This document shows, piece after piece, positions 1 through 64,000 of a stretch of DNA of 64,000 nt (position 1 is its first letter; each line of letters opens with the position of its first letter). The notes beneath the pieces are model-generated. The model was not told the origin of the DNA and did not search any database. It saw nothing but the letters and a program-made list of their open reading frames with translations. The DNA comes from a virus: positions 1 to 64,000 of IMG/VR virus record IMGVR_UViG_3300037826_000057. One strand, given 5' to 3'. Position numbers and translations under genes: made by a program.

Positions 1-232
1 GCGCCACTTCTTCTGTTCCAGAAACACAATATCCGTCGTAAGAACTTCCTGGGTCTATGCCCAAGCCCATCTCTTGCGTTTCGTCACCAACCTCAACAAG
101 CATCTGAATGTAGAATACACCCTCTTTTGTCCACTTTTTCTCTGCCACGCCATCCTCAAGCATCTTACGACACCTAGCTGGTGTGGTGGGCATTAAAGGT
201 TCACCCTCTTTTGAAATCACCGGTACTCGCAT
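1..232 (-). CDS. IscB/IsrB-family (RRXRR/PLMP) RNA-guided nuclease, N-terminal part, runs off window start
   Basis: Manual translation MRVPVISKEGEPLMPTTPARCRKMLEDG...GLGIDPGSSYDG shows the PLMP motif and RuvC-I (GIDPG); SD GAGG upstream. Not in the ORF track because truncated. Confidence 0.9.
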   Translation of the reverse strand, partial: MRVPVISKEGEPLMPTTPARCRKMLEDGVAEKKWTKEGVFYIQMLVEVGDETQEMGLGIDPGSSYDGYCVSGTEEVA

Positions 233-244
233 TTATCCTCTTGT

Positions 245-503
245 CAGATTATTGCTGATAAACAGCCGAGCCTGACTACTCGTATATGTGCCCTCGCCAA
301 TGCGACTGAACGTGATGTCCGGTCTTTACCCGCGCCCCCGACAAGAGAGGACTTACAGAGCCAAAAACTGGGCAAGCATTCTTGGGTGTTACCATTCAGC
401 GCGTAGCCCTTGACTATATCCTTGCGGAAACGGGCTTAGGCTAGTCAACCTTATTGACATCCCTGTCCTGACAAGCTCCCCGCTAAAGCGGGGAGAAGTT
501 GAC
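245..503 (-). ncRNA. omega RNA (HEARO-like) scaffold of the IscB/IsrB element
   Basis: Minus strand: GTCAAC, hairpin CTCCCCGCTTTAGCGGGGAG, GTTGACTAGCCTAAG...CTACG...CACCC...ATGC..GCCCAGT...CTCTG...CATTGGCGAGG, directly upstream of the PLMP gene. 3' end approximate. Confidence 0.85.
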
Positions 504-645
504 CATTCCAAATTTTTATACGCCCAACTTCTTTTGGAAAGTGCTCACCCTCTACAAACACTTCTATTCTAGCCACTCGCAAACCTTTATAATCTGGGTT
601 AAGTACCATCTCTTCCGTGGTGGTTATATATTCAATTTCCATCAA
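451..645 (-). pseudogene. Phage ORF interrupted by the OMEGA element at about 503
   Basis: After ...IKIWN the frame runs into the element end (GQLLPALAG is encoded by the IS hairpin). Confidence 0.6.
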
Positions 646-998
646 TTTTCATCCCTAATTAGACAATCAAATAACATAGCATAAACTCTCAAATCCAATA
701 CTCTTCCAGAAATGTCTTCAGATAAAGTCTCTTCTCTCCCAGCATAATCAAGCATAGAAAGTAAATGTTTAATAAGATAAACCATTAAAACTATTTTAGG
801 AGTAATTTCAAAATTTACTTCGCGCCCACATTCACACGTTTCAGTCATTGGAATTCCCGCATTAAGAATGTAAGCAACAGTCTTAAAATTCGACAATGTA
901 TCCTCTTCGGAAGCATATTCTCTACCTTTGGTCACTAAAATCTTTAATTCTTTATCAAGATATTCATGTAAAATCTTTTCCCTTTCATCAGCCAGCAT
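642..998 (-). CDS. All-alpha MazG-like / nucleotide-modification-associated domain protein
   Basis: KGREYA..D.LSNFK...KH...EDISGRVLDL.VY pattern; SD AAGGAG supports ATG at 998. Confidence 0.5.
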   Translation of the reverse strand: MLADEREKILHEYLDKELKILVTKGREYASEEDTLSNFKTVAYILNAGIPMTETCECGREVNFEITPKIVLMVYLIKHLLSMLDYAGREETLSEDISGRVLDLRVYAMLFDCLIRDEN

Positions 999-999
999 A

Positions 1000-1251
1000 T
1001 TAATTCTCCTTATTAATTTCTGCTTCGTGAGCAACACAAATACCACAATGCGGACAATAGACTTGGGCAATATATCCACATGCCTGTAGATTTTTATCCA
1101 AATCCCCTACATCTGTAGGAATATCTGCTTCAAAATTCCCGTTTTTTAGCTTAACTTCTTGAGAATAAAATTCTAATACAATATTGCATTTTAAAGACTC
1201 CTCACATTCAGGACATTGTGGGTGATAGTGTTTATCTCTGTTTAATTGCAT
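1000..1251 (-). CDS. Zn-ribbon protein
   Basis: CPEC...CPHC. Confidence 0.6.
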   Translation of the reverse strand: MQLNRDKHYHPQCPECEESLKCNIVLEFYSQEVKLKNGNFEADIPTDVGDLDKNLQACGYIAQVYCPHCGICVAHEAEINKEN

Positions 1252-1381
1252 GTTAATCTCTTTTATTCTTTAAAAGTTCCGAAAGTAAAATCCAAAATAA
1301 CGCAATAACTAATACAGCAATTATACAAGTATTACCAGTTAACAAAATGAAACCTAGAAGACCCGTAAGAACTTCCATTAT

Positions 1382-1600
1382 TTATTCTCCTTTACTTATT
1401 TCAAGTATATTAGCAATACGTTCCAGTGCTTCTGCTATGCGAATTAAATGTACATCTCGGTACGAAGATGAAGATTCAATTTTAAGACCCTCTTTAGGCC
1501 CCTTATCTCCCATCCACACTTTACCATCGCTCTTAAAGACAGAATCTTCATTTTCCTTTACACTGGGTTCAATTATTAATTTACCATCAGGACTTGGCAT
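1382..1600 (-). CDS. Hypothetical protein
   Basis: ORF with GGAG SD before MPSPDG. Confidence 0.55.
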   Translation of the reverse strand: MPSPDGKLIIEPSVKENEDSVFKSDGKVWMGDKGPKEGLKIESSSSYRDVHLIRIAEALERIANILEISKGE

Positions 1601-1743
1601 TGTTTGTTTTTTCCTCCAATTTCTTTGCACGCTCTATTAAAGCGTCTGCTAGATTATAAAATGCGCACCAGTTATCCTTCTCAGAAATGTCCAATCTAAA
1701 TAATTCTAGAGCAATTTTTCTATAGACTTCTGCTTTGACTATT

Positions 1744-2250
1744 TCATGTTCTTGTTGGTTCATCTTCTCTTTCCTTAATGTTTTTAGTGTAATTATCTGA
1801 TGTATAAAGGTGGTCTAAAGTTGCCCGCACTGAAGCAAAAGCATCAATGTAAAAGAACGAAATTTCATGCTGTTCTGCATTTGGATTCTCTCTTTTTTCA
1901 CGCCAATATTTTAATGCATTATTAACATATTTACGAAGAGATTGTTCCCTTGCTTTAACAGTTTCTAATTCTTTACGGCATCGTTCTAATTTTTCCCGCC
2001 AATACGCCCTAGTGCGTTCTTTTGTATCTTTACGAGCTTCCTTTCTGGCTCTATCAATTTCCTTCTTAACTTGGTCCTCACGTAAAAATTGTGAGCAAGT
2101 CTCATACCAGCGTCTAATTACATGTTGATTGAAAATTGGCTTACCCCTACAAATTCCTACATTTCCATTATAATCTTTCAATTCATACCAATGTATACAA
2201 TCAATGCAAAATTTGGATTTTTCTCCGTATCGTTCAGCCAAGATAGTCAT
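1744..2250 (-). CDS. Hypothetical protein (Cys-rich N-terminus, coiled coil)
   Basis: 168 aa ORF, SD AAGGAG. Confidence 0.65.
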   Translation of the reverse strand: MTILAERYGEKSKFCIDCIHWYELKDYNGNVGICRGKPIFNQHVIRRWYETCSQFLREDQVKKEIDRARKEARKDTKERTRAYWREKLERCRKELETVKAREQSLRKYVNNALKYWREKRENPNAEQHEISFFYIDAFASVRATLDHLYTSDNYTKNIKEREDEPTRT

Positions 2251-2293
2251 TATACAACTCCTTACTCTAGCAGATTTTTACATTTAATAGACA

Positions 2294-2365
2294 AGCTTTA
2301 TCCTAGACTTGCACTAGGCTCTCCGGCTTACAAAGCCGGTGCATCGCTATCTATGCTTATAAAGC
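2294..2365 (-). tRNA. tRNA-Thr(UGU)
   Basis: Acceptor GCTTTAT/ATAAAGC; anticodon arm CCGGC-TTTGTAA-GCCGG; T arm CCTAG-TGCAAGT-CTAGG. Confidence 0.85.
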
Positions 2366-2377
2366 CAATCTATTATC

Positions 2378-2422
2378 ATTATATCACACTCTGTCTGATT
2401 TGTCAAGTATTTAGTTCACGAT
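2378..2422 (-). promoter_or_regulatory. sigma70-type promoter, class A, driving tRNA-Thr
   Basis: CGTGAACTAAATAC-TTGACA-17-TATAAT. Confidence 0.85.
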
Positions 2423-3082
2423 TTCTTCTAGAGGCCATTCCCAATCTTCAAGTGGGCGCTCAAGCATTCCCAGCATTTTTTCTCTGTCGCGCCCATAGAC
2501 ATGAGCTGAATCAATGAATTCTCTGTAAATTCCAATTTCAAAGCCTAAAGTTTCGGATAATTTCTTATGTAAATGTGCAAAAGCAAATACATTACTACCC
2601 CAAGCCTTAAGAGCGTCTCTACTACGCCAATGTGTATGCATATCTAATTTACCTTCACGCAATCTAAGCCAAGCCCTTTGAAAACAAGGTGGATATTCTG
2701 CACCCAAATCTTCATCTGGACGCCACGTAATAAACTGTGCTCGCCGAGTATATGCATTACGCTCCAATTCATATATAGTACCATCTAATTGGTTTTTAAA
2801 CCTATCATGATATGTGTAACTTAATGTATCAGCGTGTATATCCATAGAACCTTCTACAACTTCATCAGCATAATTCATTAAACTGTCTTTAGTATCCCAT
2901 ACGGCCTTTGAAAATATTGGTGGATTCCAGGGATTTTGCACTTCAATACTTGCTACAATATCTAAACTTTTCTTTTCATTTGGTTTATCATAATCAGTTG
3001 GGATTTCTATTCCGTATTCGTGAATAGCCACTAATAAACCTTTGTGTGCCCAAGCAAAATTATCTGCAACAATTTTATACAT
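2411..3082 (-). CDS. thyA: Thymidylate synthase family, short archaeal-like type (TS or dUMP hydroxymethylase)
   Basis: YTYHDR, TRRA, catalytic PPC, WRSRD...WGSN, SAHVY. Confidence 0.85.
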   Translation of the reverse strand: MYKIVADNFAWAHKGLLVAIHEYGIEIPTDYDKPNEKKSLDIVASIEVQNPWNPPIFSKAVWDTKDSLMNYADEVVEGSMDIHADTLSYTYHDRFKNQLDGTIYELERNAYTRRAQFITWRPDEDLGAEYPPCFQRAWLRLREGKLDMHTHWRSRDALKAWGSNVFAFAHLHKKLSETLGFEIGIYREFIDSAHVYGRDREKMLGMLERPLEDWEWPLEEIVN

Positions 3083-3083
3083 A

Positions 3084-3752
3084 TTATCTCCCTAACAGAT
3101 TATACCGGCGCAGCCTATTCAACAATTCCTTAGAAGCTGCCTTCTCACTGTCTTCCCAAATTTGATAGCAATAAGCTTGTATGCGTTCTTCTGACCAATC
3201 CTTTTTGTCATCTTCCTTATTAACATATGAAATACATCTCGAAATAAATTCCTCTTTTCCTTCGTTCTCTCTTGGCTTCGGCATTTTTTCCTCCTTTAAT
3301 AAACCTTCTATATCCTGTTCGCCTTCTAAAAGGTAATTAACTTTTACAAGACGCAGATAAAAATCTGAATTAAAATATTCTTCCCAACGTATTCTTGTAT
3401 ACGCATCAACTTCTACTATTATATTGTTTCTACGCATCCAATTACAACTACCGTCTACCCAGCTACAACAATCTACAATTAGAAATTTTTCGTATTCTTT
3501 ATATCCTTCCGGCTTTAAATATATAGTTTCACCTATACTTTCCTGATCCCAAAAAGCAACATATCCATCATATTCTTCTAAGTTTGTATTTAATTGTCCC
3601 ATACTTCTTCTATTTCTTATTACTTGCTGCATTACTCCTATATCATATTGTGAAGCTTGTGCTTCTCCAGGGATAATTGGTGCAAACCCTAATGTAAAAA
3701 CAGTAGCAACAAGGTTAAAGAATAGAAAAAGCTTTTTCAGTTGTGTTTCCAG
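3084..3752 (-). CDS. Exported protein with putative RlpA-like double-psi barrel; in-frame C-terminal MPKPRENE module with its own SD
   Basis: Frame open upstream of 3632 to a CTG at 3752 with SD AAGGAGGT, adding a signal peptide; internal AAGGAGG then ATG near 3284. Confidence 0.55.
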   Translation of the reverse strand: METQLKKLFLFFNLVATVFTLGFAPIIPGEAQASQYDIGVMQQVIRNRRSMGQLNTNLEEYDGYVAFWDQESIGETIYLKPEGYKEYEKFLIVDCCSWVDGSCNWMRRNNIIVEVDAYTRIRWEEYFNSDFYLRLVKVNYLLEGEQDIEGLLKEEKMPKPRENEGKEEFISRCISYVNKEDDKKDWSEERIQAYCYQIWEDSEKAASKELLNRLRRYNLLGR

Positions 3753-3915
3753 AAAAGACCTCCTTTGCTTTTAAATATTTATCTAATTCATAATAATCAA
3801 AATGTTTTTGCCCATCTTTCCCCTTTGTCATTGAGACCGCATACCACTTATCTTGGTCAAACGAATATCCAGAATCCGGGTAAGCTAGCATTTTAGCGAC
3901 TATAACTTTTTGCAT
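3715..3915 (-). CDS. Hypothetical protein
   Basis: ORF with AGGAG SD. Confidence 0.6.
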   Translation of the reverse strand: MQKVIVAKMLAYPDSGYSFDQDKWYAVSMTKGKDGQKHFDYYELDKYLKAKEVFSGNTTEKAFSIL

Positions 3916-3921
3916 AATCTC

Positions 3922-4698
3922 CTATTCGATGTGATATTCTACATCATTTAAATTAGCCTGAAGTAATTCTAGCATTTCAGGATTTTTATCAATTCCAATA
4001 CCTACTCTGTTAAGTTCGTTTGCAACTTTAACAACAGTTCCAGAACCTACAAACGGGTCTAAAATAATATCTCCTGGCTCAGAGTACATTTTAATTAGTC
4101 TATATGCAAGTTCTTCTGGAAATTTTGCTAGCTTAGTATCACCAACTTGTTCATTCGTATTTACACAAGGTATCTGCCAAACTCCATCTACCCAATCTCT
4201 CCATTCTTCATATTGCATATCTACTTCCTTGTCTTCCATTGGGCCTAATTTACGCCAAATAAAAATATACTCCCAATTAGGAGAGATACGCATTCGCCCA
4301 GTAAACCTACCGCTATTAGATATATGTCTAGCACCATCCAACATAACACGCTTCTTATCCCAAATTATTCTTCCCCATAGATCACACTGTTCAGAGAAGA
4401 TATCCACGTAATTTGGTACGTATGTAATTTCTAATGAGCGTCCAAAATGCTTATAATTTGCATATCTATCTGCAAAATTAACAGCTACTTTTCCAGAACC
4501 TTCAATTAAATTTAAGCTCTTAGTAAATACATCAGAAATAATATCCCAATAATGTTCTTCACTTTTAATATATTCTTCATAACCTCTTGCTACAAAATAA
4601 GGTGGTGATGTAAATAATAAAGTAATACTATTCTTAAATTCTTCGTTAAGCTCTGGAATAATCTTTCTTGAATCTCCAATATAAATTCTACTTTTCAA
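3922..4698 (-). CDS. DNA methyltransferase, beta class, probably N4-cytosine
   Basis: TSPPY catalytic motif; DPFVGSGT SAM motif. Confidence 0.9.
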   Translation of the reverse strand: MKSRIYIGDSRKIIPELNEEFKNSITLLFTSPPYFVARGYEEYIKSEEHYWDIISDVFTKSLNLIEGSGKVAVNFADRYANYKHFGRSLEITYVPNYVDIFSEQCDLWGRIIWDKKRVMLDGARHISNSGRFTGRMRISPNWEYIFIWRKLGPMEDKEVDMQYEEWRDWVDGVWQIPCVNTNEQVGDTKLAKFPEELAYRLIKMYSEPGDIILDPFVGSGTVVKVANELNRVGIGIDKNPEMLELLQANLNDVEYHIE

Positions 4699-4707
4699 AT
4701 TAACCTC

Positions 4708-4944
4708 CTATAGATTTCTATATTCATGCAAAGTTTCAACTAAGCTCTCTGTAAGAAAATCATCATTTCTAGTTACAATGAACGACAATAAACGCTGTAC
4801 ATCTGATTTAAGCAAGGGCACATAAACAATATCATGACTCTCCTCACATTTTTCAGCTGCTTCCATAGCTAATGATTCCTTCTTAGCAGTGTACTCCTTT
4901 CCACATACATCACATGTTACTGTAAAACTTTTCTTCGTAGGCAT
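4708..4944 (-). CDS. Small Zn-finger-like protein
   Basis: CDVC...C...H; SD GGAGGTG supports start at 4944. Confidence 0.6.
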   Translation of the reverse strand: MPTKKSFTVTCDVCGKEYTAKKESLAMEAAEKCEESHDIVYVPLLKSDVQRLLSFIVTRNDDFLTESLVETLHEYRNL

Positions 4945-5114
4945 TATCACCTCCATACTAAGTGGGGGAAGGGGGATTAGCGCAACTAGGGGGTTGGGGG
5001 CTTTGCCTTTTATTAAGCAGAAACACAATAGAGAAATCAAAAAAAAATTAAAATTATTGTGTAACACAAGTCGAGCAAAGCGAGACTTGTCTTATAGGTA
5101 TTCTTTGTAATAAT

Positions 5115-5230
5115 AAAGTCTCTGTTAAAGTCTCTGTATTAGAAATGTAACTCAGTTACATTTCCATTTGTAACTCAGTTACATTTGCCCCCCTTCCATT
5201 TGTAACTCAGTTACATTTGCCCCCCCCCCC
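5115..5230. repeat. Three palindromic TGTAAC-TCA-GTTACA boxes, two AAAGTCTCTGT repeats and C6/C11 tracts (iteron/operator-like)
   Basis: Boxes at 5146, 5169 and 5201. Confidence 0.9.
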
Positions 5231-5241
5231 ACCTCGGCCAT

Positions 5242-5652
5242 TTATTCTAAATTTTCTAAATAATCTGACAGGGCCTGTCTAAAATTGTCTGGAACAATTC
5301 GGATAAAAGTTGCTTTCTTGCCCCTGAAAATAGAAATTTTAACTTCTATAAGCTGCATATCTTCTAATATTTCAACTGCTTTATCAAAGTACCACCTATT
5401 TAAAACTAATTCCTCATACCATTCTTTTCTTGTTTTTGCTATCCAAAAATGCCCATCTTTTACAACCCTTAATCTAGTTTTCTTATTTCCACTGATTGGT
5501 TGCTTGTACCAATAAATCAATTGAGAAAGTAATTTCCCAGCATTAAAATCTTGGCACATATCTACATAACAATATCTAACAAAAATGCCTTCTGATGGAG
5601 CGACTTTATCTAAATTTTGAACTTCTAGTATCTCTTCAATTCTATCCCGCAT
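5242..5652 (-). CDS. Phage replication-initiator-like winged-helix protein (N-terminal domain only)
   Basis: AGKLLSQLIYW...WIAKT.KEW.EEL......A...L....LIE pattern of phage replisome organisers. Confidence 0.7.
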   Translation of the reverse strand: MRDRIEEILEVQNLDKVAPSEGIFVRYCYVDMCQDFNAGKLLSQLIYWYKQPISGNKKTRLRVVKDGHFWIAKTRKEWYEELVLNRWYFDKAVEILEDMQLIEVKISIFRGKKATFIRIVPDNFRQALSDYLENLE

Positions 5653-5690
5653 TATACAGTCCCCCGCTTAAAATATTATTTTATACCTCC

Positions 5691-5912
5691 TTAATCAATA
5701 GCATTATATCTCTTTGTACTTAGATATATCTTTTCGTAGCGTCTAATCACTTGAATATATTTAAGTACACCACAATATACAATTACTTTTAAATCTCCTT
5801 CTACAGTCCAATTTTCATCCTCTTTAGATATAAAGAAGTTTATGCGGTCTTCTAAATCCTGCTTACTTGAGGATTCTAAAATTTTATATTCTACTGTATT
5901 TGTTAAATGCAT
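5691..5912 (-). CDS. Small DUF1737-like protein
   Basis: YKIL....DLE.RIN......W...G......YIQ pattern. Confidence 0.5.
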   Translation of the reverse strand: MHLTNTVEYKILESSSKQDLEDRINFFISKEDENWTVEGDLKVIVYCGVLKYIQVIRRYEKIYLSTKRYNAID

Positions 5913-5972
5913 TTTTCCTCCTTATAAAATAACACTTATAAATGACGCAGAGCCTTTCCGAGCCTCACGTAA

Positions 5973-6056
5973 AGTATAACACATTCGGCGAGTTTTGTCA
6001 AGTGTTTTAATTCGTGAATTATTTACTTGACAAAACGCCCCACTGTGTGTTATAAT
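5973..6056. promoter_or_regulatory. Back-to-back class A sigma70 promoters
   Basis: Minus: TTGACA(6001-5996)-17-TATACT. Plus: CGTGAATTATTTAC-TTGACA(6027)-18-TATAAT(6051). Confidence 0.85.
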
Positions 6057-6089
6057 ATAGTTGAGTTTGGACAGGCATAGAAAAGGAGA

Positions 6090-7859
6090 GTGTGTATGAA
6101 CCAAGAATATGTTTTTTCTCAAGGCGTGTTGGAGAGTGAGGTTATGCCCGACATCGGTGCTTATGATATTTTATTTCTAGACTTAGAAACCAGAGGTCTA
6201 GATGCTAGAAATGATGAAATTCTTTTAATGCAGCTGAGCACCAGAAATAAAAATATTTGGGTATTAGATGTTAGAAAATTAAACCTTAAACCTTTAATTA
6301 CTATGTTATCTGATATTAATCCCCTTATTGTAGCTCACAATGCTAAATTTGATTTAAAGTTTTTAAAGTATAATTATGATTACATGCCCAAAAGAATATA
6401 TTGTACTATGATTGCTAATGCTTTAATCAATAATGGAAGAGGTAAAGCATTTGTATCCCTCAGGGATTTAGTAGAGAAATTTGCTGATGTTCGCTTGAAC
6501 AAGGATGTGCGTGGAACATTTAAATATACTTATGGAGATTTAACACAGGATCAAATAAATTATGCAGCAGAAGATGTCATGTATATGCCGGAAATACTGG
6601 AAGCACAGATAGATACATTAAAAAGAGATAATTTAATAGATGTTTCAAAATTAGAGTTTGATGTACTTCCAGCTGCTATAGATATGGAATTAAATGGCAT
6701 ACTCATAGATCAGGCAAAATGGGAAAAGTTAGCTAAGACGCATAAAAAGAAACTATCTAATTTGGAAATGCGTATTGCCAAGTTGTTGGGCAATGTGGAT
6801 GTACAATCTTCGTTTTTAAATACTCCAAAAATAGGAATAAATCTTAATAGTCCGAAACAAGTAAAAGCAAAATTCAAGGAGATGGGAATTGATATTGAGG
6901 ATACGCGTGAAGATACTTTAAGTAAAATAGACCATCCATTTGCAGAGATGTTATTACAACATAGAGAATTATCTAAACAGGCGAGTACGTATGGTTTAAG
7001 CTTCTTAGATCACGTTGAAGAAGATGGACGTATTCGCTCACGCTATAATCAAATTGGTGCTACTACTGGTAGATGGAGCAGTTCTTCACCAAACCTTCAG
7101 AATATTCCAGCTGAAAAAGAATATCGCAGTTGTTTTATTGCTGAAGACGGGAATCTAATGATAACAGCTGATTTCTCTCAGGTAGAATTAAGAACTGTTG
7201 CAGTAGAAGCAAATGAGCCAGCAATGCTAGAAGAGTACAAAAAGAAAGATGCTGACTTACATACGCTAACAGCTTCACGCATTGAGGGTGTACCATTCGA
7301 TGAAGTTACTCCAGCGCAGAGAAGTATTGCTAAAAGTGTCAACTTCGGAACAGTATATGGAATTTCTAAATATGGACTATATCGTAAATTTAATATACCA
7401 TTGGAAGAGGGTGAAAGATTTATTAACGGATTCTTTGATGTATATCCAAATGTTAATGAATATATGCAACGCCAGGGTAGGAAAGGTATTTCCAAAGGTT
7501 ATAATACAACTAAACTTGGGCGTAGAAAATATTTTAAGCGTCCGCCTATTAATGATTCAGAATATGGGCGAAAAATGAGTAGTATTCGTAGGAGATCAGC
7601 TAATTTCCCGATTCAGGGTGGGGCTGCTGATATTATGAAACAAGCTATTGTTAATGTGTACAATGCTATTAAGCCATACGATGCTAAATTAATTAACACA
7701 GTACACGATGAACTTAGTGTTGAATTTTCAAAAGATCAGACAAGTGAAGTAGTTTCAACAGTTATTGATAATATGATGTTAGCCGGCGAACAAATTATGA
7801 GTGAGGATATGCGATGGAAAGTCGGCTCAAAAGTCGGCAAGTATTGGATGAAAGCGTAA
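6090..7859 (+). CDS. polA: DNA polymerase family A with 3'-5' exonuclease
   Basis: DLET, HNAKFD, YAAED; TGRWSS..PNLQN, ADFSQVELR, R..AK.VNFG..YG, VHDE. Confidence 0.97.
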   Translation: MCMNQEYVFSQGVLESEVMPDIGAYDILFLDLETRGLDARNDEILLMQLSTRNKNIWVLDVRKLNLKPLITMLSDINPLIVAHNAKFDLKFLKYNYDYMPKRIYCTMIANALINNGRGKAFVSLRDLVEKFADVRLNKDVRGTFKYTYGDLTQDQINYAAEDVMYMPEILEAQIDTLKRDNLIDVSKLEFDVLPAAIDMELNGILIDQAKWEKLAKTHKKKLSNLEMRIAKLLGNVDVQSSFLNTPKIGINLNSPKQVKAKFKEMGIDIEDTREDTLSKIDHPFAEMLLQHRELSKQASTYGLSFLDHVEEDGRIRSRYNQIGATTGRWSSSSPNLQNIPAEKEYRSCFIAEDGNLMITADFSQVELRTVAVEANEPAMLEEYKKKDADLHTLTASRIEGVPFDEVTPAQRSIAKSVNFGTVYGISKYGLYRKFNIPLEEGERFINGFFDVYPNVNEYMQRQGRKGISKGYNTTKLGRRKYFKRPPINDSEYGRKMSSIRRRSANFPIQGGAADIMKQAIVNVYNAIKPYDAKLINTVHDELSVEFSKDQTSEVVSTVIDNMMLAGEQIMSEDMRWKVGSKVGKYWMKA

Positions 7860-7860
7860 A

Positions 7861-7906
7861 ATTCGTGAACTAAATACTTGACAAAATGAGTGAGATGTGT
7901 TATAAT
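7861..7906 (+). promoter_or_regulatory. Class A sigma70 promoter
   Basis: CGTGAACTAAATAC-TTGACA-17-TATAAT. Confidence 0.85.
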
Positions 7907-7917
7907 AAGAGTACAGT

Positions 7918-8934
7918 ATGAAAAAACTTAGTGATTTGACATTGAAGAAAATTAAAAAGACTTATGAGGAAGAGTCTTTGTATCTTGTTTCGGAGTTTCC
8001 TAAACAAGAAGTTGAAGTAATTCCAACAGGCGCTTTATTATTGGATGAAGCATTAGGAGTTGGTGGTATTCCAAAAGGCAGAGTAACAGAGATTTATGGC
8101 CCACAGAGTGTTGGAAAAACAACCTTGTGTCAGCATATAGTGGCTAATGCTCAAGCTCAAGGTGACCTTGCTACAATTATTGATGTTGAACATGCTTTAG
8201 ATATTGATTATGCTAGGCGATGTGGAGTTAAATGGGATGAATTATATTTATCTCAACCAAATTTTGCTAAAGAGGCATTAGGTGTTGCTGAAATTCTTAT
8301 AGAAAGTGGAGAAGCTGATTTAATTATTATTGATTCTATAGCTTCTCTTTCACCAGAAAAAGAAAGTGAAGGTGAGTTTGAAGATAAAAATGTAACTGGA
8401 ATGCAACGTGCTAAATTGCTTAATGTATTTTTCCGTAGAGTATTACCGGATTTACAGAAGCACAATGTAGCTTTAGTTTTAACTAATCAGATGCGTGATA
8501 ACACTAATTCCTTTTGGGGTGGATTAGTTACGATGGGAGGTCACGGTGTAAAATATTATTCAAGTGTTAGAATTAAACTTTGGAGAGATTCAACTATTGA
8601 AGATTCGGGACAAGAAATAGGTCAGGTAGTTGAAGCCACTATTAAAAAGAACAGAGTAGCTCCCCCATTTAAGAAAGCTAAATTCTCAATTGTTGGTAGT
8701 GATGGGATTGATAAAGCGGGGGATGTACTTAATACAGCAGTTGAAATTGGTGTTATTCAGAAACGCGCTTCTTACTATAAGTATAAGGGAGATGTACTTG
8801 CGCAAGGCGAAGCTAATACCATAAAACATTTAAAGGAAAATCCAGAACTAGTTAAGGAGCTGGATGCAAAGTGCAGAGACGAGTTGTTTGGAGCAGATAC
8901 AGGAGAAGTAGAAGAGGAGAGTAAAAATGTCTGA
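7918..8934 (+). CDS. recA: RecA recombinase
   Basis: GGIPKGRVTEIYGPQSVGKTT, IIIDSIASL, TNQMR, KNRVAPPFK. Confidence 0.97.
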   Translation: MKKLSDLTLKKIKKTYEEESLYLVSEFPKQEVEVIPTGALLLDEALGVGGIPKGRVTEIYGPQSVGKTTLCQHIVANAQAQGDLATIIDVEHALDIDYARRCGVKWDELYLSQPNFAKEALGVAEILIESGEADLIIIDSIASLSPEKESEGEFEDKNVTGMQRAKLLNVFFRRVLPDLQKHNVALVLTNQMRDNTNSFWGGLVTMGGHGVKYYSSVRIKLWRDSTIEDSGQEIGQVVEATIKKNRVAPPFKKAKFSIVGSDGIDKAGDVLNTAVEIGVIQKRASYYKYKGDVLAQGEANTIKHLKENPELVKELDAKCRDELFGADTGEVEEESKNV

Positions 8935-9202
8935 AGGAGTTAAAATAGAAAGGGTTTTTAATCTAGGAGAATATAAATCTTTACGAGCGGTGTTAAAAGA
9001 TTCTGATTTAACAAGAAGTGAAAAACGCCAAACATTCATTGAGAGAGTGGCAGATGCTCACGAGCTGTTCTTTTTGCACCAGATTATGGAAGCTGACCTG
9101 TACGATAAACCGAGTAAGAAAGAAATTTGGGAAAAGAAACTAGAGAGTCTAGAAGAAACTAGAGAACGTTTTAAAGAAGAATATAAACTAGAGGAGGTAT
9201 AA
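8927..9202 (+). CDS. Hypothetical protein
   Basis: Coupled ORF in operon with SD. Confidence 0.7.
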   Translation: MSEGVKIERVFNLGEYKSLRAVLKDSDLTRSEKRQTFIERVADAHELFFLHQIMEADLYDKPSKKEIWEKKLESLEETRERFKEEYKLEEV

Positions 9203-9203
9203 G

Positions 9204-9962
9204 ATGGGATTTTTTAATGAGGATGATTATAAAGGCAATCGAAAAGAAAATCGTGTTAGTCGTTGGCTAAGTGTTGATGAAGGTGCACCGGTCGTGGTGC
9301 AGGTGCTTGACGAGCATCCCACACACGTTTATACCCACTGGATGGCTGATGGTGAAGGTCGGCGTTTAGGCTTCACTTGTCTAGGCAATGAGAAGTGCCC
9401 AGTTTGTCAGAGAAATAACCGTATCAATTGGGATAGAGATCATGCAGATTATGTTTCTCGTGGTAACCGTTACCGAGTTAATGTGCTAGATTTGACACCG
9501 GTTATTGAGTGCCCTGAGTGTGGTTCTGTTTATTATGAAACTGCTGCACCAGCAACGTGTAATGCTGATGGGTGTGGAGCTAATTTACGAGATATTGATT
9601 CTGAACCTTTGATGGAAGTGCGTATTCTGGAGAAGGGGCCGAGAATTATGCAGCACCTGGATGCTCTAGATAATGATGAACACCCTCTTACTGGAGAGGT
9701 TATGAGTTTGCAAGAGTTTCCTGTCAGGATGTCAGCACGCGGTACTGGGCTTGATAAGGTTACAACAATTAGTCCGCAAATGCCACGTGATATTGATGTG
9801 GAGATGTTTGATAAGTATGACCTAGATGAGGTTGGTTTGACTCTTACCGCTGATGAAATTGAATATGTGATGAATGGTGGTACTTATAGTGATATTTTCT
9901 CAGCTCGTAATGCTGAAGAAGAAGTTGAAGAATCTGTTGAAGATGAAGAGGTGCCGTTCTAA
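9204..9962 (+). CDS. Phage single-stranded DNA-binding protein with Zn-ribbon insert
   Basis: HW...C....CPVC motif; acidic tail ending EEVPF; next to recA and dnaB. Confidence 0.75.
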   Translation: MGFFNEDDYKGNRKENRVSRWLSVDEGAPVVVQVLDEHPTHVYTHWMADGEGRRLGFTCLGNEKCPVCQRNNRINWDRDHADYVSRGNRYRVNVLDLTPVIECPECGSVYYETAAPATCNADGCGANLRDIDSEPLMEVRILEKGPRIMQHLDALDNDEHPLTGEVMSLQEFPVRMSARGTGLDKVTTISPQMPRDIDVEMFDKYDLDEVGLTLTADEIEYVMNGGTYSDIFSARNAEEEVEESVEDEEVPF

Positions 9963-9977
9963 GGAGCATTAAATTAA

Positions 9978-10343
9978 ATGCTGGCACAAAAGCTGTATGA
10001 AGAGTTACAATCAGCGGAAAAGAAGTATCTGGTGCTAGCTAAAGTATTCTCTAAGGTCTTTGGGCGCAAGCTAAGAAAGAATGAGTGGGGGTTCCTAAGA
10101 AAAACTATCAATCTTTATGGAGCTGATATAGTTTTTTGGGCAATGTTAAATAGTATGCATATTAAATCTGATGGAACCCCACTCAAGTATGTTTATAAAG
10201 TAGCTTGTAATATGGCCAAAGAAGAGATAGAAAAGGAAAAGAAAGTAAGTACCAACCTTAGGAATATGATACAAGAAGCTAGAAAATTTGAGCGTCCTGA
10301 TTGGGACACCATAATCAGAAAGGAAAAGGATGCCTCTAGTTAA
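9978..10343 (+). CDS. Hypothetical protein, possible helicase loader
   Basis: Helical ORF overlapping the dnaB start. Confidence 0.5.
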   Translation: MLAQKLYEELQSAEKKYLVLAKVFSKVFGRKLRKNEWGFLRKTINLYGADIVFWAMLNSMHIKSDGTPLKYVYKVACNMAKEEIEKEKKVSTNLRNMIQEARKFERPDWDTIIRKEKDASS

Positions 10344-11631
10344 ACCACATAGAAAAAAATCAGAAAAAGCTATAATTAAATGTTTGTTACAGGATAAAGA
10401 GCTTTATTATACTTATGACAAGCAACCAGCTGCATATATGTTCTTTTTTAGGGAAAATGCAGTTGTATTTGGTGTTATTAAAAATTTAATAGATAAATCT
10501 CAACAACCAGATGAAATTTTAGTGTCTAATACATTAAAGGAAAATGGGCAATTTGAAACTATAGGCGCTGAAGGTTATTTTGATAGTTTAGAAGATACAG
10601 AAGTTTTACTTTCAAATTACCCTGAGTATGTTGATAGTGTATCAGAAAGTTATTTATTGCGTGAAATTATATCTGCTGGCAATAATATAAAAGAAATTGC
10701 ATATAGCGGAGATGTGGATGAAGCATTAGAATTTTTGTATCAAAGTAGTGATAGGATTTTTAAGAAGGCTAGTAGCGAGCGTAGTGATTCTGTAGAAATA
10801 TCTGACCTTTTATCAGAAGAATTTCAGAGTTTGTTGGAGCGTATTCAAAATCCTGGTGAAACGGGTATGAATACTTTATTTGAGGATTATGATTTACTGA
10901 CAGGGGGTTTATACCCTACTGATGAAATTATAATTGCCGCGCGCCCAAGTATGGGTAAGACATCTTTTATGCTAAGATGGATGTTGAATTTAGCTAAGCA
11001 GGAAATACCGTGTGCTTGTTTTTCATATGAGATGTCTAAGTCCCAATTAATTCAACGCCTACTATCAATGCAATCCAGAGTAGAACTTTCTAAGATTAGA
11101 ACTGGAAGAATTGGTGAAGATGAATATGAGATAGTGGCAGAAGCTAATAATTACCTTAGCTCTTTACCAATGTATTTTAGTAATGATGTTACTGCTCCAG
11201 TTACTCAGGTCACAAATGAGGCTAAGCGTTTAGTACGCAAGCACGGGATTCAGGCTATTTTCATTGATTATTTACAATTGATGCCGCATAAAATGCAGTA
11301 TGCAACTCAAGAATTAGGTAGTATAGTGCGCCAACTGAAAAATTTAGCAATGGGTAGTGATATTTCAGTAATTACTTTAAGTCAGTTAAATAGGCGTGTT
11401 GAGCAGCGCCAAGATAAACGCCCGTTGTTATCCGATTTGCGGCAATCTGGAAATATTGAGGAACATGCAGATGTAGTATTGATGTTGTATAGAGAAGAGA
11501 TGTATAATCCTTCTCCACAAAATAAGGGGGATGCTGAACTTTTAATTAGGAAGAATCGTAATGGGCCAACAGGCTCACTTCCACTGATATTCAAATCAGA
11601 AGTAGTTGATTTTCAACCGGTTGAATTTTAA
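10330..11631 (+). CDS. dnaB: Replicative helicase DnaB
   Basis: AARPSMGKT, IDYLQL, LSQLNR, DLRQSGNIEEHAD, KNRNGPTG. Confidence 0.97.
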   Translation: MPLVKPHRKKSEKAIIKCLLQDKELYYTYDKQPAAYMFFFRENAVVFGVIKNLIDKSQQPDEILVSNTLKENGQFETIGAEGYFDSLEDTEVLLSNYPEYVDSVSESYLLREIISAGNNIKEIAYSGDVDEALEFLYQSSDRIFKKASSERSDSVEISDLLSEEFQSLLERIQNPGETGMNTLFEDYDLLTGGLYPTDEIIIAARPSMGKTSFMLRWMLNLAKQEIPCACFSYEMSKSQLIQRLLSMQSRVELSKIRTGRIGEDEYEIVAEANNYLSSLPMYFSNDVTAPVTQVTNEAKRLVRKHGIQAIFIDYLQLMPHKMQYATQELGSIVRQLKNLAMGSDISVITLSQLNRRVEQRQDKRPLLSDLRQSGNIEEHADVVLMLYREEMYNPSPQNKGDAELLIRKNRNGPTGSLPLIFKSEVVDFQPVEF

Positions 11632-11652
11632 CCATTAGTATTAAACCGGAAC

Positions 11653-11680
11653 TTGACAAGGTAGTTTTGATGTGTATAAT
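11653..11680 (+). promoter_or_regulatory. sigma70 promoter
   Basis: TTGACA-16-TATAAT with extended TG. Confidence 0.7.
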
Positions 11681-11697
11681 GGAGGATAGAGAGAAGT

Positions 11698-12132
11698 ATG
11701 GGGAATCGCTCAAGACGCGCAGGCAATCGTTGGGAGAGGGATACAGTGAAGGAGTTAGGCGGGCAGCGTCAGCCAAGTTCTGGAGCTTTTGGAACCCAGC
11801 ATAATGACGCTGCATTACAGGGAGATGTTGTTCTAGAATATCCGTGGCTTTGCAGGCCAATTATCCTAGAGTGTAAATATGGATATGGCTCGGATAAATC
11901 AATGCGAGTACAGAGGGAGTGGCTAGTAAAGATTAGAGAAGAAGCAAGAAATGCAAGGCGCTACCCGGCATTGGCCTTGAAGTTTAGAGATGTTACATAT
12001 GGTGATATTGATAGTGCTAAGATGATTTGTTTTAATTATGATGTCTGGAAGGAAATTGTAAATGAGATTAATTTAATTTACAATGAATATCTAGATTTAA
12101 TTAAAGAAGATTACGAAAGAGAAAACTCATAA
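11698..12132 (+). CDS. Hjc-like PD-(D/E)XK Holliday junction resolvase
   Basis: G..WER...SGA....GDV....ECK. Confidence 0.8.
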   Translation: MGNRSRRAGNRWERDTVKELGGQRQPSSGAFGTQHNDAALQGDVVLEYPWLCRPIILECKYGYGSDKSMRVQREWLVKIREEARNARRYPALALKFRDVTYGDIDSAKMICFNYDVWKEIVNEINLIYNEYLDLIKEDYERENS

Positions 12133-12147
12133 AGAAAGGAATATATA

Positions 12148-12573
12148 ATGAATGATCTTATTGCTGGTTTTGAAAGTCCGATTGATGAATGGGTAGTTGT
12201 AGCTAGAGAGTTGTACAGGCAAGATAAAGAAGCAACGATGTGGGATTTAACAAAAATAATGTACGAGTATAAGACTGGGTGTGATTTTCCAGAGATCACT
12301 CCTGAAGAGGATATTGTTAATTTACATATACAGGGATATTCAAAGTCAGCGATTGCCAAAGAGTTAGATACGACCACTGGAGAAGTATCAGATATTTTAG
12401 GTAGTATAGGGTTTTCTGGATTCCGCTCTGCTCCAGAATACAGTCCGAAACAAGTTGGGGAGTTTTTCATAGAAGAAAAAGGTTCTGAGCCGGAATTAAG
12501 TAGATATATGCAGGAAAAATGTTTAGATGAATATATGATTTATCTTAAATGGAAGGAAGATAAAAATGCATGA
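12148..12573 (+). CDS. HTH-containing protein
   Basis: GYSKSAIAKELDTTTGEVSDIL. Confidence 0.55.
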   Translation: MNDLIAGFESPIDEWVVVARELYRQDKEATMWDLTKIMYEYKTGCDFPEITPEEDIVNLHIQGYSKSAIAKELDTTTGEVSDILGSIGFSGFRSAPEYSPKQVGEFFIEEKGSEPELSRYMQEKCLDEYMIYLKWKEDKNA

Positions 12574-12940
12574 TTTAAAAGATTTAATTCCAGACTTTGA
12601 TGAAATGGAGGAGCTTGCTGCTCTTATGGCAGAAGCTAAGGCTAGAATGATTTACTTGGAATCAGAAATTGAATCATTACAGGCTAAATTTATTCGTCAG
12701 GCTCTTACAAACAGTGATTATTGGCCGAAGAATAAACCACCAACTATGTCATATTGTAATTCAGTAGTTGCCAAAATAGGTAATACAGAAGAACAAGAAG
12801 AGAAATTACGAAAGCTCAGGCTTGATTTGAGTGATGCTGAAGAGACATATAGGCATTTAAAGAAGTTAATAGATTTGCGCCAGGACAAATTAAATCTATA
12901 TAGAACTGAAAGTGCAAATAAAAGAAAGTCATTTATGTAA
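12566..12940 (+). CDS. Coiled-coil hypothetical protein
   Basis: Coupled ORF in operon. Confidence 0.65.
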   Translation: MHDLKDLIPDFDEMEELAALMAEAKARMIYLESEIESLQAKFIRQALTNSDYWPKNKPPTMSYCNSVVAKIGNTEEQEEKLRKLRLDLSDAEETYRHLKKLIDLRQDKLNLYRTESANKRKSFM

Positions 12941-12945
12941 GGGGT

Positions 12946-13722
12946 ATGATGATATTAATATCGAAATCAATGCTGGAAGATTATGTGGACTGTAAGCGTA
13001 AAGCTTGGTTCCACAAAGAGGGTTATGAAACAGAGGATACAGCTAGTCTTATTCTTGGTAGAAATGTGCATAATATGATTGAAGCAGAAGCTAATGGAGA
13101 GGATAATGTATTAAAAAAGTACAGGGATAAACTAGCTAGGCAATTGGACAACACAGATATAAAGTTTTATCGTGGGCAGTATATTGGTAAACTGCTTAAA
13201 ACTTTAAATAAGTGTTATTATAATTATTTAGCAATTGATGAAAAACTTGCACCTGTTATTGCTTCAGAGGAGCGTTTTTCAATACCTTATGATGATGGTG
13301 TAAAAGTTGTAGGTGTGTTTGACCAATTGCGTGAGGGCAATATAATTATGGAATGGAAGTCTTCACGCAAGAAACCAAAAGAGGTTTACTTGAAGGCTGA
13401 TTTACAGGCAACAGTGTATACCTGGGCTTATATGCAGACACACAAACAAAAGCCCAAGTTTTATTATGTGCATCTGAGGTCTGGTGGGGTGTATGAAGTA
13501 ATAAGAGAAGATTTTTCATTAATGCATAGATTGTTTGAGGAGTATATAAGGGATTTTAGAAATAATGAATGGACAAAACAACGCAGCGCAAGAAAATGCC
13601 AATACTGTTGGTACAATGGGTACTGTTTTGAAGATGGCGAAGGTAGTGAATTGCTCTTTTCAGCAGTGGGAAGCCCTAAAAAACGTAAATCTAAATCATC
13701 CATTGACTTCTTTTCGTATTGA
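12946..13722 (+). CDS. Cas4/RecB-like PD-(D/E)XK exonuclease
   Basis: C.R, G..VH, G.FD, EWKS, Q...Y, C..C.....C. Confidence 0.85.
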   Translation: MMILISKSMLEDYVDCKRKAWFHKEGYETEDTASLILGRNVHNMIEAEANGEDNVLKKYRDKLARQLDNTDIKFYRGQYIGKLLKTLNKCYYNYLAIDEKLAPVIASEERFSIPYDDGVKVVGVFDQLREGNIIMEWKSSRKKPKEVYLKADLQATVYTWAYMQTHKQKPKFYYVHLRSGGVYEVIREDFSLMHRLFEEYIRDFRNNEWTKQRSARKCQYCWYNGYCFEDGEGSELLFSAVGSPKKRKSKSSIDFFSY

Positions 13723-13906
13723 TTTAGATATTGCTTTGGAGAAAGTAAATTTAAATTCTGCACAGAGGTTAGCAGTTAAATTAGTTAAACAGGGAAAGGG
13801 TTTAGACTCAAAGAAAATGAATGAACATTATAAGACAGCTTGTATAGCTATAGCTAAGTATTTGGGCGAAGATTATTTTTCTTATTTTAATGACAGAAAT
13901 GTATGA
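13565..13906 (+). CDS. Hypothetical protein (start uncertain)
   Basis: ORF bridging the exonuclease and the next gene. Confidence 0.45.
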   Translation: MNGQNNAAQENANTVGTMGTVLKMAKVVNCSFQQWEALKNVNLNHPLTSFRIDLDIALEKVNLNSAQRLAVKLVKQGKGLDSKKMNEHYKTACIAIAKYLGEDYFSYFNDRNV

Positions 13907-14085
13907 AAATGTGTGAAATTTGTGGAAGCCCTAGTGAAGAGCGTATATGTGATTTGTGTTCTGAGCTTTTAGAGTCTGTGGACCAAAAAACTTTAAATGT
14001 ATTTCTACATTCAATGCGTAAAAAGCGTAGGGATAGACCAAAGAAAGTAGAGAGGGAAATGGAAGATTATGAAGATTTTGCGTAG
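13903..14085 (+). CDS. Small Zn-finger protein
   Basis: CEIC...CDLC. Confidence 0.6.
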   Translation: MKMCEICGSPSEERICDLCSELLESVDQKTLNVFLHSMRKKRRDRPKKVEREMEDYEDFA

Positions 14086-15871
14086 AGAGTTTTATAATGT
14101 GTCACGCGGGGATGTTTTTTCAATTATTCCGCTTGGAGATGTGCATATAGGCAATGCAGCTTGTGATGAAGAGTTGTTGGACGAAACTATTGCAGAAATT
14201 AAAAATAGACCAAACACTTATTGGGTTGGTCTCGGCGATTATTGCTTATCAGAAGATACTGAAATTTTAACTTCTGAGGGTTGGAAAGGTGTACGGCAAA
14301 TGGTTGAATCTCCTTCTGAAGTTGTGGTATATGATAAGAATAAAAGAGAATGTAAATTAGAGAAAATTAATAAACTTTGGGTTAATCCAGTTAGAGATGA
14401 AACATTAGTGAATTTAAAAAGCGGTCACGTTGATGCTTTAGTTACTAAAAACCATAAAATTCTAACTAATTATTATGATTATAAAGGCGGTTGGAACGCC
14501 TATGAAGATGTAAAGGCTAAAGAATTTTTAGATATAAATAGAGAATTTTCTTGGCGTGTTCCAGTAACGCCAGTCTCTTGGGTTGGTAAAAAGCCAGAAA
14601 TTTCTATAGATTGGGTCAGGTTAAAGGCATGGATTGACACGGAAGGACATGAGGAGCAGCGAGGTAACTACTGTAGAATTGAAATATCTCAGTCAATAGA
14701 GGCTAACCCGAAATTAGTTGAGAGAATAGAAGCTCTTATTGAACGACTTAATTTAACTCCATATGAACATGTTAGGAATTGGGGAATTAAAACCTGGAGG
14801 TTTAATGCTAAAGACACCCAGAGAATTCATGAGCATATAGGGCGCAAAGGGGAGAGGCTTGATTGGTTAATGAATGCACCAGTTGAATACCTTGAAGTTT
14901 ATTTTAACGTGCTTATGGATGGGGACGGAACGTGGTCAAGAAACACTTTCGCTCAGAAAGAAAAACCACTTGTGGATATTTTTCAAGAGCTTTGTTTCAA
15001 ACTAGGATACAGGGCCAAGGTTTCTTTTAATGATAAAATGTGGAAATGTTACTTTGGTAAAAAGAGAGGTAAGCATTCTTTACTTAGAGAAACTAATAGA
15101 GTAAAATATACTGGAATTACCTGGTGTGTTAGCACTGATACTGGATATATAGTTACAAAGAGAAACAATAAGGTTACTATACTAGGAAATTGTGATTATA
15201 TCCAATTAGGGGATTGGCGCAATGACCCGTCTATGCTAGCTGATTGGATAAGTATAAATGATTTGAATGACATTTCACGTGCTGAAACAAATAGATTTAT
15301 TCGCAAAGTTGAACCAATTGCTGATAAATGCTTGGCACTTGTACAGGGCAATCATGAGGAATTAATTAAGCGTAAGTACGAGAGAGATATTTATTCGGAA
15401 ATTGTTACAGGAGTTAAGCGCAAAGCTGGAATGCGCGGCGAAGATCACTTGGGTGTTGGATATTATGGTTGGTTAAGACTTGTGTTTTACAGTGATGACG
15501 GTAATCATACGCGCTCAGCTATTGATATGTGCTTGCACCACGGGTTTGTTGGTGGTAAGTTGTCTGGAGCTAAAGCCCTAAATATGGAGCGATATTTATG
15601 GACACATTCTGCTGATTTAATTCTAATGGGGCATTCACACAATACACTTTCAATGAGGGCTACAGTAGAGGAGCTTGACCATATGGGCAATATACGCTAT
15701 CATGTGCGTAGAGGTGCTTTCACTGGTACATTCCTTAGTACAACTAATGAAGGCGGCTCTTCGACTTACAGCGAGCGTGCTGGGCATTTGCCTACGCCAG
15801 TTGGAACAATTGAAGTTGTGTTGCGCCCAGGGCATTCTAATCCAAATAAACGCGTTAAAGTTATGACTTAA
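14069..15871 (+). CDS. Calcineurin-like metallophosphoesterase containing an intein
   Basis: GDVHIG, GLGDY, GNHE, HHG, MGHSH. Confidence 0.9.
   Translation: MKILRREFYNVSRGDVFSIIPLGDVHIGNAACDEELLDETIAEIKNRPNTYWVGLGDYCLSEDTEILTSEGWKGVRQMVESPSEVVVYDKNKRECKLEKINKLWVNPVRDETLVNLKSGHVDALVTKNHKILTNYYDYKGGWNAYEDVKAKEFLDINREFSWRVPVTPVSWVGKKPEISIDWVRLKAWIDTEGHEEQRGNYCRIEISQSIEANPKLVERIEALIERLNLTPYEHVRNWGIKTWRFNAKDTQRIHEHIGRKGERLDWLMNAPVEYLEVYFNVLMDGDGTWSRNTFAQKEKPLVDIFQELCFKLGYRAKVSFNDKMWKCYFGKKRGKHSLLRETNRVKYTGITWCVSTDTGYIVTKRNNKVTILGNCDYIQLGDWRNDPSMLADWISINDLNDISRAETNRFIRKVEPIADKCLALVQGNHEELIKRKYERDIYSEIVTGVKRKAGMRGEDHLGVGYYGWLRLVFYSDDGNHTRSAIDMCLHHGFVGGKLSGAKALNMERYLWTHSADLILMGHSHNTLSMRATVEELDHMGNIRYHVRRGAFTGTFLSTTNEGGSSTYSERAGHLPTPVGTIEVVLRPGHSNPNKRVKVMT
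14243..15190 (+). mobile_element. Intein (316 aa) with LAGLIDADG homing endonuclease
   Basis: Starts CLSEDTEILT, block B VTKNH, WIDTEG/LMDGDG, ends TILGN followed by Cys. Confidence 0.9.
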
Positions 15872-15886
15872 TATAAGGAGATAAGT

Positions 15887-16828
15887 ATGCATGTAAACAG
15901 GGTTCCAGTAGAGTATGTGATAAAAAGGAAGTTTGATCTAAAGGAAAGTGGAACTAGGTATTTGCGCGGAATTAAACATGACAGTCTTGTTATTGATAAG
16001 AAGACAAATACTTTTCACTGGAATTCTATTGATTTACACGGAAACGCTCTAACTTGGTTGACAAAAGTAGAAGGATATTCTGTGCGCCAAGCTCTTCAGG
16101 AACTTGAGGAGTATAGTGGAATTCCCTTTACAAAGACTTTTACAAAGTTAGAAGAACCAACACCTATTTACCAAAAATTATTAGATGCATTTTTTAAATT
16201 GGGTAAGTATAATAGAAAATATTGGTATAAAAGAGGTTATACTGATAGTACAATAAATAAGTATAAGTTAGGATATACTGGGAAAGCGTATGTAATTCCA
16301 ATTATAATTGATGGGAAACTGGATAATTTTCAATGTCGTTTAGCAGATAGTAAACGCATGTGGAATTGGTCTAGTAGAAGCCCGTCGCTCTTTGGACTTG
16401 ACCAGGTGGATAGTTCTTATGTATTTTTAACAGAGGGGCCTACAGATGCAATGGCTTTGACACAGTGTGGTCTACCAGCTATTAGCCATAATTCAGGAGC
16501 TGGTGCTTGGGATACTTCTTGGAATTCGCGTATTCTTGATTTTGATTTCATTTATATTTTGTATGATAATGATAAAGCGGGTATACGTGGAAGCAAGAAA
16601 ATTTCCAAGAAATTATTAAGTAGAGGTTATGTATTATTCTGGCCCAGCTTTTTCGCTAACGGTTATGATATAAATAAAGCTATGAATTCTATGGGCGAAT
16701 CTAAAACAAAGGAGTTTATTCAAGAAGTTTTATTGGAATATGCAATACATTCTTCAGATATATCTAATCAAAGTTATGTAAGTGAAGTAAGAAAACAAAT
16801 AGACAGGAAAGTAAGGAGACTATTGTAA
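15887..16828 (+). CDS. DNA primase (Toprim)
   Basis: LTEGPTDAM, YDNDKAG, DIN. Confidence 0.9.
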   Translation: MHVNRVPVEYVIKRKFDLKESGTRYLRGIKHDSLVIDKKTNTFHWNSIDLHGNALTWLTKVEGYSVRQALQELEEYSGIPFTKTFTKLEEPTPIYQKLLDAFFKLGKYNRKYWYKRGYTDSTINKYKLGYTGKAYVIPIIIDGKLDNFQCRLADSKRMWNWSSRSPSLFGLDQVDSSYVFLTEGPTDAMALTQCGLPAISHNSGAGAWDTSWNSRILDFDFIYILYDNDKAGIRGSKKISKKLLSRGYVLFWPSFFANGYDINKAMNSMGESKTKEFIQEVLLEYAIHSSDISNQSYVSEVRKQIDRKVRRLL

Positions 16829-16838
16829 GGAGATTATT

Positions 16839-17207
16839 ATGGAAAAACTAGTTGTTAATACACGCAAGCAAAATATTTTAGTGCAAGCGCCTGAAGAAGA
16901 GATTGAAGATTTAATGCGAGATTGGGCAGAAGCTTATAAACAGTATGCTCTTGCAGATACAGAGGAATTTTTGAGTATTTATCGTGCGCGTTTGGGTTTG
17001 ACTAGTGATGCAGATCAGGAAGAAATAAACGCTGTTCTAGAACAGCGTTTTGGAGCGGATGGTGAAGCGATGCATAAGTTTATGTCAGAAGTTAAGGCTG
17101 AGTATGAGGATTATCGTTTAGAGGAACCGGATTGGGCAGAATGGTTTAATGAACGCGGGTATAGTGCTGAACAGTTAGAGTATGCAGTTTCAGTGCGTGG
17201 AGCTTAA
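16839..17207 (+). CDS. Hypothetical acidic protein
   Basis: ORF with SD. Confidence 0.7.
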   Translation: MEKLVVNTRKQNILVQAPEEEIEDLMRDWAEAYKQYALADTEEFLSIYRARLGLTSDADQEEINAVLEQRFGADGEAMHKFMSEVKAEYEDYRLEEPDWAEWFNERGYSAEQLEYAVSVRGA

Positions 17208-17228
17208 GGATTTTATAAGGAGGTTATT

Positions 17229-17411
17229 ATGACTTTGAAGGAAGCTTTGGAGCATGTTGAGGGTTTGGAAGTTGTGGAGACGGTTGTGGATGCGGATGGA
17301 TTCGCTATTCTATTTGACGATGGTATTATTATTAATGTTGCTGATAATTCTAAAGTGACCCTGACCACGGGACGCGGTTGGGAAGAGCATTGGAACCAGC
17401 TAACTAGCTAG
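17229..17411 (+). CDS. Hypothetical protein
   Basis: SD AAGGAGG. Confidence 0.65.
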   Translation: MTLKEALEHVEGLEVVETVVDADGFAILFDDGIIINVADNSKVTLTTGRGWEEHWNQLTS

Positions 17412-17421
17412 GGGATATATT

Positions 17422-17456
17422 GCTGGGAGGGGTTAATAGCTCCTCCCAGCTTTATT
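17422..17456 (+). terminator. Intrinsic terminator
   Basis: GCTGGGAGGGG-TTAATAG-CTCCTCCCAGC then TTTATT. Confidence 0.65.
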
Positions 17457-17651
17457 ATGCGTGTAGATATACAAGATAGGAGCGATACGGAGCGTAGAAT
17501 AGCTGGAGCTTTACGCAATACTATTCATGACCACGGGCCTATAACTAAACGCTATATAGGCTCGGCAGCCAAAAGAATTTATGGACAGTTGTTGTGTTTA
17601 GCTAAGGAACAAGAATGTAGCGAAAAAGGTGTTAAAAATGAAAAGCGTTAA
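17457..17651 (+). CDS. Hypothetical protein
   Basis: ORF between terminator and dUTPase. Confidence 0.55.
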   Translation: MRVDIQDRSDTERRIAGALRNTIHDHGPITKRYIGSAAKRIYGQLLCLAKEQECSEKGVKNEKR

Positions 17652-18087
17652 TATGATTGCGGATAAGATTTTATTTCGTAAGAAAAGACCAGATGCAACT
17701 TTGCCCAGTAGAAAACACGAGCAAGATGCTGGGCTAGATTTACATTCAGTTGAAGAAGTCACATTAAAAAGTGGAGAAAGTAAAATTGTACATACTGGTA
17801 TTGAATTAGCCAAATGTATGCCAGATTTGGTACTATTTATTTGGCCTAAGAGTGGAATGGATGCGAAATATGGTATTACTACTGGGGCCGGTGTCGTGGA
17901 TTCAAATTATCGTGGAGAGATTTTAGTCTTATTAAGGAATGTAAGTGATTCAGATTATATTATTTCTAAAGGTGAACAGGTTGCTCAATTAGTGCCAGTG
18001 TTACAGCCTAGCTTTGAGGCAGCCTGGGGCAAAGAAGTTTCTGCGAGTGAGCGCGGTGCTGATGGCGGTATAGCAAGGTCAGAATAA
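17629..18087 (+). CDS. dut: Trimeric dUTPase
   Basis: DAGLDL, PKSG, GVVDSNYRGEI, VAQL, RGADG. Confidence 0.95.
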   Translation: MLKMKSVNMIADKILFRKKRPDATLPSRKHEQDAGLDLHSVEEVTLKSGESKIVHTGIELAKCMPDLVLFIWPKSGMDAKYGITTGAGVVDSNYRGEILVLLRNVSDSDYIISKGEQVAQLVPVLQPSFEAAWGKEVSASERGADGGIARSE

Positions 18088-18098
18088 AATTTTCAATT

Positions 18099-18806
18099 AT
18101 GAATGAAATTATTTGTGGAGATTGTTTGAAGTTATTACCTGGTATTCCAGATAGCTCTATAGATTTAATCCTCACAGACCCGCCCTATAATATAAGTAGG
18201 GAAAATAATTTTTCCAGTATGCAGCGTTATAATTCTTATACAGGAATTGATTTTGGCGAATGGGACTATGATTTTGACCAGGTTGGATGGATTCCATTAG
18301 CTGTGAGGAAGTTAAAATCCCCAGCTTCAATAGTTATTTGGAATAGTTGGCAGAACCTTGCAATGATTAGCGATGTGCTAGAAGATAATGCCGTATCTGT
18401 TAAGCGTGTATTAACTTGGAAGAAAAGTAATCCTATGCCAACTAATAGGGACAGGATGTTTGTAAGTTCTTTTGAGTTTGCTGTGTGGGGTACGAAAGGT
18501 ACTGGTTGGACTTTTAATAGAAGGTTTGATAATTATGAAACTGGGTTCTTTGAATACCCAAATAACAATTGCCCAGGGCACCCAACATCTAAACCAGTAG
18601 GCTTATTTAAGGAGATTGTAACTATACTTACAAACTCTGGAGACACTGTATTAGACCCATTTGTTGGTTCTGGTACTACTGGTATAGCTTGTGCTGAATT
18701 AGGCAGAAATTTTATTGGGGTAGATTTTGTGGAAGATTATTGTAATTTAGCTAAGGATAGAATAGTTGAAACAGCTAGAAATCCGAGATTATTTTATAGG
18801 GGTTAG
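18099..18806 (+). CDS. DNA methyltransferase, beta class, probably N6-adenine
   Basis: TDPPY, HPTSKP, DPFVGSGTT. Confidence 0.92.
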   Translation: MNEIICGDCLKLLPGIPDSSIDLILTDPPYNISRENNFSSMQRYNSYTGIDFGEWDYDFDQVGWIPLAVRKLKSPASIVIWNSWQNLAMISDVLEDNAVSVKRVLTWKKSNPMPTNRDRMFVSSFEFAVWGTKGTGWTFNRRFDNYETGFFEYPNNNCPGHPTSKPVGLFKEIVTILTNSGDTVLDPFVGSGTTGIACAELGRNFIGVDFVEDYCNLAKDRIVETARNPRLFYRG

Positions 18807-18812
18807 TCCATA

Positions 18813-19529
18813 GTGCAGTATAAAATATATAACAATGATTGTCTAAAAGTATTGGATACATTAGAGGAGCAAAGCTTCGATTTAATAGTTGCTGATTATC
18901 CATTTAAATACTCTGATCATGAGTGGGATTATACTGGAGATAGTTTTAAAGAGTTTCTAAAACAGAGCTTAATAAAATTTAAACCTTTGTTAAAATCAAA
19001 AGCTTCTATGTTTCTAATGTTTGGTTTTGATACGGTAGCTTATGCAAAGGTTTTAGCTGATACTATAGGTTACAATTTAATTAACTGGATAATTTGGAAA
19101 TTTGATACTGGTTATCATCCAACTACTAGATTCAAAAGTAGGAGTTATCATATACTTTGGTTAGGATTCTCAAAATGGAATTTTTACGGTGACAGGGTAA
19201 GGATTGCGCATAAGACAAATGACCCTAGAAACAATCCCAAAGGTGCTATTCCGTCAGATGTGTGGAATGATATTACAGAGGTAAAAAAGAATAGTGAAGA
19301 ATATTGTGGGCACACAGGACAGAAACCTATTGAGTTAATGCAGAGATGTGTATTAGCTACAACAAATCCAGGAGATTTGATACTAGACCCATTTATGGGT
19401 ACAGGTACTACAGGTGTAGTCTGTGCTAAGTGGGATAGAGATTTTATTGGAATCGACATTCAAGAAGAATTTTGCGAAGTTGCTGAAGAGCGCATTGAAA
19501 AAGTATTAATGCAGCCTAGACTATTATAG
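18813..19529 (+). CDS. DNA methyltransferase, beta class, atypical DYPF motif
   Basis: ADYPF, H.GQKP, DPFMGTGTT. Confidence 0.85.
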   Translation: MQYKIYNNDCLKVLDTLEEQSFDLIVADYPFKYSDHEWDYTGDSFKEFLKQSLIKFKPLLKSKASMFLMFGFDTVAYAKVLADTIGYNLINWIIWKFDTGYHPTTRFKSRSYHILWLGFSKWNFYGDRVRIAHKTNDPRNNPKGAIPSDVWNDITEVKKNSEEYCGHTGQKPIELMQRCVLATTNPGDLILDPFMGTGTTGVVCAKWDRDFIGIDIQEEFCEVAEERIEKVLMQPRLL

Positions 19530-19537
19530 GAGATATT

Positions 19538-19969
19538 ATGAAAATTAGATATTGTGATACAGAGGAGAATATTGAATTGCACGGCAATACATTTGATGTA
19601 TATAGTGCAGAGCGTGTAGATGTGCGCCCAAATGAAACTATACAAGTTAGAACTGACTATGAGTATTTAGCGTACAAGAAAGATCATGCAGTTTTTAAAA
19701 GTGCTATTAATAAGCAAGTTATGGATATGCATAGTGGTAGAGGATATTCTAAACTTTTAATCCCGATTAAAAATAACACAGATAGCACAAAACATATTTA
19801 TGAGGGTGATCATCTTGGAACTATTCGTTGGGCTAAGTCTATTGAGTTTACTACAGAGGCCCAATTAGTTGAGCCAGATAGCATTGAACAAGATGAAGTT
19901 GAGCAGGATAACACTAAGCAGGATAATGTTGAGCAGGAAAAGGATAATGTTGAGCAAAACAGCGAATAA
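19538..19969 (+). CDS. Degenerate dUTPase-fold protein
   Basis: FDVYSAE.V.V.P.E...V.T and IKN......IYEGDHLG echo the dUTPase fold; catalytic motifs lost. Confidence 0.5.
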   Translation: MKIRYCDTEENIELHGNTFDVYSAERVDVRPNETIQVRTDYEYLAYKKDHAVFKSAINKQVMDMHSGRGYSKLLIPIKNNTDSTKHIYEGDHLGTIRWAKSIEFTTEAQLVEPDSIEQDEVEQDNTKQDNVEQEKDNVEQNSE

Positions 19970-21656
19970 AATTTTAGAAAGGAAATATCTAAAAGAAGAC
20001 GAAGATTTTGATGCGCTTTGTGCGCGTGTGGCTATGTGTGTATCTGAGGCTGAGGAAACTAAGGCAGAGCAAGATTATTTCTTTTCTAAGTTTTTTCAGT
20101 TAATGCGTAATAGATGGTTCATGCCAGCTGGACGTATTCTGGCAAACGCTGGGACAGAAAATGGGAATTTATATAATTGTGGCGTATTAGGAATTGAGGA
20201 TAGTAGGGAGAGTATTTTTGATACATTGAAGACTTCCGCTGAAGTTTTTGCGCACGGTGGGGGCTTAGGGATTAATTTCAGTCCGTTAAGGGAATACGGC
20301 GCACCAGTATCTACAGGCGCATACGCTTCTGGCCCAGTATCTTTTATGCATATGTTTGATAGAGCTGCTAGTGTTATGAGCCAGACCAGTCGCAGGGGTG
20401 GGTTTTTAGGGGTTTTAGAACCAGACCATCCTGATATTATAAAGTTTATTACTGCTAAGCAAGATGAAGAATCTTTACCACACTTTAATATTTCTGTGGG
20501 CATTACCGATGATTTTATGCAGGCAGTTAAAGAGGATAAAGAATGGAATCTAATTTCAAGATATGATGGTTCTGTTGTGGAGACATTGCCAGCACGCAAC
20601 CTATTTAATAAAATTGCAGAGTGTGCCTGGAATACTGGTGAGCCAGGGATTCTATTCTTAGATAGAATCAACAGGGATAATTCTACCCCGCATTTGGGCG
20701 AGATAAAAAGTACGAATTTGTGTGGGGAAGAACCCCTCTACCCCTACGAAATGTGCGATTTAGGTAGTATCAATTTAGTAAAGATGTTAAGTGAGTCTGA
20801 TGGTGAATTAGTGCTAGATGAAACCAAGCTAGTACACACTACTACTCTTGCATTACGCTTTTTGGATAATGTACACGATGTTACATCACATATTTTGCCA
20901 GAAGTAAAAGAGGTATCTTTGTGCACACGCAAAACTGGCTTGGGAGTTATGGGATTTGCTGATGTGTTAATGCAGCTGGAGATTCCCTATGATTCACAGG
21001 AAGCTAGAGACTTAGCCAGAATGATTTCAACTACTATAAAGAGTACGGCTTATCAAACATCAGCTTTGTTAGCGGATATTAAATCTCCTTACCCCGCTTA
21101 CGATGAAAATAAAAGTCAAAATATTTGGTATGAAAATCGCGCGGTTACACCAACCAGAAATTCACAGATGATGTCATTGGCTCCAACGGGGAGTATAAGC
21201 TTGGCTAGCGAGGTAAATTCAGGTATCGAACCTTATTTTGCTTTGACGTATACCAAGAATGTAACAGAAGGTGAGCACGAAACCAAATACGTGCTTAAAG
21301 AAACTAAAGCAATGCAGTATATAGAAGATTATCTTCGCAGGAATAATGTAGATAATAGTGAGGAAATTCTTGAGAAGATTGCTGAGGCTGGTACAGCCAA
21401 TGTGGAAGGTGCTCCAGAAGAATTATCCGAGATATTTAAGACTGCTCACGAAATTAGTCCAGAAGACCACGTAAGAATGCAAGCAGCTTGGCAAAAAGAT
21501 GTGGATGGGTCAATTAGTAAGACTATCAATATGCCTAATTCAGCCTCTATAAAGGATGTAGAAAGTGCCCTTATGTTGGCCTATGACCTTGATTTAAAGG
21601 GCCTTACAGTGTACAGAGATGCTTGTAGGAAGAAGCAGATTATGGAAAAGTCTTAG
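19948..21656 (+). CDS. nrdJ: Class II (B12-dependent) ribonucleotide reductase
   Basis: PAGRILANAG, NC, TNLCGE, CDLGSINL, APTGSIS, SISKTIN; no beta-subunit gene nearby; likely start MLSKTA. Confidence 0.9.
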
Positions 21657-21686
21657 TTAATATCAAATTTAGAAATTTTTGGTAAA

Positions 21687-21735
21687 GAAAATCCCCGGTT
21701 ACAGGTTTAGGTGGTGCCTGTAGTCGGGGATTTTC
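21687..21735 (+). terminator. Hairpin ending the replication operon
   Basis: GAAAATCCCCGGTTACAGG...CCTGTAGTCGGGGATTTTC. Confidence 0.65.
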
Positions 21736-21845
21736 AGGTGGGTCTGAGGTATATATGAGGTGGGGTTGAGGTTATGTGGAGTTTGCCTGAAAAAAATGAA
21801 AATCTGACCAAAGAATATAAGTAACGAACCTAAGAACACATAAAA

Positions 21846-21876
21846 ATAAAACCCTAACCGTAACGGTTAGGGTTTA
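21846..21876 (-). terminator. Terminator for the minus-strand cluster
   Basis: AAACCCTAACCG-TAA-CGGTTAGGGTTT flanked by an A tract. Confidence 0.65.
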
Positions 21877-21998
21877 GAGTGTTTATTGTTTTAACAATTC
21901 TAATTCTGTTGATATTAATATACCTGCTAGAAGAGCAATTGCTCTTCTGGTATATATTTTATGTAAGTTACCGTGATTTTTAGTTAGCGTTACACCTT

Positions 21999-22428
21999 CT
22001 ATTTTCCCAAACATTTATACCCCCCTTTAACTTGTTTAGTTAATTTTAATTTTTCGCAGCATATGGTTCCCTTTGACAAAGACCAGTATCTTGGTAAGTT
22101 TTTGATTATACCATTTTGTAATGAAAAGATGTGTAAAGGTGTCTTAGGTGGTGGTGAAATTTTTTCAGCCTGTGCTTCCCACAACTGAAGATATGCCGTA
22201 TCGTAAGTACACCGATAATAATCTATTGCGTCTTGCAGGTTGGAAAATGCAAAAAGACCATATCCCTTTTCTTTTAACCATTCTGGTGGCTGTACCCATT
22301 CTCCAGGTTTGTATTGTACTTGAGCTGATATTTTGACTGTACTGGACATCAGGTACCAGTACAATAGAATGTGAAGAACTGCTATTTGTTGCAAACCCGT
22401 AACTAATTTTAGTTATTCTTCCAAACAT
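21999..22428 (-). pseudogene. Chimeric or frameshifted ORF pair (GFATNSSSS N-terminus; YKPGEW-type C-terminus in another frame)
   Basis: SD-led 22428 ORF and the overlapping 21999-22394 ORF each look only half protein-like. Confidence 0.45.
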
Positions 22429-22703
22429 TTTACCTCCTCTACGACATTATTAGCACACTTTATACATGTAACCGTGCAATCATGTCCACCTTGATTATAT
22501 GCTACAACTACAGCATCGTATATTCTGTAGGTTTTAACTTCATCAGGATATGTTGCAATTGCTTCAACCGTATGGTAATGTTCGCAAGAACTAAAAGCAA
22601 ACCTAGTTACGTAATTAAATACTATTTTGCATTCTTCACCTAACGCTACGTGGTTAGCTTCTATTTCTTGTTCCTTTTGTTTTAGTTGTTTTCCTGTCAG
22701 CAT
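22413..22703 (-). CDS. Hypothetical protein
   Basis: SD GGAGG. Confidence 0.65.
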   Translation of the reverse strand: MLTGKQLKQKEQEIEANHVALGEECKIVFNYVTRFAFSSCEHYHTVEAIATYPDEVKTYRIYDAVVVAYNQGGHDCTVTCIKCANNVVEEVKCLEE

Positions 22704-22885
22704 TTTTTACCTCCTGTTTAATTTGGTATATGGAGTGGAAAATTCCTTTTACTACTAAATGTGTTTTTCCGATTTCTACCTGTTCACAAGGCGCTATTAC
22801 CCTGAAGTGGTAGTCAGCCAATGTTCTTAGGTCTTCCCAGGTATGCTTACCATTTCTAATTCTTTCCAGCCTATCAAAAATAGTT

Positions 22886-23137
22886 TTACCAACCATTTAA
22901 CCACACCCTGCACCAGCACTTGGTGCAATAATACTGACCGTTTAGCTCTAATACCATATCTGGAAAGTCTATTTCATACCAGGGAAGGCGTAATACAACT
23001 GGCAAATGTTTTCCAACTGTATGCTCACAACCACGTACTATGTTTGGAAACGTATATATTGCAGAACAATCCTTACAAAAGGTGAAATGTTCTGCAAACC
23101 TGGTTACATTTTCAGAGTTGCAAAATATACAAGACAT
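22886..23137 (-). CDS. Cys-rich Zn-finger protein
   Basis: CIFC, CKDC, CEH, CTKC. Confidence 0.65.
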   Translation of the reverse strand: MSCIFCNSENVTRFAEHFTFCKDCSAIYTFPNIVRGCEHTVGKHLPVVLRLPWYEIDFPDMVLELNGQYYCTKCWCRVWLNGW

Positions 23138-23172
23138 GTTGACTCCTTATAATTCTAATATATTCTATTGGG

Positions 23173-24003
23173 TTAATATAGAATATTTTGAGGGTTCTCT
23201 GCTTTTTCGTGAAATTCTTTTATGTCGTCTGGTAACTTTGTATTTTTTATGAAATCTACAACACCATAGAAGCTACGTCTTTTGCAACTGGTTTTAACTG
23301 TATGTATAAATTCTCCTGGTCTTCGTAGCAACCACTCAAGAGCAGCCCAGAAGAATTCTCGCCCGTAAGAATGAAGGTATGTATTTTCACCTAATGCAGC
23401 ATATAGATTGCTGCATTTTAGTGAATCCTTCCATTGGTATCTTACATTTCTGATTTTATAATGCCCGCCTTTTACCAGGTTGTAATCTAACAACCTCGGT
23501 ATTAAGAGTATCATCGAAGTAATGGGTTCATATTCTAAATACCAGGCATTATTTAGTCGCATTTTACCATACACCTGACCTGAAAATCTCGTTTGAAACC
23601 CCTTTTTCACTTTTGCTTCTTCGGTATCAAGTGAAAAATAGTCAAGAAAGATACGGTTAGGAAACTTTAACGCTTGATATGTTTTCATATTTAATGCTCT
23701 AATTATACGATCAAGTAGTCTGTTATACTTTTTATAAAAGAACATGTTTCTAGGTATTTCAAAATTTAATAATTTTCTAGTTTGTTGCCATGTACCTGAT
23801 TGTCTACGCATTAACCCAATCAGTTCTACATTTGGATTTTCTAGGTAGTTCCAGGTATCCCTAAACACCCTACTTAATTCTTCTCGACAGGTACTAGAGA
23901 AGTATAACGTAGTATTTTCATTGGTTTCAATGATGTGGGAGCAGGGGAAAATTATAGTACCATTTCTTTCTGGGTATTTATCTACTTTTGTGGTCAAGTA
24001 CAT
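23173..24003 (-). CDS. Unknown protein, paralog of 24018-24872
   Basis: Shared CRE, PITS...L.PRL, TYL...G...FW...EWL motifs. Confidence 0.75.
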   Translation of the reverse strand: MYLTTKVDKYPERNGTIIFPCSHIIETNENTTLYFSSTCREELSRVFRDTWNYLENPNVELIGLMRRQSGTWQQTRKLLNFEIPRNMFFYKKYNRLLDRIIRALNMKTYQALKFPNRIFLDYFSLDTEEAKVKKGFQTRFSGQVYGKMRLNNAWYLEYEPITSMILLIPRLLDYNLVKGGHYKIRNVRYQWKDSLKCSNLYAALGENTYLHSYGREFFWAALEWLLRRPGEFIHTVKTSCKRRSFYGVVDFIKNTKLPDDIKEFHEKAENPQNILY

Positions 24004-24017
24004 ATTATATTACCTCC

Positions 24018-24872
24018 TTAATAAGAGAGTAGGTTGAATGGGTGGTCATCGCTTAGCAACCGCATCCAATCTAAGCAGGTCGATGGTATTTTGCCTTTTT
24101 CTTTGGCCCAACCCATAAAAGATTCTACCCCATCTATTTTGCTTTTGTTTTGAGCTTCTTCTATTCTATCAAGAAGAAGTTTGGGATCGTGCATTAACCA
24201 CTCTGTGAACCCCCAAAAATTCTTCTTACCGAAGTAGTTCAGGTAAGTGGTGCTAGCTAATTTTGAAAACCAATTTGTACAATGGAAATTATAGTTCTTA
24301 TGAAAATAGCGCATTTGCGCTGAAGAGCCATATCTTATTCCTGTATTTACTAATCTGGGAAGTAATGTTAAGTACGACGTAATTGGTTTATACTTTAGAA
24401 ATTGAGATGGTACTTGGATTTCCCCATACCAAGTACCTGTTCTGAGTCTTTTTGTGTGGGATGTAACCCAGGCCCATTTATATACAGGTTCAACTTCCCA
24501 ACCGAATTTATGTGCTTCTAAATTAAATTCATGTTGTTGAGCTAAAAGAGGGGGACATAGGCGCATTTCTGTTAAGGTATAAATAATATGTGAATAAAAT
24601 CTAGAGAACTGGTCTAGTAAAGTCTTGGTTCTTTTTGATTTATTCTCTATAGGGTTACGGTAAGATGGCCCGAAATTGCGTAAAAGACCATATATTTTTA
24701 CATCCTGAGCTGGTAACTGCGATGCCCATTCTTTGAAAGCATAGGAATTAGTTTCCCTACAAGATGCCAAATGGTGCAAAACCCATTTGTCTTTGTAGCG
24801 TGAAAAATACTTGTTATCTCGGTTGAAGTTTGCTTGTGTATAGTTTGTAATTCCTAACATAATGACCCCCAA
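24018..24872 (-). CDS. Unknown protein, paralog of 23173-24003
   Basis: Same shared motifs. Confidence 0.75.
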   Translation of the reverse strand: MGVIMLGITNYTQANFNRDNKYFSRYKDKWVLHHLASCRETNSYAFKEWASQLPAQDVKIYGLLRNFGPSYRNPIENKSKRTKTLLDQFSRFYSHIIYTLTEMRLCPPLLAQQHEFNLEAHKFGWEVEPVYKWAWVTSHTKRLRTGTWYGEIQVPSQFLKYKPITSYLTLLPRLVNTGIRYGSSAQMRYFHKNYNFHCTNWFSKLASTTYLNYFGKKNFWGFTEWLMHDPKLLLDRIEEAQNKSKIDGVESFMGWAKEKGKIPSTCLDWMRLLSDDHPFNLLSY

Positions 24873-24938
24873 TTTGTAAGGGGTGTGAGCGGTTACTCAC
24901 ACCCCAATTTAATTCACCAACTTAATCCACAGGTTAAT

Positions 24939-25757
24939 TCACAAACTCCAGTTTTCCCGCCAGTTACCTTTCGGTCTGGTGGGAATTTCAAACCCAACCA
25001 GTTTGGCAACCATTTGCAAAACCTCTTTGACTTGGTTGGGTTCTCTCGTGACCAAAGTATTGATTAAAACTTCTTGTGGAATATATTCCACAAGAATATC
25101 ATAGGTATCCTCATTGTAGCATTCTTGTGCCAATTTGAATACCAGTTTGGTCGTTTGCGGTGCCCGGTAATATACATTACTTGGAGTTCTGTATTCAACT
25201 CCAAAGGGTTGGCGGCGGTAGATTCCGGGTTTACCATATACTCCAGCGCGTTTTATACCCTCTTCACCAGAGAGGTATGTGTCCAGCAATCCAACTGTAT
25301 AATCTAGAGCTTTAATGGGTTTTTCCTGGAACGGTGCTCCCAGGTGAATATGCCCACCAAAGTATCGGTATGGATGTTGAGACGCATCCATATTACTTGG
25401 GTCTTGGTCGCGTCCCCAAACCGATAGGTCTGGGTCACAACCAAAGATAGCTGCACGCTCATCCACTTCACACCACTCTAGATCAAATGGTGTGCTGGGT
25501 ATCATTTTGATGGGTTTCTCCAGCACATGTTCTAGCTCATGCATATAGCCAAACATTTCTCTTAAATTATTAACCATATTTGCTACTGTTTTTGCCGGTT
25601 GTACGTTCAGTTCCAGTGCGGCACCATCGGGAAAGAAGCGACCACACCCAATAGCTAGGTTGGTCTCCAATTCTGCCTCTTGCATAGCCATTTTAGCTGG
25701 GTAACAGGTTCCATTTTCGACTACTGGAAATTCTGGATCGCATCCTAAGGTAATCAT
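24939..25757 (-). CDS. phiEco32-like COOH-NH2 ligase type 2
   Basis: TLGCDPEF, DGAALELN, FGCDPD, GGHIHLG, YGKPG.YR.QPFGVEYRTPSN. Confidence 0.92.
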   Translation of the reverse strand: MITLGCDPEFPVVENGTCYPAKMAMQEAELETNLAIGCGRFFPDGAALELNVQPAKTVANMVNNLREMFGYMHELEHVLEKPIKMIPSTPFDLEWCEVDERAAIFGCDPDLSVWGRDQDPSNMDASQHPYRYFGGHIHLGAPFQEKPIKALDYTVGLLDTYLSGEEGIKRAGVYGKPGIYRRQPFGVEYRTPSNVYYRAPQTTKLVFKLAQECYNEDTYDILVEYIPQEVLINTLVTREPNQVKEVLQMVAKLVGFEIPTRPKGNWRENWSL

Positions 25758-26161
25758 GATAGTATTTCCTCCTTATTCTGGTAGATTGGGCATTCGTTTG
25801 TATATTCACAGTACCCACATTCACTCTCCAGGTACCGCCTCTTGTAACTTTCGCAGAAGAGACGGTCAAACTTTCTGCAGTAATTTCCTTCTATCTCCTC
25901 TAGTTTATTACCGCAGTAGCAATATGCTTGCAGATATTGCTTTTGCGGTGGATATTGTATCTCAAACCCGCAGGATGGGCACCTGACTACCGGCTTGGTA
26001 CTGCGTACTGGTTCACTCGCATTTACATTCTGCGACAGGATTTGGGGGGTTACCCCATCATTCGTGACGGTAACTCTAACTTGTCCTGTCACCTCAAGCA
26101 TGATGGTTCCCTGGGCTTTTGAAAACTTGTAACTGCAATTTGGACATGTTACTTCAATCAT
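25754..26161 (-). CDS. Multi-Zn-ribbon protein
   Basis: CPNC, CPSC, CYC, CGYC. Confidence 0.7.
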   Translation of the reverse strand: MIEVTCPNCSYKFSKAQGTIMLEVTGQVRVTVTNDGVTPQILSQNVNASEPVRSTKPVVRCPSCGFEIQYPPQKQYLQAYCYCGNKLEEIEGNYCRKFDRLFCESYKRRYLESECGYCEYTNECPIYQNKEEILS

Positions 26162-26170
26162 GTTACCTCC

Positions 26171-26524
26171 CTATCTAAATGTCTTGTTCTTTTTTGTAGA
26201 AGTCACCCACTCAAGAGAAACTCTCACGTTCAATATGTTTGAATACCTCCTTTCCCACTTGTTTTTTATACGTTCGGATTTCTGACCATTCAAAAACCCC
26301 CTCACTTGGTTTGTTCCGATTGCAGCCCATTTTATTACCCTGAAAGGCTTACATTGATTCCAGGGTTTTGTTTCAAAGATTAGAAAAATTGGTCTTTCCT
26401 GTTTTTCTGCAGCTTTACAAATATAAGGTATCTGAGACATTTTGCTGATACCAGCAGTTAAACTTTGTCCGGTGTTACGGATTTGTGCTCCGAATTGAAT
26501 AAATTTTGTTATATCTATTCCCAT
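26171..26524 (-). CDS. Hypothetical basic protein
   Basis: In operon. Confidence 0.55.
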   Translation of the reverse strand: MGIDITKFIQFGAQIRNTGQSLTAGISKMSQIPYICKAAEKQERPIFLIFETKPWNQCKPFRVIKWAAIGTNQVRGFLNGQKSERIKNKWERRYSNILNVRVSLEWVTSTKKNKTFR

Positions 26525-26532
26525 TTTAACCC

Positions 26533-27198
26533 TTACTCAATTTCAAAGTATTTCTTTATTACGGTTACCCCGTGTGGAGAAAATTTAGCCTTTTTGGCTA
26601 ATTCAAATATATACGGGTCTTTTTGCGACAGCATAATAAGAAATCGTAATTTAATCTCTTTGTCGTTTATATCATTTTCCTTTAACATCCAGGAGTATTC
26701 TGAGACCAACAAGGAAAATAATTGGGGGAAAACTACATCCGATGTGTAACGGATTTCATCCCCTACGAGAAACCCGAAAGGTTGAGAATTTTCCAGGGTT
26801 TGTGTGGCCATTTCTAGAATAGTCTGTTCCAGAGTGTATCTTACTGCTGGCACAGTGGGTATATCGGTATTTTCTGAAACCTCCCAAAGGAGATTATGGT
26901 CATCTCCTTCAATTCCCATTAACTGGCCATCCGTATTAATAGTAATTTTTTTAGGTAATTCTTTAGCAAGGTCTTTTCTACCCTGCATAAATTCCTTTGC
27001 CCAGTTAACTTTCGCATTGGAAGTATAGCATACCTGGTTGGGCCTTTCTGGGTCTAAGATCAAACCTGGGCAGTGGTTTACAAAGCTGGGGTAGAATTCA
27101 TCGTTAAGCTCGTATTCACCGGCTAATACGAAGAGACCGTCTGTGCCGGTGTATTTTCCTTTTTCAGCTCTGGCTGAGTGTAGTTGTCTATAGATCAT
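26533..27198 (-). CDS. Hypothetical protein
   Basis: Coupled to the RuvB-like gene. Confidence 0.7.
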   Translation of the reverse strand: MIYRQLHSARAEKGKYTGTDGLFVLAGEYELNDEFYPSFVNHCPGLILDPERPNQVCYTSNAKVNWAKEFMQGRKDLAKELPKKITINTDGQLMGIEGDDHNLLWEVSENTDIPTVPAVRYTLEQTILEMATQTLENSQPFGFLVGDEIRYTSDVVFPQLFSLLVSEYSWMLKENDINDKEIKLRFLIMLSQKDPYIFELAKKAKFSPHGVTVIKKYFEIE

Positions 27199-27944
27199 AT
27201 TACCTCCCTACCATTACCTGTGATTTTGACTAACCCAGATTTTTGCAGGAACCTTTCACGCTCTTGCAATTCTCTGGGTGTAACCGATAAGATGTTTGAA
27301 AGTGTCTTCTTACTACAAGCACCGCTCTCTAATGTACTCAGGTACAAACGGTCTAAATTATCTAGACCATTCTCATCTACTTGCAGATACTCCTCCAAGA
27401 TTTTTGCTACATTCCCAGGTGATTCTGGATAATTTTTATAGTCCATAATCGCGGTTACCTCTTCCGCTAATTTCACACCTCTGCGTGGTATACCTTTGCA
27501 CCTGGGGGCGATTATATCGGTTGATGCCTTTTTAAGGTCAGTGTGTACACCGATAATTTGAGATAGTTCTGTTTCAGTGTACCCACCAAGACGAATTTGG
27601 TAGGTACGACTGCGCATTGGTGCTGGTAGTTTTGCACTCATATTAGACACAAATACAAAACTTCGGTCATTCATTAGTGGATAAAACTGTTCAAAATTTC
27701 TTATGGTATGGGCTTCATCTATTACTGTCAGGTGTGCTGACGGTAAATTATTTATGGGTGGCAGTAAGTAAGCATACATTGCTATGCATGCTACCACAAA
27801 TAAAGCTAAAGCAGTTTTACCCATTCCATAATGCCCCTTTAGAAGAATGTTGACCGGATGGTCAAAACTCTTCTCCAGCAACGCCTGCATTCTGGTCTTC
27901 TGCTTTTCCTGCCCAATATAATTACTGGGGGGATTCATACTCAA
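27195..27944 (-). CDS. RuvB-like AAA+ ATPase, shortened
   Basis: YIGQ, GHYGMGKT, IDEAH, P.PMRSR, GIPR, C-terminal GLD..D..YL...E.FL...GL...T..GR. Confidence 0.85.
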   Translation of the reverse strand: MSMNPPSNYIGQEKQKTRMQALLEKSFDHPVNILLKGHYGMGKTALALFVVACIAMYAYLLPPINNLPSAHLTVIDEAHTIRNFEQFYPLMNDRSFVFVSNMSAKLPAPMRSRTYQIRLGGYTETELSQIIGVHTDLKKASTDIIAPRCKGIPRRGVKLAEEVTAIMDYKNYPESPGNVAKILEEYLQVDENGLDNLDRLYLSTLESGACSKKTLSNILSVTPRELQERERFLQKSGLVKITGNGREVI

Positions 27945-28710
27945 TTACCCCTTCTGCGTTAAGTTCCTGAAGGTGTTTAGCAAATAAATCTGTATAATAA
28001 GTCACGGTCTTGCTATTTAGAGCTGGCCCCGTGTTTACCTCAAAGACCAAAACCTCACCTTGTCTGTTTCTAGCTATATCTACCCCGCCGTAAATTAAAC
28101 CAAGTGCTTCAACCGCTTTTACAGCGGTCTCTGCGCATTTTGGGTAATATTTTTCTAGGTTCACTCTCTTGTATCCCCACCCGAATTTTGAGGTTCGGAT
28201 TTTTTTATGTGCGTCATCCTCTCTGGGTACTTTTCTAAAGCCCTTTACGGCTTCACCGTTTACCACGTGTACCCTTAGTTCTCTATCGGCCTCAAAAAAG
28301 GACAGGAAATATTTGCACCCGCTTTCTCTTGCTTCAGCAGGTGCTTCTACGATTTTAATATCTGCACCTGCTTTATGGTTGATCCTTCCCCGCCCAACCA
28401 GCGGGTATAAGCTTTCATCTTGAGGTGGAATGTGGTATACCTCTGCAACTGGTATACCATTTTCCCCCATAACTTCGACAGCGCGGTGCCCACGTACTGC
28501 CAATCTAATACTGCTTCTTGGTTGCAAGGCAAAGTCGTTTTGTGCATACGTCGAGCTTCCCCACCGCACCACAACCTTGTTATTTTCTGGTGTCTTGGTA
28601 TACCCAATTCCTAGGTTTCTTGCAATTTGTTTTGCAGTTTTGGACGTTGTGCGGTGATACAACACCTTTAAGTTTCTATTTGTTTGGGGGTAAAATCTAT
28701 TATATATCAT
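27922..28710 (-). CDS. ATP-grasp (RimK-like) ligase
   Basis: VRWGS, ELRVHV, KIR, LGL.YGGVDI, FEVNTGP. Confidence 0.9.
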   Translation of the reverse strand: MIYNRFYPQTNRNLKVLYHRTTSKTAKQIARNLGIGYTKTPENNKVVVRWGSSTYAQNDFALQPRSSIRLAVRGHRAVEVMGENGIPVAEVYHIPPQDESLYPLVGRGRINHKAGADIKIVEAPAEARESGCKYFLSFFEADRELRVHVVNGEAVKGFRKVPREDDAHKKIRTSKFGWGYKRVNLEKYYPKCAETAVKAVEALGLIYGGVDIARNRQGEVLVFEVNTGPALNSKTVTYYTDLFAKHLQELNAEGVIEYESPQ

Positions 28711-29852
28711 TGCACTACCTCCTCAACTTCTTGTAGCATTTTCTCAAGCTCTTCGACCGTATGAAATACATACGGGTAAAATGTATCATTGGAGGTTATT
28801 GCGTCTACCTCGTATATCGTCAGACCCGAAATTGTTTCAATGCTTTCCGCAATACCCACTTTTTCAGGGGTACGGAATTCTAGCATAATATCTTCTACTT
28901 GTGATAAACCTTCTTTAATTTCTTCGGTGGAGCATTCGGATAATGGTTTCTCCATTACATATTCTGCCCAACCCTCCACCTCTGTCCATGTTAGACCTTT
29001 GAGAAATTCAATAATTATTTCTGCCTTTTCTACCACTTCTGATTTATCATTTTTGGTGTAAGTTGTATACGCTTTTGTTACATTTCTTTTACCCTTCTCC
29101 CTAGGTAAGTCAGCGGTTTCAGTGTGTTCTCCATTTGTGTATTTCTCTACGGTGTTCCAAGTGAGTTTTTCTGGTTCTCCAGTCTCTACTTGGTATCCCC
29201 AAACTTTAGGAAGATTTTCTAGCCAATACCGTAAGTTTTCTAGAGCTTCTTTTGAGGTGTTGACTACGAGCATTTCTCTGTTTTCTGTGGTCACCTTCAT
29301 TTTGTGCAGTGGGTTGGTGCCTCGCACTAAAAAGAGATTATCTTTTTGAATGATTACTAACGCAAAAGAACCCTGCCATTTTTTCGTAACTGTTTTTATA
29401 CTTTCAACAGTTACGGTTTTAGATTCTGAAATCAATGCACGAAGAAAAACCTCAGAATCACATGGTTCGTGCTCGATTTCACTCACCAATTTTTTATACA
29501 CTTCGGAACTCTCATAACCTCTGAAGGTTCCATTATGTGCTAGATATACATCTTCACACATAAAGGGGTGTGCACCGTCTACACCCCCGGTACCTTTTGA
29601 GATTGCTCTTACATGCCCAAGAACGTGGTTTGCATTGTTTAGGTTAGGCATATGTTCTTGAAACAGTTCGGTCTCTAAAGCTTTAGAGGCCGTCTTACCA
29701 GATTTAAAAGAAACAGTAGGTATTGCTACCCCTGTTCCATCAGTATTACCTTGTTGTTCGCCTGTAAGCAACAAGGTTTTCATTAAGAAAGGTTTTAAGC
29801 CTTTCTGGAATTGTTGTTGTGGTTTGTGAACTATTGCGGACAGTCTACACAT
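28707..29852 (-). CDS. Class II (Ntn) glutamine amidotransferase
   Basis: N-terminal Met-Cys, DGTG, GHVR, AHPF, HNGT, DSE. Confidence 0.92.
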   Translation of the reverse strand: MCRLSAIVHKPQQQFQKGLKPFLMKTLLLTGEQQGNTDGTGVAIPTVSFKSGKTASKALETELFQEHMPNLNNANHVLGHVRAISKGTGGVDGAHPFMCEDVYLAHNGTFRGYESSEVYKKLVSEIEHEPCDSEVFLRALISESKTVTVESIKTVTKKWQGSFALVIIQKDNLFLVRGTNPLHKMKVTTENREMLVVNTSKEALENLRYWLENLPKVWGYQVETGEPEKLTWNTVEKYTNGEHTETADLPREKGKRNVTKAYTTYTKNDKSEVVEKAEIIIEFLKGLTWTEVEGWAEYVMEKPLSECSTEEIKEGLSQVEDIMLEFRTPEKVGIAESIETISGLTIYEVDAITSNDTFYPYVFHTVEELEKMLQEVEEVVQ

Positions 29853-29863
29853 TAATTACCTCC

Positions 29864-30919
29864 TTAGATTATTGTCAGGTTGGCGTACCCAGGAATGAGT
29901 TGCAAATTTTCCTCTCTGGTAAATTCATCAAACCCAAATGTATTATCCGGGTCTATGATTTCTGGACGTAAACTTTCGGGACAGTTTCTAAACCTGTAGG
30001 TGTGTCCCAGGTGCCCTCTTTGGTGTCCGTGGACACCACGCGGAAACCTCCTTGGCAGTTCCCATAATTCTTGCATTGTGGGTATATATTGTGGGGCAGG
30101 GTCTAACCACTCAATTAATTCATCGAGTGTTAAGTTGTCAGTACCCAGGGGATTTCTGGGTAGTCTTTCGGTACCTTTCTTCCAGAAAGCCGACCGCACC
30201 AACTTTTTACTTAATTCAACCCAAGTAAATAAATACTTGGGGGTAAGCGTAGAATTAAATAAGCGTAGTTCAGTTGTTTCCTGGGTAAAAAGTGATAATA
30301 AGTTTAACCAGACGTACCTGGCTTCGTGGTATCTGGCTCCTGAATAATTCCCTAGCGATTTAGCTAGGTTTTTTGATGATTCTAGATTGTTAATAATCTT
30401 CTCTGCGTCAAACACTTTGCGCAGGTGGCCTTTACGGTCATGCACAACGGGAGGTGAAAGCAATGGCCGGCAATAACCATAGTCTGCTCTTAACTCGCCT
30501 CGGTGCCGACCTACCTCACCACAAGCAAGTCTATAAAAACCTGCTTCTAGGTATAATCCCACTTCCAAGATATTCTTAATTATTTCAGCTGGCAAGTCTC
30601 CGGTATGTACGTGAACGTGAATACCGGTTTGGGCATTCACGCCCTCTCCGGTACTTTTTAGAGCAGACAACAATTGCCTAACTTGGTCTTTCCATCGTTC
30701 GTCATTTTCGGTGTCTAAAATGGGCGAAACAAATTCTCCCCCGCACTTTACCTGTCTGAAGACAGGTTTGCTGGTGCGTAAAGTACCTCCCAGCACATGA
30801 GAGTGTGACCTACATGACCCGTCTTCCACCAAACGCCAGCCAGGCGGTGTAAGGTTGCGTAGGAAGCTTTTAGCAGAGTTCCTTGCTTCAATTTCTATAC
30901 CCACATTCATAATTAACAT
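29864..30919 (-). CDS. Amidoligase (glutamine-synthetase-like fold)
   Basis: GIEIE, EDGS, EFVSPIL, TGIHVHV, RY.WLN, T.ELR.F. Confidence 0.9.
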   Translation of the reverse strand: MLIMNVGIEIEARNSAKSFLRNLTPPGWRLVEDGSCRSHSHVLGGTLRTSKPVFRQVKCGGEFVSPILDTENDERWKDQVRQLLSALKSTGEGVNAQTGIHVHVHTGDLPAEIIKNILEVGLYLEAGFYRLACGEVGRHRGELRADYGYCRPLLSPPVVHDRKGHLRKVFDAEKIINNLESSKNLAKSLGNYSGARYHEARYVWLNLLSLFTQETTELRLFNSTLTPKYLFTWVELSKKLVRSAFWKKGTERLPRNPLGTDNLTLDELIEWLDPAPQYIPTMQELWELPRRFPRGVHGHQRGHLGHTYRFRNCPESLRPEIIDPDNTFGFDEFTREENLQLIPGYANLTII

Positions 30920-30928
30920 AGACCCTCC

Positions 30929-31183
30929 TTAATACTGTATTATCGCTCCATAACATTCTTGACAAATGCGCCCATACTTTGATTGTATGGTTTGTTCAAA
31001 ATCCGTGATCTGCCTGCACATGTTACAGACCACTTTTCCGGTATAGCAGTTATTACATACTGCTACACCATTTGTATTATACATATAGCGCGGGAGCGCC
31101 CATTTCCCGCATACCTTACACTTTTTCATAATCTGCGGGTGTGTAAGGTTTGCATATTCTTCATACTTTGAGGTGTCTATCAT
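30929..31183 (-). CDS. Zn-finger protein
   Basis: Four CxxC pairs. Confidence 0.7.
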   Translation of the reverse strand: MIDTSKYEEYANLTHPQIMKKCKVCGKWALPRYMYNTNGVAVCNNCYTGKVVCNMCRQITDFEQTIQSKYGRICQECYGAIIQY

Positions 31184-31242
31184 AAAATCACTCCTTGGTT
31201 GTTATTTATGAATTGCCGGCGCGTTTTCTTGCCGACACTCTC

Positions 31243-31276
31243 AGTATAGCGGAGCAAACTTACCGTGTCAAGGGGG
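31243..31276 (-). promoter_or_regulatory. Class B promoter for the ligase cluster
   Basis: CCCC-TTGACA-CGGTAA, 17-nt spacer, TATACT. Confidence 0.85.
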
Positions 31277-31377
31277 TTTAGAAAACCAGCCCAAATCCGC
31301 GGTTAAATTTTTTGGTAAACTGGTCTGGTAAATAACCATAAATTATCAACCACGATTTTTGTTTGGTCAAAAGATTG

Positions 31378-31409
31378 CCCTTGACACGGTAAATTCGGCG
31401 TGTTATAGT
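31378..31409 (+). promoter_or_regulatory. Class B promoter
   Basis: CCC-TTGACA-CGGTAA, 17-nt spacer, TATAGT. Confidence 0.85.
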
Positions 31410-31445
31410 CAAAGCGTCGGCGGGCAAAGCCCGAAATCCGCTTAT

Positions 31446-31523
31446 AGGCCCATAGCTCAGTCTGGTTAGAGCGTCCGGCTCATAACCGGGTGGTCACTGG
31501 TTCAAATCCAGTTGGGCCTACCA
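31446..31523 (+). tRNA. tRNA with CAU anticodon, probably Ile2
   Basis: AGGCCCA/TGGGCCT, CCGGCT-CAT-AACCGG, GGTTCAAATCC, encoded CCA. Confidence 0.92.
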
Positions 31524-31543
31524 TTAACTTATAAGGAGGAAAA

Positions 31544-31960
31544 ATGCATTTTATAGCAGAGTTTATGTGTAGTAGTAGTCTTAATTACGTAACCACAATT
31601 TCAACCTCTGAAGTGGGTTGGGAATTGTTTAGCAAATTGCAAAGGGAGTTTCCTGGTTTAAAGATAAAGAATGTACAGGGAACAATACCAGCACACTTTA
31701 AGAACGAGGTTAGTTTTGAGGTTCCGTTAGAATATGTAGCCAGGTGCCATAGATTTACAAATGCAAATATGGTTAAAGTTATGGTGCGAGAAGCAGACCT
31801 GAATAAGTTTGTTGTAGTAGAGCGAGAGGTTCAGGAAGGTAAAACTTTTCCTGGTATGCAGCCTCATGTGTTTACCAAAGTTAGGTATAATCGCAGGATT
31901 GACCAGGAAAAGCTCCTGGCAGCTTGGGAAGCTGCTGGGTACAAGAATTACTTTGTATAA
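31544..31960 (+). CDS. Hypothetical protein
   Basis: SD AAGGAGG. Confidence 0.75.
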   Translation: MHFIAEFMCSSSLNYVTTISTSEVGWELFSKLQREFPGLKIKNVQGTIPAHFKNEVSFEVPLEYVARCHRFTNANMVKVMVREADLNKFVVVEREVQEGKTFPGMQPHVFTKVRYNRRIDQEKLLAAWEAAGYKNYFV

Positions 31961-31969
31961 GGAGGTAAA

Positions 31970-32557
31970 ATGTCCTATTGGTATTTTAATTTGAGTAAGT
32001 TCAACGTTGAATTGCCGGAGCGTTATCAAGAGGCAGGCTTCTCTATTAAGAGAGTTTCACACCACCAATGGTATAACGATACTTTCCTAATAGGGAAGAA
32101 GAATTCAGGTGTTCAAGGGTGCCTGGCTCCGTTCCCAGGCACCTGTGGTACAGGTGTTGCATTCAAGGTTAGGGGGGATAGAAATCAAATTGACGAAGTA
32201 TTGGCGGTAATTGAGTGTGTAGCGGCTCAAATGAAGTTTAGTAGTCTGATGTATTCTACTACACTTCGACCAGCATATTACGATCTTCGCAAGGTGCTTG
32301 AAGAGAGGGGGTATGTAAAAGAAGTATCCCGTCGGAACCGTAGGTATTCGCGCAAAGGTAGACCAGTAGTGTTTTATACAAAGTATGGACTTCACCCCAT
32401 ATACGGAACCACCAGAGAAGAAGAAGCGGAGTACCATCAAACGGGATATAAACAGGAATATTTAAGGATGCATTTAGAGACCGCTCTCGCAGCGGTGCAA
32501 AATGCAGATAAAGAGTTAGCAATCAGTACGTTAGAAAATTTATTAAAGGAGGTATAA
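31970..32557 (+). CDS. Hypothetical protein, possible GNAT-like fold
   Basis: SD; LEERGY-like terminal motif, weak. Confidence 0.6.
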   Translation: MSYWYFNLSKFNVELPERYQEAGFSIKRVSHHQWYNDTFLIGKKNSGVQGCLAPFPGTCGTGVAFKVRGDRNQIDEVLAVIECVAAQMKFSSLMYSTTLRPAYYDLRKVLEERGYVKEVSRRNRRYSRKGRPVVFYTKYGLHPIYGTTREEEAEYHQTGYKQEYLRMHLETALAAVQNADKELAISTLENLLKEV

Positions 32558-32558
32558 T

Positions 32559-32978
32559 ATGTCAGTACCGTATACCGTACTAGTTGCACTGGTAATCGTA
32601 AGTAGCGTGTGGGTTGGGATCCCAGTAGTCGAAAACAACTGGGATCACGTCCAAGAGAGAAACCACACCGACGCTTACGAACTTAAGCAAGATTTCCTAA
32701 CCGGGAATCTTTCAGAGTACGAAGTATGGTACTCTTTGAAAAAGGGTACTGTATTAGTACTGGCAAGGACGGATAATGGTTTGTTCTTGGGTGTAATAGT
32801 GAGAATCTTTGAGTTCCGAAATGGTAGCCTGCGTGTACTCGATTCTGATACTGGGTATGTATGCACCGCTATGGTGCACCCGTATGGATATTGGAGGTAC
32901 ATACAGAAGCGAGATTCTTATGCACCAATGATACTGGGTTCGCCAATGTACCACCTACTGTTTAGGTGGTTTGAATAG
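32559..32978 (+). CDS. Membrane-anchored hypothetical protein
   Basis: N-terminal hydrophobic helix, SD. Confidence 0.7.
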   Translation: MSVPYTVLVALVIVSSVWVGIPVVENNWDHVQERNHTDAYELKQDFLTGNLSEYEVWYSLKKGTVLVLARTDNGLFLGVIVRIFEFRNGSLRVLDSDTGYVCTAMVHPYGYWRYIQKRDSYAPMILGSPMYHLLFRWFE

Positions 32979-32986
32979 TGTGTTGT

Positions 32987-33071
32987 GCCGGTGTGGTGGA
33001 ATCTGGTAGACACCGGGGACTTAAAATCCCCTGATCGCAAGGTCGTGAGGGTTCGACTCCCTCCACCGGCA
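32987..33071 (+). tRNA. tRNA-Leu(UAA)
   Basis: GGGGA-CTTAAAA-TCCCC, long variable arm, GGTTCGACTCC. Confidence 0.95.
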
Positions 33072-33082
33072 CTTGTTTAAAA

Positions 33083-33156
33083 GCCCTGGTAGCTCAATTG
33101 GATAGAGCACCGGACTTCTAATCCGGTGGTTGCTGGTTCAAATCCAGCCCAGGGTA
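33083..33156 (+). tRNA. tRNA-Arg(UCU)
   Basis: CCGGA-CTTCTAA-TCCGG, GGTTCAAATCC. Confidence 0.95.
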
Positions 33157-33187
33157 TCGTAGGATTTTAATAATTAAAGGAGGTATC

Positions 33188-33493
33188 ATGGTCATATTTG
33201 GGCCTAAAAATAAAGAACAACAGGTTTTCCGAGTAGAGCGGGTTCAGCCACCGGAACCGCCAGTACCTGAGGAAGTTGAACGTGAAATAGGTGAGGGTGG
33301 GGTAGGTGAGGGTGTGGTGGGTGAGGGTAGGGCGGGTGAATTTGAACCACCTGAGCGTCAACCTGCTCAATTTGATGGTGCGCCGGAAGTGTCTCTCCGA
33401 GAACCAGACAACCTGGAAAATTGGAGAGAAATAACATTTGGTAGTTTCAATTTCTGGGTGAAAGAAGAGAATGAAGAGGTAGAAAATGAATAA
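33188..33493 (+). CDS. Low-complexity acidic protein (GEG repeats)
   Basis: SD AAGGAGGT. Confidence 0.65.
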   Translation: MVIFGPKNKEQQVFRVERVQPPEPPVPEEVEREIGEGGVGEGVVGEGRAGEFEPPERQPAQFDGAPEVSLREPDNLENWREITFGSFNFWVKEENEEVENE

Positions 33494-33749
33494 AATACTG
33501 TACTTTACGATGTTATGGTTTTTGCTGGGGTTGATACCTAGTGTATCCACCGCATTACACATATATTGTCTCTTGGAATATGAAACCGTGAAAGATATTA
33601 TTACATGGGGTAGACTAATTTTCTTTTTCCTATGCCTACCTTCCAACCTAGTTGTATTATTGACAATTCTCTTATTATTCTTGGTGCAGAGAATTGGAAG
33701 AATTGTCAAAGATGTTGAAAGCTGGTTTAGCCAGCCAATTTTCAAATAA
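33486..33749 (+). CDS. Two-TM membrane protein
   Basis: Hydrophobic segments; coupled start. Confidence 0.6.
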   Translation: MNKILYFTMLWFLLGLIPSVSTALHIYCLLEYETVKDIITWGRLIFFFLCLPSNLVVLLTILLLFLVQRIGRIVKDVESWFSQPIFK

Positions 33750-34072
33750 TCTGGTAAAAGAATCGCGCAGTTACGCAAAACCCTCACCTCATGCAGCATG
33801 TGCTTCATGGCATGTGCATGCATGAGGTGGGAATGTTATAATAAGGTAAAGATATTTAGAGCTTGCGTAACGAACCAAAAAATTTTTACCAGCTCTCCCA
33901 AGCCTGGTAGACTACCTTCTTTTATATAACGCGCATGCGCGCGCATGTGCATGTACAGTATAAGGTAGATTAACTACGGGGTAGGTTAATTAGAAGGTAA
34001 CTTAATCTTGGTTAATACCGAATTTCATTTAGTCACAATCAATCAACCAAGACTTTTAGCTGGTTTTTTAAA

Positions 34073-34106
34073 CCCCCTTGACACGGTAAGTCTAGTGTGT
34101 TATAGT
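34073..34106 (+). promoter_or_regulatory. Class B promoter
   Basis: CCCCC-TTGACA-CGGTAA, 17-nt spacer, TATAGT. Confidence 0.85.
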
Positions 34107-34173
34107 AAAAGCGTCGAACAAGGCAGGCCGAGAGGCTAAAAAATTATTTACCAGACCTAAAGGAGGTCACAGA

Positions 34174-34566
34174 ATGAACGTTAAACTAGTTATGAACCAA
34201 GATTCAATTAAAAGCAGCGCGGTAAAGGTAAAAACGCAGACGGTCTTCATCAATGGAGAAGAGAACGAGTTCGCGTCTTTCGTAGATACCGCGTACATCC
34301 CTCATGGGGTGTACGAGGAATTAGAGAAAGACCCTGAGGAATCAGTGGTTTTGACCTTTACCGACGAAGAGCCAGAAGACAACCTTCTTTACCAGGAGAT
34401 GGTCGAAGAGAGGGAAACCAAGAACACCCGAGTTTTGAACCACAACACCATCTATTTAGATGGTGAGGCTCTCTCAAGTCTGGCGGTTGGTATTAGAGGT
34501 ATCTATGTGCAAAAAGACTCTTTCGACAAGGCATTTGATGGTGACCTCTGGTTAGCCATTTCCTAG
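34174..34566 (+). CDS. Acidic protein with internal duplication
   Basis: Halves align (TVFING...TAYIP and TIYLDG...GIYVQ); followed by hairpin 34572-34630. Confidence 0.75.
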   Translation: MNVKLVMNQDSIKSSAVKVKTQTVFINGEENEFASFVDTAYIPHGVYEELEKDPEESVVLTFTDEEPEDNLLYQEMVEERETKNTRVLNHNTIYLDGEALSSLAVGIRGIYVQKDSFDKAFDGDLWLAIS

Positions 34567-34654
34567 TAGTTTAAACCCAAACCCTGGGCACAACCGGGTA
34601 AGTTGTGCCTGGGAGTTTGGGTTTAAGCTTTTAAGTATGATATGAGGAGGTAAA

Positions 34655-35095
34655 ATGGCTAGAGAACGCGGTAAGGACAACATATTCACAGAGAAAGACC
34701 TGTGTCTGGTGATTCATCGGGCGGAACGCACCGCCTACGTAGTAGGTGGGCGCGGTCAGGCAGAGAAGGTAGTAGACATGCTCGGTAAAGATGAATGTTT
34801 GAAATTCACCTGGAGAGGTGATGAACAATACTTTAAGCCACTGTTATACCGCTCCAGCCGGCGCTTATCTGCGGGTATAAGTTCGGATAACAAAATGGTT
34901 GATTCTGTGGTGATTATGTTCAACGAATCTAAATTTGACATCCGGTTTGTGAAACCGGGTGTACAAGGGGTAGAAAAGAGAATACCTACGACTGGTAAGG
35001 AGGAAGCCTTTCGCGACTTACCAACAGGTGTTTCAGTGAAGGAGTATCTTAAGAAACGATATAACGGTCAGGTAGACGCTTGGCCGGTAGAGTAG
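34655..35095 (+). CDS. Hypothetical early protein
   Basis: SD GAGGAGGT. Confidence 0.75.
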   Translation: MARERGKDNIFTEKDLCLVIHRAERTAYVVGGRGQAEKVVDMLGKDECLKFTWRGDEQYFKPLLYRSSRRLSAGISSDNKMVDSVVIMFNESKFDIRFVKPGVQGVEKRIPTTGKEEAFRDLPTGVSVKEYLKKRYNGQVDAWPVE

Positions 35096-35104
35096 GGAGG
35101 TAGA

Positions 35105-35485
35105 ATGAACCAGGGAAAGAAGTTACGTAAAGCTTTTAAAGTATTGTATCAAGGTAACTGGATTAGAGGTTTGGATGACGGCGAGGACGTCCGGGTCTCG
35201 GTAATGACAATCATTCAAACTTCTTATTTAAGGTCTAACGCGACCCGGAACAAGAAGACCATCGCGGAGGATGTCGCTAACCTGTTATCATTTAGTTGTC
35301 GCGGTCTCTCTTTAGTGGGGGAGATAGAAGTGGAAAGTGATCTTACCCAACGCGAGAAAGGTGTTGGGTATACGGGGAAGACCTACTATGTACGGTTGCG
35401 TACCCGGGGTATGCGCAACTGGGACTTCGGTCGAGTTTTTGCGGTGAGGACACGTTCTAACCTTACGCAGATGACCTGGCTATAG
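35105..35485 (+). CDS. Hypothetical early protein
   Basis: SD GGAGGT. Confidence 0.75.
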   Translation: MNQGKKLRKAFKVLYQGNWIRGLDDGEDVRVSVMTIIQTSYLRSNATRNKKTIAEDVANLLSFSCRGLSLVGEIEVESDLTQREKGVGYTGKTYYVRLRTRGMRNWDFGRVFAVRTRSNLTQMTWL

Positions 35486-35523
35486 TCTGGGGTAAGTTTC
35501 TCTCTTAACCAAAGGAGGTAGAA

Positions 35524-35976
35524 ATGAACGAGCAAAAATATCTGAGTGACGAAACAATTGACCGTTTGCGTAACCTGCATAATGTCAACCGTCTTGAGGT
35601 TCAAGACTGGGGAGATATTTCCCTAGTCTTGGGGTATGAAATTAAGTCTGACCAGGCTTATGTCGTTAAGATTGATGAAATTGAAGGTGTGTTCGTTTTG
35701 CTGCCTAAAACCTTCTTAGAGGAGTTCAGCCGCAATGATGAAATTGAAGTTTGCGGGTATTACCTCTGGGAGCGGTGGGGTAGTAAACGGTTTATGCTTG
35801 GGCCTAAAGAGCATATGGGTTCAATTAATAAAATAGCACGGTGTCATTCTTGGACAGTCGAACTTGACAAGCACCGTGTTCGCCACAGTACCCGTGATAT
35901 ATCTGAAATCAAGTGCGAAGTTGATACCGCACGTGAGTATGAACGTCGCATTACCGTAAGAATCGAAAAGATTTAA
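35524..35976 (+). CDS. Hypothetical early protein
   Basis: SD AAGGAGGT. Confidence 0.75.
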   Translation: MNEQKYLSDETIDRLRNLHNVNRLEVQDWGDISLVLGYEIKSDQAYVVKIDEIEGVFVLLPKTFLEEFSRNDEIEVCGYYLWERWGSKRFMLGPKEHMGSINKIARCHSWTVELDKHRVRHSTRDISEIKCEVDTAREYERRITVRIEKI

Positions 35977-36034
35977 TATTCTGACTTTAATATTCTAACC
36001 CCACTCTTAATCGAGTGGGGTTAAGGAGGTAGAA

Positions 36035-36415
36035 ATGAATGAGGTAGAACGAGCCAAGAACAAATTTCTCAAGAGGGTAAACAAATACACCGCGGGAATT
36101 TTCGAGTTTGAGAGTTCGGTCCAACTGGCGAGAGCGACAAGAACCCGGTTGGATAAAACTAGGGAAATAACGCATTATGGTGTCACATTGGAGGCTGTCA
36201 AACTTGACGGTAGTACATATGCTTACCGTTGTCTGTGTGACGGTAAACGCACCGGTTGGCAGGTTGACAATGCTCGTTGGTTGCTAGACTTTTTCACCCG
36301 GTGCATTTACAGGGTGGAAGAGGAGAGAAAAACCTTCGACATGGTAGGTTTCCGGAAGGTTCCGGAATGGGAAAATATTCTTGGGATTTCTTACCAGGAT
36401 TTGATTAGCTCTTAG
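36035..36415 (+). CDS. Hypothetical early protein
   Basis: SD AAGGAGGT. Confidence 0.75.
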   Translation: MNEVERAKNKFLKRVNKYTAGIFEFESSVQLARATRTRLDKTREITHYGVTLEAVKLDGSTYAYRCLCDGKRTGWQVDNARWLLDFFTRCIYRVEEERKTFDMVGFRKVPEWENILGISYQDLISS

Positions 36416-36430
36416 CAGGGAGGTATAAGG

Positions 36431-37036
36431 ATGAAGAAGGTATGCACGAAGCAGGTCTGTTACTCAGACATTTTGGAATCCCTTTACACCAAGCCGGGTT
36501 CGCCCGGTGAGGAGGTGGGGATTTACTCAGACTTTCTACCTGGAAGTTTGGGTACTCTAATCCTCGGCGAAGAAACCGAGGAAGAGTGGCTTGACCAGCA
36601 CTTTGAAAATACCGTAGCCTGGGAATTGGAGAATGCAGGTTACACCGTGGTAGGTGAAGTTAATGGAAAACCATGGGATGAATTGTTTTACGTAAACGAC
36701 CGGATTGAGGAATCTTTACAAGGGCGCGAGGTTAGAATCAGACGGGTATATGCAAGTGATGGGTTGTATACTCGTCATATTTGGGTGTTTTTGTGGGACA
36801 GTATTGCAAATCGGTGGTTAACCTCTAGACAACTCATTCAACCGGTTGGGCCTTGCTTGGAGTTTTCCACCTCTTCAGAGGTGGAAAAGTATTACGGGTA
36901 TGAAACGGATGGTTGGTGCCCCTGCAACCATTGTCGGATGAAGGAAGACCTGGTAGAATGGACAAGTAATGTATTCTACCAAATTAGTTTTACCCACATT
37001 GAATGGAGTGAAGCAGGTGAAATTAAACCATATTAA
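36431..37036 (+). CDS. Hypothetical early protein
   Basis: SD; CPCNHC. Confidence 0.75.
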   Translation: MKKVCTKQVCYSDILESLYTKPGSPGEEVGIYSDFLPGSLGTLILGEETEEEWLDQHFENTVAWELENAGYTVVGEVNGKPWDELFYVNDRIEESLQGREVRIRRVYASDGLYTRHIWVFLWDSIANRWLTSRQLIQPVGPCLEFSTSSEVEKYYGYETDGWCPCNHCRMKEDLVEWTSNVFYQISFTHIEWSEAGEIKPY

Positions 37037-37067
37037 AAATAGTTTAAGGTGAAAATAGGAGGTAAAA

Positions 37068-37418
37068 ATGAAACCAACTTTGGAAGACGTTGCTGGGGGT
37101 ATACTAATATTCTTGATTATTGGTGTACCCTGTATTATTTTTTTAGACGCTTGGATACCAAAACACGGTACTCAGGAAGTAGCGGTTCTCAAAAAGATAG
37201 TAGTACCCAAAGACAATATTGAGTTTAAGGTTGAGGTTGGTGGTGAGTTAAAAACGGTATATTCGTGGTCTCGGTCTAGGTGTGTTTACTTTTTTGAACA
37301 TAGGGGCCGGGTGCTGCGAGTAGTCGCGCCAGACCATTATATAAGAAATAGAATTACCGTAAGCTACAAAATCTCGAAAATATGGGGTGCTTACGAGTAT
37401 AGGTTGGTAATTAAATAA
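37068..37418 (+). CDS. Membrane-anchored hypothetical protein
   Basis: N-terminal TM, SD AGGAGGT. Confidence 0.7.
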   Translation: MKPTLEDVAGGILIFLIIGVPCIIFLDAWIPKHGTQEVAVLKKIVVPKDNIEFKVEVGGELKTVYSWSRSRCVYFFEHRGRVLRVVAPDHYIRNRITVSYKISKIWGAYEYRLVIK

Positions 37419-37437
37419 ATAGAAGCAGCAGTATCAA

Positions 37438-37472
37438 TAACTCCAGGTATAAAAGCCTGGAGTTTATTTTTT
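37438..37472 (+). terminator. Intrinsic terminator
   Basis: AACTCCAGG-TATAAAAG-CCTGGAGTT then T tract. Confidence 0.8.
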
Positions 37473-37520
37473 GCCGAGTGTAAGGTATATAACCAAAGCG
37501 TTATAACCACCAGTAATAAT

Positions 37521-37616
37521 ATTTCGGTGTTAAATTGAAAGTATCTCGGTGCTAAAATCTAAAAGTTTCGGTGCTAAAATTCTAATATCTCGGTATTAAA
37601 ATTCTGGTATCCCGGC
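37521..37616. repeat. 22-bp-period iteron-like repeats (TYTCGGTRYTAAA)
   Basis: CGG cores at 37525, 37547, 37569, 37591, 37613. Confidence 0.85.
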
Positions 37617-38179
37617 CCCGAAAAGAGAGTAAAAACCACCTAAAAACCCACCTAATATAGTAATTAAGTTACCAATAACACAGGATAAGATGGTAGTAAG
37701 TAATAGTAAGTATAAAACAGTGGTGGTATAAAGTGGTGGTATAGAAAGGTATGCGGTATAGATAGGTGATTATGGTATAGATATAGAGTGGGGTTATGGT
37801 ATAAGATGGTGGTATAGGATGGGGGTGAAGCGGTCGGTATAGGATGGTGGTTATGGGGTATCAGGTCAACAACCTTACACATACATACCCACAAGTACAT
37901 ACCCACAAGTATGCACCAACACCCCACACCACCATACCAAACTACCTGGTAAGCACATCGCGCAGTTACACGCACACCGAGCCTAGATATTTACCATATT
38001 TATAGTTACTGTGGCACTGGTGGGTGCAACCTTCTTGCTAAAACCTCCTATAGAAACCAGATTCTCCTCTAGCGCAAACCAGATTCTCTGGTAACGCACC
38101 CCTGCGCTTACACGTGTATATACCGGTTGAATACCTACTCCACGTTAGGTGCTAGGTATAAATAAATAGGTGGAAGCGG

Positions 38180-38325
38180 GTTGGTACTGGGAAATTGGTA
38201 CTAAGGAGTTGGTACTGAGGAGTTGGTACTGGCCTGATAACGAAAATACGTGCGGAGACCAGTATATATCTAAACCAGTATATATGAAGACCAGTATATA
38301 TGAAGACCAGTATATATAGAGACCG
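38180..38325. repeat. Tandem arrays: TTGGTACT x4 (14-bp period) and ACCAGTATATAT x4 (16-bp period)
   Basis: Directly visible. Confidence 0.85.
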
Positions 38326-38572
38326 TAGTGAGGCCCTACCTACAGAGTAATAACCTAATACAGACATTCTAATCAGGTATATATAATTGTGCATAGATTT
38401 TAATTGTGCATAAGTTGGGATTTTATCTGAGTAATGAACCTACCTCTTTTGGGTAATGAACCTACCCCCTATCCTGGCGATAAGCCTTTTTATATACACG
38501 TGTGCGCATGTGCTAAACTGACGCATGATCCTGGCATGTGTGTTGCCTAACGCCAGTACACTCTCCAGTACA

Positions 38573-38601
38573 CTTGACAATGCGTCAGCATGTGCTATAA
38601 T
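38573..38601 (+). promoter_or_regulatory. Class C promoter
   Basis: C-TTGACA-ATGC...TGC-TATAAT, 16-nt spacer. Confidence 0.8.
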
Positions 38602-38783
38602 AACGCTATGTTAAAGAAAAGCCCACTCCGAAGCAGAAACCGGCGGTCTCTTGTCCGCCAAGTAGGAGACCGGGCCAAGATAACCGGGAGGTGATGATTA
38701 AAGATGCTACGTTGGTCGTAACACAATTTAGTATTCTAGGGTAAGTTGCGGGGGAAGTCCCCATTTAACAAGGAGAAACCAGA

Positions 38784-38972
38784 GTGAAACTCGTTAATGA
38801 AGGAAAAGAAATTTCAATTTCACAGGTAACCTTAGACTTCATCTACCACTCACTGGTAGTACAGTCCGAGGTAGAAGAAAATTCAATGTTACCCGACGAT
38901 GTTGTTCGTCAGGAAATGTTGGAGGTAGCCGATTTAATTAGGGAAGTCTTAGTTGAGGAGAAACCAAAGTGA
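38784..38972 (+). CDS. Hypothetical acidic protein
   Basis: SD AAGGAG, GTG start. Confidence 0.65.
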   Translation: MKLVNEGKEISISQVTLDFIYHSLVVQSEVEENSMLPDDVVRQEMLEVADLIREVLVEEKPK

Positions 38973-39097
38973 GGATTCACATTCGAATAGAAGAAACCCA
39001 CGCGCAGGAATTGGAAGAAAAAGATAGAAACCGAGCGAGAAGGTTACGCTCAGAAAGAAGAAAGCGTCAAGCGGTTAAGAAAGGAGAAAGTAAATAA
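38969..39097 (+). CDS. Small basic protein, 42 aa (MRIHIRIEETHAQELEEKDRNRARR...)
   Basis: GAGGAG SD, overlapping stop/start junctions; below ORF-track cutoff. Confidence 0.55.
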   Translation: MRIHIRIEETHAQELEEKDRNRARRLRSERRKRQAVKKGESK

Positions 39098-39393
39098 TGT
39101 ATTGCCAAATGTGTAACAAGACCGGTCCCGGTGTAGAAGTGAGAAAAAAGCACCGGCGTGCGCTATGCATTAAATGTGCAATGCAAACACCAAGAAAGGT
39201 AAGTAAACAGGAATTCTTGGAAGTAATGTGGGGTGAGCATCTAAGTGAGGTGCCTTCTCACATTAAACGGGAATTCTATCAGGATTATATGCTTAGCCAG
39301 AATACCCTGGTTAAGTATATCCTGTATTCCTGCTCAGATGTTCATACCGAACAACAAGCATACCGGCGGATTGTAGATAGGATTGAGGTGTAA
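39097..39393 (+). CDS. Zn-finger protein
   Basis: CQMC...CIKC, SD AAGGAG. Confidence 0.7.
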   Translation: MYCQMCNKTGPGVEVRKKHRRALCIKCAMQTPRKVSKQEFLEVMWGEHLSEVPSHIKREFYQDYMLSQNTLVKYILYSCSDVHTEQQAYRRIVDRIEV

Positions 39394-39427
39394 CCGTAAA
39401 AATTTTTCGCGGTTACACGTAGGAATT

Positions 39428-39468
39428 AGAGGGTAAGTAGTTAATTCTACTTGCCCTTTTTTATTTTG
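39428..39468 (+). terminator. Intrinsic terminator
   Basis: AGGGTAAGTAG-TTAATT-CTACTTGCCCT then T tract. Confidence 0.8.
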
Positions 39469-39504
39469 CCGACCGGAAAAGCCTAATAACGAACCTAGTA
39501 CTTA

Positions 39505-39660
39505 CTCTGGTATAATCCTGCTTTAGTATAATCCTGCTCTGGTGTAACTCTTCTTGGTATAACTCTTCTTGATATAATCTTACTCTGGTGTAATTCTTCT
39601 CGGTATAACTCTTTTTGGTATAATAATACTGTTAGTATAATAATATTACTAGTATAATAA
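39505..39660. repeat. About 10 degenerate 15-16 bp tandem repeats (CTYTGGTATAAYYYT)
   Basis: Directly visible. Confidence 0.85.
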
Positions 39661-39743
39661 TGCTATTAACATAATAATGAACCTTACATGCGCGTGCGCG
39701 TGTGCTTGTAATATAGGATGGACAATCGACTATTTGACGCCAG

Positions 39744-39772
39744 CTTGACAATGCCACAGAACATGCTATAAT
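39744..39772 (+). promoter_or_regulatory. Class C promoter
   Basis: C-TTGACA-ATGC...TGC-TATAAT, 16-nt spacer. Confidence 0.8.
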
Positions 39773-39823
39773 AGGCTTGCGTTAAGGAAAGATTTAGTAA
39801 GAAGAATTAACCAGGAGGTTAGC

Positions 39824-40033
39824 ATGATTCGGTCAGATGTTCATACAACCGGTAGCATAGAGCACAACGAAATCATTCTCACGCGCGGTATGGATTGTTA
39901 TGCCGCACTCACAACCTCCCGGGAATATAACCGGGAGATGCAAATGTACCATCGGCATTTCATTCTTCTGGTTGAGGGATATGACGACGACATTCCTCAA
40001 CCAGATTGGAATGCTGATTACCAGGGGGTATAA
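39824..40033 (+). CDS. Hypothetical early protein
   Basis: SD AGGAGGT. Confidence 0.7.
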   Translation: MIRSDVHTTGSIEHNEIILTRGMDCYAALTTSREYNREMQMYHRHFILLVEGYDDDIPQPDWNADYQGV

Positions 40034-40034
40034 G

Positions 40035-40256
40035 ATGCAGGTCAAGATTGAGATAAACGGATACGGGCCTCTGGTCAATGATCTGGCCGAGGTATTAAAG
40101 CGGGACTTACAAAAGTCCATAGAAACGTATTATACGGTCAGGAAAGAATTCGATGAATACCTCGCGCAAGAATGCGCAGAGGTTAGTATTGAAAGCACGG
40201 TAAGACTGAATGACGGTCTTACTGGTGCTCAGGCAAATATCGAGATAGTTGAGTAG
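40035..40256 (+). CDS. Hypothetical early protein (start MQVKIE)
   Basis: SD-like GGGGGT before ATG 40035. Confidence 0.65.
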   Translation: MQVKIEINGYGPLVNDLAEVLKRDLQKSIETYYTVRKEFDEYLAQECAEVSIESTVRLNDGLTGAQANIEIVE

Positions 40257-40265
40257 GGAGGTATA

Positions 40266-40535
40266 ATGTACAAGTTGTTCAAGCTTACACAGGAAAAGAT
40301 TTTCCAGGTTGAAGACCGCAAGGTTAAGATGTATATAAGTAAGAACCGTGAGACGGTTAAGGTAACGTTAACGGATATGCAAGGCCGGGTACTTGCTACC
40401 CGGCACTTCTCCAGGGGTTGGCGACCTCGGCATTGGAACCTGACCACCTGTAAGGGCGGTTGGGATGCTGAGTTGAGTTATACCGTGGGGCGTGGAGCAG
40501 GGATCCACCGGTCAAGTATGTTTTTAGATTTGTAG
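40266..40535 (+). CDS. Hypothetical early protein
   Basis: SD GGAGGT. Confidence 0.7.
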   Translation: MYKLFKLTQEKIFQVEDRKVKMYISKNRETVKVTLTDMQGRVLATRHFSRGWRPRHWNLTTCKGGWDAELSYTVGRGAGIHRSSMFLDL

Positions 40536-40552
40536 GTAGGAGGTAAAAAATC

Positions 40553-40582
40553 GAGAGGGTGAAATTCCCTCTCTTTTATTTT
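40553..40582 (+). terminator. Intrinsic terminator
   Basis: GAGAGGG-TGAAATT-CCCTCTC then TTTTATTTT. Confidence 0.8.
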
Positions 40583-40635
40583 ACCCCTGCTAGTGAATAT
40601 ATAACGAACCTAGCACCAAATACCCTCTCCAAAAT

Positions 40636-40683
40636 ATTCTATGGTAAGAGGTTCTATGGTAAGAGGTTCTGTGGTAAAAGTTC
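40636..40683. repeat. 15-bp tandem repeat x3 (TTCTATGGTAAGAGG)
   Basis: Directly visible. Confidence 0.85.
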
Positions 40684-41444
40684 CCCGCGCTTACATATTA
40701 CAACCTCTCTGGTAATTAGCTTCTCCAGCAGCTAGCTTTTCTGGTAAATACTTCCCCGCGTTACACGTAACCCATATTCTGGTTAGTAGTTAAACTTACA
40801 ATTTATTTTTCAATCTTGTGACAATTTCTTAAAATTTCAGAAATAGCGGTAAAAGTCAGAAATAGCGGTAAAGGCTTTGCGCGGTTACACTCAGGCTTGA
40901 GCTGGTAACGCACCGCCTGGTTAACACATTGCCGCAAGAAATCTTGCTACAACAGAATCCGCTTGCAATATTAATTGTAGCAAAAAAATATAACAAAGTA
41001 TCATTATAATGCAATAACAAAAAGACACCACAAAGTATAACTATATTGTAACATTAATTACAGTAAAGAAATTTTGTAAAATATAATTGTATTACAATAT
41101 GGTGTGTAGTACAATTAAATATACATTACTGATATATTATACGATAAAATATGTATGAAAGTAAGTATGTAATGAACCAGAAAATTGCCAAAAGAATTGT
41201 ATCAAATAAACACCGCAAAACACAATTATACTGTAATTAATATTACAGTAAAGAAATATAACAAAGTATCATTATACTGTAATCTGGTTTGTAGTACAAT
41301 TAAATATATATCTTCTGATATACTATGCGATTAAATATGTATACAATTAAATATTATATAATCAGATATATAATACAATTAAATATGTATGCAATTAAAT
41401 ATATATAACGAACCGGGGAATTGCCAAGGGAATTGCAATCATAA

Positions 41445-41486
41445 GATACACTGGCAATTGATACACTGGCAATTGATACACTGGCA
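41445..41486. repeat. 15-bp tandem repeat x3 (GATACACTGGCAATT)
   Basis: Directly visible. Confidence 0.9.
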
Positions 41487-41726
41487 TGTATATATAAGGA
41501 GGGATACAATTATAGGGGGATTGTAAGATAAACTTGTAAAAGCTTTTAGAATGCATGAAATGTTATGCACTTGCAAAAAAGCATTGCATTGCTAAGCATA
41601 AAATAGCTTGAAATCGCCTGAAATCGCCTTAAAAGTGTAGCTTTTGCAAAATATCATTGCAAAAGTTAGCAATTTTAGGGAATTTGGGAATATCCGACGG
41701 TTTTAACATTACTGCGTATTTTACGC

Positions 41727-41773
41727 TTGCGATATTCTACTATCCCGCTATAATTGTAAGCGTTCTTTAATAA
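41727..41773 (+). promoter_or_regulatory. Promoter followed by a boxA-like antiterminator site
   Basis: TTGCGA-16-TATAAT(41749); CGTTCTTTAATAA at 41761 resembles rrn boxA. Confidence 0.65.
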
Positions 41774-41780
41774 TTAAATA

Positions 41781-41944
41781 GCTTTGGACTTATTCAACGC
41801 GCGGGCGTATGTGGCGCTAGCACTTTTACGAAACGGGTTCCGTAGCCCGACGCACAAGCTCATAGTTGCGCACAATGAGCGAGCGAGAGCAGCTTCAACG
41901 ATTTACGACGGCTCCACATGTGACGCGCGGATTGTCCAGGCGCG
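41781..41944 (+). ncRNA. Candidate structured RNA, about 160 nt
   Basis: Long closing stem (TTTGGAC/GTCCAGG, CGCGCG/CGCGCG, GTATGTGG/CCACATGT) around two hairpins; many G-U pairs. Confidence 0.55.
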
Positions 41945-41976
41945 TTTGTTTGGATTTTCTAGCTTATGGGAGTAGA

Positions 41977-42123
41977 ATGATGAAATGCCGTAACTGTGGC
42001 AAAACATACTCGAAACATGAACGTGATGAAATGCTGGCGTATATGTTTGTCGGCGCGCCGGATGAGGATTACATAGTCCTTATTGAGGGATTGTGTATAG
42101 ACTGTTGGCCGGAATACTATTAA
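41977..42123 (+). CDS. Small Zn-finger protein (48 aa)
   Basis: CRNC...CIDC, SD GGGAG. Confidence 0.7.
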   Translation: MMKCRNCGKTYSKHERDEMLAYMFVGAPDEDYIVLIEGLCIDCWPEYY

Positions 42124-42133
42124 GGGGGATAAG

Positions 42134-42331
42134 ATGAAAAAGATTAAACGTATCTTAATTGTGATAGTGTTGGCTTTGCCCTTAATCCTCTCCGCCGTAG
42201 CTTGCGATGACGAGGACGGCGACGGGGATGTAAGTATCGGACGGGAAGCATGCGTAGCGGCATGCTCCCTCCAGTACGAACGCGGCAGCGAAAGCTGGCA
42301 TAGTTGCACTTCATTATGCCCAGCTGATTAA
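42134..42331 (+). CDS. Small Cys-rich lipoprotein
   Basis: Basic N-terminus, hydrophobic core, lipobox AVA-C. Confidence 0.75.
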   Translation: MKKIKRILIVIVLALPLILSAVACDDEDGDGDVSIGREACVAACSLQYERGSESWHSCTSLCPAD

Positions 42332-42372
42332 TCTTAACGATAGATCAAATAAGAATAGTAAAGGAAAAGACA

Positions 42373-43236
42373 ATGACAATCCAGATGGAAAAGCTCGAGA
42401 GTCTGTTAGCTAAAGAACACATTAACGCTCTGGATGTAATCGGAGCGTTAGACTACTGCCTCAATGCCAAGGCAGTAGAATTTGAAATACTCAATAACTC
42501 CAGAAAAGCCTGGGGCAAGCCGATAAGAAGCACGCCGACAAGGCTTGCCCAAAAAGGCACGCTATACAGCAAGGACGGGGAAGTAGTGCAAGCTTCCCCA
42601 AGCAGCACTAAAGGCGCAACTAGCACTTTTAAGAGTGCAAGGAAAGATAACGGAAAAGAGTATGCGGCTATCCTCTTGGATTCACTATTGCCAAATGAAA
42701 GCAGCAAGTTAGCTGCTATGTTGGCAATAGTCGATGATGTAGACTTCACAAAAGTCCTTGGAAAAGAAGCGGGGCAAGCAGCTGAAAAGCTGGCAAAGGC
42801 AACAGTAGAATTGTTCTTTTGTCAAGTGGAAGTAAACAACGAACGCTTGCCCAGCAAAGTATCACGAAAATCCCAAGCTATGGGCGATTCCGACGCCCAA
42901 GCTGAAGCCGACGAGAGCTCGCTCACTCCGGCGCAACGCGCCGCCAATCGTATAGCGCGATTGAAGGGCAACGAGCTGCCCTATAGCGAGAGCGAACAAG
43001 CCGACGAACAAGCCGACGAACAAGCTGGCGAACAAGCCGATTTCAATGCCGATGAACTCGACGAACTCACTGACGTGAAGTATATCGGAACGTCAACGGC
43101 AGAAAAGCTGTTATCGCACGGCTGGACGCTGGATCAAATTAACGTCCAGTATAAGCTGCATGGCGAGCTTCCGCCGGAAGTACAAGAAATTGTATCCGCT
43201 AAGGCGGCAGACAATCTTAAAAAAGAAATTGAATAG
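42373..43236 (+). CDS. Unknown protein with acidic EQAD linker and C-terminal helix-hairpin-helix domain
   Basis: LTDVKYIGTSTAEKLLSHG is an HhH motif. Confidence 0.75.
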   Translation: MTIQMEKLESLLAKEHINALDVIGALDYCLNAKAVEFEILNNSRKAWGKPIRSTPTRLAQKGTLYSKDGEVVQASPSSTKGATSTFKSARKDNGKEYAAILLDSLLPNESSKLAAMLAIVDDVDFTKVLGKEAGQAAEKLAKATVELFFCQVEVNNERLPSKVSRKSQAMGDSDAQAEADESSLTPAQRAANRIARLKGNELPYSESEQADEQADEQAGEQADFNADELDELTDVKYIGTSTAEKLLSHGWTLDQINVQYKLHGELPPEVQEIVSAKAADNLKKEIE

Positions 43237-43239
43237 CAT

Positions 43240-43278
43240 AAAATATGGGCAAGTGTAAAAGCTTGCCCATATTTTTTT
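43240..43278 (+). terminator. Intrinsic terminator
   Basis: AAAATATGGGCAAG-TGTAAAAG-CTTGCCCATATTTT. Confidence 0.85.
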
Positions 43279-43397
43279 GTGGCAATAAACTAAATAAGCA
43301 TTATAATAATCTAATATATAATAAGATAGATTATTATAATAAGATAGATAGATACAACGGATATATTATAAAATACTAACATATTATAAAATATCTA

Positions 43398-43507
43398 GGT
43401 ATTTTTTAATGCGTGCATATTTTTTAATACTGCGGTATTTTTTAATATGAGGGTATTTTATAATACTGTGATATTTTTTAATACTGCGGTATTTTTTAAT
43501 ATCACGG
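43398..43507. repeat. Six 18-19 bp tandem repeats (GGTATTTTTTAATACTGC)
   Basis: Directly visible. Confidence 0.85.
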
Positions 43508-43639
43508 TCTATTTTATTTTGTAGATAAACTTGCAATCCCCCCTATTGACCGTAAAAAAAGCCTACCGTGCTGTGGCGCCGGCCCCATGTGAACCCCTTA
43601 CACGCCACAACCAAAAATCCCAAAGTTCATGCCAATCCC

Positions 43640-43725
43640 AAAGTTGGTAACCGCAGAGTGGGTAGGATCATAAAGTTGGTAGGATCACAAAGTAGGTAAC
43701 CGTAAAATTGGTAACTATATTGGTG
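43640..43725. repeat. Degenerate 15-17 bp repeats (AAAGTTGGTAR)
   Basis: Directly visible. Confidence 0.75.
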
Positions 43726-43765
43726 TATATTATATATCAGTGTATATTATATTGGTATTTGTATA

Positions 43766-44044
43766 TTAATACCTTTTATAACTTATTCTTATCTCTAGTT
43801 CTGTGCTGTTATCTAGGGCTGTGTTTACTTCTTCTATTTTATCTAGTATTTCTTGCAGCATTTTATCACGGGTTTTTCTACTTTGGTTTATTTTTTCTTC
43901 GGTCTCTCTTATTGTTCTGCGTGCGCTGCTAGCTCTTCTGGTGTCTGCTTTCAATAGTTCCTCCCAGCTTATATTTTCCTTACCTAATTTTTCCTCATTT
44001 AATCCCGCCTTACTTGATTTTGCCCTATCGCACATCGGACACAC
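43766..44044 (-). CDS. Hypothetical coiled-coil protein
   Basis: SD AAGGAG. Confidence 0.6.
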   Translation of the reverse strand: MCPMCDRAKSSKAGLNEEKLGKENISWEELLKADTRRASSARRTIRETEEKINQSRKTRDKMLQEILDKIEEVNTALDNSTELEIRISYKRY

Positions 44045-44051
44045 CTCCTTA

Positions 44052-44363
44052 TTAGGTACCTACTTCCTTGTAGGTACCTAATTGTTCCAGTATTTTGTTT
44101 AATACTGAATTTAATTCTTGGCTGAGTTTTAGGTATTTTTTGGTTTGTTCGTTCTCGTGCTCGGCCAGCTCTCTTAGTAGTTCTACTTCTCTATCCCTTG
44201 CCTGAATTATTACATCTCTGACGGATTTAGATAGTTCTTGTTTGCATTTTAGAACCTTTCTATACTCACGCCAGAGGTATATTACAGCCCATCCCAAACC
44301 AATAACCATAATACCCAAAGGCCCGTATCCAAGCAATATACTCTCTAATGTTAATTCTTGCAA
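44052..44363 (-). CDS. Holin-like membrane protein
   Basis: Single TM (YGPLGIMVIGLGWAVIYLW) plus coiled coil, at the end of the tail module. Confidence 0.6.
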   Translation of the reverse strand: MQELTLESILLGYGPLGIMVIGLGWAVIYLWREYRKVLKCKQELSKSVRDVIIQARDREVELLRELAEHENEQTKKYLKLSQELNSVLNKILEQLGTYKEVGT

Positions 44364-44409
44364 ACTTATAACCTCCTGGACTTATAAATTTTTTTTCAAT
44401 TATAAAAAA

Positions 44410-44545
44410 TTTACACTTAGAGATTTTTACACTTATAGATTTTTACACTTATAAGTTTTTAGATTTACAATCTAGCAAATTTGTTATTTTGTAAATTTAT
44501 AATCTTGTAAATTTATAATCTTGTAAATTTATAACCTGTTAAATT
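44410..44545. repeat. 16-bp tandem arrays (TTTACACTTAKAGATT x3; TTGTAAATTTATAATC x3)
   Basis: Directly visible. Confidence 0.8.
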
Positions 44546-44907
44546 TATGCCTTAACTTCTATAATCTTATCTAATAGCTGCCAGTCCTGAATACTAAATT
44601 CACCAGAAATATTCTCTAAATCTATTTCCGGGGGTGTAAAGTCTATATCTACTTCCTGTGCTAAAAGCTCTGAAAATTCTTGAGCAAACTTTCTAGCTTC
44701 TACACTATCAGCTTTAATACTTATACCCTTAGTAGTTTTTGTAGCGTATTTTTTAATTAGTTTTTCACGCTCTTTTTCTATAATTTCAATTTCATCAAAA
44801 ATAACCTGAAGTTCTTTATTTAATTTATAACTTTGTACTGCGCTCATATTTGCCTGTACTAACTTACCTAATGCTTGCCTTGCATTCCAAATGTCTAATA
44901 ATTGCAT
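44545..44907 (-). CDS. DUF1617-like protein after tail fibre
   Basis: SYKL.K.......E.....KLIKKYA pattern. Confidence 0.6.
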   Translation of the reverse strand: MQLLDIWNARQALGKLVQANMSAVQSYKLNKELQVIFDEIEIIEKEREKLIKKYATKTTKGISIKADSVEARKFAQEFSELLAQEVDIDFTPPEIDLENISGEFSIQDWQLLDKIIEVKA

Positions 44908-44950
44908 TTTATTATCCTCCTTTGTTAAATTCTACCTTACTAATTTACTG

Positions 44951-47479
44951 TTACTGCCACATTACCCACACATTAACATATACTGTGTCTGTGCCACTCG
45001 TTTGGTCAATTGTAAGTTTGCCTGTGGAGTAAAGCGTTAAGTTAACCTGATTAGTTCCATCATTAAATATAGAAGATGTATCAGAACCAGAGCTTGGAGT
45101 GTCCAGAGCTAGCTCAGCGTTACTAGTGTTGCTCGATCTGTCGGTAGCAACAAAAAATGCATTAAGTCCATATTGCACATCATTACTCCCATCAGGAATA
45201 ATAGTAGTTTCCCCGCCTCCACTGACACTGCCTTCCCAGTAAAGGAACCCGCCGAAATCTTTGTAACCGTGCATAAGCCCTAATGGGTCAGTAGGCCCGA
45301 TGCCGATGTTACCATCGTGATTAATAGTCAAATATTCAGTAGGCCCACCACCCGTACCATTTTCTCGTGCATATAAACCAAACTTAAATCCCTCATTCCC
45401 ATTCGACCAATTCTCAGTAGCCTTAGCAACAAAGAATTTTCTAGGACTATCCCATTCCGTTCCGTCATAACCTTGTAAGGCGAAGTTTAAAATCTCATCC
45501 CCATCTTGAATGGCAGCCGGAGAGCCTAGAGTGCCCCTTGCTCTTTTTGCAATAAATCTAGGAATACTAACAAATGTATCGCCAGCGGTGGCTACTGTGA
45601 AGTCTAAAAGCCCTGAACTGCTATCTTCTCTTCTTAATGTAGCAACTTTATTATCACTTGTCACAACATCTAATTTCGCCCCCATCACCGCAATATCCCC
45701 AGCCGCATCAAACACAATTCGCTCATCGCTGGCACCAATGCCGATCCAAGCAGCATCTTGCATTTGAATATTATTTATACCGGTTATATTATCACTATCG
45801 TCTATAGAGATTCCACAATCTTGTAATGTATCAGTACCATCCCATCTAGCTATTGTATTATCTGTACCAAGCCCAGTTAAGTCCGTACCCCCGCCCCCAG
45901 CTCCAAGATCAGTCCAAGAACCGCCAGAATCTTTAAATTCTATATTTCCAGCATTATCTCTTAAACCATACCCCATAGAACCTTCAGTGGCACCCCAATT
46001 AATATAGGAATTAGTTGATAATTCTACATGATCAGTAAATATACACCGATCATCAAATGTTATATCTGGTGTATCACCACCGCCAGCACCAGGCGCAAAT
46101 CCAGCACTTATAGTACAATCAGAAATTGTAATGCCTTCTAAATCACCGCCAGCAAAAAAGTCTCCGAGAACAGCTAAATCAGTATGTGGATTTGTGGTTT
46201 TGATACCTAAACGCTTATCTGTAGTGTCCCAGTATAAGTTAGAATTATCTTCTGATAGTTCACCATCATCACTAGCAAATAATACTGAACCAGAAGTAAA
46301 TATATCTATTTCCCTATCAGTATCTACAAAGATACTACCTTCGGCTGCGTGGCTGCGCACAACCCAGCCTACGCGCATAGCAAAATTTGGGTGTGTTGGT
46401 TTTACATTTGTTAGTTCTCCAGGTGTAGTTGCACTTATGTATAACGTATCACCCGCAGACCAAGAAGAAGTATCTAGTTCTCTAACACGCCCATAGGTTG
46501 TTGCATACCCAACTGCATTATTATTAATAGTATTTTGGGTAACTACAGCAATCCCGCGCAAGGTGGATAAAGCATCTGCTTGTGCTAATTGTACTTGTGG
46601 GTTATCTCCAGTAGAACCAGAAACATATACAACATCACCATTATTTAGTGTAGAACCTTCTGCATTCTTAACCCTTATCAAGTTTTCATTTCCGATATTT
46701 AAAGTAATATCTTCATTATCATTATAGTAGGAAAGAGTATTACTCTCTGCAGAATAAAATAACCTGGCCTCTTGCCAATCCGGGTTAGGGTTTTGTGGTG
46801 TAAAATCAAGATAGTTTACAGCTCCACTAATGGTAGTACCGCCAGCACTTGTTAGACCGCCTAAAAATGGGCGTATATCTTTCTCAATGTATGCGCCCCA
46901 GTTCTCTGTATCCCAACCAATACCAGAAGCAGAAGGCGTTAATTGTAAGGTGCAAACCGGCAAACTCCCAGATGGTACAGAAGGTGCCTCTGGACTTACA
47001 GATTCAGTGCCAGTTTTAATATTTACCGTTCCACCAGATGTAAGATAAACCAGGTCTTTGCGGTTATTTGTACTGGGGGCAGAGATTGTACTGGTAATAG
47101 CACCATCAAATTCTAACCTTTCTGTATCAGAATAATGCCACACACCAGAAGCAACGTGTATAGACATATCTCTAGGTGTATTTGGGGTGGGTTCAAACCA
47201 TCTGGCAACTTTTTGCCAGTAGCGTATTCTATTTAAGTTATCAACCAGAGAAGAATGCCCTGAAGTAATAGGTGTTTGTGCTTCTGTAGTATCATAAGTC
47301 ACCAAGCGTTGATTAAGCTGGCCAATAACACCTCTCCAGGGTAACCCAGACCCACCAGCTGGGCCTTCATCGCCACCAAATACTAGCTTTCCACCCTGTA
47401 TAGCACCTAAAGTCTCTTCTCTTGTACGCGCTTCTATAAAATCTACTAATGTTTCACTAAATCTTCTAGTTTTGCTCAT
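44951..47479 (-). CDS. Tail fibre / receptor-binding protein
   Basis: G/S/T-rich, repeated RLGI.TT.P and NIGIG.T.P motifs. Confidence 0.8.
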   Translation of the reverse strand: MSKTRRFSETLVDFIEARTREETLGAIQGGKLVFGGDEGPAGGSGLPWRGVIGQLNQRLVTYDTTEAQTPITSGHSSLVDNLNRIRYWQKVARWFEPTPNTPRDMSIHVASGVWHYSDTERLEFDGAITSTISAPSTNNRKDLVYLTSGGTVNIKTGTESVSPEAPSVPSGSLPVCTLQLTPSASGIGWDTENWGAYIEKDIRPFLGGLTSAGGTTISGAVNYLDFTPQNPNPDWQEARLFYSAESNTLSYYNDNEDITLNIGNENLIRVKNAEGSTLNNGDVVYVSGSTGDNPQVQLAQADALSTLRGIAVVTQNTINNNAVGYATTYGRVRELDTSSWSAGDTLYISATTPGELTNVKPTHPNFAMRVGWVVRSHAAEGSIFVDTDREIDIFTSGSVLFASDDGELSEDNSNLYWDTTDKRLGIKTTNPHTDLAVLGDFFAGGDLEGITISDCTISAGFAPGAGGGDTPDITFDDRCIFTDHVELSTNSYINWGATEGSMGYGLRDNAGNIEFKDSGGSWTDLGAGGGGTDLTGLGTDNTIARWDGTDTLQDCGISIDDSDNITGINNIQMQDAAWIGIGASDERIVFDAAGDIAVMGAKLDVVTSDNKVATLRREDSSSGLLDFTVATAGDTFVSIPRFIAKRARGTLGSPAAIQDGDEILNFALQGYDGTEWDSPRKFFVAKATENWSNGNEGFKFGLYARENGTGGGPTEYLTINHDGNIGIGPTDPLGLMHGYKDFGGFLYWEGSVSGGGETTIIPDGSNDVQYGLNAFFVATDRSSNTSNAELALDTPSSGSDTSSIFNDGTNQVNLTLYSTGKLTIDQTSGTDTVYVNVWVMWQ

Positions 47480-47494
47480 AAATCATACCTCTAG

Positions 47495-49174
47495 TTAAGT
47501 TGTTTCACTTTCCACATAATCTGCACCTTCTATTTCCGTAATTTGAACATCGCTTGGTATACCATCACACCTATGTTCATAATTTTGTAGGTCATCTGTA
47601 AATTGAATCGCGCAAGACTGCCCTGTATTAGCACCAATAAATGTACCCGCCTCATTTAATGATGCTCCCATTGCACGATATATACACTTACTAGGCCAAG
47701 GTGTAGTTGATTCCCTTGTTATAGAATCTGCACTACCTGGTGCTGTGTAGAATGCACCTTGCCCACCATTAACAGTTACAAACTGTGTACCACTTCCAGA
47801 AGCTAAAAGTGGTGGAGTTTTTAAATCCGTAATGACAGAACCAGATGGTAAATTGGGTAAAACTGTTTGTGCATTTGGCCACCCACTATATAATACACAT
47901 TGTTTATAAGGCCCCAAAGTACCATATAAATAGACTTTACCTTGCATCTCCGCGTGAGGGTAAATATACCCAGAACCAGGAGCAACAAACCCTATACCAG
48001 AAGCTAGTGTATTTGCTTCTACTTCTAACATTATAGGTGATGTAGCTGGATATACACTACCTGTGACATATAGCTGAGTTCCAGCTCTGTCTAACCCCCT
48101 TGGTTTCACAGGAAAATCTAAATCTGGATTGCGTTTCCAAACACTAAGCCAATCTGTCCCGTCATTATCTGAATAACTTACTATCACAAATGTACCGTGA
48201 AATGTTATACACCCTGCTTTATCATTAATAGTATTAATATCATCACGCGATATGGTACCATCCATATCTGTATCACGGTAAACATTTACACTAGTACCGT
48301 CTTCATCGACAATAAACCTTTTACCATCAAAATCTACTCCAAAAGGTGCTTGGGCAATACGTGGTTTATCTACAAATGTACTTACACCGTAAGGTGTATA
48401 ATCCGCTTCTTCAAATTGATTCTTTGTATAAGCTAAATCTCCATTTGAATCCCGCGTCCAAAATTTATGGTCACAACCCCAGGCCGGTGCTAAAAAACTA
48501 CCATAAGGTGCCGTATCTTTTATTTCCCAATTTGAAAGCCCAAATCTAATATAGTCATCTTCGTTTATACTAAATTCATATCGTGAAAAACTAGCTAATT
48601 GACTTTCAGAGAATGGTCTCACACTACAAACGTAACCAAATTTTGGTATAAATTCCTGACGCCATGAGTTTCCACCATCAAAGGAAACCCATACGCCATA
48701 GTAGTCCTCATAACTTAACGTTTGATACAAAACACCATTATATGAATTTAAATCTCTAATTTTCCATTCATCTGGGTGACTGTCTGAGACTTCATTATGC
48801 GAATCAAATAATAGAGTTGGTTGTCCATCTTCCTCTCTTATTCTATAAATTTGAGCAGCTACATAAGTTGTTCTATCATAACCATCAATCTCTTCCCATT
48901 GTACGTTGACTGCCGTCAAAATATGTGCATTACAAAAGGTCATTTGACTATATGGTCTAACAGTCACAAATTCTTCATCAAAATCATCATAATGATCTGT
49001 GGTATATTCCTGTACTCTAATTTCTGTTAGGTTTTTACTAAACATATTAAATTTATAAAAATATTGTATGCCAGAATGAATATAAATACTACCAGTACTA
49101 TCATCTGGAGCAATCCGAATTCTATCTAACAGCACCGGGGCTTCAAAACGCGTTATTTCTGTATAAGTAGCCAT
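47495..49174 (-). CDS. Tail tip protein, beta-propeller-like
   Basis: Asp-box SFDGGNSW; position in tail module. Confidence 0.65.
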   Translation of the reverse strand: MATYTEITRFEAPVLLDRIRIAPDDSTGSIYIHSGIQYFYKFNMFSKNLTEIRVQEYTTDHYDDFDEEFVTVRPYSQMTFCNAHILTAVNVQWEEIDGYDRTTYVAAQIYRIREEDGQPTLLFDSHNEVSDSHPDEWKIRDLNSYNGVLYQTLSYEDYYGVWVSFDGGNSWRQEFIPKFGYVCSVRPFSESQLASFSRYEFSINEDDYIRFGLSNWEIKDTAPYGSFLAPAWGCDHKFWTRDSNGDLAYTKNQFEEADYTPYGVSTFVDKPRIAQAPFGVDFDGKRFIVDEDGTSVNVYRDTDMDGTISRDDINTINDKAGCITFHGTFVIVSYSDNDGTDWLSVWKRNPDLDFPVKPRGLDRAGTQLYVTGSVYPATSPIMLEVEANTLASGIGFVAPGSGYIYPHAEMQGKVYLYGTLGPYKQCVLYSGWPNAQTVLPNLPSGSVITDLKTPPLLASGSGTQFVTVNGGQGAFYTAPGSADSITRESTTPWPSKCIYRAMGASLNEAGTFIGANTGQSCAIQFTDDLQNYEHRCDGIPSDVQITEIEGADYVESETT

Positions 49175-50529
49175 TACAATACCTTCTTGTTAGTCCAAGT
49201 CAAACCTTTATCCGTTGACTTGTATATCCAAATTCCATGAAAGTTAACATCCCCTGCTAAACAATATACATAACCATCAGGATCAACCACAACACCGGGC
49301 CAATATAAATCTGATTCCACTACACCTGCATCTTGGTCAGATGGTGTACCCATAGTTTGTTTTTCCCAAGAATCTCCACTATCCATTGTCGAATATATTC
49401 CACCCTCACAAGCTGCCCATACCTCTTTATCATCTGGTACAGCAATATCATAAACCTTAGTATTATTTAAAGCTGTTTGTGCCCACGTCGTTCCGTCTGT
49501 TGTCTTATATACACCTTTACCCCAAGTTCCAGCATATAATGGTGATAAAGGTTCGGGGGGTACATGTTCCCTGTCCCAGCCCCAAAATCTTCCAAATTTT
49601 TCATCTAAAGTAAGTTCTACTGTATATCCGCTATCTGAATTATAAGTTGAAGTAAGACCTGTTATTAAGCAATCAGACCTGCTATATCCAGAAGTTGGTT
49701 CGTACACATCTACAGTTTGTGCAATTTTATAATCAGGATTGCCCTGCATCTCTATAATTTTTACATCCAGGGGTTTAGAAAAATGTTCAACCATATCTTC
49801 CGCTATATCTTCAGCTAGAGCGGGGTTATGTATTTGTCCCGTACCAGCTGCTGCAGTACGCACTTCTCCCGGTAATAAATAACTATTACTTTTATATTCT
49901 TCAACTGCAAAACCATTACCAAATACTACAACTCTATTTCTTAAAGTAGAATCACTAAATTTTCTTTCAAAACTAATAAAATTTCTAAGTGTATGGTCAG
50001 GTGTTTGCTTGCGGTACACCTCATGGATATTAACAGAACCATCATGATTAGCAAATACTTGATAAGGTGTCATCTCTAAAGTAGTTGTTATTGCTTGCCA
50101 AGCATTTACCCGTGACCATCCATATCCAGGATAAACTTTGGTTTCAGTATAAATATTTGTATCTACATTTGAAATTCCACTTTTATTTAAAAATTTTGTA
50201 ATCCATGCAACTGTGTTTTCCCCATCAGAAGTGTAATTATCTGTTAACCAGTAATCGTCTGTGCGAATAAGAACATCACTACAAATTAATGTGGAATCAA
50301 CCGGCATGCGCTTTTTAACACGCTCTTGGGTATAACCTGTAAATACTAGTGTCCCACACTCATAAAATTCTACATCTTGATAGGGTTCAATAGTAATTGG
50401 TAAGTCTGGTGCCATCTGTAATTCTAATTCAGCGATAGGATTTATCAGACTATGCTTGCGACTACTTGAGACCACATAGTCTGATAAATCGTTTCCATCA
50501 ACTTTTAATGTAATAGTAGGATTTCGCAT
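49174..50529 (-). CDS. Tail hub/Tal-like protein with C-terminal Asp-box repeats
   Basis: LRNRVVVFG; TDG.TW, MDSGDSW, TDKGLTW. Confidence 0.7.
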   Translation of the reverse strand: MRNPTITLKVDGNDLSDYVVSSSRKHSLINPIAELELQMAPDLPITIEPYQDVEFYECGTLVFTGYTQERVKKRMPVDSTLICSDVLIRTDDYWLTDNYTSDGENTVAWITKFLNKSGISNVDTNIYTETKVYPGYGWSRVNAWQAITTTLEMTPYQVFANHDGSVNIHEVYRKQTPDHTLRNFISFERKFSDSTLRNRVVVFGNGFAVEEYKSNSYLLPGEVRTAAAGTGQIHNPALAEDIAEDMVEHFSKPLDVKIIEMQGNPDYKIAQTVDVYEPTSGYSRSDCLITGLTSTYNSDSGYTVELTLDEKFGRFWGWDREHVPPEPLSPLYAGTWGKGVYKTTDGTTWAQTALNNTKVYDIAVPDDKEVWAACEGGIYSTMDSGDSWEKQTMGTPSDQDAGVVESDLYWPGVVVDPDGYVYCLAGDVNFHGIWIYKSTDKGLTWTNKKVL

Positions 50530-50556
50530 TATTTAACTCGTATTCCTTAACTTGCG

Positions 50557-51555
50557 TTATTTAACCAAGTCCATAGACATTGAATATCCTTCTTCAGCAG
50601 AAAGTCGATGATTTATTGCATAAACAAACCATAAATCATTATTACCAGTATAACTTTCATTCACTAAAACTGTATCTCTAACTCTAATATTTGGGTCGCC
50701 TTCTGCATCAATACGCATAAACTCTGTTAGTCTGTTATATAAATTTAAATTATAACTAGCTGCATCATCTGCCATAGATTGCTGGTCAATTAACTCGCTA
50801 GACACTATAGCGGTTTTATAGAAAGTGCTTGGTGTATTTGGTAAATATGGGCTGGAAGTTTTCGCTTCAGCTTTTATTCCATCTTTTCCAAACACAACTA
50901 CCCTATTTCTTAAGTTATCAGTATTATAACCATAATCAACCAATATAATATTACCGGAATCTCCAGTAGTAAATTCATGCGCATCTGAAGTTTTACCCTC
51001 AGCAGGTTCTGGTAAAACCCTAGAAAAATAAACAACATCATCCTCTGCATAACAATTATAAGCTAAAATATGGCAAATAGTTCTAATTGCATCCCAAGTT
51101 GACATTAAATTAAATTCTGCTGGCCCCTGTACACCAAAAGTGTAATTACTAGTATCCAAGTCAAAACTAGCGTAAGCATCAATTTGAGCTTCACTTAAGA
51201 GGTCAGAAATTAAATTTTCTGCTTGAATATTGCGCCTACTCCAGGGATTTTCAATATTAGGTGAAACCAACCAATGCTCAGTTGCTAGTTTCATTACATC
51301 TCTTCCACTTATTTCATAAGTTCCCGGCAAGCGTGTATATACAATTTCATCGACAAACCCAGAAAAGATTGTAGTATGGTTATTATCAAATCCCATATCT
51401 ATGGTAATTTCATCGTTTAATGTGACATCTTTAGTATCCTCTACTGTAATAGTGCACCTTGAACAAGTTTGCTTATGTCCCTCTTGCACCTCTACCTCAA
51501 GTATGTCCAAAGACTGTGCACCAATTGTCACATCAGCATACAAATCACGAATCAT
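50557..51555 (-). CDS. Tail hub-like protein, paralog of 49174-50529
   Basis: Shared F.G, LRNRVVVFG, S.YL and G.P motifs. Confidence 0.7.
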   Translation of the reverse strand: MIRDLYADVTIGAQSLDILEVEVQEGHKQTCSRCTITVEDTKDVTLNDEITIDMGFDNNHTTIFSGFVDEIVYTRLPGTYEISGRDVMKLATEHWLVSPNIENPWSRRNIQAENLISDLLSEAQIDAYASFDLDTSNYTFGVQGPAEFNLMSTWDAIRTICHILAYNCYAEDDVVYFSRVLPEPAEGKTSDAHEFTTGDSGNIILVDYGYNTDNLRNRVVVFGKDGIKAEAKTSSPYLPNTPSTFYKTAIVSSELIDQQSMADDAASYNLNLYNRLTEFMRIDAEGDPNIRVRDTVLVNESYTGNNDLWFVYAINHRLSAEEGYSMSMDLVK

Positions 51556-51889
51556 CTTTTGTAATCTCCATTGTTACTCTATATACCGGTGTATTCCTAC
51601 TAATATCCTGTAAACGCTCCGCTTCAAAGTTATGTATATAAATATCACCTTGCGCTCCCTGGTCAGAAGTTAAAGAAATACCAGAAGCATTGTTAATAAT
51701 AGGTAAAATTCTTGAGGAATACCCACTAAAAACTACAAATGTAATATCGCGTTTATAACTTTTTCTTCCAGCGTCATGAATAATAGTCTTATTAGAATCT
51801 AATATATCTATTTCACTACTTCTACGCTCTACCTTCCAACCAGTGTCCTGTTCAACATAAATTCTTTCTCCATTAAGATACCAAGCCAT
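51545..51889 (-). CDS. Distal tail (Dit)-like protein
   Basis: Small beta-rich ORF directly after the tape measure gene. Confidence 0.55.
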   Translation of the reverse strand: MAWYLNGERIYVEQDTGWKVERRSSEIDILDSNKTIIHDAGRKSYKRDITFVVFSGYSSRILPIINNASGISLTSDQGAQGDIYIHNFEAERLQDISRNTPVYRVTMEITKDDS

Positions 51890-51936
51890 ATCTACCTCCT
51901 AATATTATTGTCGCCCGCCATTAGTATTTCCTAATA

Positions 51937-54900
51937 TTACCGTGTGCCGGTTCTATTACCATCTGAGCGCAGAGTGGAAATTAACGCTCTCTCCAATACG
52001 CGCTTAACATATGTAGCAATAACTCTACCATCAAGTGTAACCGTATTCTGTATTGTAAAATTACCTTGCATATCTGGTATGTCAACTTTTACCTGTTGAG
52101 GTTGTTGTGGTGCGGGACTATGCAATGCCTTCTTTCCACCTTGCTCAGGCCCCATTATATATTGCTGCCATAAAGCAGTAATTTTATTTAAGGCTTCAGT
52201 AAAACCAGTAGCCCCACCTTCACTCTTTTTCAAATCTTCTTCAACATCCGGCGGTGTCCAAGCACCTGGCTGGAATATATTTTCCCAGCCTCCTCCTGGT
52301 GTTACTTTCATTGCATCATCAACCATATAATCTGGGCGTTGTGGTTGTGCCGATGTATCACCAGGATGCCAATATTGTTCGCGCATCCAATCAGGTTCTT
52401 CTTTTCTAGGTTGAGGTATATTCTCATGCCTAGAACCTGCCTGCATTTTATCTATACCTTCGCTTACATAATCACCTAAATTAGCCAAATTTTGAATATC
52501 TGATTCAACTAAGAATTGCCCAAGCGGGTTTTCAGATTGCATCCCTGTAAATACTTCTTCCCAGGGGTCTTCAAACTTATCAATCAAAGTTAATGCTCCC
52601 TGGCGATCCCAATCTTGGGCTGGTGGTGGGGTATAACCTTGTTCTCTAAGTACAGCAATAATTTCTTGCAACCTAGCAGCTTGTGTTTGCGATATACCCA
52701 GACTTTCTGCTAGCTGTTGTGTGGTCATTTCTGTATTTTGTGCTGTTTGCTCAGTTGGTGGTTGTAGTGCTTGCAATTCAGGTAATTCTGGATACCCACC
52801 GCCCTCACCTTCTTGATAGAACATTGAAGTAAGTGGTACCCAGAATCTTGAACCAGATGGAATATTCCACATACCTTCTAATTGCTTTTCTTCAGTTTCC
52901 TTTATGTCCTGCAATGTGAAAAGCATTGCCTGGTTTGTAGAATACAATCTTTGTAAAGTATTATTCTCACCTAATAATAAGTTGAATTGCTCACCTTCTT
53001 CTTGTAAGTATTGTTGAGGCGATTGCCCACGCAAGCGTGATAGATATTCAACCCAATATCTATTTCTACGTGCAATTTCACCCATTTTACTGGGGTCAAC
53101 ATCTTGCAAGCGTTTAACATTAAATGCATCTTCTTGCGAACTCTTTAAATCTTTAAACTCAGTTTTAGCAGCGTCAACAAACTGTTTCATTACATCTTCA
53201 ACCCATTGGAAATTTTCACCAGCAAGTGCAGCCCATTTTTCAATATCCTCAAACGCACTATCTGGTATACCAAGTTCTTCTGCAAATTGTGTTTGAAGTT
53301 CGCGTGCTTTAGCCAGAACTTGGTCAAATTCTTTTTGGGTCAATTCACTAAAATCAGAATATCCCGGAATACCACCAAATTGTGCTTGCTGTGTTTCCTG
53401 ACGCAATCTATCTAGAATAGGCTTAAATTCTTCTACAGCCAAAGCCCGCTGTTGTTCTAGTCTGCGTTGCTCTGCTGCTAATGCTGCTCTTTTTTCAGCA
53501 TTTTCTACTTCTTTTAATTGTTTGCGTAAATCTTCTAAACGCGCATCATATTGTGCAATTGCTAATGCCTGGTCAGTAATAAATTGCACATTCTCATCTG
53601 ACCAGTCTGCCATTTCTGTACCTATTTGTGTATAAGTAGAAGCTGCATCTTGAATAACACTATTATTGGCTTCTGCTGACCTTGTGTATGCATCCCAAAT
53701 AGGTAACATTTGATTTACCAGGGAAGTCATACGCTCTATTTTATTGTTATAGGCACTTGCACTTTCAATTTCCCCAGACGCGAATTCAAAAGGCATCTCT
53801 TCACGCTCTTCTTCAAAAGCTGACATCAAGCCGGGTTCAAATTGTTGTTGATAGCCTAAATATCTTTTTTGGGTTTTAGAAGCACCAAAACCAAAATCAA
53901 TCTCTTGACCCTCTAATTCAGTAATTTCCTTATTTAATTCCCTAATAACTTCTTGCATCTCTTCTACTTGGGCAATTTCTGGTGGAGCAATACCTAAAAT
54001 TTTACGTGCAAATTTACCACCAAAGCCAACACTACTAAGTGTTGACATAACAGTCATAAGCTTACCCAGACCACCTTCTATGTCACCAAGATTTTGTTGA
54101 TATTCTTCAAGATTTTCACTGTTCCAAGAAACAAGTCTACCAACACGCACCCAATTCTTAGCAAAACCAAGTAATCCGCCCCCGCCTGGTTTGGTTACTT
54201 CCTCAAACCTTTGTTTTAATTCTGCTCTTCTAGCAACAAGCTCTTCACGCGAAGCTCCAGAAATATCTTTCTGAAGCAGGTCTTGTAACTCACCGCTTTT
54301 TTGCACATAACCAACAAATGCTTCTGCAATAGCTGCACCAACCAATGAACCACCAGGCCCACCAACAAGCCCACCAAGAATGGCACCAACGACACTACCG
54401 CCAAATCTACCTGCAGCTTGGTCTAAATCTTCACGCCCCATAGCAGCTTTCGCTAAATGTGTAGCACCTACTGCTAATCCTGGGCCAGCCATATTCAAGG
54501 TCTTCAAACCAATATATTTAGCACGCTCACCTAAAGACATACTAACTTGATTTGAATATTGGCGCTTTTTAGATAAATTAGCCAATGCACCCGCACCAAT
54601 AGTACCACTACCAAAACCCAGGCGCTGAGGGATAGCAAACTCCCTACCTAACGCCCAAGCACTACCAACTCCTGCTAATGCGGTAGCTGTTGGCCCAAGT
54701 ACATCAATAAGGTTATTTAAAGCATCAACTAATGCTGTTACAGAATCAACTGCATCAGTAAGAAAATCAATAAATCCACCCTCATTACCTAAAGTTTGTC
54801 CTAAGGATTTAAAGCTGTTATTTAATTCTTTTAAGGCCTGGCGAAGTGTATCAGTCTTTTTACCTAAAGCTTCCTGAGCATCGCCCTGAGCATTTGTACT

Positions 54901-56694
54901 TGTTTGCATTAACTGCATTGAACGGTCATAGCTTCGAATGAAAGCCTCAATCTGGGCTTTGCGCCGAGAACCGCCCAAAGCACTTGCTATTTTACCAAGT
55001 TCGCGTTCATCAATAATGCCTGTTTGGAAGCGCGTATATATTTCTTCAAGAATCTCTGGTAACTCGCGCATACCACCATCAATAACATCTTCTACAGCAA
55101 TACCAAATTCCGAAAGCGCCTTTCTTGCTTTTGGTTGTCTAATTGTTGCAAATAAAGAACGCAATGAATTAGCACTTTGCTGCGCAGACAGGTTTGTTGT
55201 TTCCGCCATTGTGGCAATATAAGCTGTCAGCTCGTCAACATTAACCCCAGCACCAGCTGCAGCAGCTGATGTTGTAGCAAAGCCCTTACCCAAAGCTTCT
55301 AAACTAACCTGAGCCTCTTTGCTTACAGCAACCCATCTATCAAGTAATTGTTCACCTTCTAGTAATTCATCACCAGTAGATGTTAAACTAGAACCCAACT
55401 GTCTCAAAGAGCTTGTTAAAATATCTGTAGATTCGGTCATATCCAACTCTGCTAACCTGGCAAGCTTTGTCGCATCCTCAAAAATCTGCATGCCAGCAGC
55501 AAATCTATCCATACCTTCTACAGTACCACCAATCTGTAAAGCTTTATTGACAGCATCCATAGAATCTGTTACATCTACACCAACCTCACGTGCAACAGTA
55601 GCTATATTATCAAAATATGAATTGATAACTTCTGATGAAGTACCTGTAGTAATGGCAAGGTCTGCCATTTCATCTTCTAGATTTATCATTGTATCTAGAA
55701 GTTCTTGGGCTTTACTAAATGCACCGAATACAATACCTACAGAAATACCCCACTGAGCAACCTTGGCTATATTCCGAGTAATCATGTCATCAAATGCTCG
55801 GAACCTGGTTGAAGTATCACCTAAGGCTCTTCCAAACCTATCAAAATGGAAAGTAGCAGTAGAAACTGCTTCCCCAGCTTGTCCAGACCTAAAGGAGAAC
55901 CTGGTTACACCATTGACTGCATCGGTACTAGCACTTTGTAAATGCTCCATACTGAGGCCCATTTCATTAATTCTTTGCTTAAATTGTTCTAAGCGTCTTG
56001 GCCCCAATTTGGTTTCCAGTACATCTCTAGCCGAAGTTTGTGGGAGTTCTTCAAAATCTTTTGAGGAAGCTCTATATCGTGCTTGCTCTTTGCGTAAGTA
56101 CGTTATACCTTCAGCAGTTTCTTTAATTACATCTGCCTGGATATTCCAAGCTTTGTTAACAGCATCAAGCTTTGGTTTTAAATTAGCTAGACTAACATCC
56201 ATGCCCTTATATTTAGCTTGCATGTCTGAAAGAGCTAATTCTAAGCTTGTTCTTAAATCAAGAGCACCACCACCCTTAAATAAGTCTTGGAATTGTCTGC
56301 GTGAACCGGATACCTGTACACCTAAATCCTTTGGGATAATATTTTGTACATTTGTAATATCCTTGAAAAATCCAGAGCCTCTAAATCCCTGACTAAACTG
56401 CGTTGGAGCCTGAGCCTTTATCTGTTGGAAAGATTTGCGTATGGTATAACCCATGCGCTTAGCAGCTGTACTGACACCCTCAAACTTAGATAGTAATCTA
56501 TCTAGTTCTTCAATGTCATCTGCTCCTGTGTAAAGGCTTCTAGCCCTTTTACGCTCCAACTCATTTAAGGTATCATTTAACTTTTTGGCGTCCTTTTGTA
56601 AATTCTTAATGGACGTGCCAGACTGTTGAGCACTTTGAGCTATTTTTATAAGTTGTTGTGCGTAACTCTTTACCTGTTGTATGTCATTCGCCAT
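51937..56694 (-). CDS. Tape measure protein
   Basis: 1585 aa, helical, TP901-like core, Gly/Ala-rich segments. Confidence 0.92.
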   Translation of the reverse strand: MANDIQQVKSYAQQLIKIAQSAQQSGTSIKNLQKDAKKLNDTLNELERKRARSLYTGADDIEELDRLLSKFEGVSTAAKRMGYTIRKSFQQIKAQAPTQFSQGFRGSGFFKDITNVQNIIPKDLGVQVSGSRRQFQDLFKGGGALDLRTSLELALSDMQAKYKGMDVSLANLKPKLDAVNKAWNIQADVIKETAEGITYLRKEQARYRASSKDFEELPQTSARDVLETKLGPRRLEQFKQRINEMGLSMEHLQSASTDAVNGVTRFSFRSGQAGEAVSTATFHFDRFGRALGDTSTRFRAFDDMITRNIAKVAQWGISVGIVFGAFSKAQELLDTMINLEDEMADLAITTGTSSEVINSYFDNIATVAREVGVDVTDSMDAVNKALQIGGTVEGMDRFAAGMQIFEDATKLARLAELDMTESTDILTSSLRQLGSSLTSTGDELLEGEQLLDRWVAVSKEAQVSLEALGKGFATTSAAAAGAGVNVDELTAYIATMAETTNLSAQQSANSLRSLFATIRQPKARKALSEFGIAVEDVIDGGMRELPEILEEIYTRFQTGIIDERELGKIASALGGSRRKAQIEAFIRSYDRSMQLMQTSTNAQGDAQEALGKKTDTLRQALKELNNSFKSLGQTLGNEGGFIDFLTDAVDSVTALVDALNNLIDVLGPTATALAGVGSAWALGREFAIPQRLGFGSGTIGAGALANLSKKRQYSNQVSMSLGERAKYIGLKTLNMAGPGLAVGATHLAKAAMGREDLDQAAGRFGGSVVGAILGGLVGGPGGSLVGAAIAEAFVGYVQKSGELQDLLQKDISGASREELVARRAELKQRFEEVTKPGGGGLLGFAKNWVRVGRLVSWNSENLEEYQQNLGDIEGGLGKLMTVMSTLSSVGFGGKFARKILGIAPPEIAQVEEMQEVIRELNKEITELEGQEIDFGFGASKTQKRYLGYQQQFEPGLMSAFEEEREEMPFEFASGEIESASAYNNKIERMTSLVNQMLPIWDAYTRSAEANNSVIQDAASTYTQIGTEMADWSDENVQFITDQALAIAQYDARLEDLRKQLKEVENAEKRAALAAEQRRLEQQRALAVEEFKPILDRLRQETQQAQFGGIPGYSDFSELTQKEFDQVLAKARELQTQFAEELGIPDSAFEDIEKWAALAGENFQWVEDVMKQFVDAAKTEFKDLKSSQEDAFNVKRLQDVDPSKMGEIARRNRYWVEYLSRLRGQSPQQYLQEEGEQFNLLLGENNTLQRLYSTNQAMLFTLQDIKETEEKQLEGMWNIPSGSRFWVPLTSMFYQEGEGGGYPELPELQALQPPTEQTAQNTEMTTQQLAESLGISQTQAARLQEIIAVLREQGYTPPPAQDWDRQGALTLIDKFEDPWEEVFTGMQSENPLGQFLVESDIQNLANLGDYVSEGIDKMQAGSRHENIPQPRKEEPDWMREQYWHPGDTSAQPQRPDYMVDDAMKVTPGGGWENIFQPGAWTPPDVEEDLKKSEGGATGFTEALNKITALWQQYIMGPEQGGKKALHSPAPQQPQQVKVDIPDMQGNFTIQNTVTLDGRVIATYVKRVLERALISTLRSDGNRTGTR

Positions 56695-56697
56695 ATA

Positions 56698-56991
56698 CTA
56701 ACCCTCTATATCGTTTGGGTCTATAATAAATTCAAATTCGTTTTCCTTTTTGTCGTCAAATACTCTATCAAACCAATCATCCAATTTGTCTGGAAATAGC
56801 CAAATACTTCTCGGTGGGCGCTTATCTTCTGGTAACTGCATAAAAGAATCTATTTGCATTTGCTTGCGGCAACAAAATGAAATAGTATGAGGATATGATT
56901 TAACGTCTTTTAAATCTTCATGAATACTCAATCCTAAATTTTTAGCGATAAGCCAGGAATTTCTAAACTCATCGCTTACAGCTATTTTTTT
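56698..56991 (-). CDS. Tail assembly chaperone, -1 frameshift extension (gpT-like)
   Basis: -1 frame is open from the A7 slippery site into the 56698-56931 ORF. Confidence 0.8.
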   Translation of the reverse strand, partial: KKIAVSDEFRNSWLIAKNLGLSIHEDLKDVKSYPHTISFCCRKQMQIDSFMQLPEDKRPPRSIWLFPDKLDDWFDRVFDDKKENEFEFIIDPNDIEG

Positions 56992-57692
56992 AATTCGCTC
57001 CCATCAAGTTCAAGGTCAATATACCCATTAACAACCTGTTGTTTTAAATGCGAAGCTGCGTTATCAAATGCTTCAAAAGAGCTAAAAGCTTTTTGTGTCA
57101 TTTGTTCATCTTTAAATGTACCTAAATAAGTCTGCCAAAGATTAAACACTTCTAGCATTTCAGCGCGGCAAAGAGAATCAATAACCGAGCTTTCAAATAC
57201 TTCGGTTAAAGTATCTTTATGCAAGCCCTTTAATTCCTTTTTACGCTGTTCAATCAACTTATTTAATTCTTGCATTACAGCTTCTTCTACACGCTTATCA
57301 TACGTATCTAACTCTTCCTGGTAGGCTTCCTGAGCCTCTAGAGATGCGTTAGAATCGGGTTTAGACGGGTAGGTAGGTAGTTGGGCTTGGTTGCGTGCTC
57401 TCTGCCTTAAATCGGCAACCTCAGCAATTACAATAGCATTCTTTAATTCCTCATTAGAGAATTCCTCATAGTCAGGTAGCATTGTTTCATGCTCGATTGT
57501 ATTTTGCTTTTTTAATTTCTTACGTAAGCGTTTACTTGCTCGCAATGCTTCGCGCCTAGCTTTTTCTAAATCAGCATCACCAATAACCCTTTGATATAAG
57601 ATAACTGGTTCGTCATCAATTTTTACCACTTCACCATCTTCATCCTTAATCGTTAGTACCTTGTCCCACTTAAACAAATTTTCCAAATTCAT
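56982..57692 (-). CDS. Tail assembly chaperone (gpG-like)
   Basis: Between major tail and tape measure genes; SD AGGAGG supports ATG 57692. Confidence 0.8.
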   Translation of the reverse strand: MNLENLFKWDKVLTIKDEDGEVVKIDDEPVILYQRVIGDADLEKARREALRASKRLRKKLKKQNTIEHETMLPDYEEFSNEELKNAIVIAEVADLRQRARNQAQLPTYPSKPDSNASLEAQEAYQEELDTYDKRVEEAVMQELNKLIEQRKKELKGLHKDTLTEVFESSVIDSLCRAEMLEVFNLWQTYLGTFKDEQMTQKAFSSFEAFDNAASHLKQQVVNGYIDLELDGSELKK

Positions 57693-57707
57693 TCCTATCC
57701 TCCTACC

Positions 57708-57756
57708 TAAAATAAAAACAGGGAGCATCCACCTTTTATAAGATAGATGCTCCCTT
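57708..57756 (-). terminator. Terminator after major tail gene
   Basis: AGGGAGCATC...GATGCTCCCT then T-rich tail. Confidence 0.7.
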
Positions 57757-57820
57757 TAAATATACTTCTCCTTATATGAGCATTACAGCTTTATATTAAA
57801 TTGTTATTGCATTGAGGTTA

Positions 57821-59029
57821 TTACATTGAGCCAGAATATACTGTTAAATTACCATCAACAGATTTGAACCCAAAGGTCTGTGTAACATTTTCTCCAACAT
57901 TGGATGTATGCCCCTCAGATGTAATCTGAATTTCATCAATATACAATGTTTTCAAAACTGTACCAGAACCATCTCCACATCTATCAACCTGCGGGTCTTG
58001 GATTTCAATTTTCAGGTCAATGCCTGAAGCTGTAAATTCGCAGCTCCTAAATTCTGTCACACCGGAAGGAGTGAGTTCGCCTGTCGTGAATAGAGCAATA
58101 AGCTCTGTATCAGTATCAAGCACCTCAATATCCCCGGTGACCTCAGGAGTCTGTACGGTCGTACCAACAACACTCTTTGTGCCCATTTCTTTAACAACTG
58201 TGTTAGGGAATGTTCCACGAATGGATACAGACTGCACCCTCTCAATATCATTTGAAGAAATGGTTACCGGAATATCCTTTCCATACACAGCAGCTGGCAT
58301 AGTATCATCACTGACATTCGACCAGTTATTTCCAGCCGGGTCAGCGTGGTAAACTACAACTAGCATTGTATTAACGGTGTCAGCAAACGAAAGACTATCA
58401 CCGCTTACACTATACTCCCCGGAACTTGGATTGGAATCAACCTCGTCCAGATATGTACCGTCGAGAATAACACTAATGCAGTAATTTCCGCTCTTAAGCT
58501 CTGTTGGAGTTTCCGTTAGAGTGACTGGGCTTGAACTAGCAGCTGTACTATCAAAAGTATCCACTAGAACATCGTACTTAAACCAGGTCTTCTCATTGCC
58601 GGAAACGGTGTACTCCTCTGTAGCTTCACCATCTACCGAATAAGAAAATGTAAAATCTGTAACCTGGGCCTTTTTAACATGTACACTCTTAACATAATCA
58701 GATATATCTTTGTCCTTGACTACACCAATAAGATCAACCTCACCTAAGTTGGTGATGTCAACACCACCAGCCGGGTAATTAGAAGGGTCTGTACCAGTTA
58801 GTGCGGAATACAACTTTACACCAACATCCATAGCCTGAAACGTCGCAGTCACTTCTGGAATATCAGTAACAGAACCAGCCTTATTGGGATTGCCAAGCTC
58901 ATTAATATCTGTGTTAGGAAAATCAACAGGCATATCTAAGCGTTGAATGCGGGCTGCAAGGTAGTCTTCAAACGACCCAACAACCTTCAATGCCATGTGC
59001 TGATAAGGAATTGAAACTCGTCTTGGCAT
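57821..59029 (-). CDS. Major tail tube protein
   Basis: Position, beta-rich acidic composition, downstream terminator. Confidence 0.8.
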   Translation of the reverse strand: MPRRVSIPYQHMALKVVGSFEDYLAARIQRLDMPVDFPNTDINELGNPNKAGSVTDIPEVTATFQAMDVGVKLYSALTGTDPSNYPAGGVDITNLGEVDLIGVVKDKDISDYVKSVHVKKAQVTDFTFSYSVDGEATEEYTVSGNEKTWFKYDVLVDTFDSTAASSSPVTLTETPTELKSGNYCISVILDGTYLDEVDSNPSSGEYSVSGDSLSFADTVNTMLVVVYHADPAGNNWSNVSDDTMPAAVYGKDIPVTISSNDIERVQSVSIRGTFPNTVVKEMGTKSVVGTTVQTPEVTGDIEVLDTDTELIALFTTGELTPSGVTEFRSCEFTASGIDLKIEIQDPQVDRCGDGSGTVLKTLYIDEIQITSEGHTSNVGENVTQTFGFKSVDGNLTVYSGSM

Positions 59030-59041
59030 TATCTGTTCCTC

Positions 59042-59476
59042 CTATTCAAAATATGTGAAGAAGGTTATTCGACTTCTCCAATAAAATTTATCTACAAGTT
59101 CGTCAAAGACATGCACGGGTTTAAGTTTTCTTTTCTGAACTTCTAAAATACCTATTTGAGAGGGAGAGGTATTAGGCGGAAAACCTTCATCATAATCATA
59201 TACTGGAATACCGCATTCAAGCTCAGAATAAATATCATAAGCTAAGTTATTGCGCTGTGCTTTATTTTCAGCAAACACATCAATACGCCACAAGCGCGTA
59301 TCTAACTCACAACCGCCCATTTCAAATGGTGTAGCCTCAATATCCAATTCCGTAATAGATACCGTAGGCAAAACCAAATCTGTTTGCGGAAACCCATCCT
59401 CCACATTTACAGAATCAGGTACTAAATCCTGCAACCAGTAGTATATTGAAATCTCCTCTTTACGAAGTTGTTGCAT
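59042..59476 (-). CDS. Tail terminator protein
   Basis: GFP....LP.VSI...RIDVFA.....R pattern; position. Confidence 0.7.
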   Translation of the reverse strand: MQQLRKEEISIYYWLQDLVPDSVNVEDGFPQTDLVLPTVSITELDIEATPFEMGGCELDTRLWRIDVFAENKAQRNNLAYDIYSELECGIPVYDYDEGFPPNTSPSQIGILEVQKRKLKPVHVFDELVDKFYWRSRITFFTYFE

Positions 59477-59494
59477 TAAAACCTCCGAAAATTA

Positions 59495-60361
59495 CTACAT
59501 GCCGCCAAAAATATCGCCTGTTGGTAAACGCTCTCCAACCCCTATTTTCGGGCCAAAACGCCCATCAATAACTAACTGATACCAAACAGTACCAGCTTGC
59601 TCGTGGCGTTGAACGGCATATTGCTTTCCACCTGACGTACCGATAGCGGTACGACCGACACCAACTTTTACAACTCTGTCTTTTCTTTGTTGTTGGTCAA
59701 ATGCATATTGTAAATCAGAGCGCATTTGTTGTGTAGCATCTTGTAAACTGTCAGCAATAATTCCAGGTGCTTGGGCGCGTGTATTTTCTACAAACGGATA
59801 ACCTTGAAAGGTTGGATAAGCACCCTGGCCCATATTACCCTCTTCAATTAGATACCAGTAAGGAGCTTGTTCTCCCCAATAATCCAGACGCCTTCTAATT
59901 ACCTCTTCATAAGACGGTAAATCTTCAAACCATTTTGCGTATTTATAACTCGCTGTACCTTCTCTAGAAGGCTTATAAATACCGTATGTCCAAGCAAATA
60001 ACCTTTCAGAATGTGACTTCATTGCGGTCTTAGGCCCCCAAGCTGCTCTCTGACCTTCAATCAATTCTGTAGGCCCGCCAAGAAGACTTTCATTAACCAC
60101 GCGAAAATCCCTTAAATTCATAGATACCCAGACATGCCCAGGCTTTTTTAGATTTTCTATTAATCGCTCCTTAAGTGGGGGGTAGTTGAATTCCGTTACT
60201 ATAGTACAAGCATTATTAGCTTGTCTTATTAACTCATTTTGAATTCTTATTTCGGCAGTATCTTTAGCATTGCGCTTAACTAATCTTTCTAAATCAAGGC
60301 CATAAAACTGTTTGCCGAAACCCTCCCACTTATGGAGCAAATTACGTAATTCTCTAAACAT
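59495..60361 (-). CDS. Neck / tail-completion protein
   Basis: APYW..IEEG motif; position. Confidence 0.55.
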   Translation of the reverse strand: MFRELRNLLHKWEGFGKQFYGLDLERLVKRNAKDTAEIRIQNELIRQANNACTIVTEFNYPPLKERLIENLKKPGHVWVSMNLRDFRVVNESLLGGPTELIEGQRAAWGPKTAMKSHSERLFAWTYGIYKPSREGTASYKYAKWFEDLPSYEEVIRRRLDYWGEQAPYWYLIEEGNMGQGAYPTFQGYPFVENTRAQAPGIIADSLQDATQQMRSDLQYAFDQQQRKDRVVKVGVGRTAIGTSGGKQYAVQRHEQAGTVWYQLVIDGRFGPKIGVGERLPTGDIFGGM

Positions 60362-60603
60362 TAACGCTTATCCACTAAACCCTCAATATCATCTGCAAGC
60401 AGTAATCTAGCCGCTGAACGCACATAATCATTATAAGAATCTAGAATATATTTGCGAACCTGAGCAAATTCTTCACTGTCTTCGTTCATTACATCCTCCA
60501 CTTTTGAAAGTAGGATAGCTAGGTGCCGCTGCTTGCGTCTAGAAAGTGTGGAAATAATTCCTAATACATCCAATCCATTGATTTCGTATGTGTGAACTGC
60601 CAT
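60361..60603 (-). CDS. Hypothetical protein
   Basis: SD GAGG. Confidence 0.65.
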   Translation of the reverse strand: MAVHTYEINGLDVLGIISTLSRRKQRHLAILLSKVEDVMNEDSEEFAQVRKYILDSYNDYVRSAARLLLADDIEGLVDKR

Positions 60604-60633
60604 AATTTCCTCCCTGGCATTAACCTTTATTCT

Positions 60634-61074
60634 CTAACCTTTATCTTCCAATAATGTTACCGTTATCCTATTTGGTTCCGGTACACCTTTGATTGCATAA
60701 TTTTTCATATACATTTCCTTTGCGTCCACCTCATAATGGTGTGAATTCCGAACAGCAGTAAGATTGTACCCACTCAAACCTACCGTAGCTTGGCAATCAC
60801 CTTCATGCACTTTCCCGCCCTCAGACCAAAGGGGCTGTTCTGAAGAAAACCACCTAACGTGTGCTAATACGGGATAAGCAGAAATAGTATTTATCCAATA
60901 ATTACCATCACAAGTTTCACAAAAAGGGTCTGTTGAAAGATTAGTAGTTGGGTCTAGTGAGCATTGAGAACACGCCTCACCACTTACCTCAACATAAATA
61001 GTAATCTCTCTACCAATAGTATTTCTAATTTCATCTATTGTTTCTTTTGTATTTGAAGGAAATGTTATATTCAT
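60634..61074 (-). CDS. Head-closure (stopper)-like protein with Zn insert
   Basis: IGREI, CxxC...CxxC.G; position. Confidence 0.6.
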   Translation of the reverse strand: MNITFPSNTKETIDEIRNTIGREITIYVEVSGEACSQCSLDPTTNLSTDPFCETCDGNYWINTISAYPVLAHVRWFSSEQPLWSEGGKVHEGDCQATVGLSGYNLTAVRNSHHYEVDAKEMYMKNYAIKGVPEPNRITVTLLEDKG

Positions 61075-63539
61075 ATCACTCGTTTAAAAATCTTATCCCA
61101 TTGCTTGCCAATTTCAGACCACTTAAACTTATCCCGGGTAACAAAATTATAAATTTTGTCGGCATATTTTTGGCGCGTAGTATCATCATACATAACTTGC
61201 AGAGATTTTGCTACCGCATCTGGCGAAACAACCTTACCCTCAGTTAGAATGTCAGGATAAGTATAATTGTATGAAATAGGAATCTTATACATCACATCAT
61301 CTGGGTATATTGTCTTATAGGCAGAACTATTAGGTACAATTTGTGCCCTATGGCACGCTGCTTGTTCCATAGAAGTATTATGAAGAATCACACCATTACC
61401 TACAAAGCTGTGAGAATCTCTGACAGAAATATCCATAACTTCCTGACGTCCTAATTTTTCTATATCTCTAACTTGTGTGAAAATATAATTTTCTGTATGA
61501 ACATAATATTGTCGTCTAGCTCTAGAGGATTCTCTAAGAGGTACCTCAATAAGTTTCCTAAACAACTTCTCCTCAAAACCGCCAACTGTTACTTTATATT
61601 GTGGGAAATTACCAGCCTCTCGTTGTGGGTATGTGTTGAAAGTTGCAAATATGTGATTAGTCCTCAAAATATAGAGAATTTGCCAAGCCAGTTGTTTTGA
61701 TACAGTGGTAACAGACCAAGAACCGTTACTAGATTTATGTCCGTCGCCCTTGAAATATCCCCTCAAAAGTGGTCCTAGGCTTGTCGCTGACTTCCAAAGG
61801 AGATTATGTAGCCTCTTATTGTTTGCCCCACTCCCACATAAAGCGGTTAAAAAATCTCCTAAAATGGAAGAGCAACAATCTAGAGCACTACGATTGCCTG
61901 TTTCTTTTCTATAGGCGGTTGCATATACATTAAATGCTTTTCTCAAATAGACTTTAAATCTTTTAGCTACTTGTAGTTCATTCCCGTGAAGTGAGAGTTC
62001 TACTTTATTATAACTATAAGAACCTTCTGCTAGATACCAACCTAAAAACTCTAAAAAGTCAGAGTCAATTTTAATAAACCTATTAACTCTATTTGGTTGG
62101 GGGAGTTCAAAGTCTTCCCCGTATTTGGTTAGTATTTCTTTAGCTACTAAATTAGACTCTGTGCTTTCATCCGCGGGAATAAATTCACCACTAATTATTT
62201 TCCTAGCATTTTCAATAACCTTTTTCGTAGTATTAAACTCTTTCATTAATGAAGATATAGAAAACTTACGGTTTAGCCCGGAATAGCCGTGTTTATTCCA
62301 AATATGCTTAGAATCGTAATCAATAGTATCTCCACTAACAAACTCTGCCAAGTCCAAATATTCCGGCAACGGCTCTTTCCAATCTGGTATTGGCACTCCT
62401 ATAAAGTCACCTACCGTTATTTCAGATAATGGAAGCCATTTAGTGTCTTTTTCTGAGTAGTCGGTATTGCTAGGTTGTCCCATGTATTTAATTGTTAAGA
62501 AAGGGTGCTGTTTAGTAACTACAACGTCCGGAATGCCTCTACCGGATACAGAATAAGCAGTATCAACTCTACCAATCTTATCCAAAACATCATAGAACTT
62601 ACCATTATGAGAGAGAACTCTATCCCCAATTGACAAGTCTTCCATTTTTACACTTCCAGAGTCAGTCAAGATTTCTGTGCTTGGGTCAACACATAGCCCC
62701 CAACCTTCACCCATTGAGGTATTGAGGCCGACATCAGCAGCATTATAGATATAATTCAATCTTTCATCACTTACATAAGAGTCTGGGCCTAATTCGAGTG
62801 ATGTAAGTAGCAACCGCTTCTCAATACCATAACGCTTACACAAACGAATAACTGACCAACCCATATCTTTTTCACCCATATGACAATATAGCTTCACATT
62901 GTCTGGTTTACCTTCTGCAAACTTAGCAAAGCCCTTAATTGTAAGGTCAATGCGTTTACGCGGTTGATTGCGATTCGCATTTAAAACCACAAAATCTCCT
63001 GGAAAGACACCATTTAAATAAGCCCTAGCCTCTGTCATATTCATTGGAAAGAAAGTTTCTGTGTCAAGGCCGTGTGGCACAATACCAATATCTGCTTTTG
63101 GAAAATAGTCAGTAATTGCACTCTTTCCAAATTCTGTATAAGCATATGGGTGTGATAATTCAACCAAACGTTCAACCCACTCCCTATCTAAAGGTTTGGC
63201 ATCTACCGGAAAATAAGTAACAATTGGCTTATCAATCTCACGCAACCTAAACAAATACTTATATAAAACCCAGGTATCATTTAAGATGAAAATAAAATCT
63301 GGGTCAACATTATTAACCAAGCTGTCTAAACGCCCAAACCCATATAGGTCACCCCCAAGCATCGCGGGGTACATTTTGTGATCTGCGGGGTATGGGTCAC
63401 CTTTGTAATTAATAGCTAAGTGATGAATATCATAATCATCCGGCAAATTATCAATAATACTATGCACCACCCTAGCAAAACCTGTAGCAACTCCACCATC
63501 ACCAATAAAAAGCCCTGTAATCCTTCCCTTATTATCCAT
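61071..63539 (-). CDS. GT-B (GT4-like) glycosyltransferase containing an intein
   Basis: TGFARV, PHGLD, NRNQPRKR, EGWGL|intein|TSMEQAAC. Confidence 0.9.
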   Translation of the reverse strand: MDNKGRITGLFIGDGGVATGFARVVHSIIDNLPDDYDIHHLAINYKGDPYPADHKMYPAMLGGDLYGFGRLDSLVNNVDPDFIFILNDTWVLYKYLFRLREIDKPIVTYFPVDAKPLDREWVERLVELSHPYAYTEFGKSAITDYFPKADIGIVPHGLDTETFFPMNMTEARAYLNGVFPGDFVVLNANRNQPRKRIDLTIKGFAKFAEGKPDNVKLYCHMGEKDMGWSVIRLCKRYGIEKRLLLTSLELGPDSYVSDERLNYIYNAADVGLNTSMGEGWGLCVDPSTEILTDSGSVKMEDLSIGDRVLSHNGKFYDVLDKIGRVDTAYSVSGRGIPDVVVTKQHPFLTIKYMGQPSNTDYSEKDTKWLPLSEITVGDFIGVPIPDWKEPLPEYLDLAEFVSGDTIDYDSKHIWNKHGYSGLNRKFSISSLMKEFNTTKKVIENARKIISGEFIPADESTESNLVAKEILTKYGEDFELPQPNRVNRFIKIDSDFLEFLGWYLAEGSYSYNKVELSLHGNELQVAKRFKVYLRKAFNVYATAYRKETGNRSALDCCSSILGDFLTALCGSGANNKRLHNLLWKSATSLGPLLRGYFKGDGHKSSNGSWSVTTVSKQLAWQILYILRTNHIFATFNTYPQREAGNFPQYKVTVGGFEEKLFRKLIEVPLRESSRARRQYYVHTENYIFTQVRDIEKLGRQEVMDISVRDSHSFVGNGVILHNTSMEQAACHRAQIVPNSSAYKTIYPDDVMYKIPISYNYTYPDILTEGKVVSPDAVAKSLQVMYDDTTRQKYADKIYNFVTRDKFKWSEIGKQWDKIFKRVI
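61377..62693 (-). mobile_element. Intein (439 aa) with LAGLIDADG endonuclease
   Basis: Starts CVDPSTEILT, TKQHPF, LGWYLAEG, LRGYFKGDG, ends VILHN followed by Thr. Confidence 0.92.
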
Positions 63540-63558
63540 TGTTTTTCTCCTTTAATAA

Positions 63559-64000
63559 TTACTTTTCACCAAGTAATTTTTGCCAATAAGCGTGTTGAAA
63601 GTCAGCTGTCTGATTTAAGAGTCTTGGATTGAACCAATTAATCCAATCCCCTATAATACCTTTTCTGCGCCAACGGTCATTACGCTTTTCCTCACCAGGT
63701 TTTCTACCTGATTTGTTTTTAAAAGAATGCTTTTCACAAATATGCTCGATTCTTCTATCTGTAACCTTAATACCTAAGAAGTCAGAAATTTCCCGTACTT
63801 GCTTCTGAATATCCTGCTTCATCCATTCATAAGAAGTCCAAATATATCCTGAATTTGTATGCCTTTTCTCTCCACCAGAATATGTACTAGCTCCTTTTTG
63901 CATCATATCAAGCATGCGCTTAGTATTATCTACGAATGCCTGGTTTTCTATAGTGCTTAAAATCGCTTCCTGGTCTGAGTTAAAATTCTGAGGCTTACCA
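63559..64000 (-). CDS. Sulfotransferase-like protein, C-terminal part, open to window end
   Basis: SYE.MK.D....V..I..FLG, SF, RKGIIGDWINWF (PAPS-sulfotransferase C-terminal motif). Confidence 0.8.
   Translation of the reverse strand, partial: GKPQNFNSDQEAILSTIENQAFVDNTKRMLDMMQKGASTYSGGEKRHTNSGYIWTSYEWMKQDIQKQVREISDFLGIKVTDRRIEHICEKHSFKNKSGRKPGEEKRNDRWRRKGIIGDWINWFNPRLLNQTADFQHAYWQKLLGEK

Follow-up and report, generated by a model that had tools for sequence, protein, structure and literature searches.

The operon and its borders

The window analysed is a stretch of 64,000 nucleotides, positions 1 to 64,000 of the 77,053-bp IMG/VR record IMGVR_UViG_3300037826_000057 (here G000), an uncultured tidal-flat phage. 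Within it lies a small operon of three plus-strand genes, none of which has a known Pfam, PHROG or PADLOC family. The first (41977-42123) encodes a 48-aa protein with a CxxC...CxxC zinc-ribbon pattern, the second (42134-42331) a 65-aa protein that looks like a cysteine-rich lipoprotein, with a signal peptide followed by AVAC, and the third (42373-43236) a 287-aa protein with an acidic EQAD repeat and a C-terminal (HhH)2-like domain. That domain was all that Foldseek and the Atlas showed for the third protein, whose AlphaFold model had a pLDDT of only 54, and only about 7 homologues were found in very large protein sets. The unit has a sigma-70-type promoter, TTGCGA-16-TATAAT, at 41727-41754, and an intrinsic terminator at 43240-43282 with a 14-bp perfect stem followed by a T run. 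A second promoter-like element, GTGGCA-17-TATAAT (43279-43307, plus strand), follows the terminator and reads into the adjacent arrays; the same element is present at 2891-2919 in the relative L008.

To the left, 31544-40735 (plus strand) is an early-type region of small genes that is very dense in GGT/ACC (4-6.3 sites per 100 nt, up to 80 per kb), with many promoter-like sites, terminators and short tandem arrays that have a (T)GGT(A) core. The last ACC on this side lies in TAACGAACC at 41406-41414, which is the last of nine copies, all on the plus strand, of the intergenic motif TAAYGAACC; its full form in L008 is GGTAATGAACC, which is GGT-N5-ACC. The upstream zone at 41415-41838 (plus strand) has only two sites, at 41699 and 41836, and holds GGGAATTGC repeats, three copies of GATACACTGGCAATT (41445-41489) and the G-run element GGGGGATTGTAAGATAAACTTG (41515-41537). 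Related GGGGAAT(AT)TGC repeats lie upstream of the corresponding unit in another relative, G004. The right border, 43398-43756, holds six 18-bp units of GGTATTTTTTAATAnnnn, the element TTGTAGATAAACTTGCAATCCCCCC (43518-43542) and further GGT-core repeats, so that sites occur about every 18 bp in AT-rich non-coding DNA. This stretch is variable or replaced in other strains, as seen in a joint from 43306 to 43555.

Absence of GGT and ACC from the unit

A sequence-only reading had described a 2-kb island that avoids GGT/ACC beside DNA enriched in it, and this observation is confirmed. There is no GGT or ACC on either strand in 41839-43397 (1559 bp), a gap of 1562 bp between the sites at 41836 and 43398, whereas 40260-40560 holds 21 sites. 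The Shine-Dalgarno sequences of the island are GGGAG, AAGGGGG and AAGGA, while GGAGGT stands before 26 of 103 called genes, including 17 of 34 in region B (22-41 kb), and before none in the island. The local 15-bp repeat reads CTGGCA where neighboring arrays read TGGTA. Every checkable statement of that reading held, although three points require correction. The first gene starts at 41977, giving 48 aa; the leader RNA, which matched no Rfam family, folds no better than shuffled sequence (z +0.6), so an RNA stem around the site at 41836 is not supported; and the proposed location near a probable genome end is not shown.

The whole record holds 2424 sites, one per 32 bp, and the Poisson expectation of a gap this long is 1.1e-18, the next most extreme trinucleotide being CCG/CGG at 1.7e-5. 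A dinucleotide-Markov model built from the island itself expects 26 sites. Synonymous-codon shuffling, named beforehand as a way to refute the depletion, expects 16.9±3.1 sites in the 287-aa gene, with a minimum of 10 in 200 shuffles, against 0 observed, and this gene is the most depleted of 103. As negative controls, 26 unrelated viral contigs, recovered with a 21-nt terminator pattern, have longest gaps of 135-323 bp. No other 4-mer is purged in the unit and there is no general avoidance of palindromes. None of these phages carries a tRNA-Gly or tRNA-Thr.

The site-free zone matches one transcription unit, from the promoter at 41727-41754 to the terminator at 43240-43275, and in three genomes it equals promoter to terminator plus 100-350 bp on each side. 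The counterpart promoters are TTGACA-17-TATACT in L008 and TTGACA-17-TATTAT in G004. That host RNA polymerase reads the unit is inferred from these promoter sequences alone; there was no RNA run among the sequencing runs that carry it. Avoidance is symmetric on the two strands and covers coding frames, codon junctions, Shine-Dalgarno sequences and non-coding DNA, so the target is duplex DNA, not RNA or codon usage.

Conservation in relatives and enrichment elsewhere

The same word is avoided at the same genome position in relatives. L008 has 2 sites in 1350 bp and G004 has 0 in 1533 bp (E 1.7e-18), with unrelated genes in the unit, while G009 has 7 (4 per kb) and G001 has 13 (7 per kb), each in about 1.4 kb. 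The genes in the unit vary between relatives, but small membrane or lipoprotein genes resembling gene 2 lie in or beside the troughs of G004, G009 and G001. The graded troughs sit beside the densest DNA of each genome, at 53-80 sites per kb, whereas eight other relatives (G003, G005-G008, G010, G011 and G013) show no trough, and relatives without one peak at 41-55 per kb. Homologous 287-aa genes at 30% identity are both depleted. As a weak protein-level proxy, we counted dipeptides that force a GGT (MV, WV, WF, WY, WC, WW) and found 0 across 8 homologues against 3.6 expected, although the homologues are not independent.

Strain variants of the island also keep it site-free. The 39 listed strain differences create no site, where about 3.7 were expected (P about 0.02), and two that would have created one are paired with a neighboring change. 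Regulatory repeats inside the zone carry substitutes for the word, as with CTGGCA in G000, and G004 has AGTTGGAACTAACTG inside the zone and GGTCGGAACTAACC outside it. A joint from 41015 to 43454 in two runs may represent a form without the island, or with a replaced island, but with sides of only 20-22 nt it is too weak to use.

Outside the island, GGT/ACC is the most over-represented trinucleotide, at 1.42 times the base-composition expectation. Under synonymous permutation, it is the most enriched out-of-frame trinucleotide in region B (455 against 291 expected, z +14.5, rank 1 of 32) and in region C, the late-gene module at 44.5-77 kb (521 against 381, z +11.3), but not in region A, the replication module at 0.4-21.7 kb. 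Part of this enrichment is a general property of phage genomes, as the observed/expected ratio is 1.34 for the whole genome against 1.05-1.17 in unrelated contigs. The flanks are also enriched in GGT-N5-ACC, with lineage-specific 11-mers (GGTAGCATACC, GGTATCTAACC and GGTAATGAACC), and the arrays, with a 13-18 bp period, share only a GGT core.

Further searches gave no useful relative. There was no near match in cultured phages, the closest PolA identity was at most 32%, and TerL gave no informative relative. Viral-contig searches with the island protein, the tail protein, P0002 (a further homologue of the 287-aa protein) and a conserved border element found nothing useful, and a genome-contig scan found no relative of the 287-aa protein. 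A RecA scan gave only about 40% identity to assorted MAGs.

What may read the word

The interpretation offered by the sequence-only reading, that the island is first-entering or first-expressed DNA that must be invisible to a GGT/ACC-directed process, is partly supported. Invisibility to something that acts on GGT/ACC in duplex DNA is supported, as is a single transcription unit with a host-type promoter. First entry near a genome end is not shown: the contig ends of G000 lie inside genes, and G001 and G004 assemble as closed circles, with overlaps of 114 and 172 nt, that break at non-homologous places. Of the three options it raised, a nuclease combined with T5-like entry is weakened, while a base modification and a GGT-binding coat or silencer both remain possible, the latter best fitting a mechanism that depends on site density.

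We tentatively propose a model where GGT/ACC is the core word read on double-stranded DNA by a factor belonging to this phage group, most likely a cooperative DNA-binding protein or a DNA-marking activity whose effect grows with the local density of the word. In this view the early small-gene region is saturated (50-80 sites per kb, plus GGT-core arrays and operator-like GGT-N5-ACC motifs), the late genes are moderately enriched, the replication module is neutral, and one short unit transcribed by host RNA polymerase, between the early region and the end of the late module, is kept free of the word. That unit would never be bound or marked, and the host polymerase could read it at once and go on reading it whatever happens to the rest of the genome. 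Its variable genes, including small membrane or lipoprotein genes, are as expected for takeover or exclusion functions needed first or continuously. What the analysis establishes is the avoidance itself, its match to the transcription unit, its conservation at the same position with different genes inside, ongoing purifying selection and DNA-level enrichment elsewhere; that the reader is phage-encoded, that it acts by density and that exemption means uninterrupted expression are our inferences. The graded troughs fit a quantitative, density-dependent effect, but no reader or writer has been identified, and a 3-bp word gives a single protein almost no binding affinity. It is therefore unclear why every isolated site was purged in G000 and G004, unless the factor acts enzymatically or polymerizes along DNA. 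Neighboring site-rich units also have good sigma-70-type promoters, so the word does not by itself stop host transcription.

Gene presence or absence across relatives gave no clean candidate for the reader. Only a 121-aa ORF (9978-10343) is limited to G000, G001 and G004, and the three N6/N4 methyltransferases of the phage do not track with the trough. An amidoligase / GATase / ATP-grasp / COOH-NH2-ligase operon with a RuvB-like ATPase does track with it, being present in 4 of 4 trough genomes (G000, G001, G004 and G009) and 0 of the 8 without, but the sample is small and phylogenetically linked, and phiEco32, tested as an outgroup, has the operon and no trinucleotide desert. An alignment search with the amidoligase found only the three relatives already known. 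It is tempting to speculate, though the possibility is doubtful, that a clade of phages uses the density of a three-letter word as a code that sorts its genome into domains, with a phage-encoded binder or marking enzyme, possibly linked to this operon, occupying or marking word-rich DNA while one word-free operon stays permanently open to the host polymerase. This would be an undescribed principle of phage gene control or self-marking.

Other explanations appear less likely. A covalent mark placed by a phage enzyme at GGT/ACC on all phage DNA as protection, and bulky enough to slow or stop unmodified host polymerase, would require the immediate-early unit to be mark-free until its products, or later DNA copies, allow the rest to be transcribed. 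Sensitivity to single sites suggests an enzyme acting at each 3-bp site, one of the three methyltransferases resembles the short-motif enzyme M1.HpyAVI (E 7e-47), the amidoligase operon tracks with the trough, and genome-wide enrichment would raise the density of the mark. We nevertheless consider this doubtful, as no enzyme with GGT/ACC specificity has been identified, the GGT strand offers no A or C for an ordinary methyltransferase, site-rich neighbors carry consensus sigma-70 promoters, and no natural phage base modification is known to block host RNA polymerase. No DpdA/TGT with QueCDE, Mom or hydroxymethylase-kinase pathway appeared among the roughly 70 ORFs scanned with Pfam or PHROGs, a set that left out many small ORFs, and the thymidylate-synthase homologue keeps Cys and Asn like ordinary enzymes; the substrates of the methyltransferases and the amidoligase operon remain undefined. 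A T5/T7-like leading segment, which would have to survive a host nuclease or the phage's own host-shredding nuclease until its products neutralize it or the rest of the genome enters, is somewhat less likely still. The short unit with its strong host-type promoter, variable genes of unknown function and bordering arrays is consistent with it, and in one run, X1, k-mer depth falls from about 97 to about 51 at about 43,470, although a tandem-repeat branch or strains with different tail genes could explain this step. However, the partial troughs of G001 and G009 would give no protection against cutting, enrichment of the word in the rest of the genome argues against a host nuclease and is not the depletion expected of restriction-site avoidance, and conservation of one word across relatives with 43-57% portal identity fits fast-changing host defenses poorly.

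Two further possibilities are remote. In the first, GGT or ACC would be the trinucleotide start site of the phage's DnaG-type primase, and the unit would be kept free of priming on both strands. Primases are the one class of phage enzyme defined by recognition of a trinucleotide, the phage encodes a Toprim primase and a DnaB-type helicase, and symmetry would follow if both strands must stay unprimed, but there is no evident benefit large enough to purge every site, the primase is conserved in relatives without a trough, and priming does not explain the match to promoter and terminator, the GGT-N5-ACC motifs or the very dense flanks. Foreign ancestry, in which the absence was inherited from a host or element itself lacking the word, is very unlikely. 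Island composition does differ from the genome average (GC 45-49%, CpG observed/expected 1.21 against 0.70) and gene content differs between relatives, yet the adjacent early genes have the same high GC3 with the highest site density in the genome, the free zone includes phage-type regulatory repeats, the promoter and the terminator, both homologous 287-aa genes are depleted, strain variants conserve the absence, and no bacterial homologue of the 287-aa gene was found.

Avoidance of a 3-bp word to this degree, with none of the 26 to 90 expected copies present, is far stronger than any restriction-site avoidance described so far, and its conservation with different genes inside reveals an unknown activity that reads DNA. 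If the reader belongs to the phage, it points to a new way of timing or shielding phage genes or to a new sequence-specific DNA mark; if it is a nuclease, it would be a frequent cutter of a new kind. It would also bear on how first-entering T5 DNA is spared while host DNA is destroyed. The signature is easy to search for and marks operons of unknown function as candidate immediate-early, takeover or exclusion genes in uncultured phages.

The closest precedent is the first-step-transfer terminal repeat of T5/BF23, a short block expressed early by host polymerase, with genes of unknown function and a long non-coding repeat region at its border; these phages resist restriction provided the sites, which occur freely in the rest of the genome, are absent from it (PMC10644984; Davison and Brunel 1979, as cited there). 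G000 formally shares such an absence, although no nuclease is known for GGT/ACC. Here the word is only 3 bp, so about 50-90 sites are missing rather than a few, the word is enriched elsewhere and forms local motifs, avoidance is graded among relatives, and no terminal position, long terminal repeat, two-step entry or A1/A2/dmp homologues could be shown. Autographiviridae likewise escape a Type I system when the leading region lacks the motif, so that motif position and not copy number decides the outcome, and their variable early region carries anti-defense-like genes (PMC12455610). That motif is long, bipartite and belongs to a strain-specific host enzyme, whereas a single trinucleotide conserved across divergent relatives points to an agent tied to the phage group. 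Viral enzymes can read 2-3 nt words genome-wide, as do chlorella-virus nickase/methylase pairs (CCD, RAG), T4 endonuclease IV (TCA on single strands) and preQ0 insertion at GA/GGC in phage CAjan, but none reads GGT/ACC, none is known to be paired with a word-free expression unit, and no homologue was identified here. With regard to mobility, no recombinase was found and GC3 matches the adjacent early genes, while a 19-nt direct repeat lies at 41521 and 43518.

Absence of GGT/ACC from a single transcription unit

In the 77,053-bp IMG/VR virus record studied here (G000), recovered from a tidal-flat metagenome and covered by the window at bases 1-64000, GGT and ACC together occur 2424 times, or one per 32 bp, yet none lies between 41836 and 43398. 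Under a Poisson model about 1e-18 gaps of that length are expected, and the most extreme value among the other 31 strand-symmetric trinucleotides is 1.7e-5. A dinucleotide-Markov model trained on the island itself, and therefore biased by the depletion, still expects 26 sites. Synonymous-codon shuffling of the 287-aa gene of the island gave 16.9±3.1 sites and never fewer than 10, making it the most depleted of 103 called genes, and the longest gaps in 26 unrelated viral contigs were only 135-323 bp. What the sequence-only reading had observed thus held up. Its accompanying statements held as well, namely 21 sites in 40260-40560, two exceptions at 41699 and 41836, the TAACGAACC border, Shine-Dalgarno sequences without GGAGGT, and CTGGCA in place of TGGTA.

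The free zone coincides with one plus-strand transcription unit, as predicted from sequence. A sigma-70-type promoter, TTGCGA-16-TATAAT, lies at 41727-41754 and is followed by a 215-nt leader that is no more stable than shuffled sequence (z +0.6) and has no Rfam match. Three genes follow, at 41977-42123 (48 aa, with a zinc-ribbon pattern), 42134-42331 (65 aa, lipoprotein-like) and 42373-43236 (287 aa), and the unit closes with a perfect hairpin terminator at 43240-43275. None of the three proteins has a Pfam, PHROG or PADLOC family. The 287-aa protein has only about seven homologues in sets of 1.8 and 5.8 billion proteins, and its predicted structure is poor (pLDDT 54), showing only a C-terminal (HhH)2-like domain. 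Directly after the terminator, at 43279-43307, sits a promoter-like element that reads into the GGT arrays and antisense to the late module. It is conserved at 2891-2919 of L008, a metagenome fragment with a related unit, and could be an origin, a packaging site or a small RNA. G-run elements lie upstream of the unit (GGGGGATTGTAAGATAAACTTG, GGGGAAT(AT)TGC repeats) and a C-run element lies downstream (TTGTAGA...ATCCCCCC), at 41515-41540 and 43518-43542 and at 44-70 and 1277-1375 of the stretch L124. They bracket the unit in both G000 and the related record G004, partly as a 19-nt direct repeat and a 20-nt inverted repeat.

The unit lies between a plus-strand region of small genes with many promoters, terminators and short arrays (31.5-41 kb) and the end of the minus-strand structural module, which comprises tail genes, tape measure, glycosyl- and sulfotransferases, portal and an intein-bearing terminase. 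Against the genome average the island looks alien, with a GC content of 45-49% and a CpG observed/expected ratio of 1.21 against 0.70, but it is not simply foreign DNA. The adjacent early genes share its high GC3 (0.45-0.59) and carry the highest site density in the genome, 4-6.3 sites per 100 nt. At that density, about 90 sites would be expected in the island.

Conservation in relatives and the word elsewhere in the genome

L008 holds a homologue of the 287-aa protein at 30% identity in the same gene order. Its flanks carry 78 sites in 1619 bp and 17 sites in 365 bp, while the promoter-to-terminator unit (1620-2969) carries 2. Relatives found through the portal protein gave whole records. In G004 (92 kb, 44% portal identity) there are 0 sites in 1533 bp (E 1.7e-18) at the same position between the end of the late module and the early region, with a TTGACA-17-TATTAT promoter and a terminator, although its genes, encoding a 149-aa protein and a 102-aa membrane protein, are unrelated to those of G000. 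G009 (87 kb) has 7 sites in about 1450 bp next to windows of 62-70 sites per kb, and G001 (80 kb, 57% portal identity) has 13 sites in 1412 bp next to windows of 63-69 sites per kb and includes a weak homologue of the 287-aa family. No trough was found in G002, G003, G005-G008, G010, G011 and G013, three of which are at least 84% complete. For the eight of these scanned by 1-kb windows the minimum is 7-15 sites per kb and the maximum 41-55, while G002 was covered by a gap scan only.

Strain variants of the island in other tidal-flat runs differ at 5-10% of positions. The 39 listed differences create no site, and two that would create one are each accompanied by a neighbouring change that prevents it, where about 3.7 new sites were expected (P about 0.02). 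Thus, the avoided word is conserved, selection for it is current, and it attaches to the position and the transcription unit rather than to a particular gene. Strain diversity across 39000-46000 is strong in the four sequencing runs compared (X1-X4), and the 18-bp array at 43307-43554 is skipped or replaced in three of them. Two homologues of the 287-aa protein, P0002 and P0008, share with it a nearly identical C-terminal 60 aa but only about 40% identity at the N-terminus, so the gene is mosaic.

Outside the island, GGT/ACC is the most over-represented trinucleotide, at 1.42 times the base-composition expectation. We permuted synonymous codons within each gene group, which keeps in-frame usage fixed, and out-of-frame GGT/ACC then ranked first of 32 trinucleotides in the 22-41 kb region (455 against 291 expected, z +14.5) and in the late module at 44.5-77 kb (521 against 381, z +11.3), while it was neutral in the replication module at 0.4-21.7 kb. 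The whole-genome ratio is 1.34, against 1.05-1.17 in unrelated contigs, so that part of the enrichment is generic, but the 22-41 kb region and the late module exceed it. The flanks of all trough genomes are enriched in GGT-N5-ACC (N4 in G004), with lineage-specific 11-mers: GGTAGCATACC five times in G009, GGTATCTAACC three times in G001, GGTAATGAACC in L008, and (G)TAAYGAACC nine times in G000. The G000 motif TAAYGAACC is intergenic and on the plus strand, with its nine copies within 21822-41414, and its full form in L008 (323, 360 and 1367), GGTAATGAACC, is a palindrome-like GGT-N5-ACC site. It looks like the operator of a dimeric regulator that changes its spacer sequence between lineages. 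Tandem arrays of 13-18 bp period share little beyond a (T)GGT(A) core. Inside the free zones the same repeat types appear with the word replaced, as CTGGCA in G000 and, in G004, as AGTTGGAACTAACTG inside the zone where GGTCGGAACTAACC stands outside it.

Possible readers of the word

Strand symmetry, together with avoidance in non-coding and junction positions, excludes codon, tRNA and RNA-level causes, and no tRNA-Gly or tRNA-Thr is carried by these phages. Enrichment elsewhere, and the conservation of one word across relatives with 43-57% portal identity, argue against a strain-specific host nuclease or a CRISPR PAM. Graded troughs (0, 0, 2, 7 and 13 sites) argue against any agent for which one cut is fatal and instead favor an effect that scales with local density. 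As troughs co-occur with very dense flanks, operator-like GGT...ACC motifs and GGT-core arrays, the clade may use the word positively. We therefore favor, tentatively and at less than even confidence, a reader tied to the phage group, either a cooperative binder or a marking enzyme, from which this operon would be exempt so that the host polymerase can read it first and continuously. The unit's small membrane or lipoprotein genes and its variable genes of unknown function would fit takeover or exclusion functions. The avoidance, its conservation and the enrichment elsewhere are established by the sequence analysis, whereas the reader itself, its dependence on density and the expression of the unit are inferred. 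The proposal of the sequence-only reading, that the island is first-entering or first-expressed DNA that must be invisible to a GGT/ACC-directed process, was partly supported.

A variant in which the word is covalently marked appears less likely, although it gains from single-site sensitivity and from a minus-strand operon at 24939-30919 encoding an amidoligase, a class II amidotransferase, an ATP-grasp protein, a RuvB-like ATPase and a phiEco32-type COOH-NH2 ligase. Among 12 related records this operon is present only in those with a trough (4 of 4 against 0 of 8), but the sample is small and phylogenetically linked, and phiEco32 has such an operon without a trinucleotide desert. A T5-like reading, somewhat less likely still, has the best precedent (PMC10644984, PMC12455610), but we found no evidence of a terminus here and it conflicts with the partial troughs. 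The principle that an early block must lack a motif tolerated elsewhere is known from T5/BF23 and from T7-like phages. In the papers that we could find, however, a trinucleotide as the avoided word, the completeness of the purge, enrichment and motif use of the same word next door, and persistence through turnover of the unit's genes are not described.

Other features of the phage genome

Elsewhere the phage encodes PolA, RecA, DnaB, a Toprim primase, RNR, dUTPase and a thymidylate-synthase homologue, as well as three N6/N4 methyltransferases. Inteins with LAGLIDADG domains (61071-63539; 10560-13298 of the stretch L007; 14069-15871) interrupt a glycosyltransferase, the large terminase and a probable repair exonuclease, and sulfotransferase and glycosyltransferase genes sit among the head genes. 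There are three compartments of codon usage (1-21700, 22000-41000 and 44500-64000), with a GC3 of about 0.25 in the replication and late modules and 0.35-0.59 in the 22-41 kb region, where half the genes use the extended GGAGGT ribosome-binding site. The phage's tRNAs (Met, Leu-UAA and Arg-UCU) lie at 31.4-33.2 kb. Across the whole record, out-of-frame ATC/GAT and CGA/TCG are strongly under-represented in all gene groups (z -5 to -12), which suggests avoidance of GATC and TCGA, and a 1382-bp gap free of CCG/CGG lies at 12725-14107.
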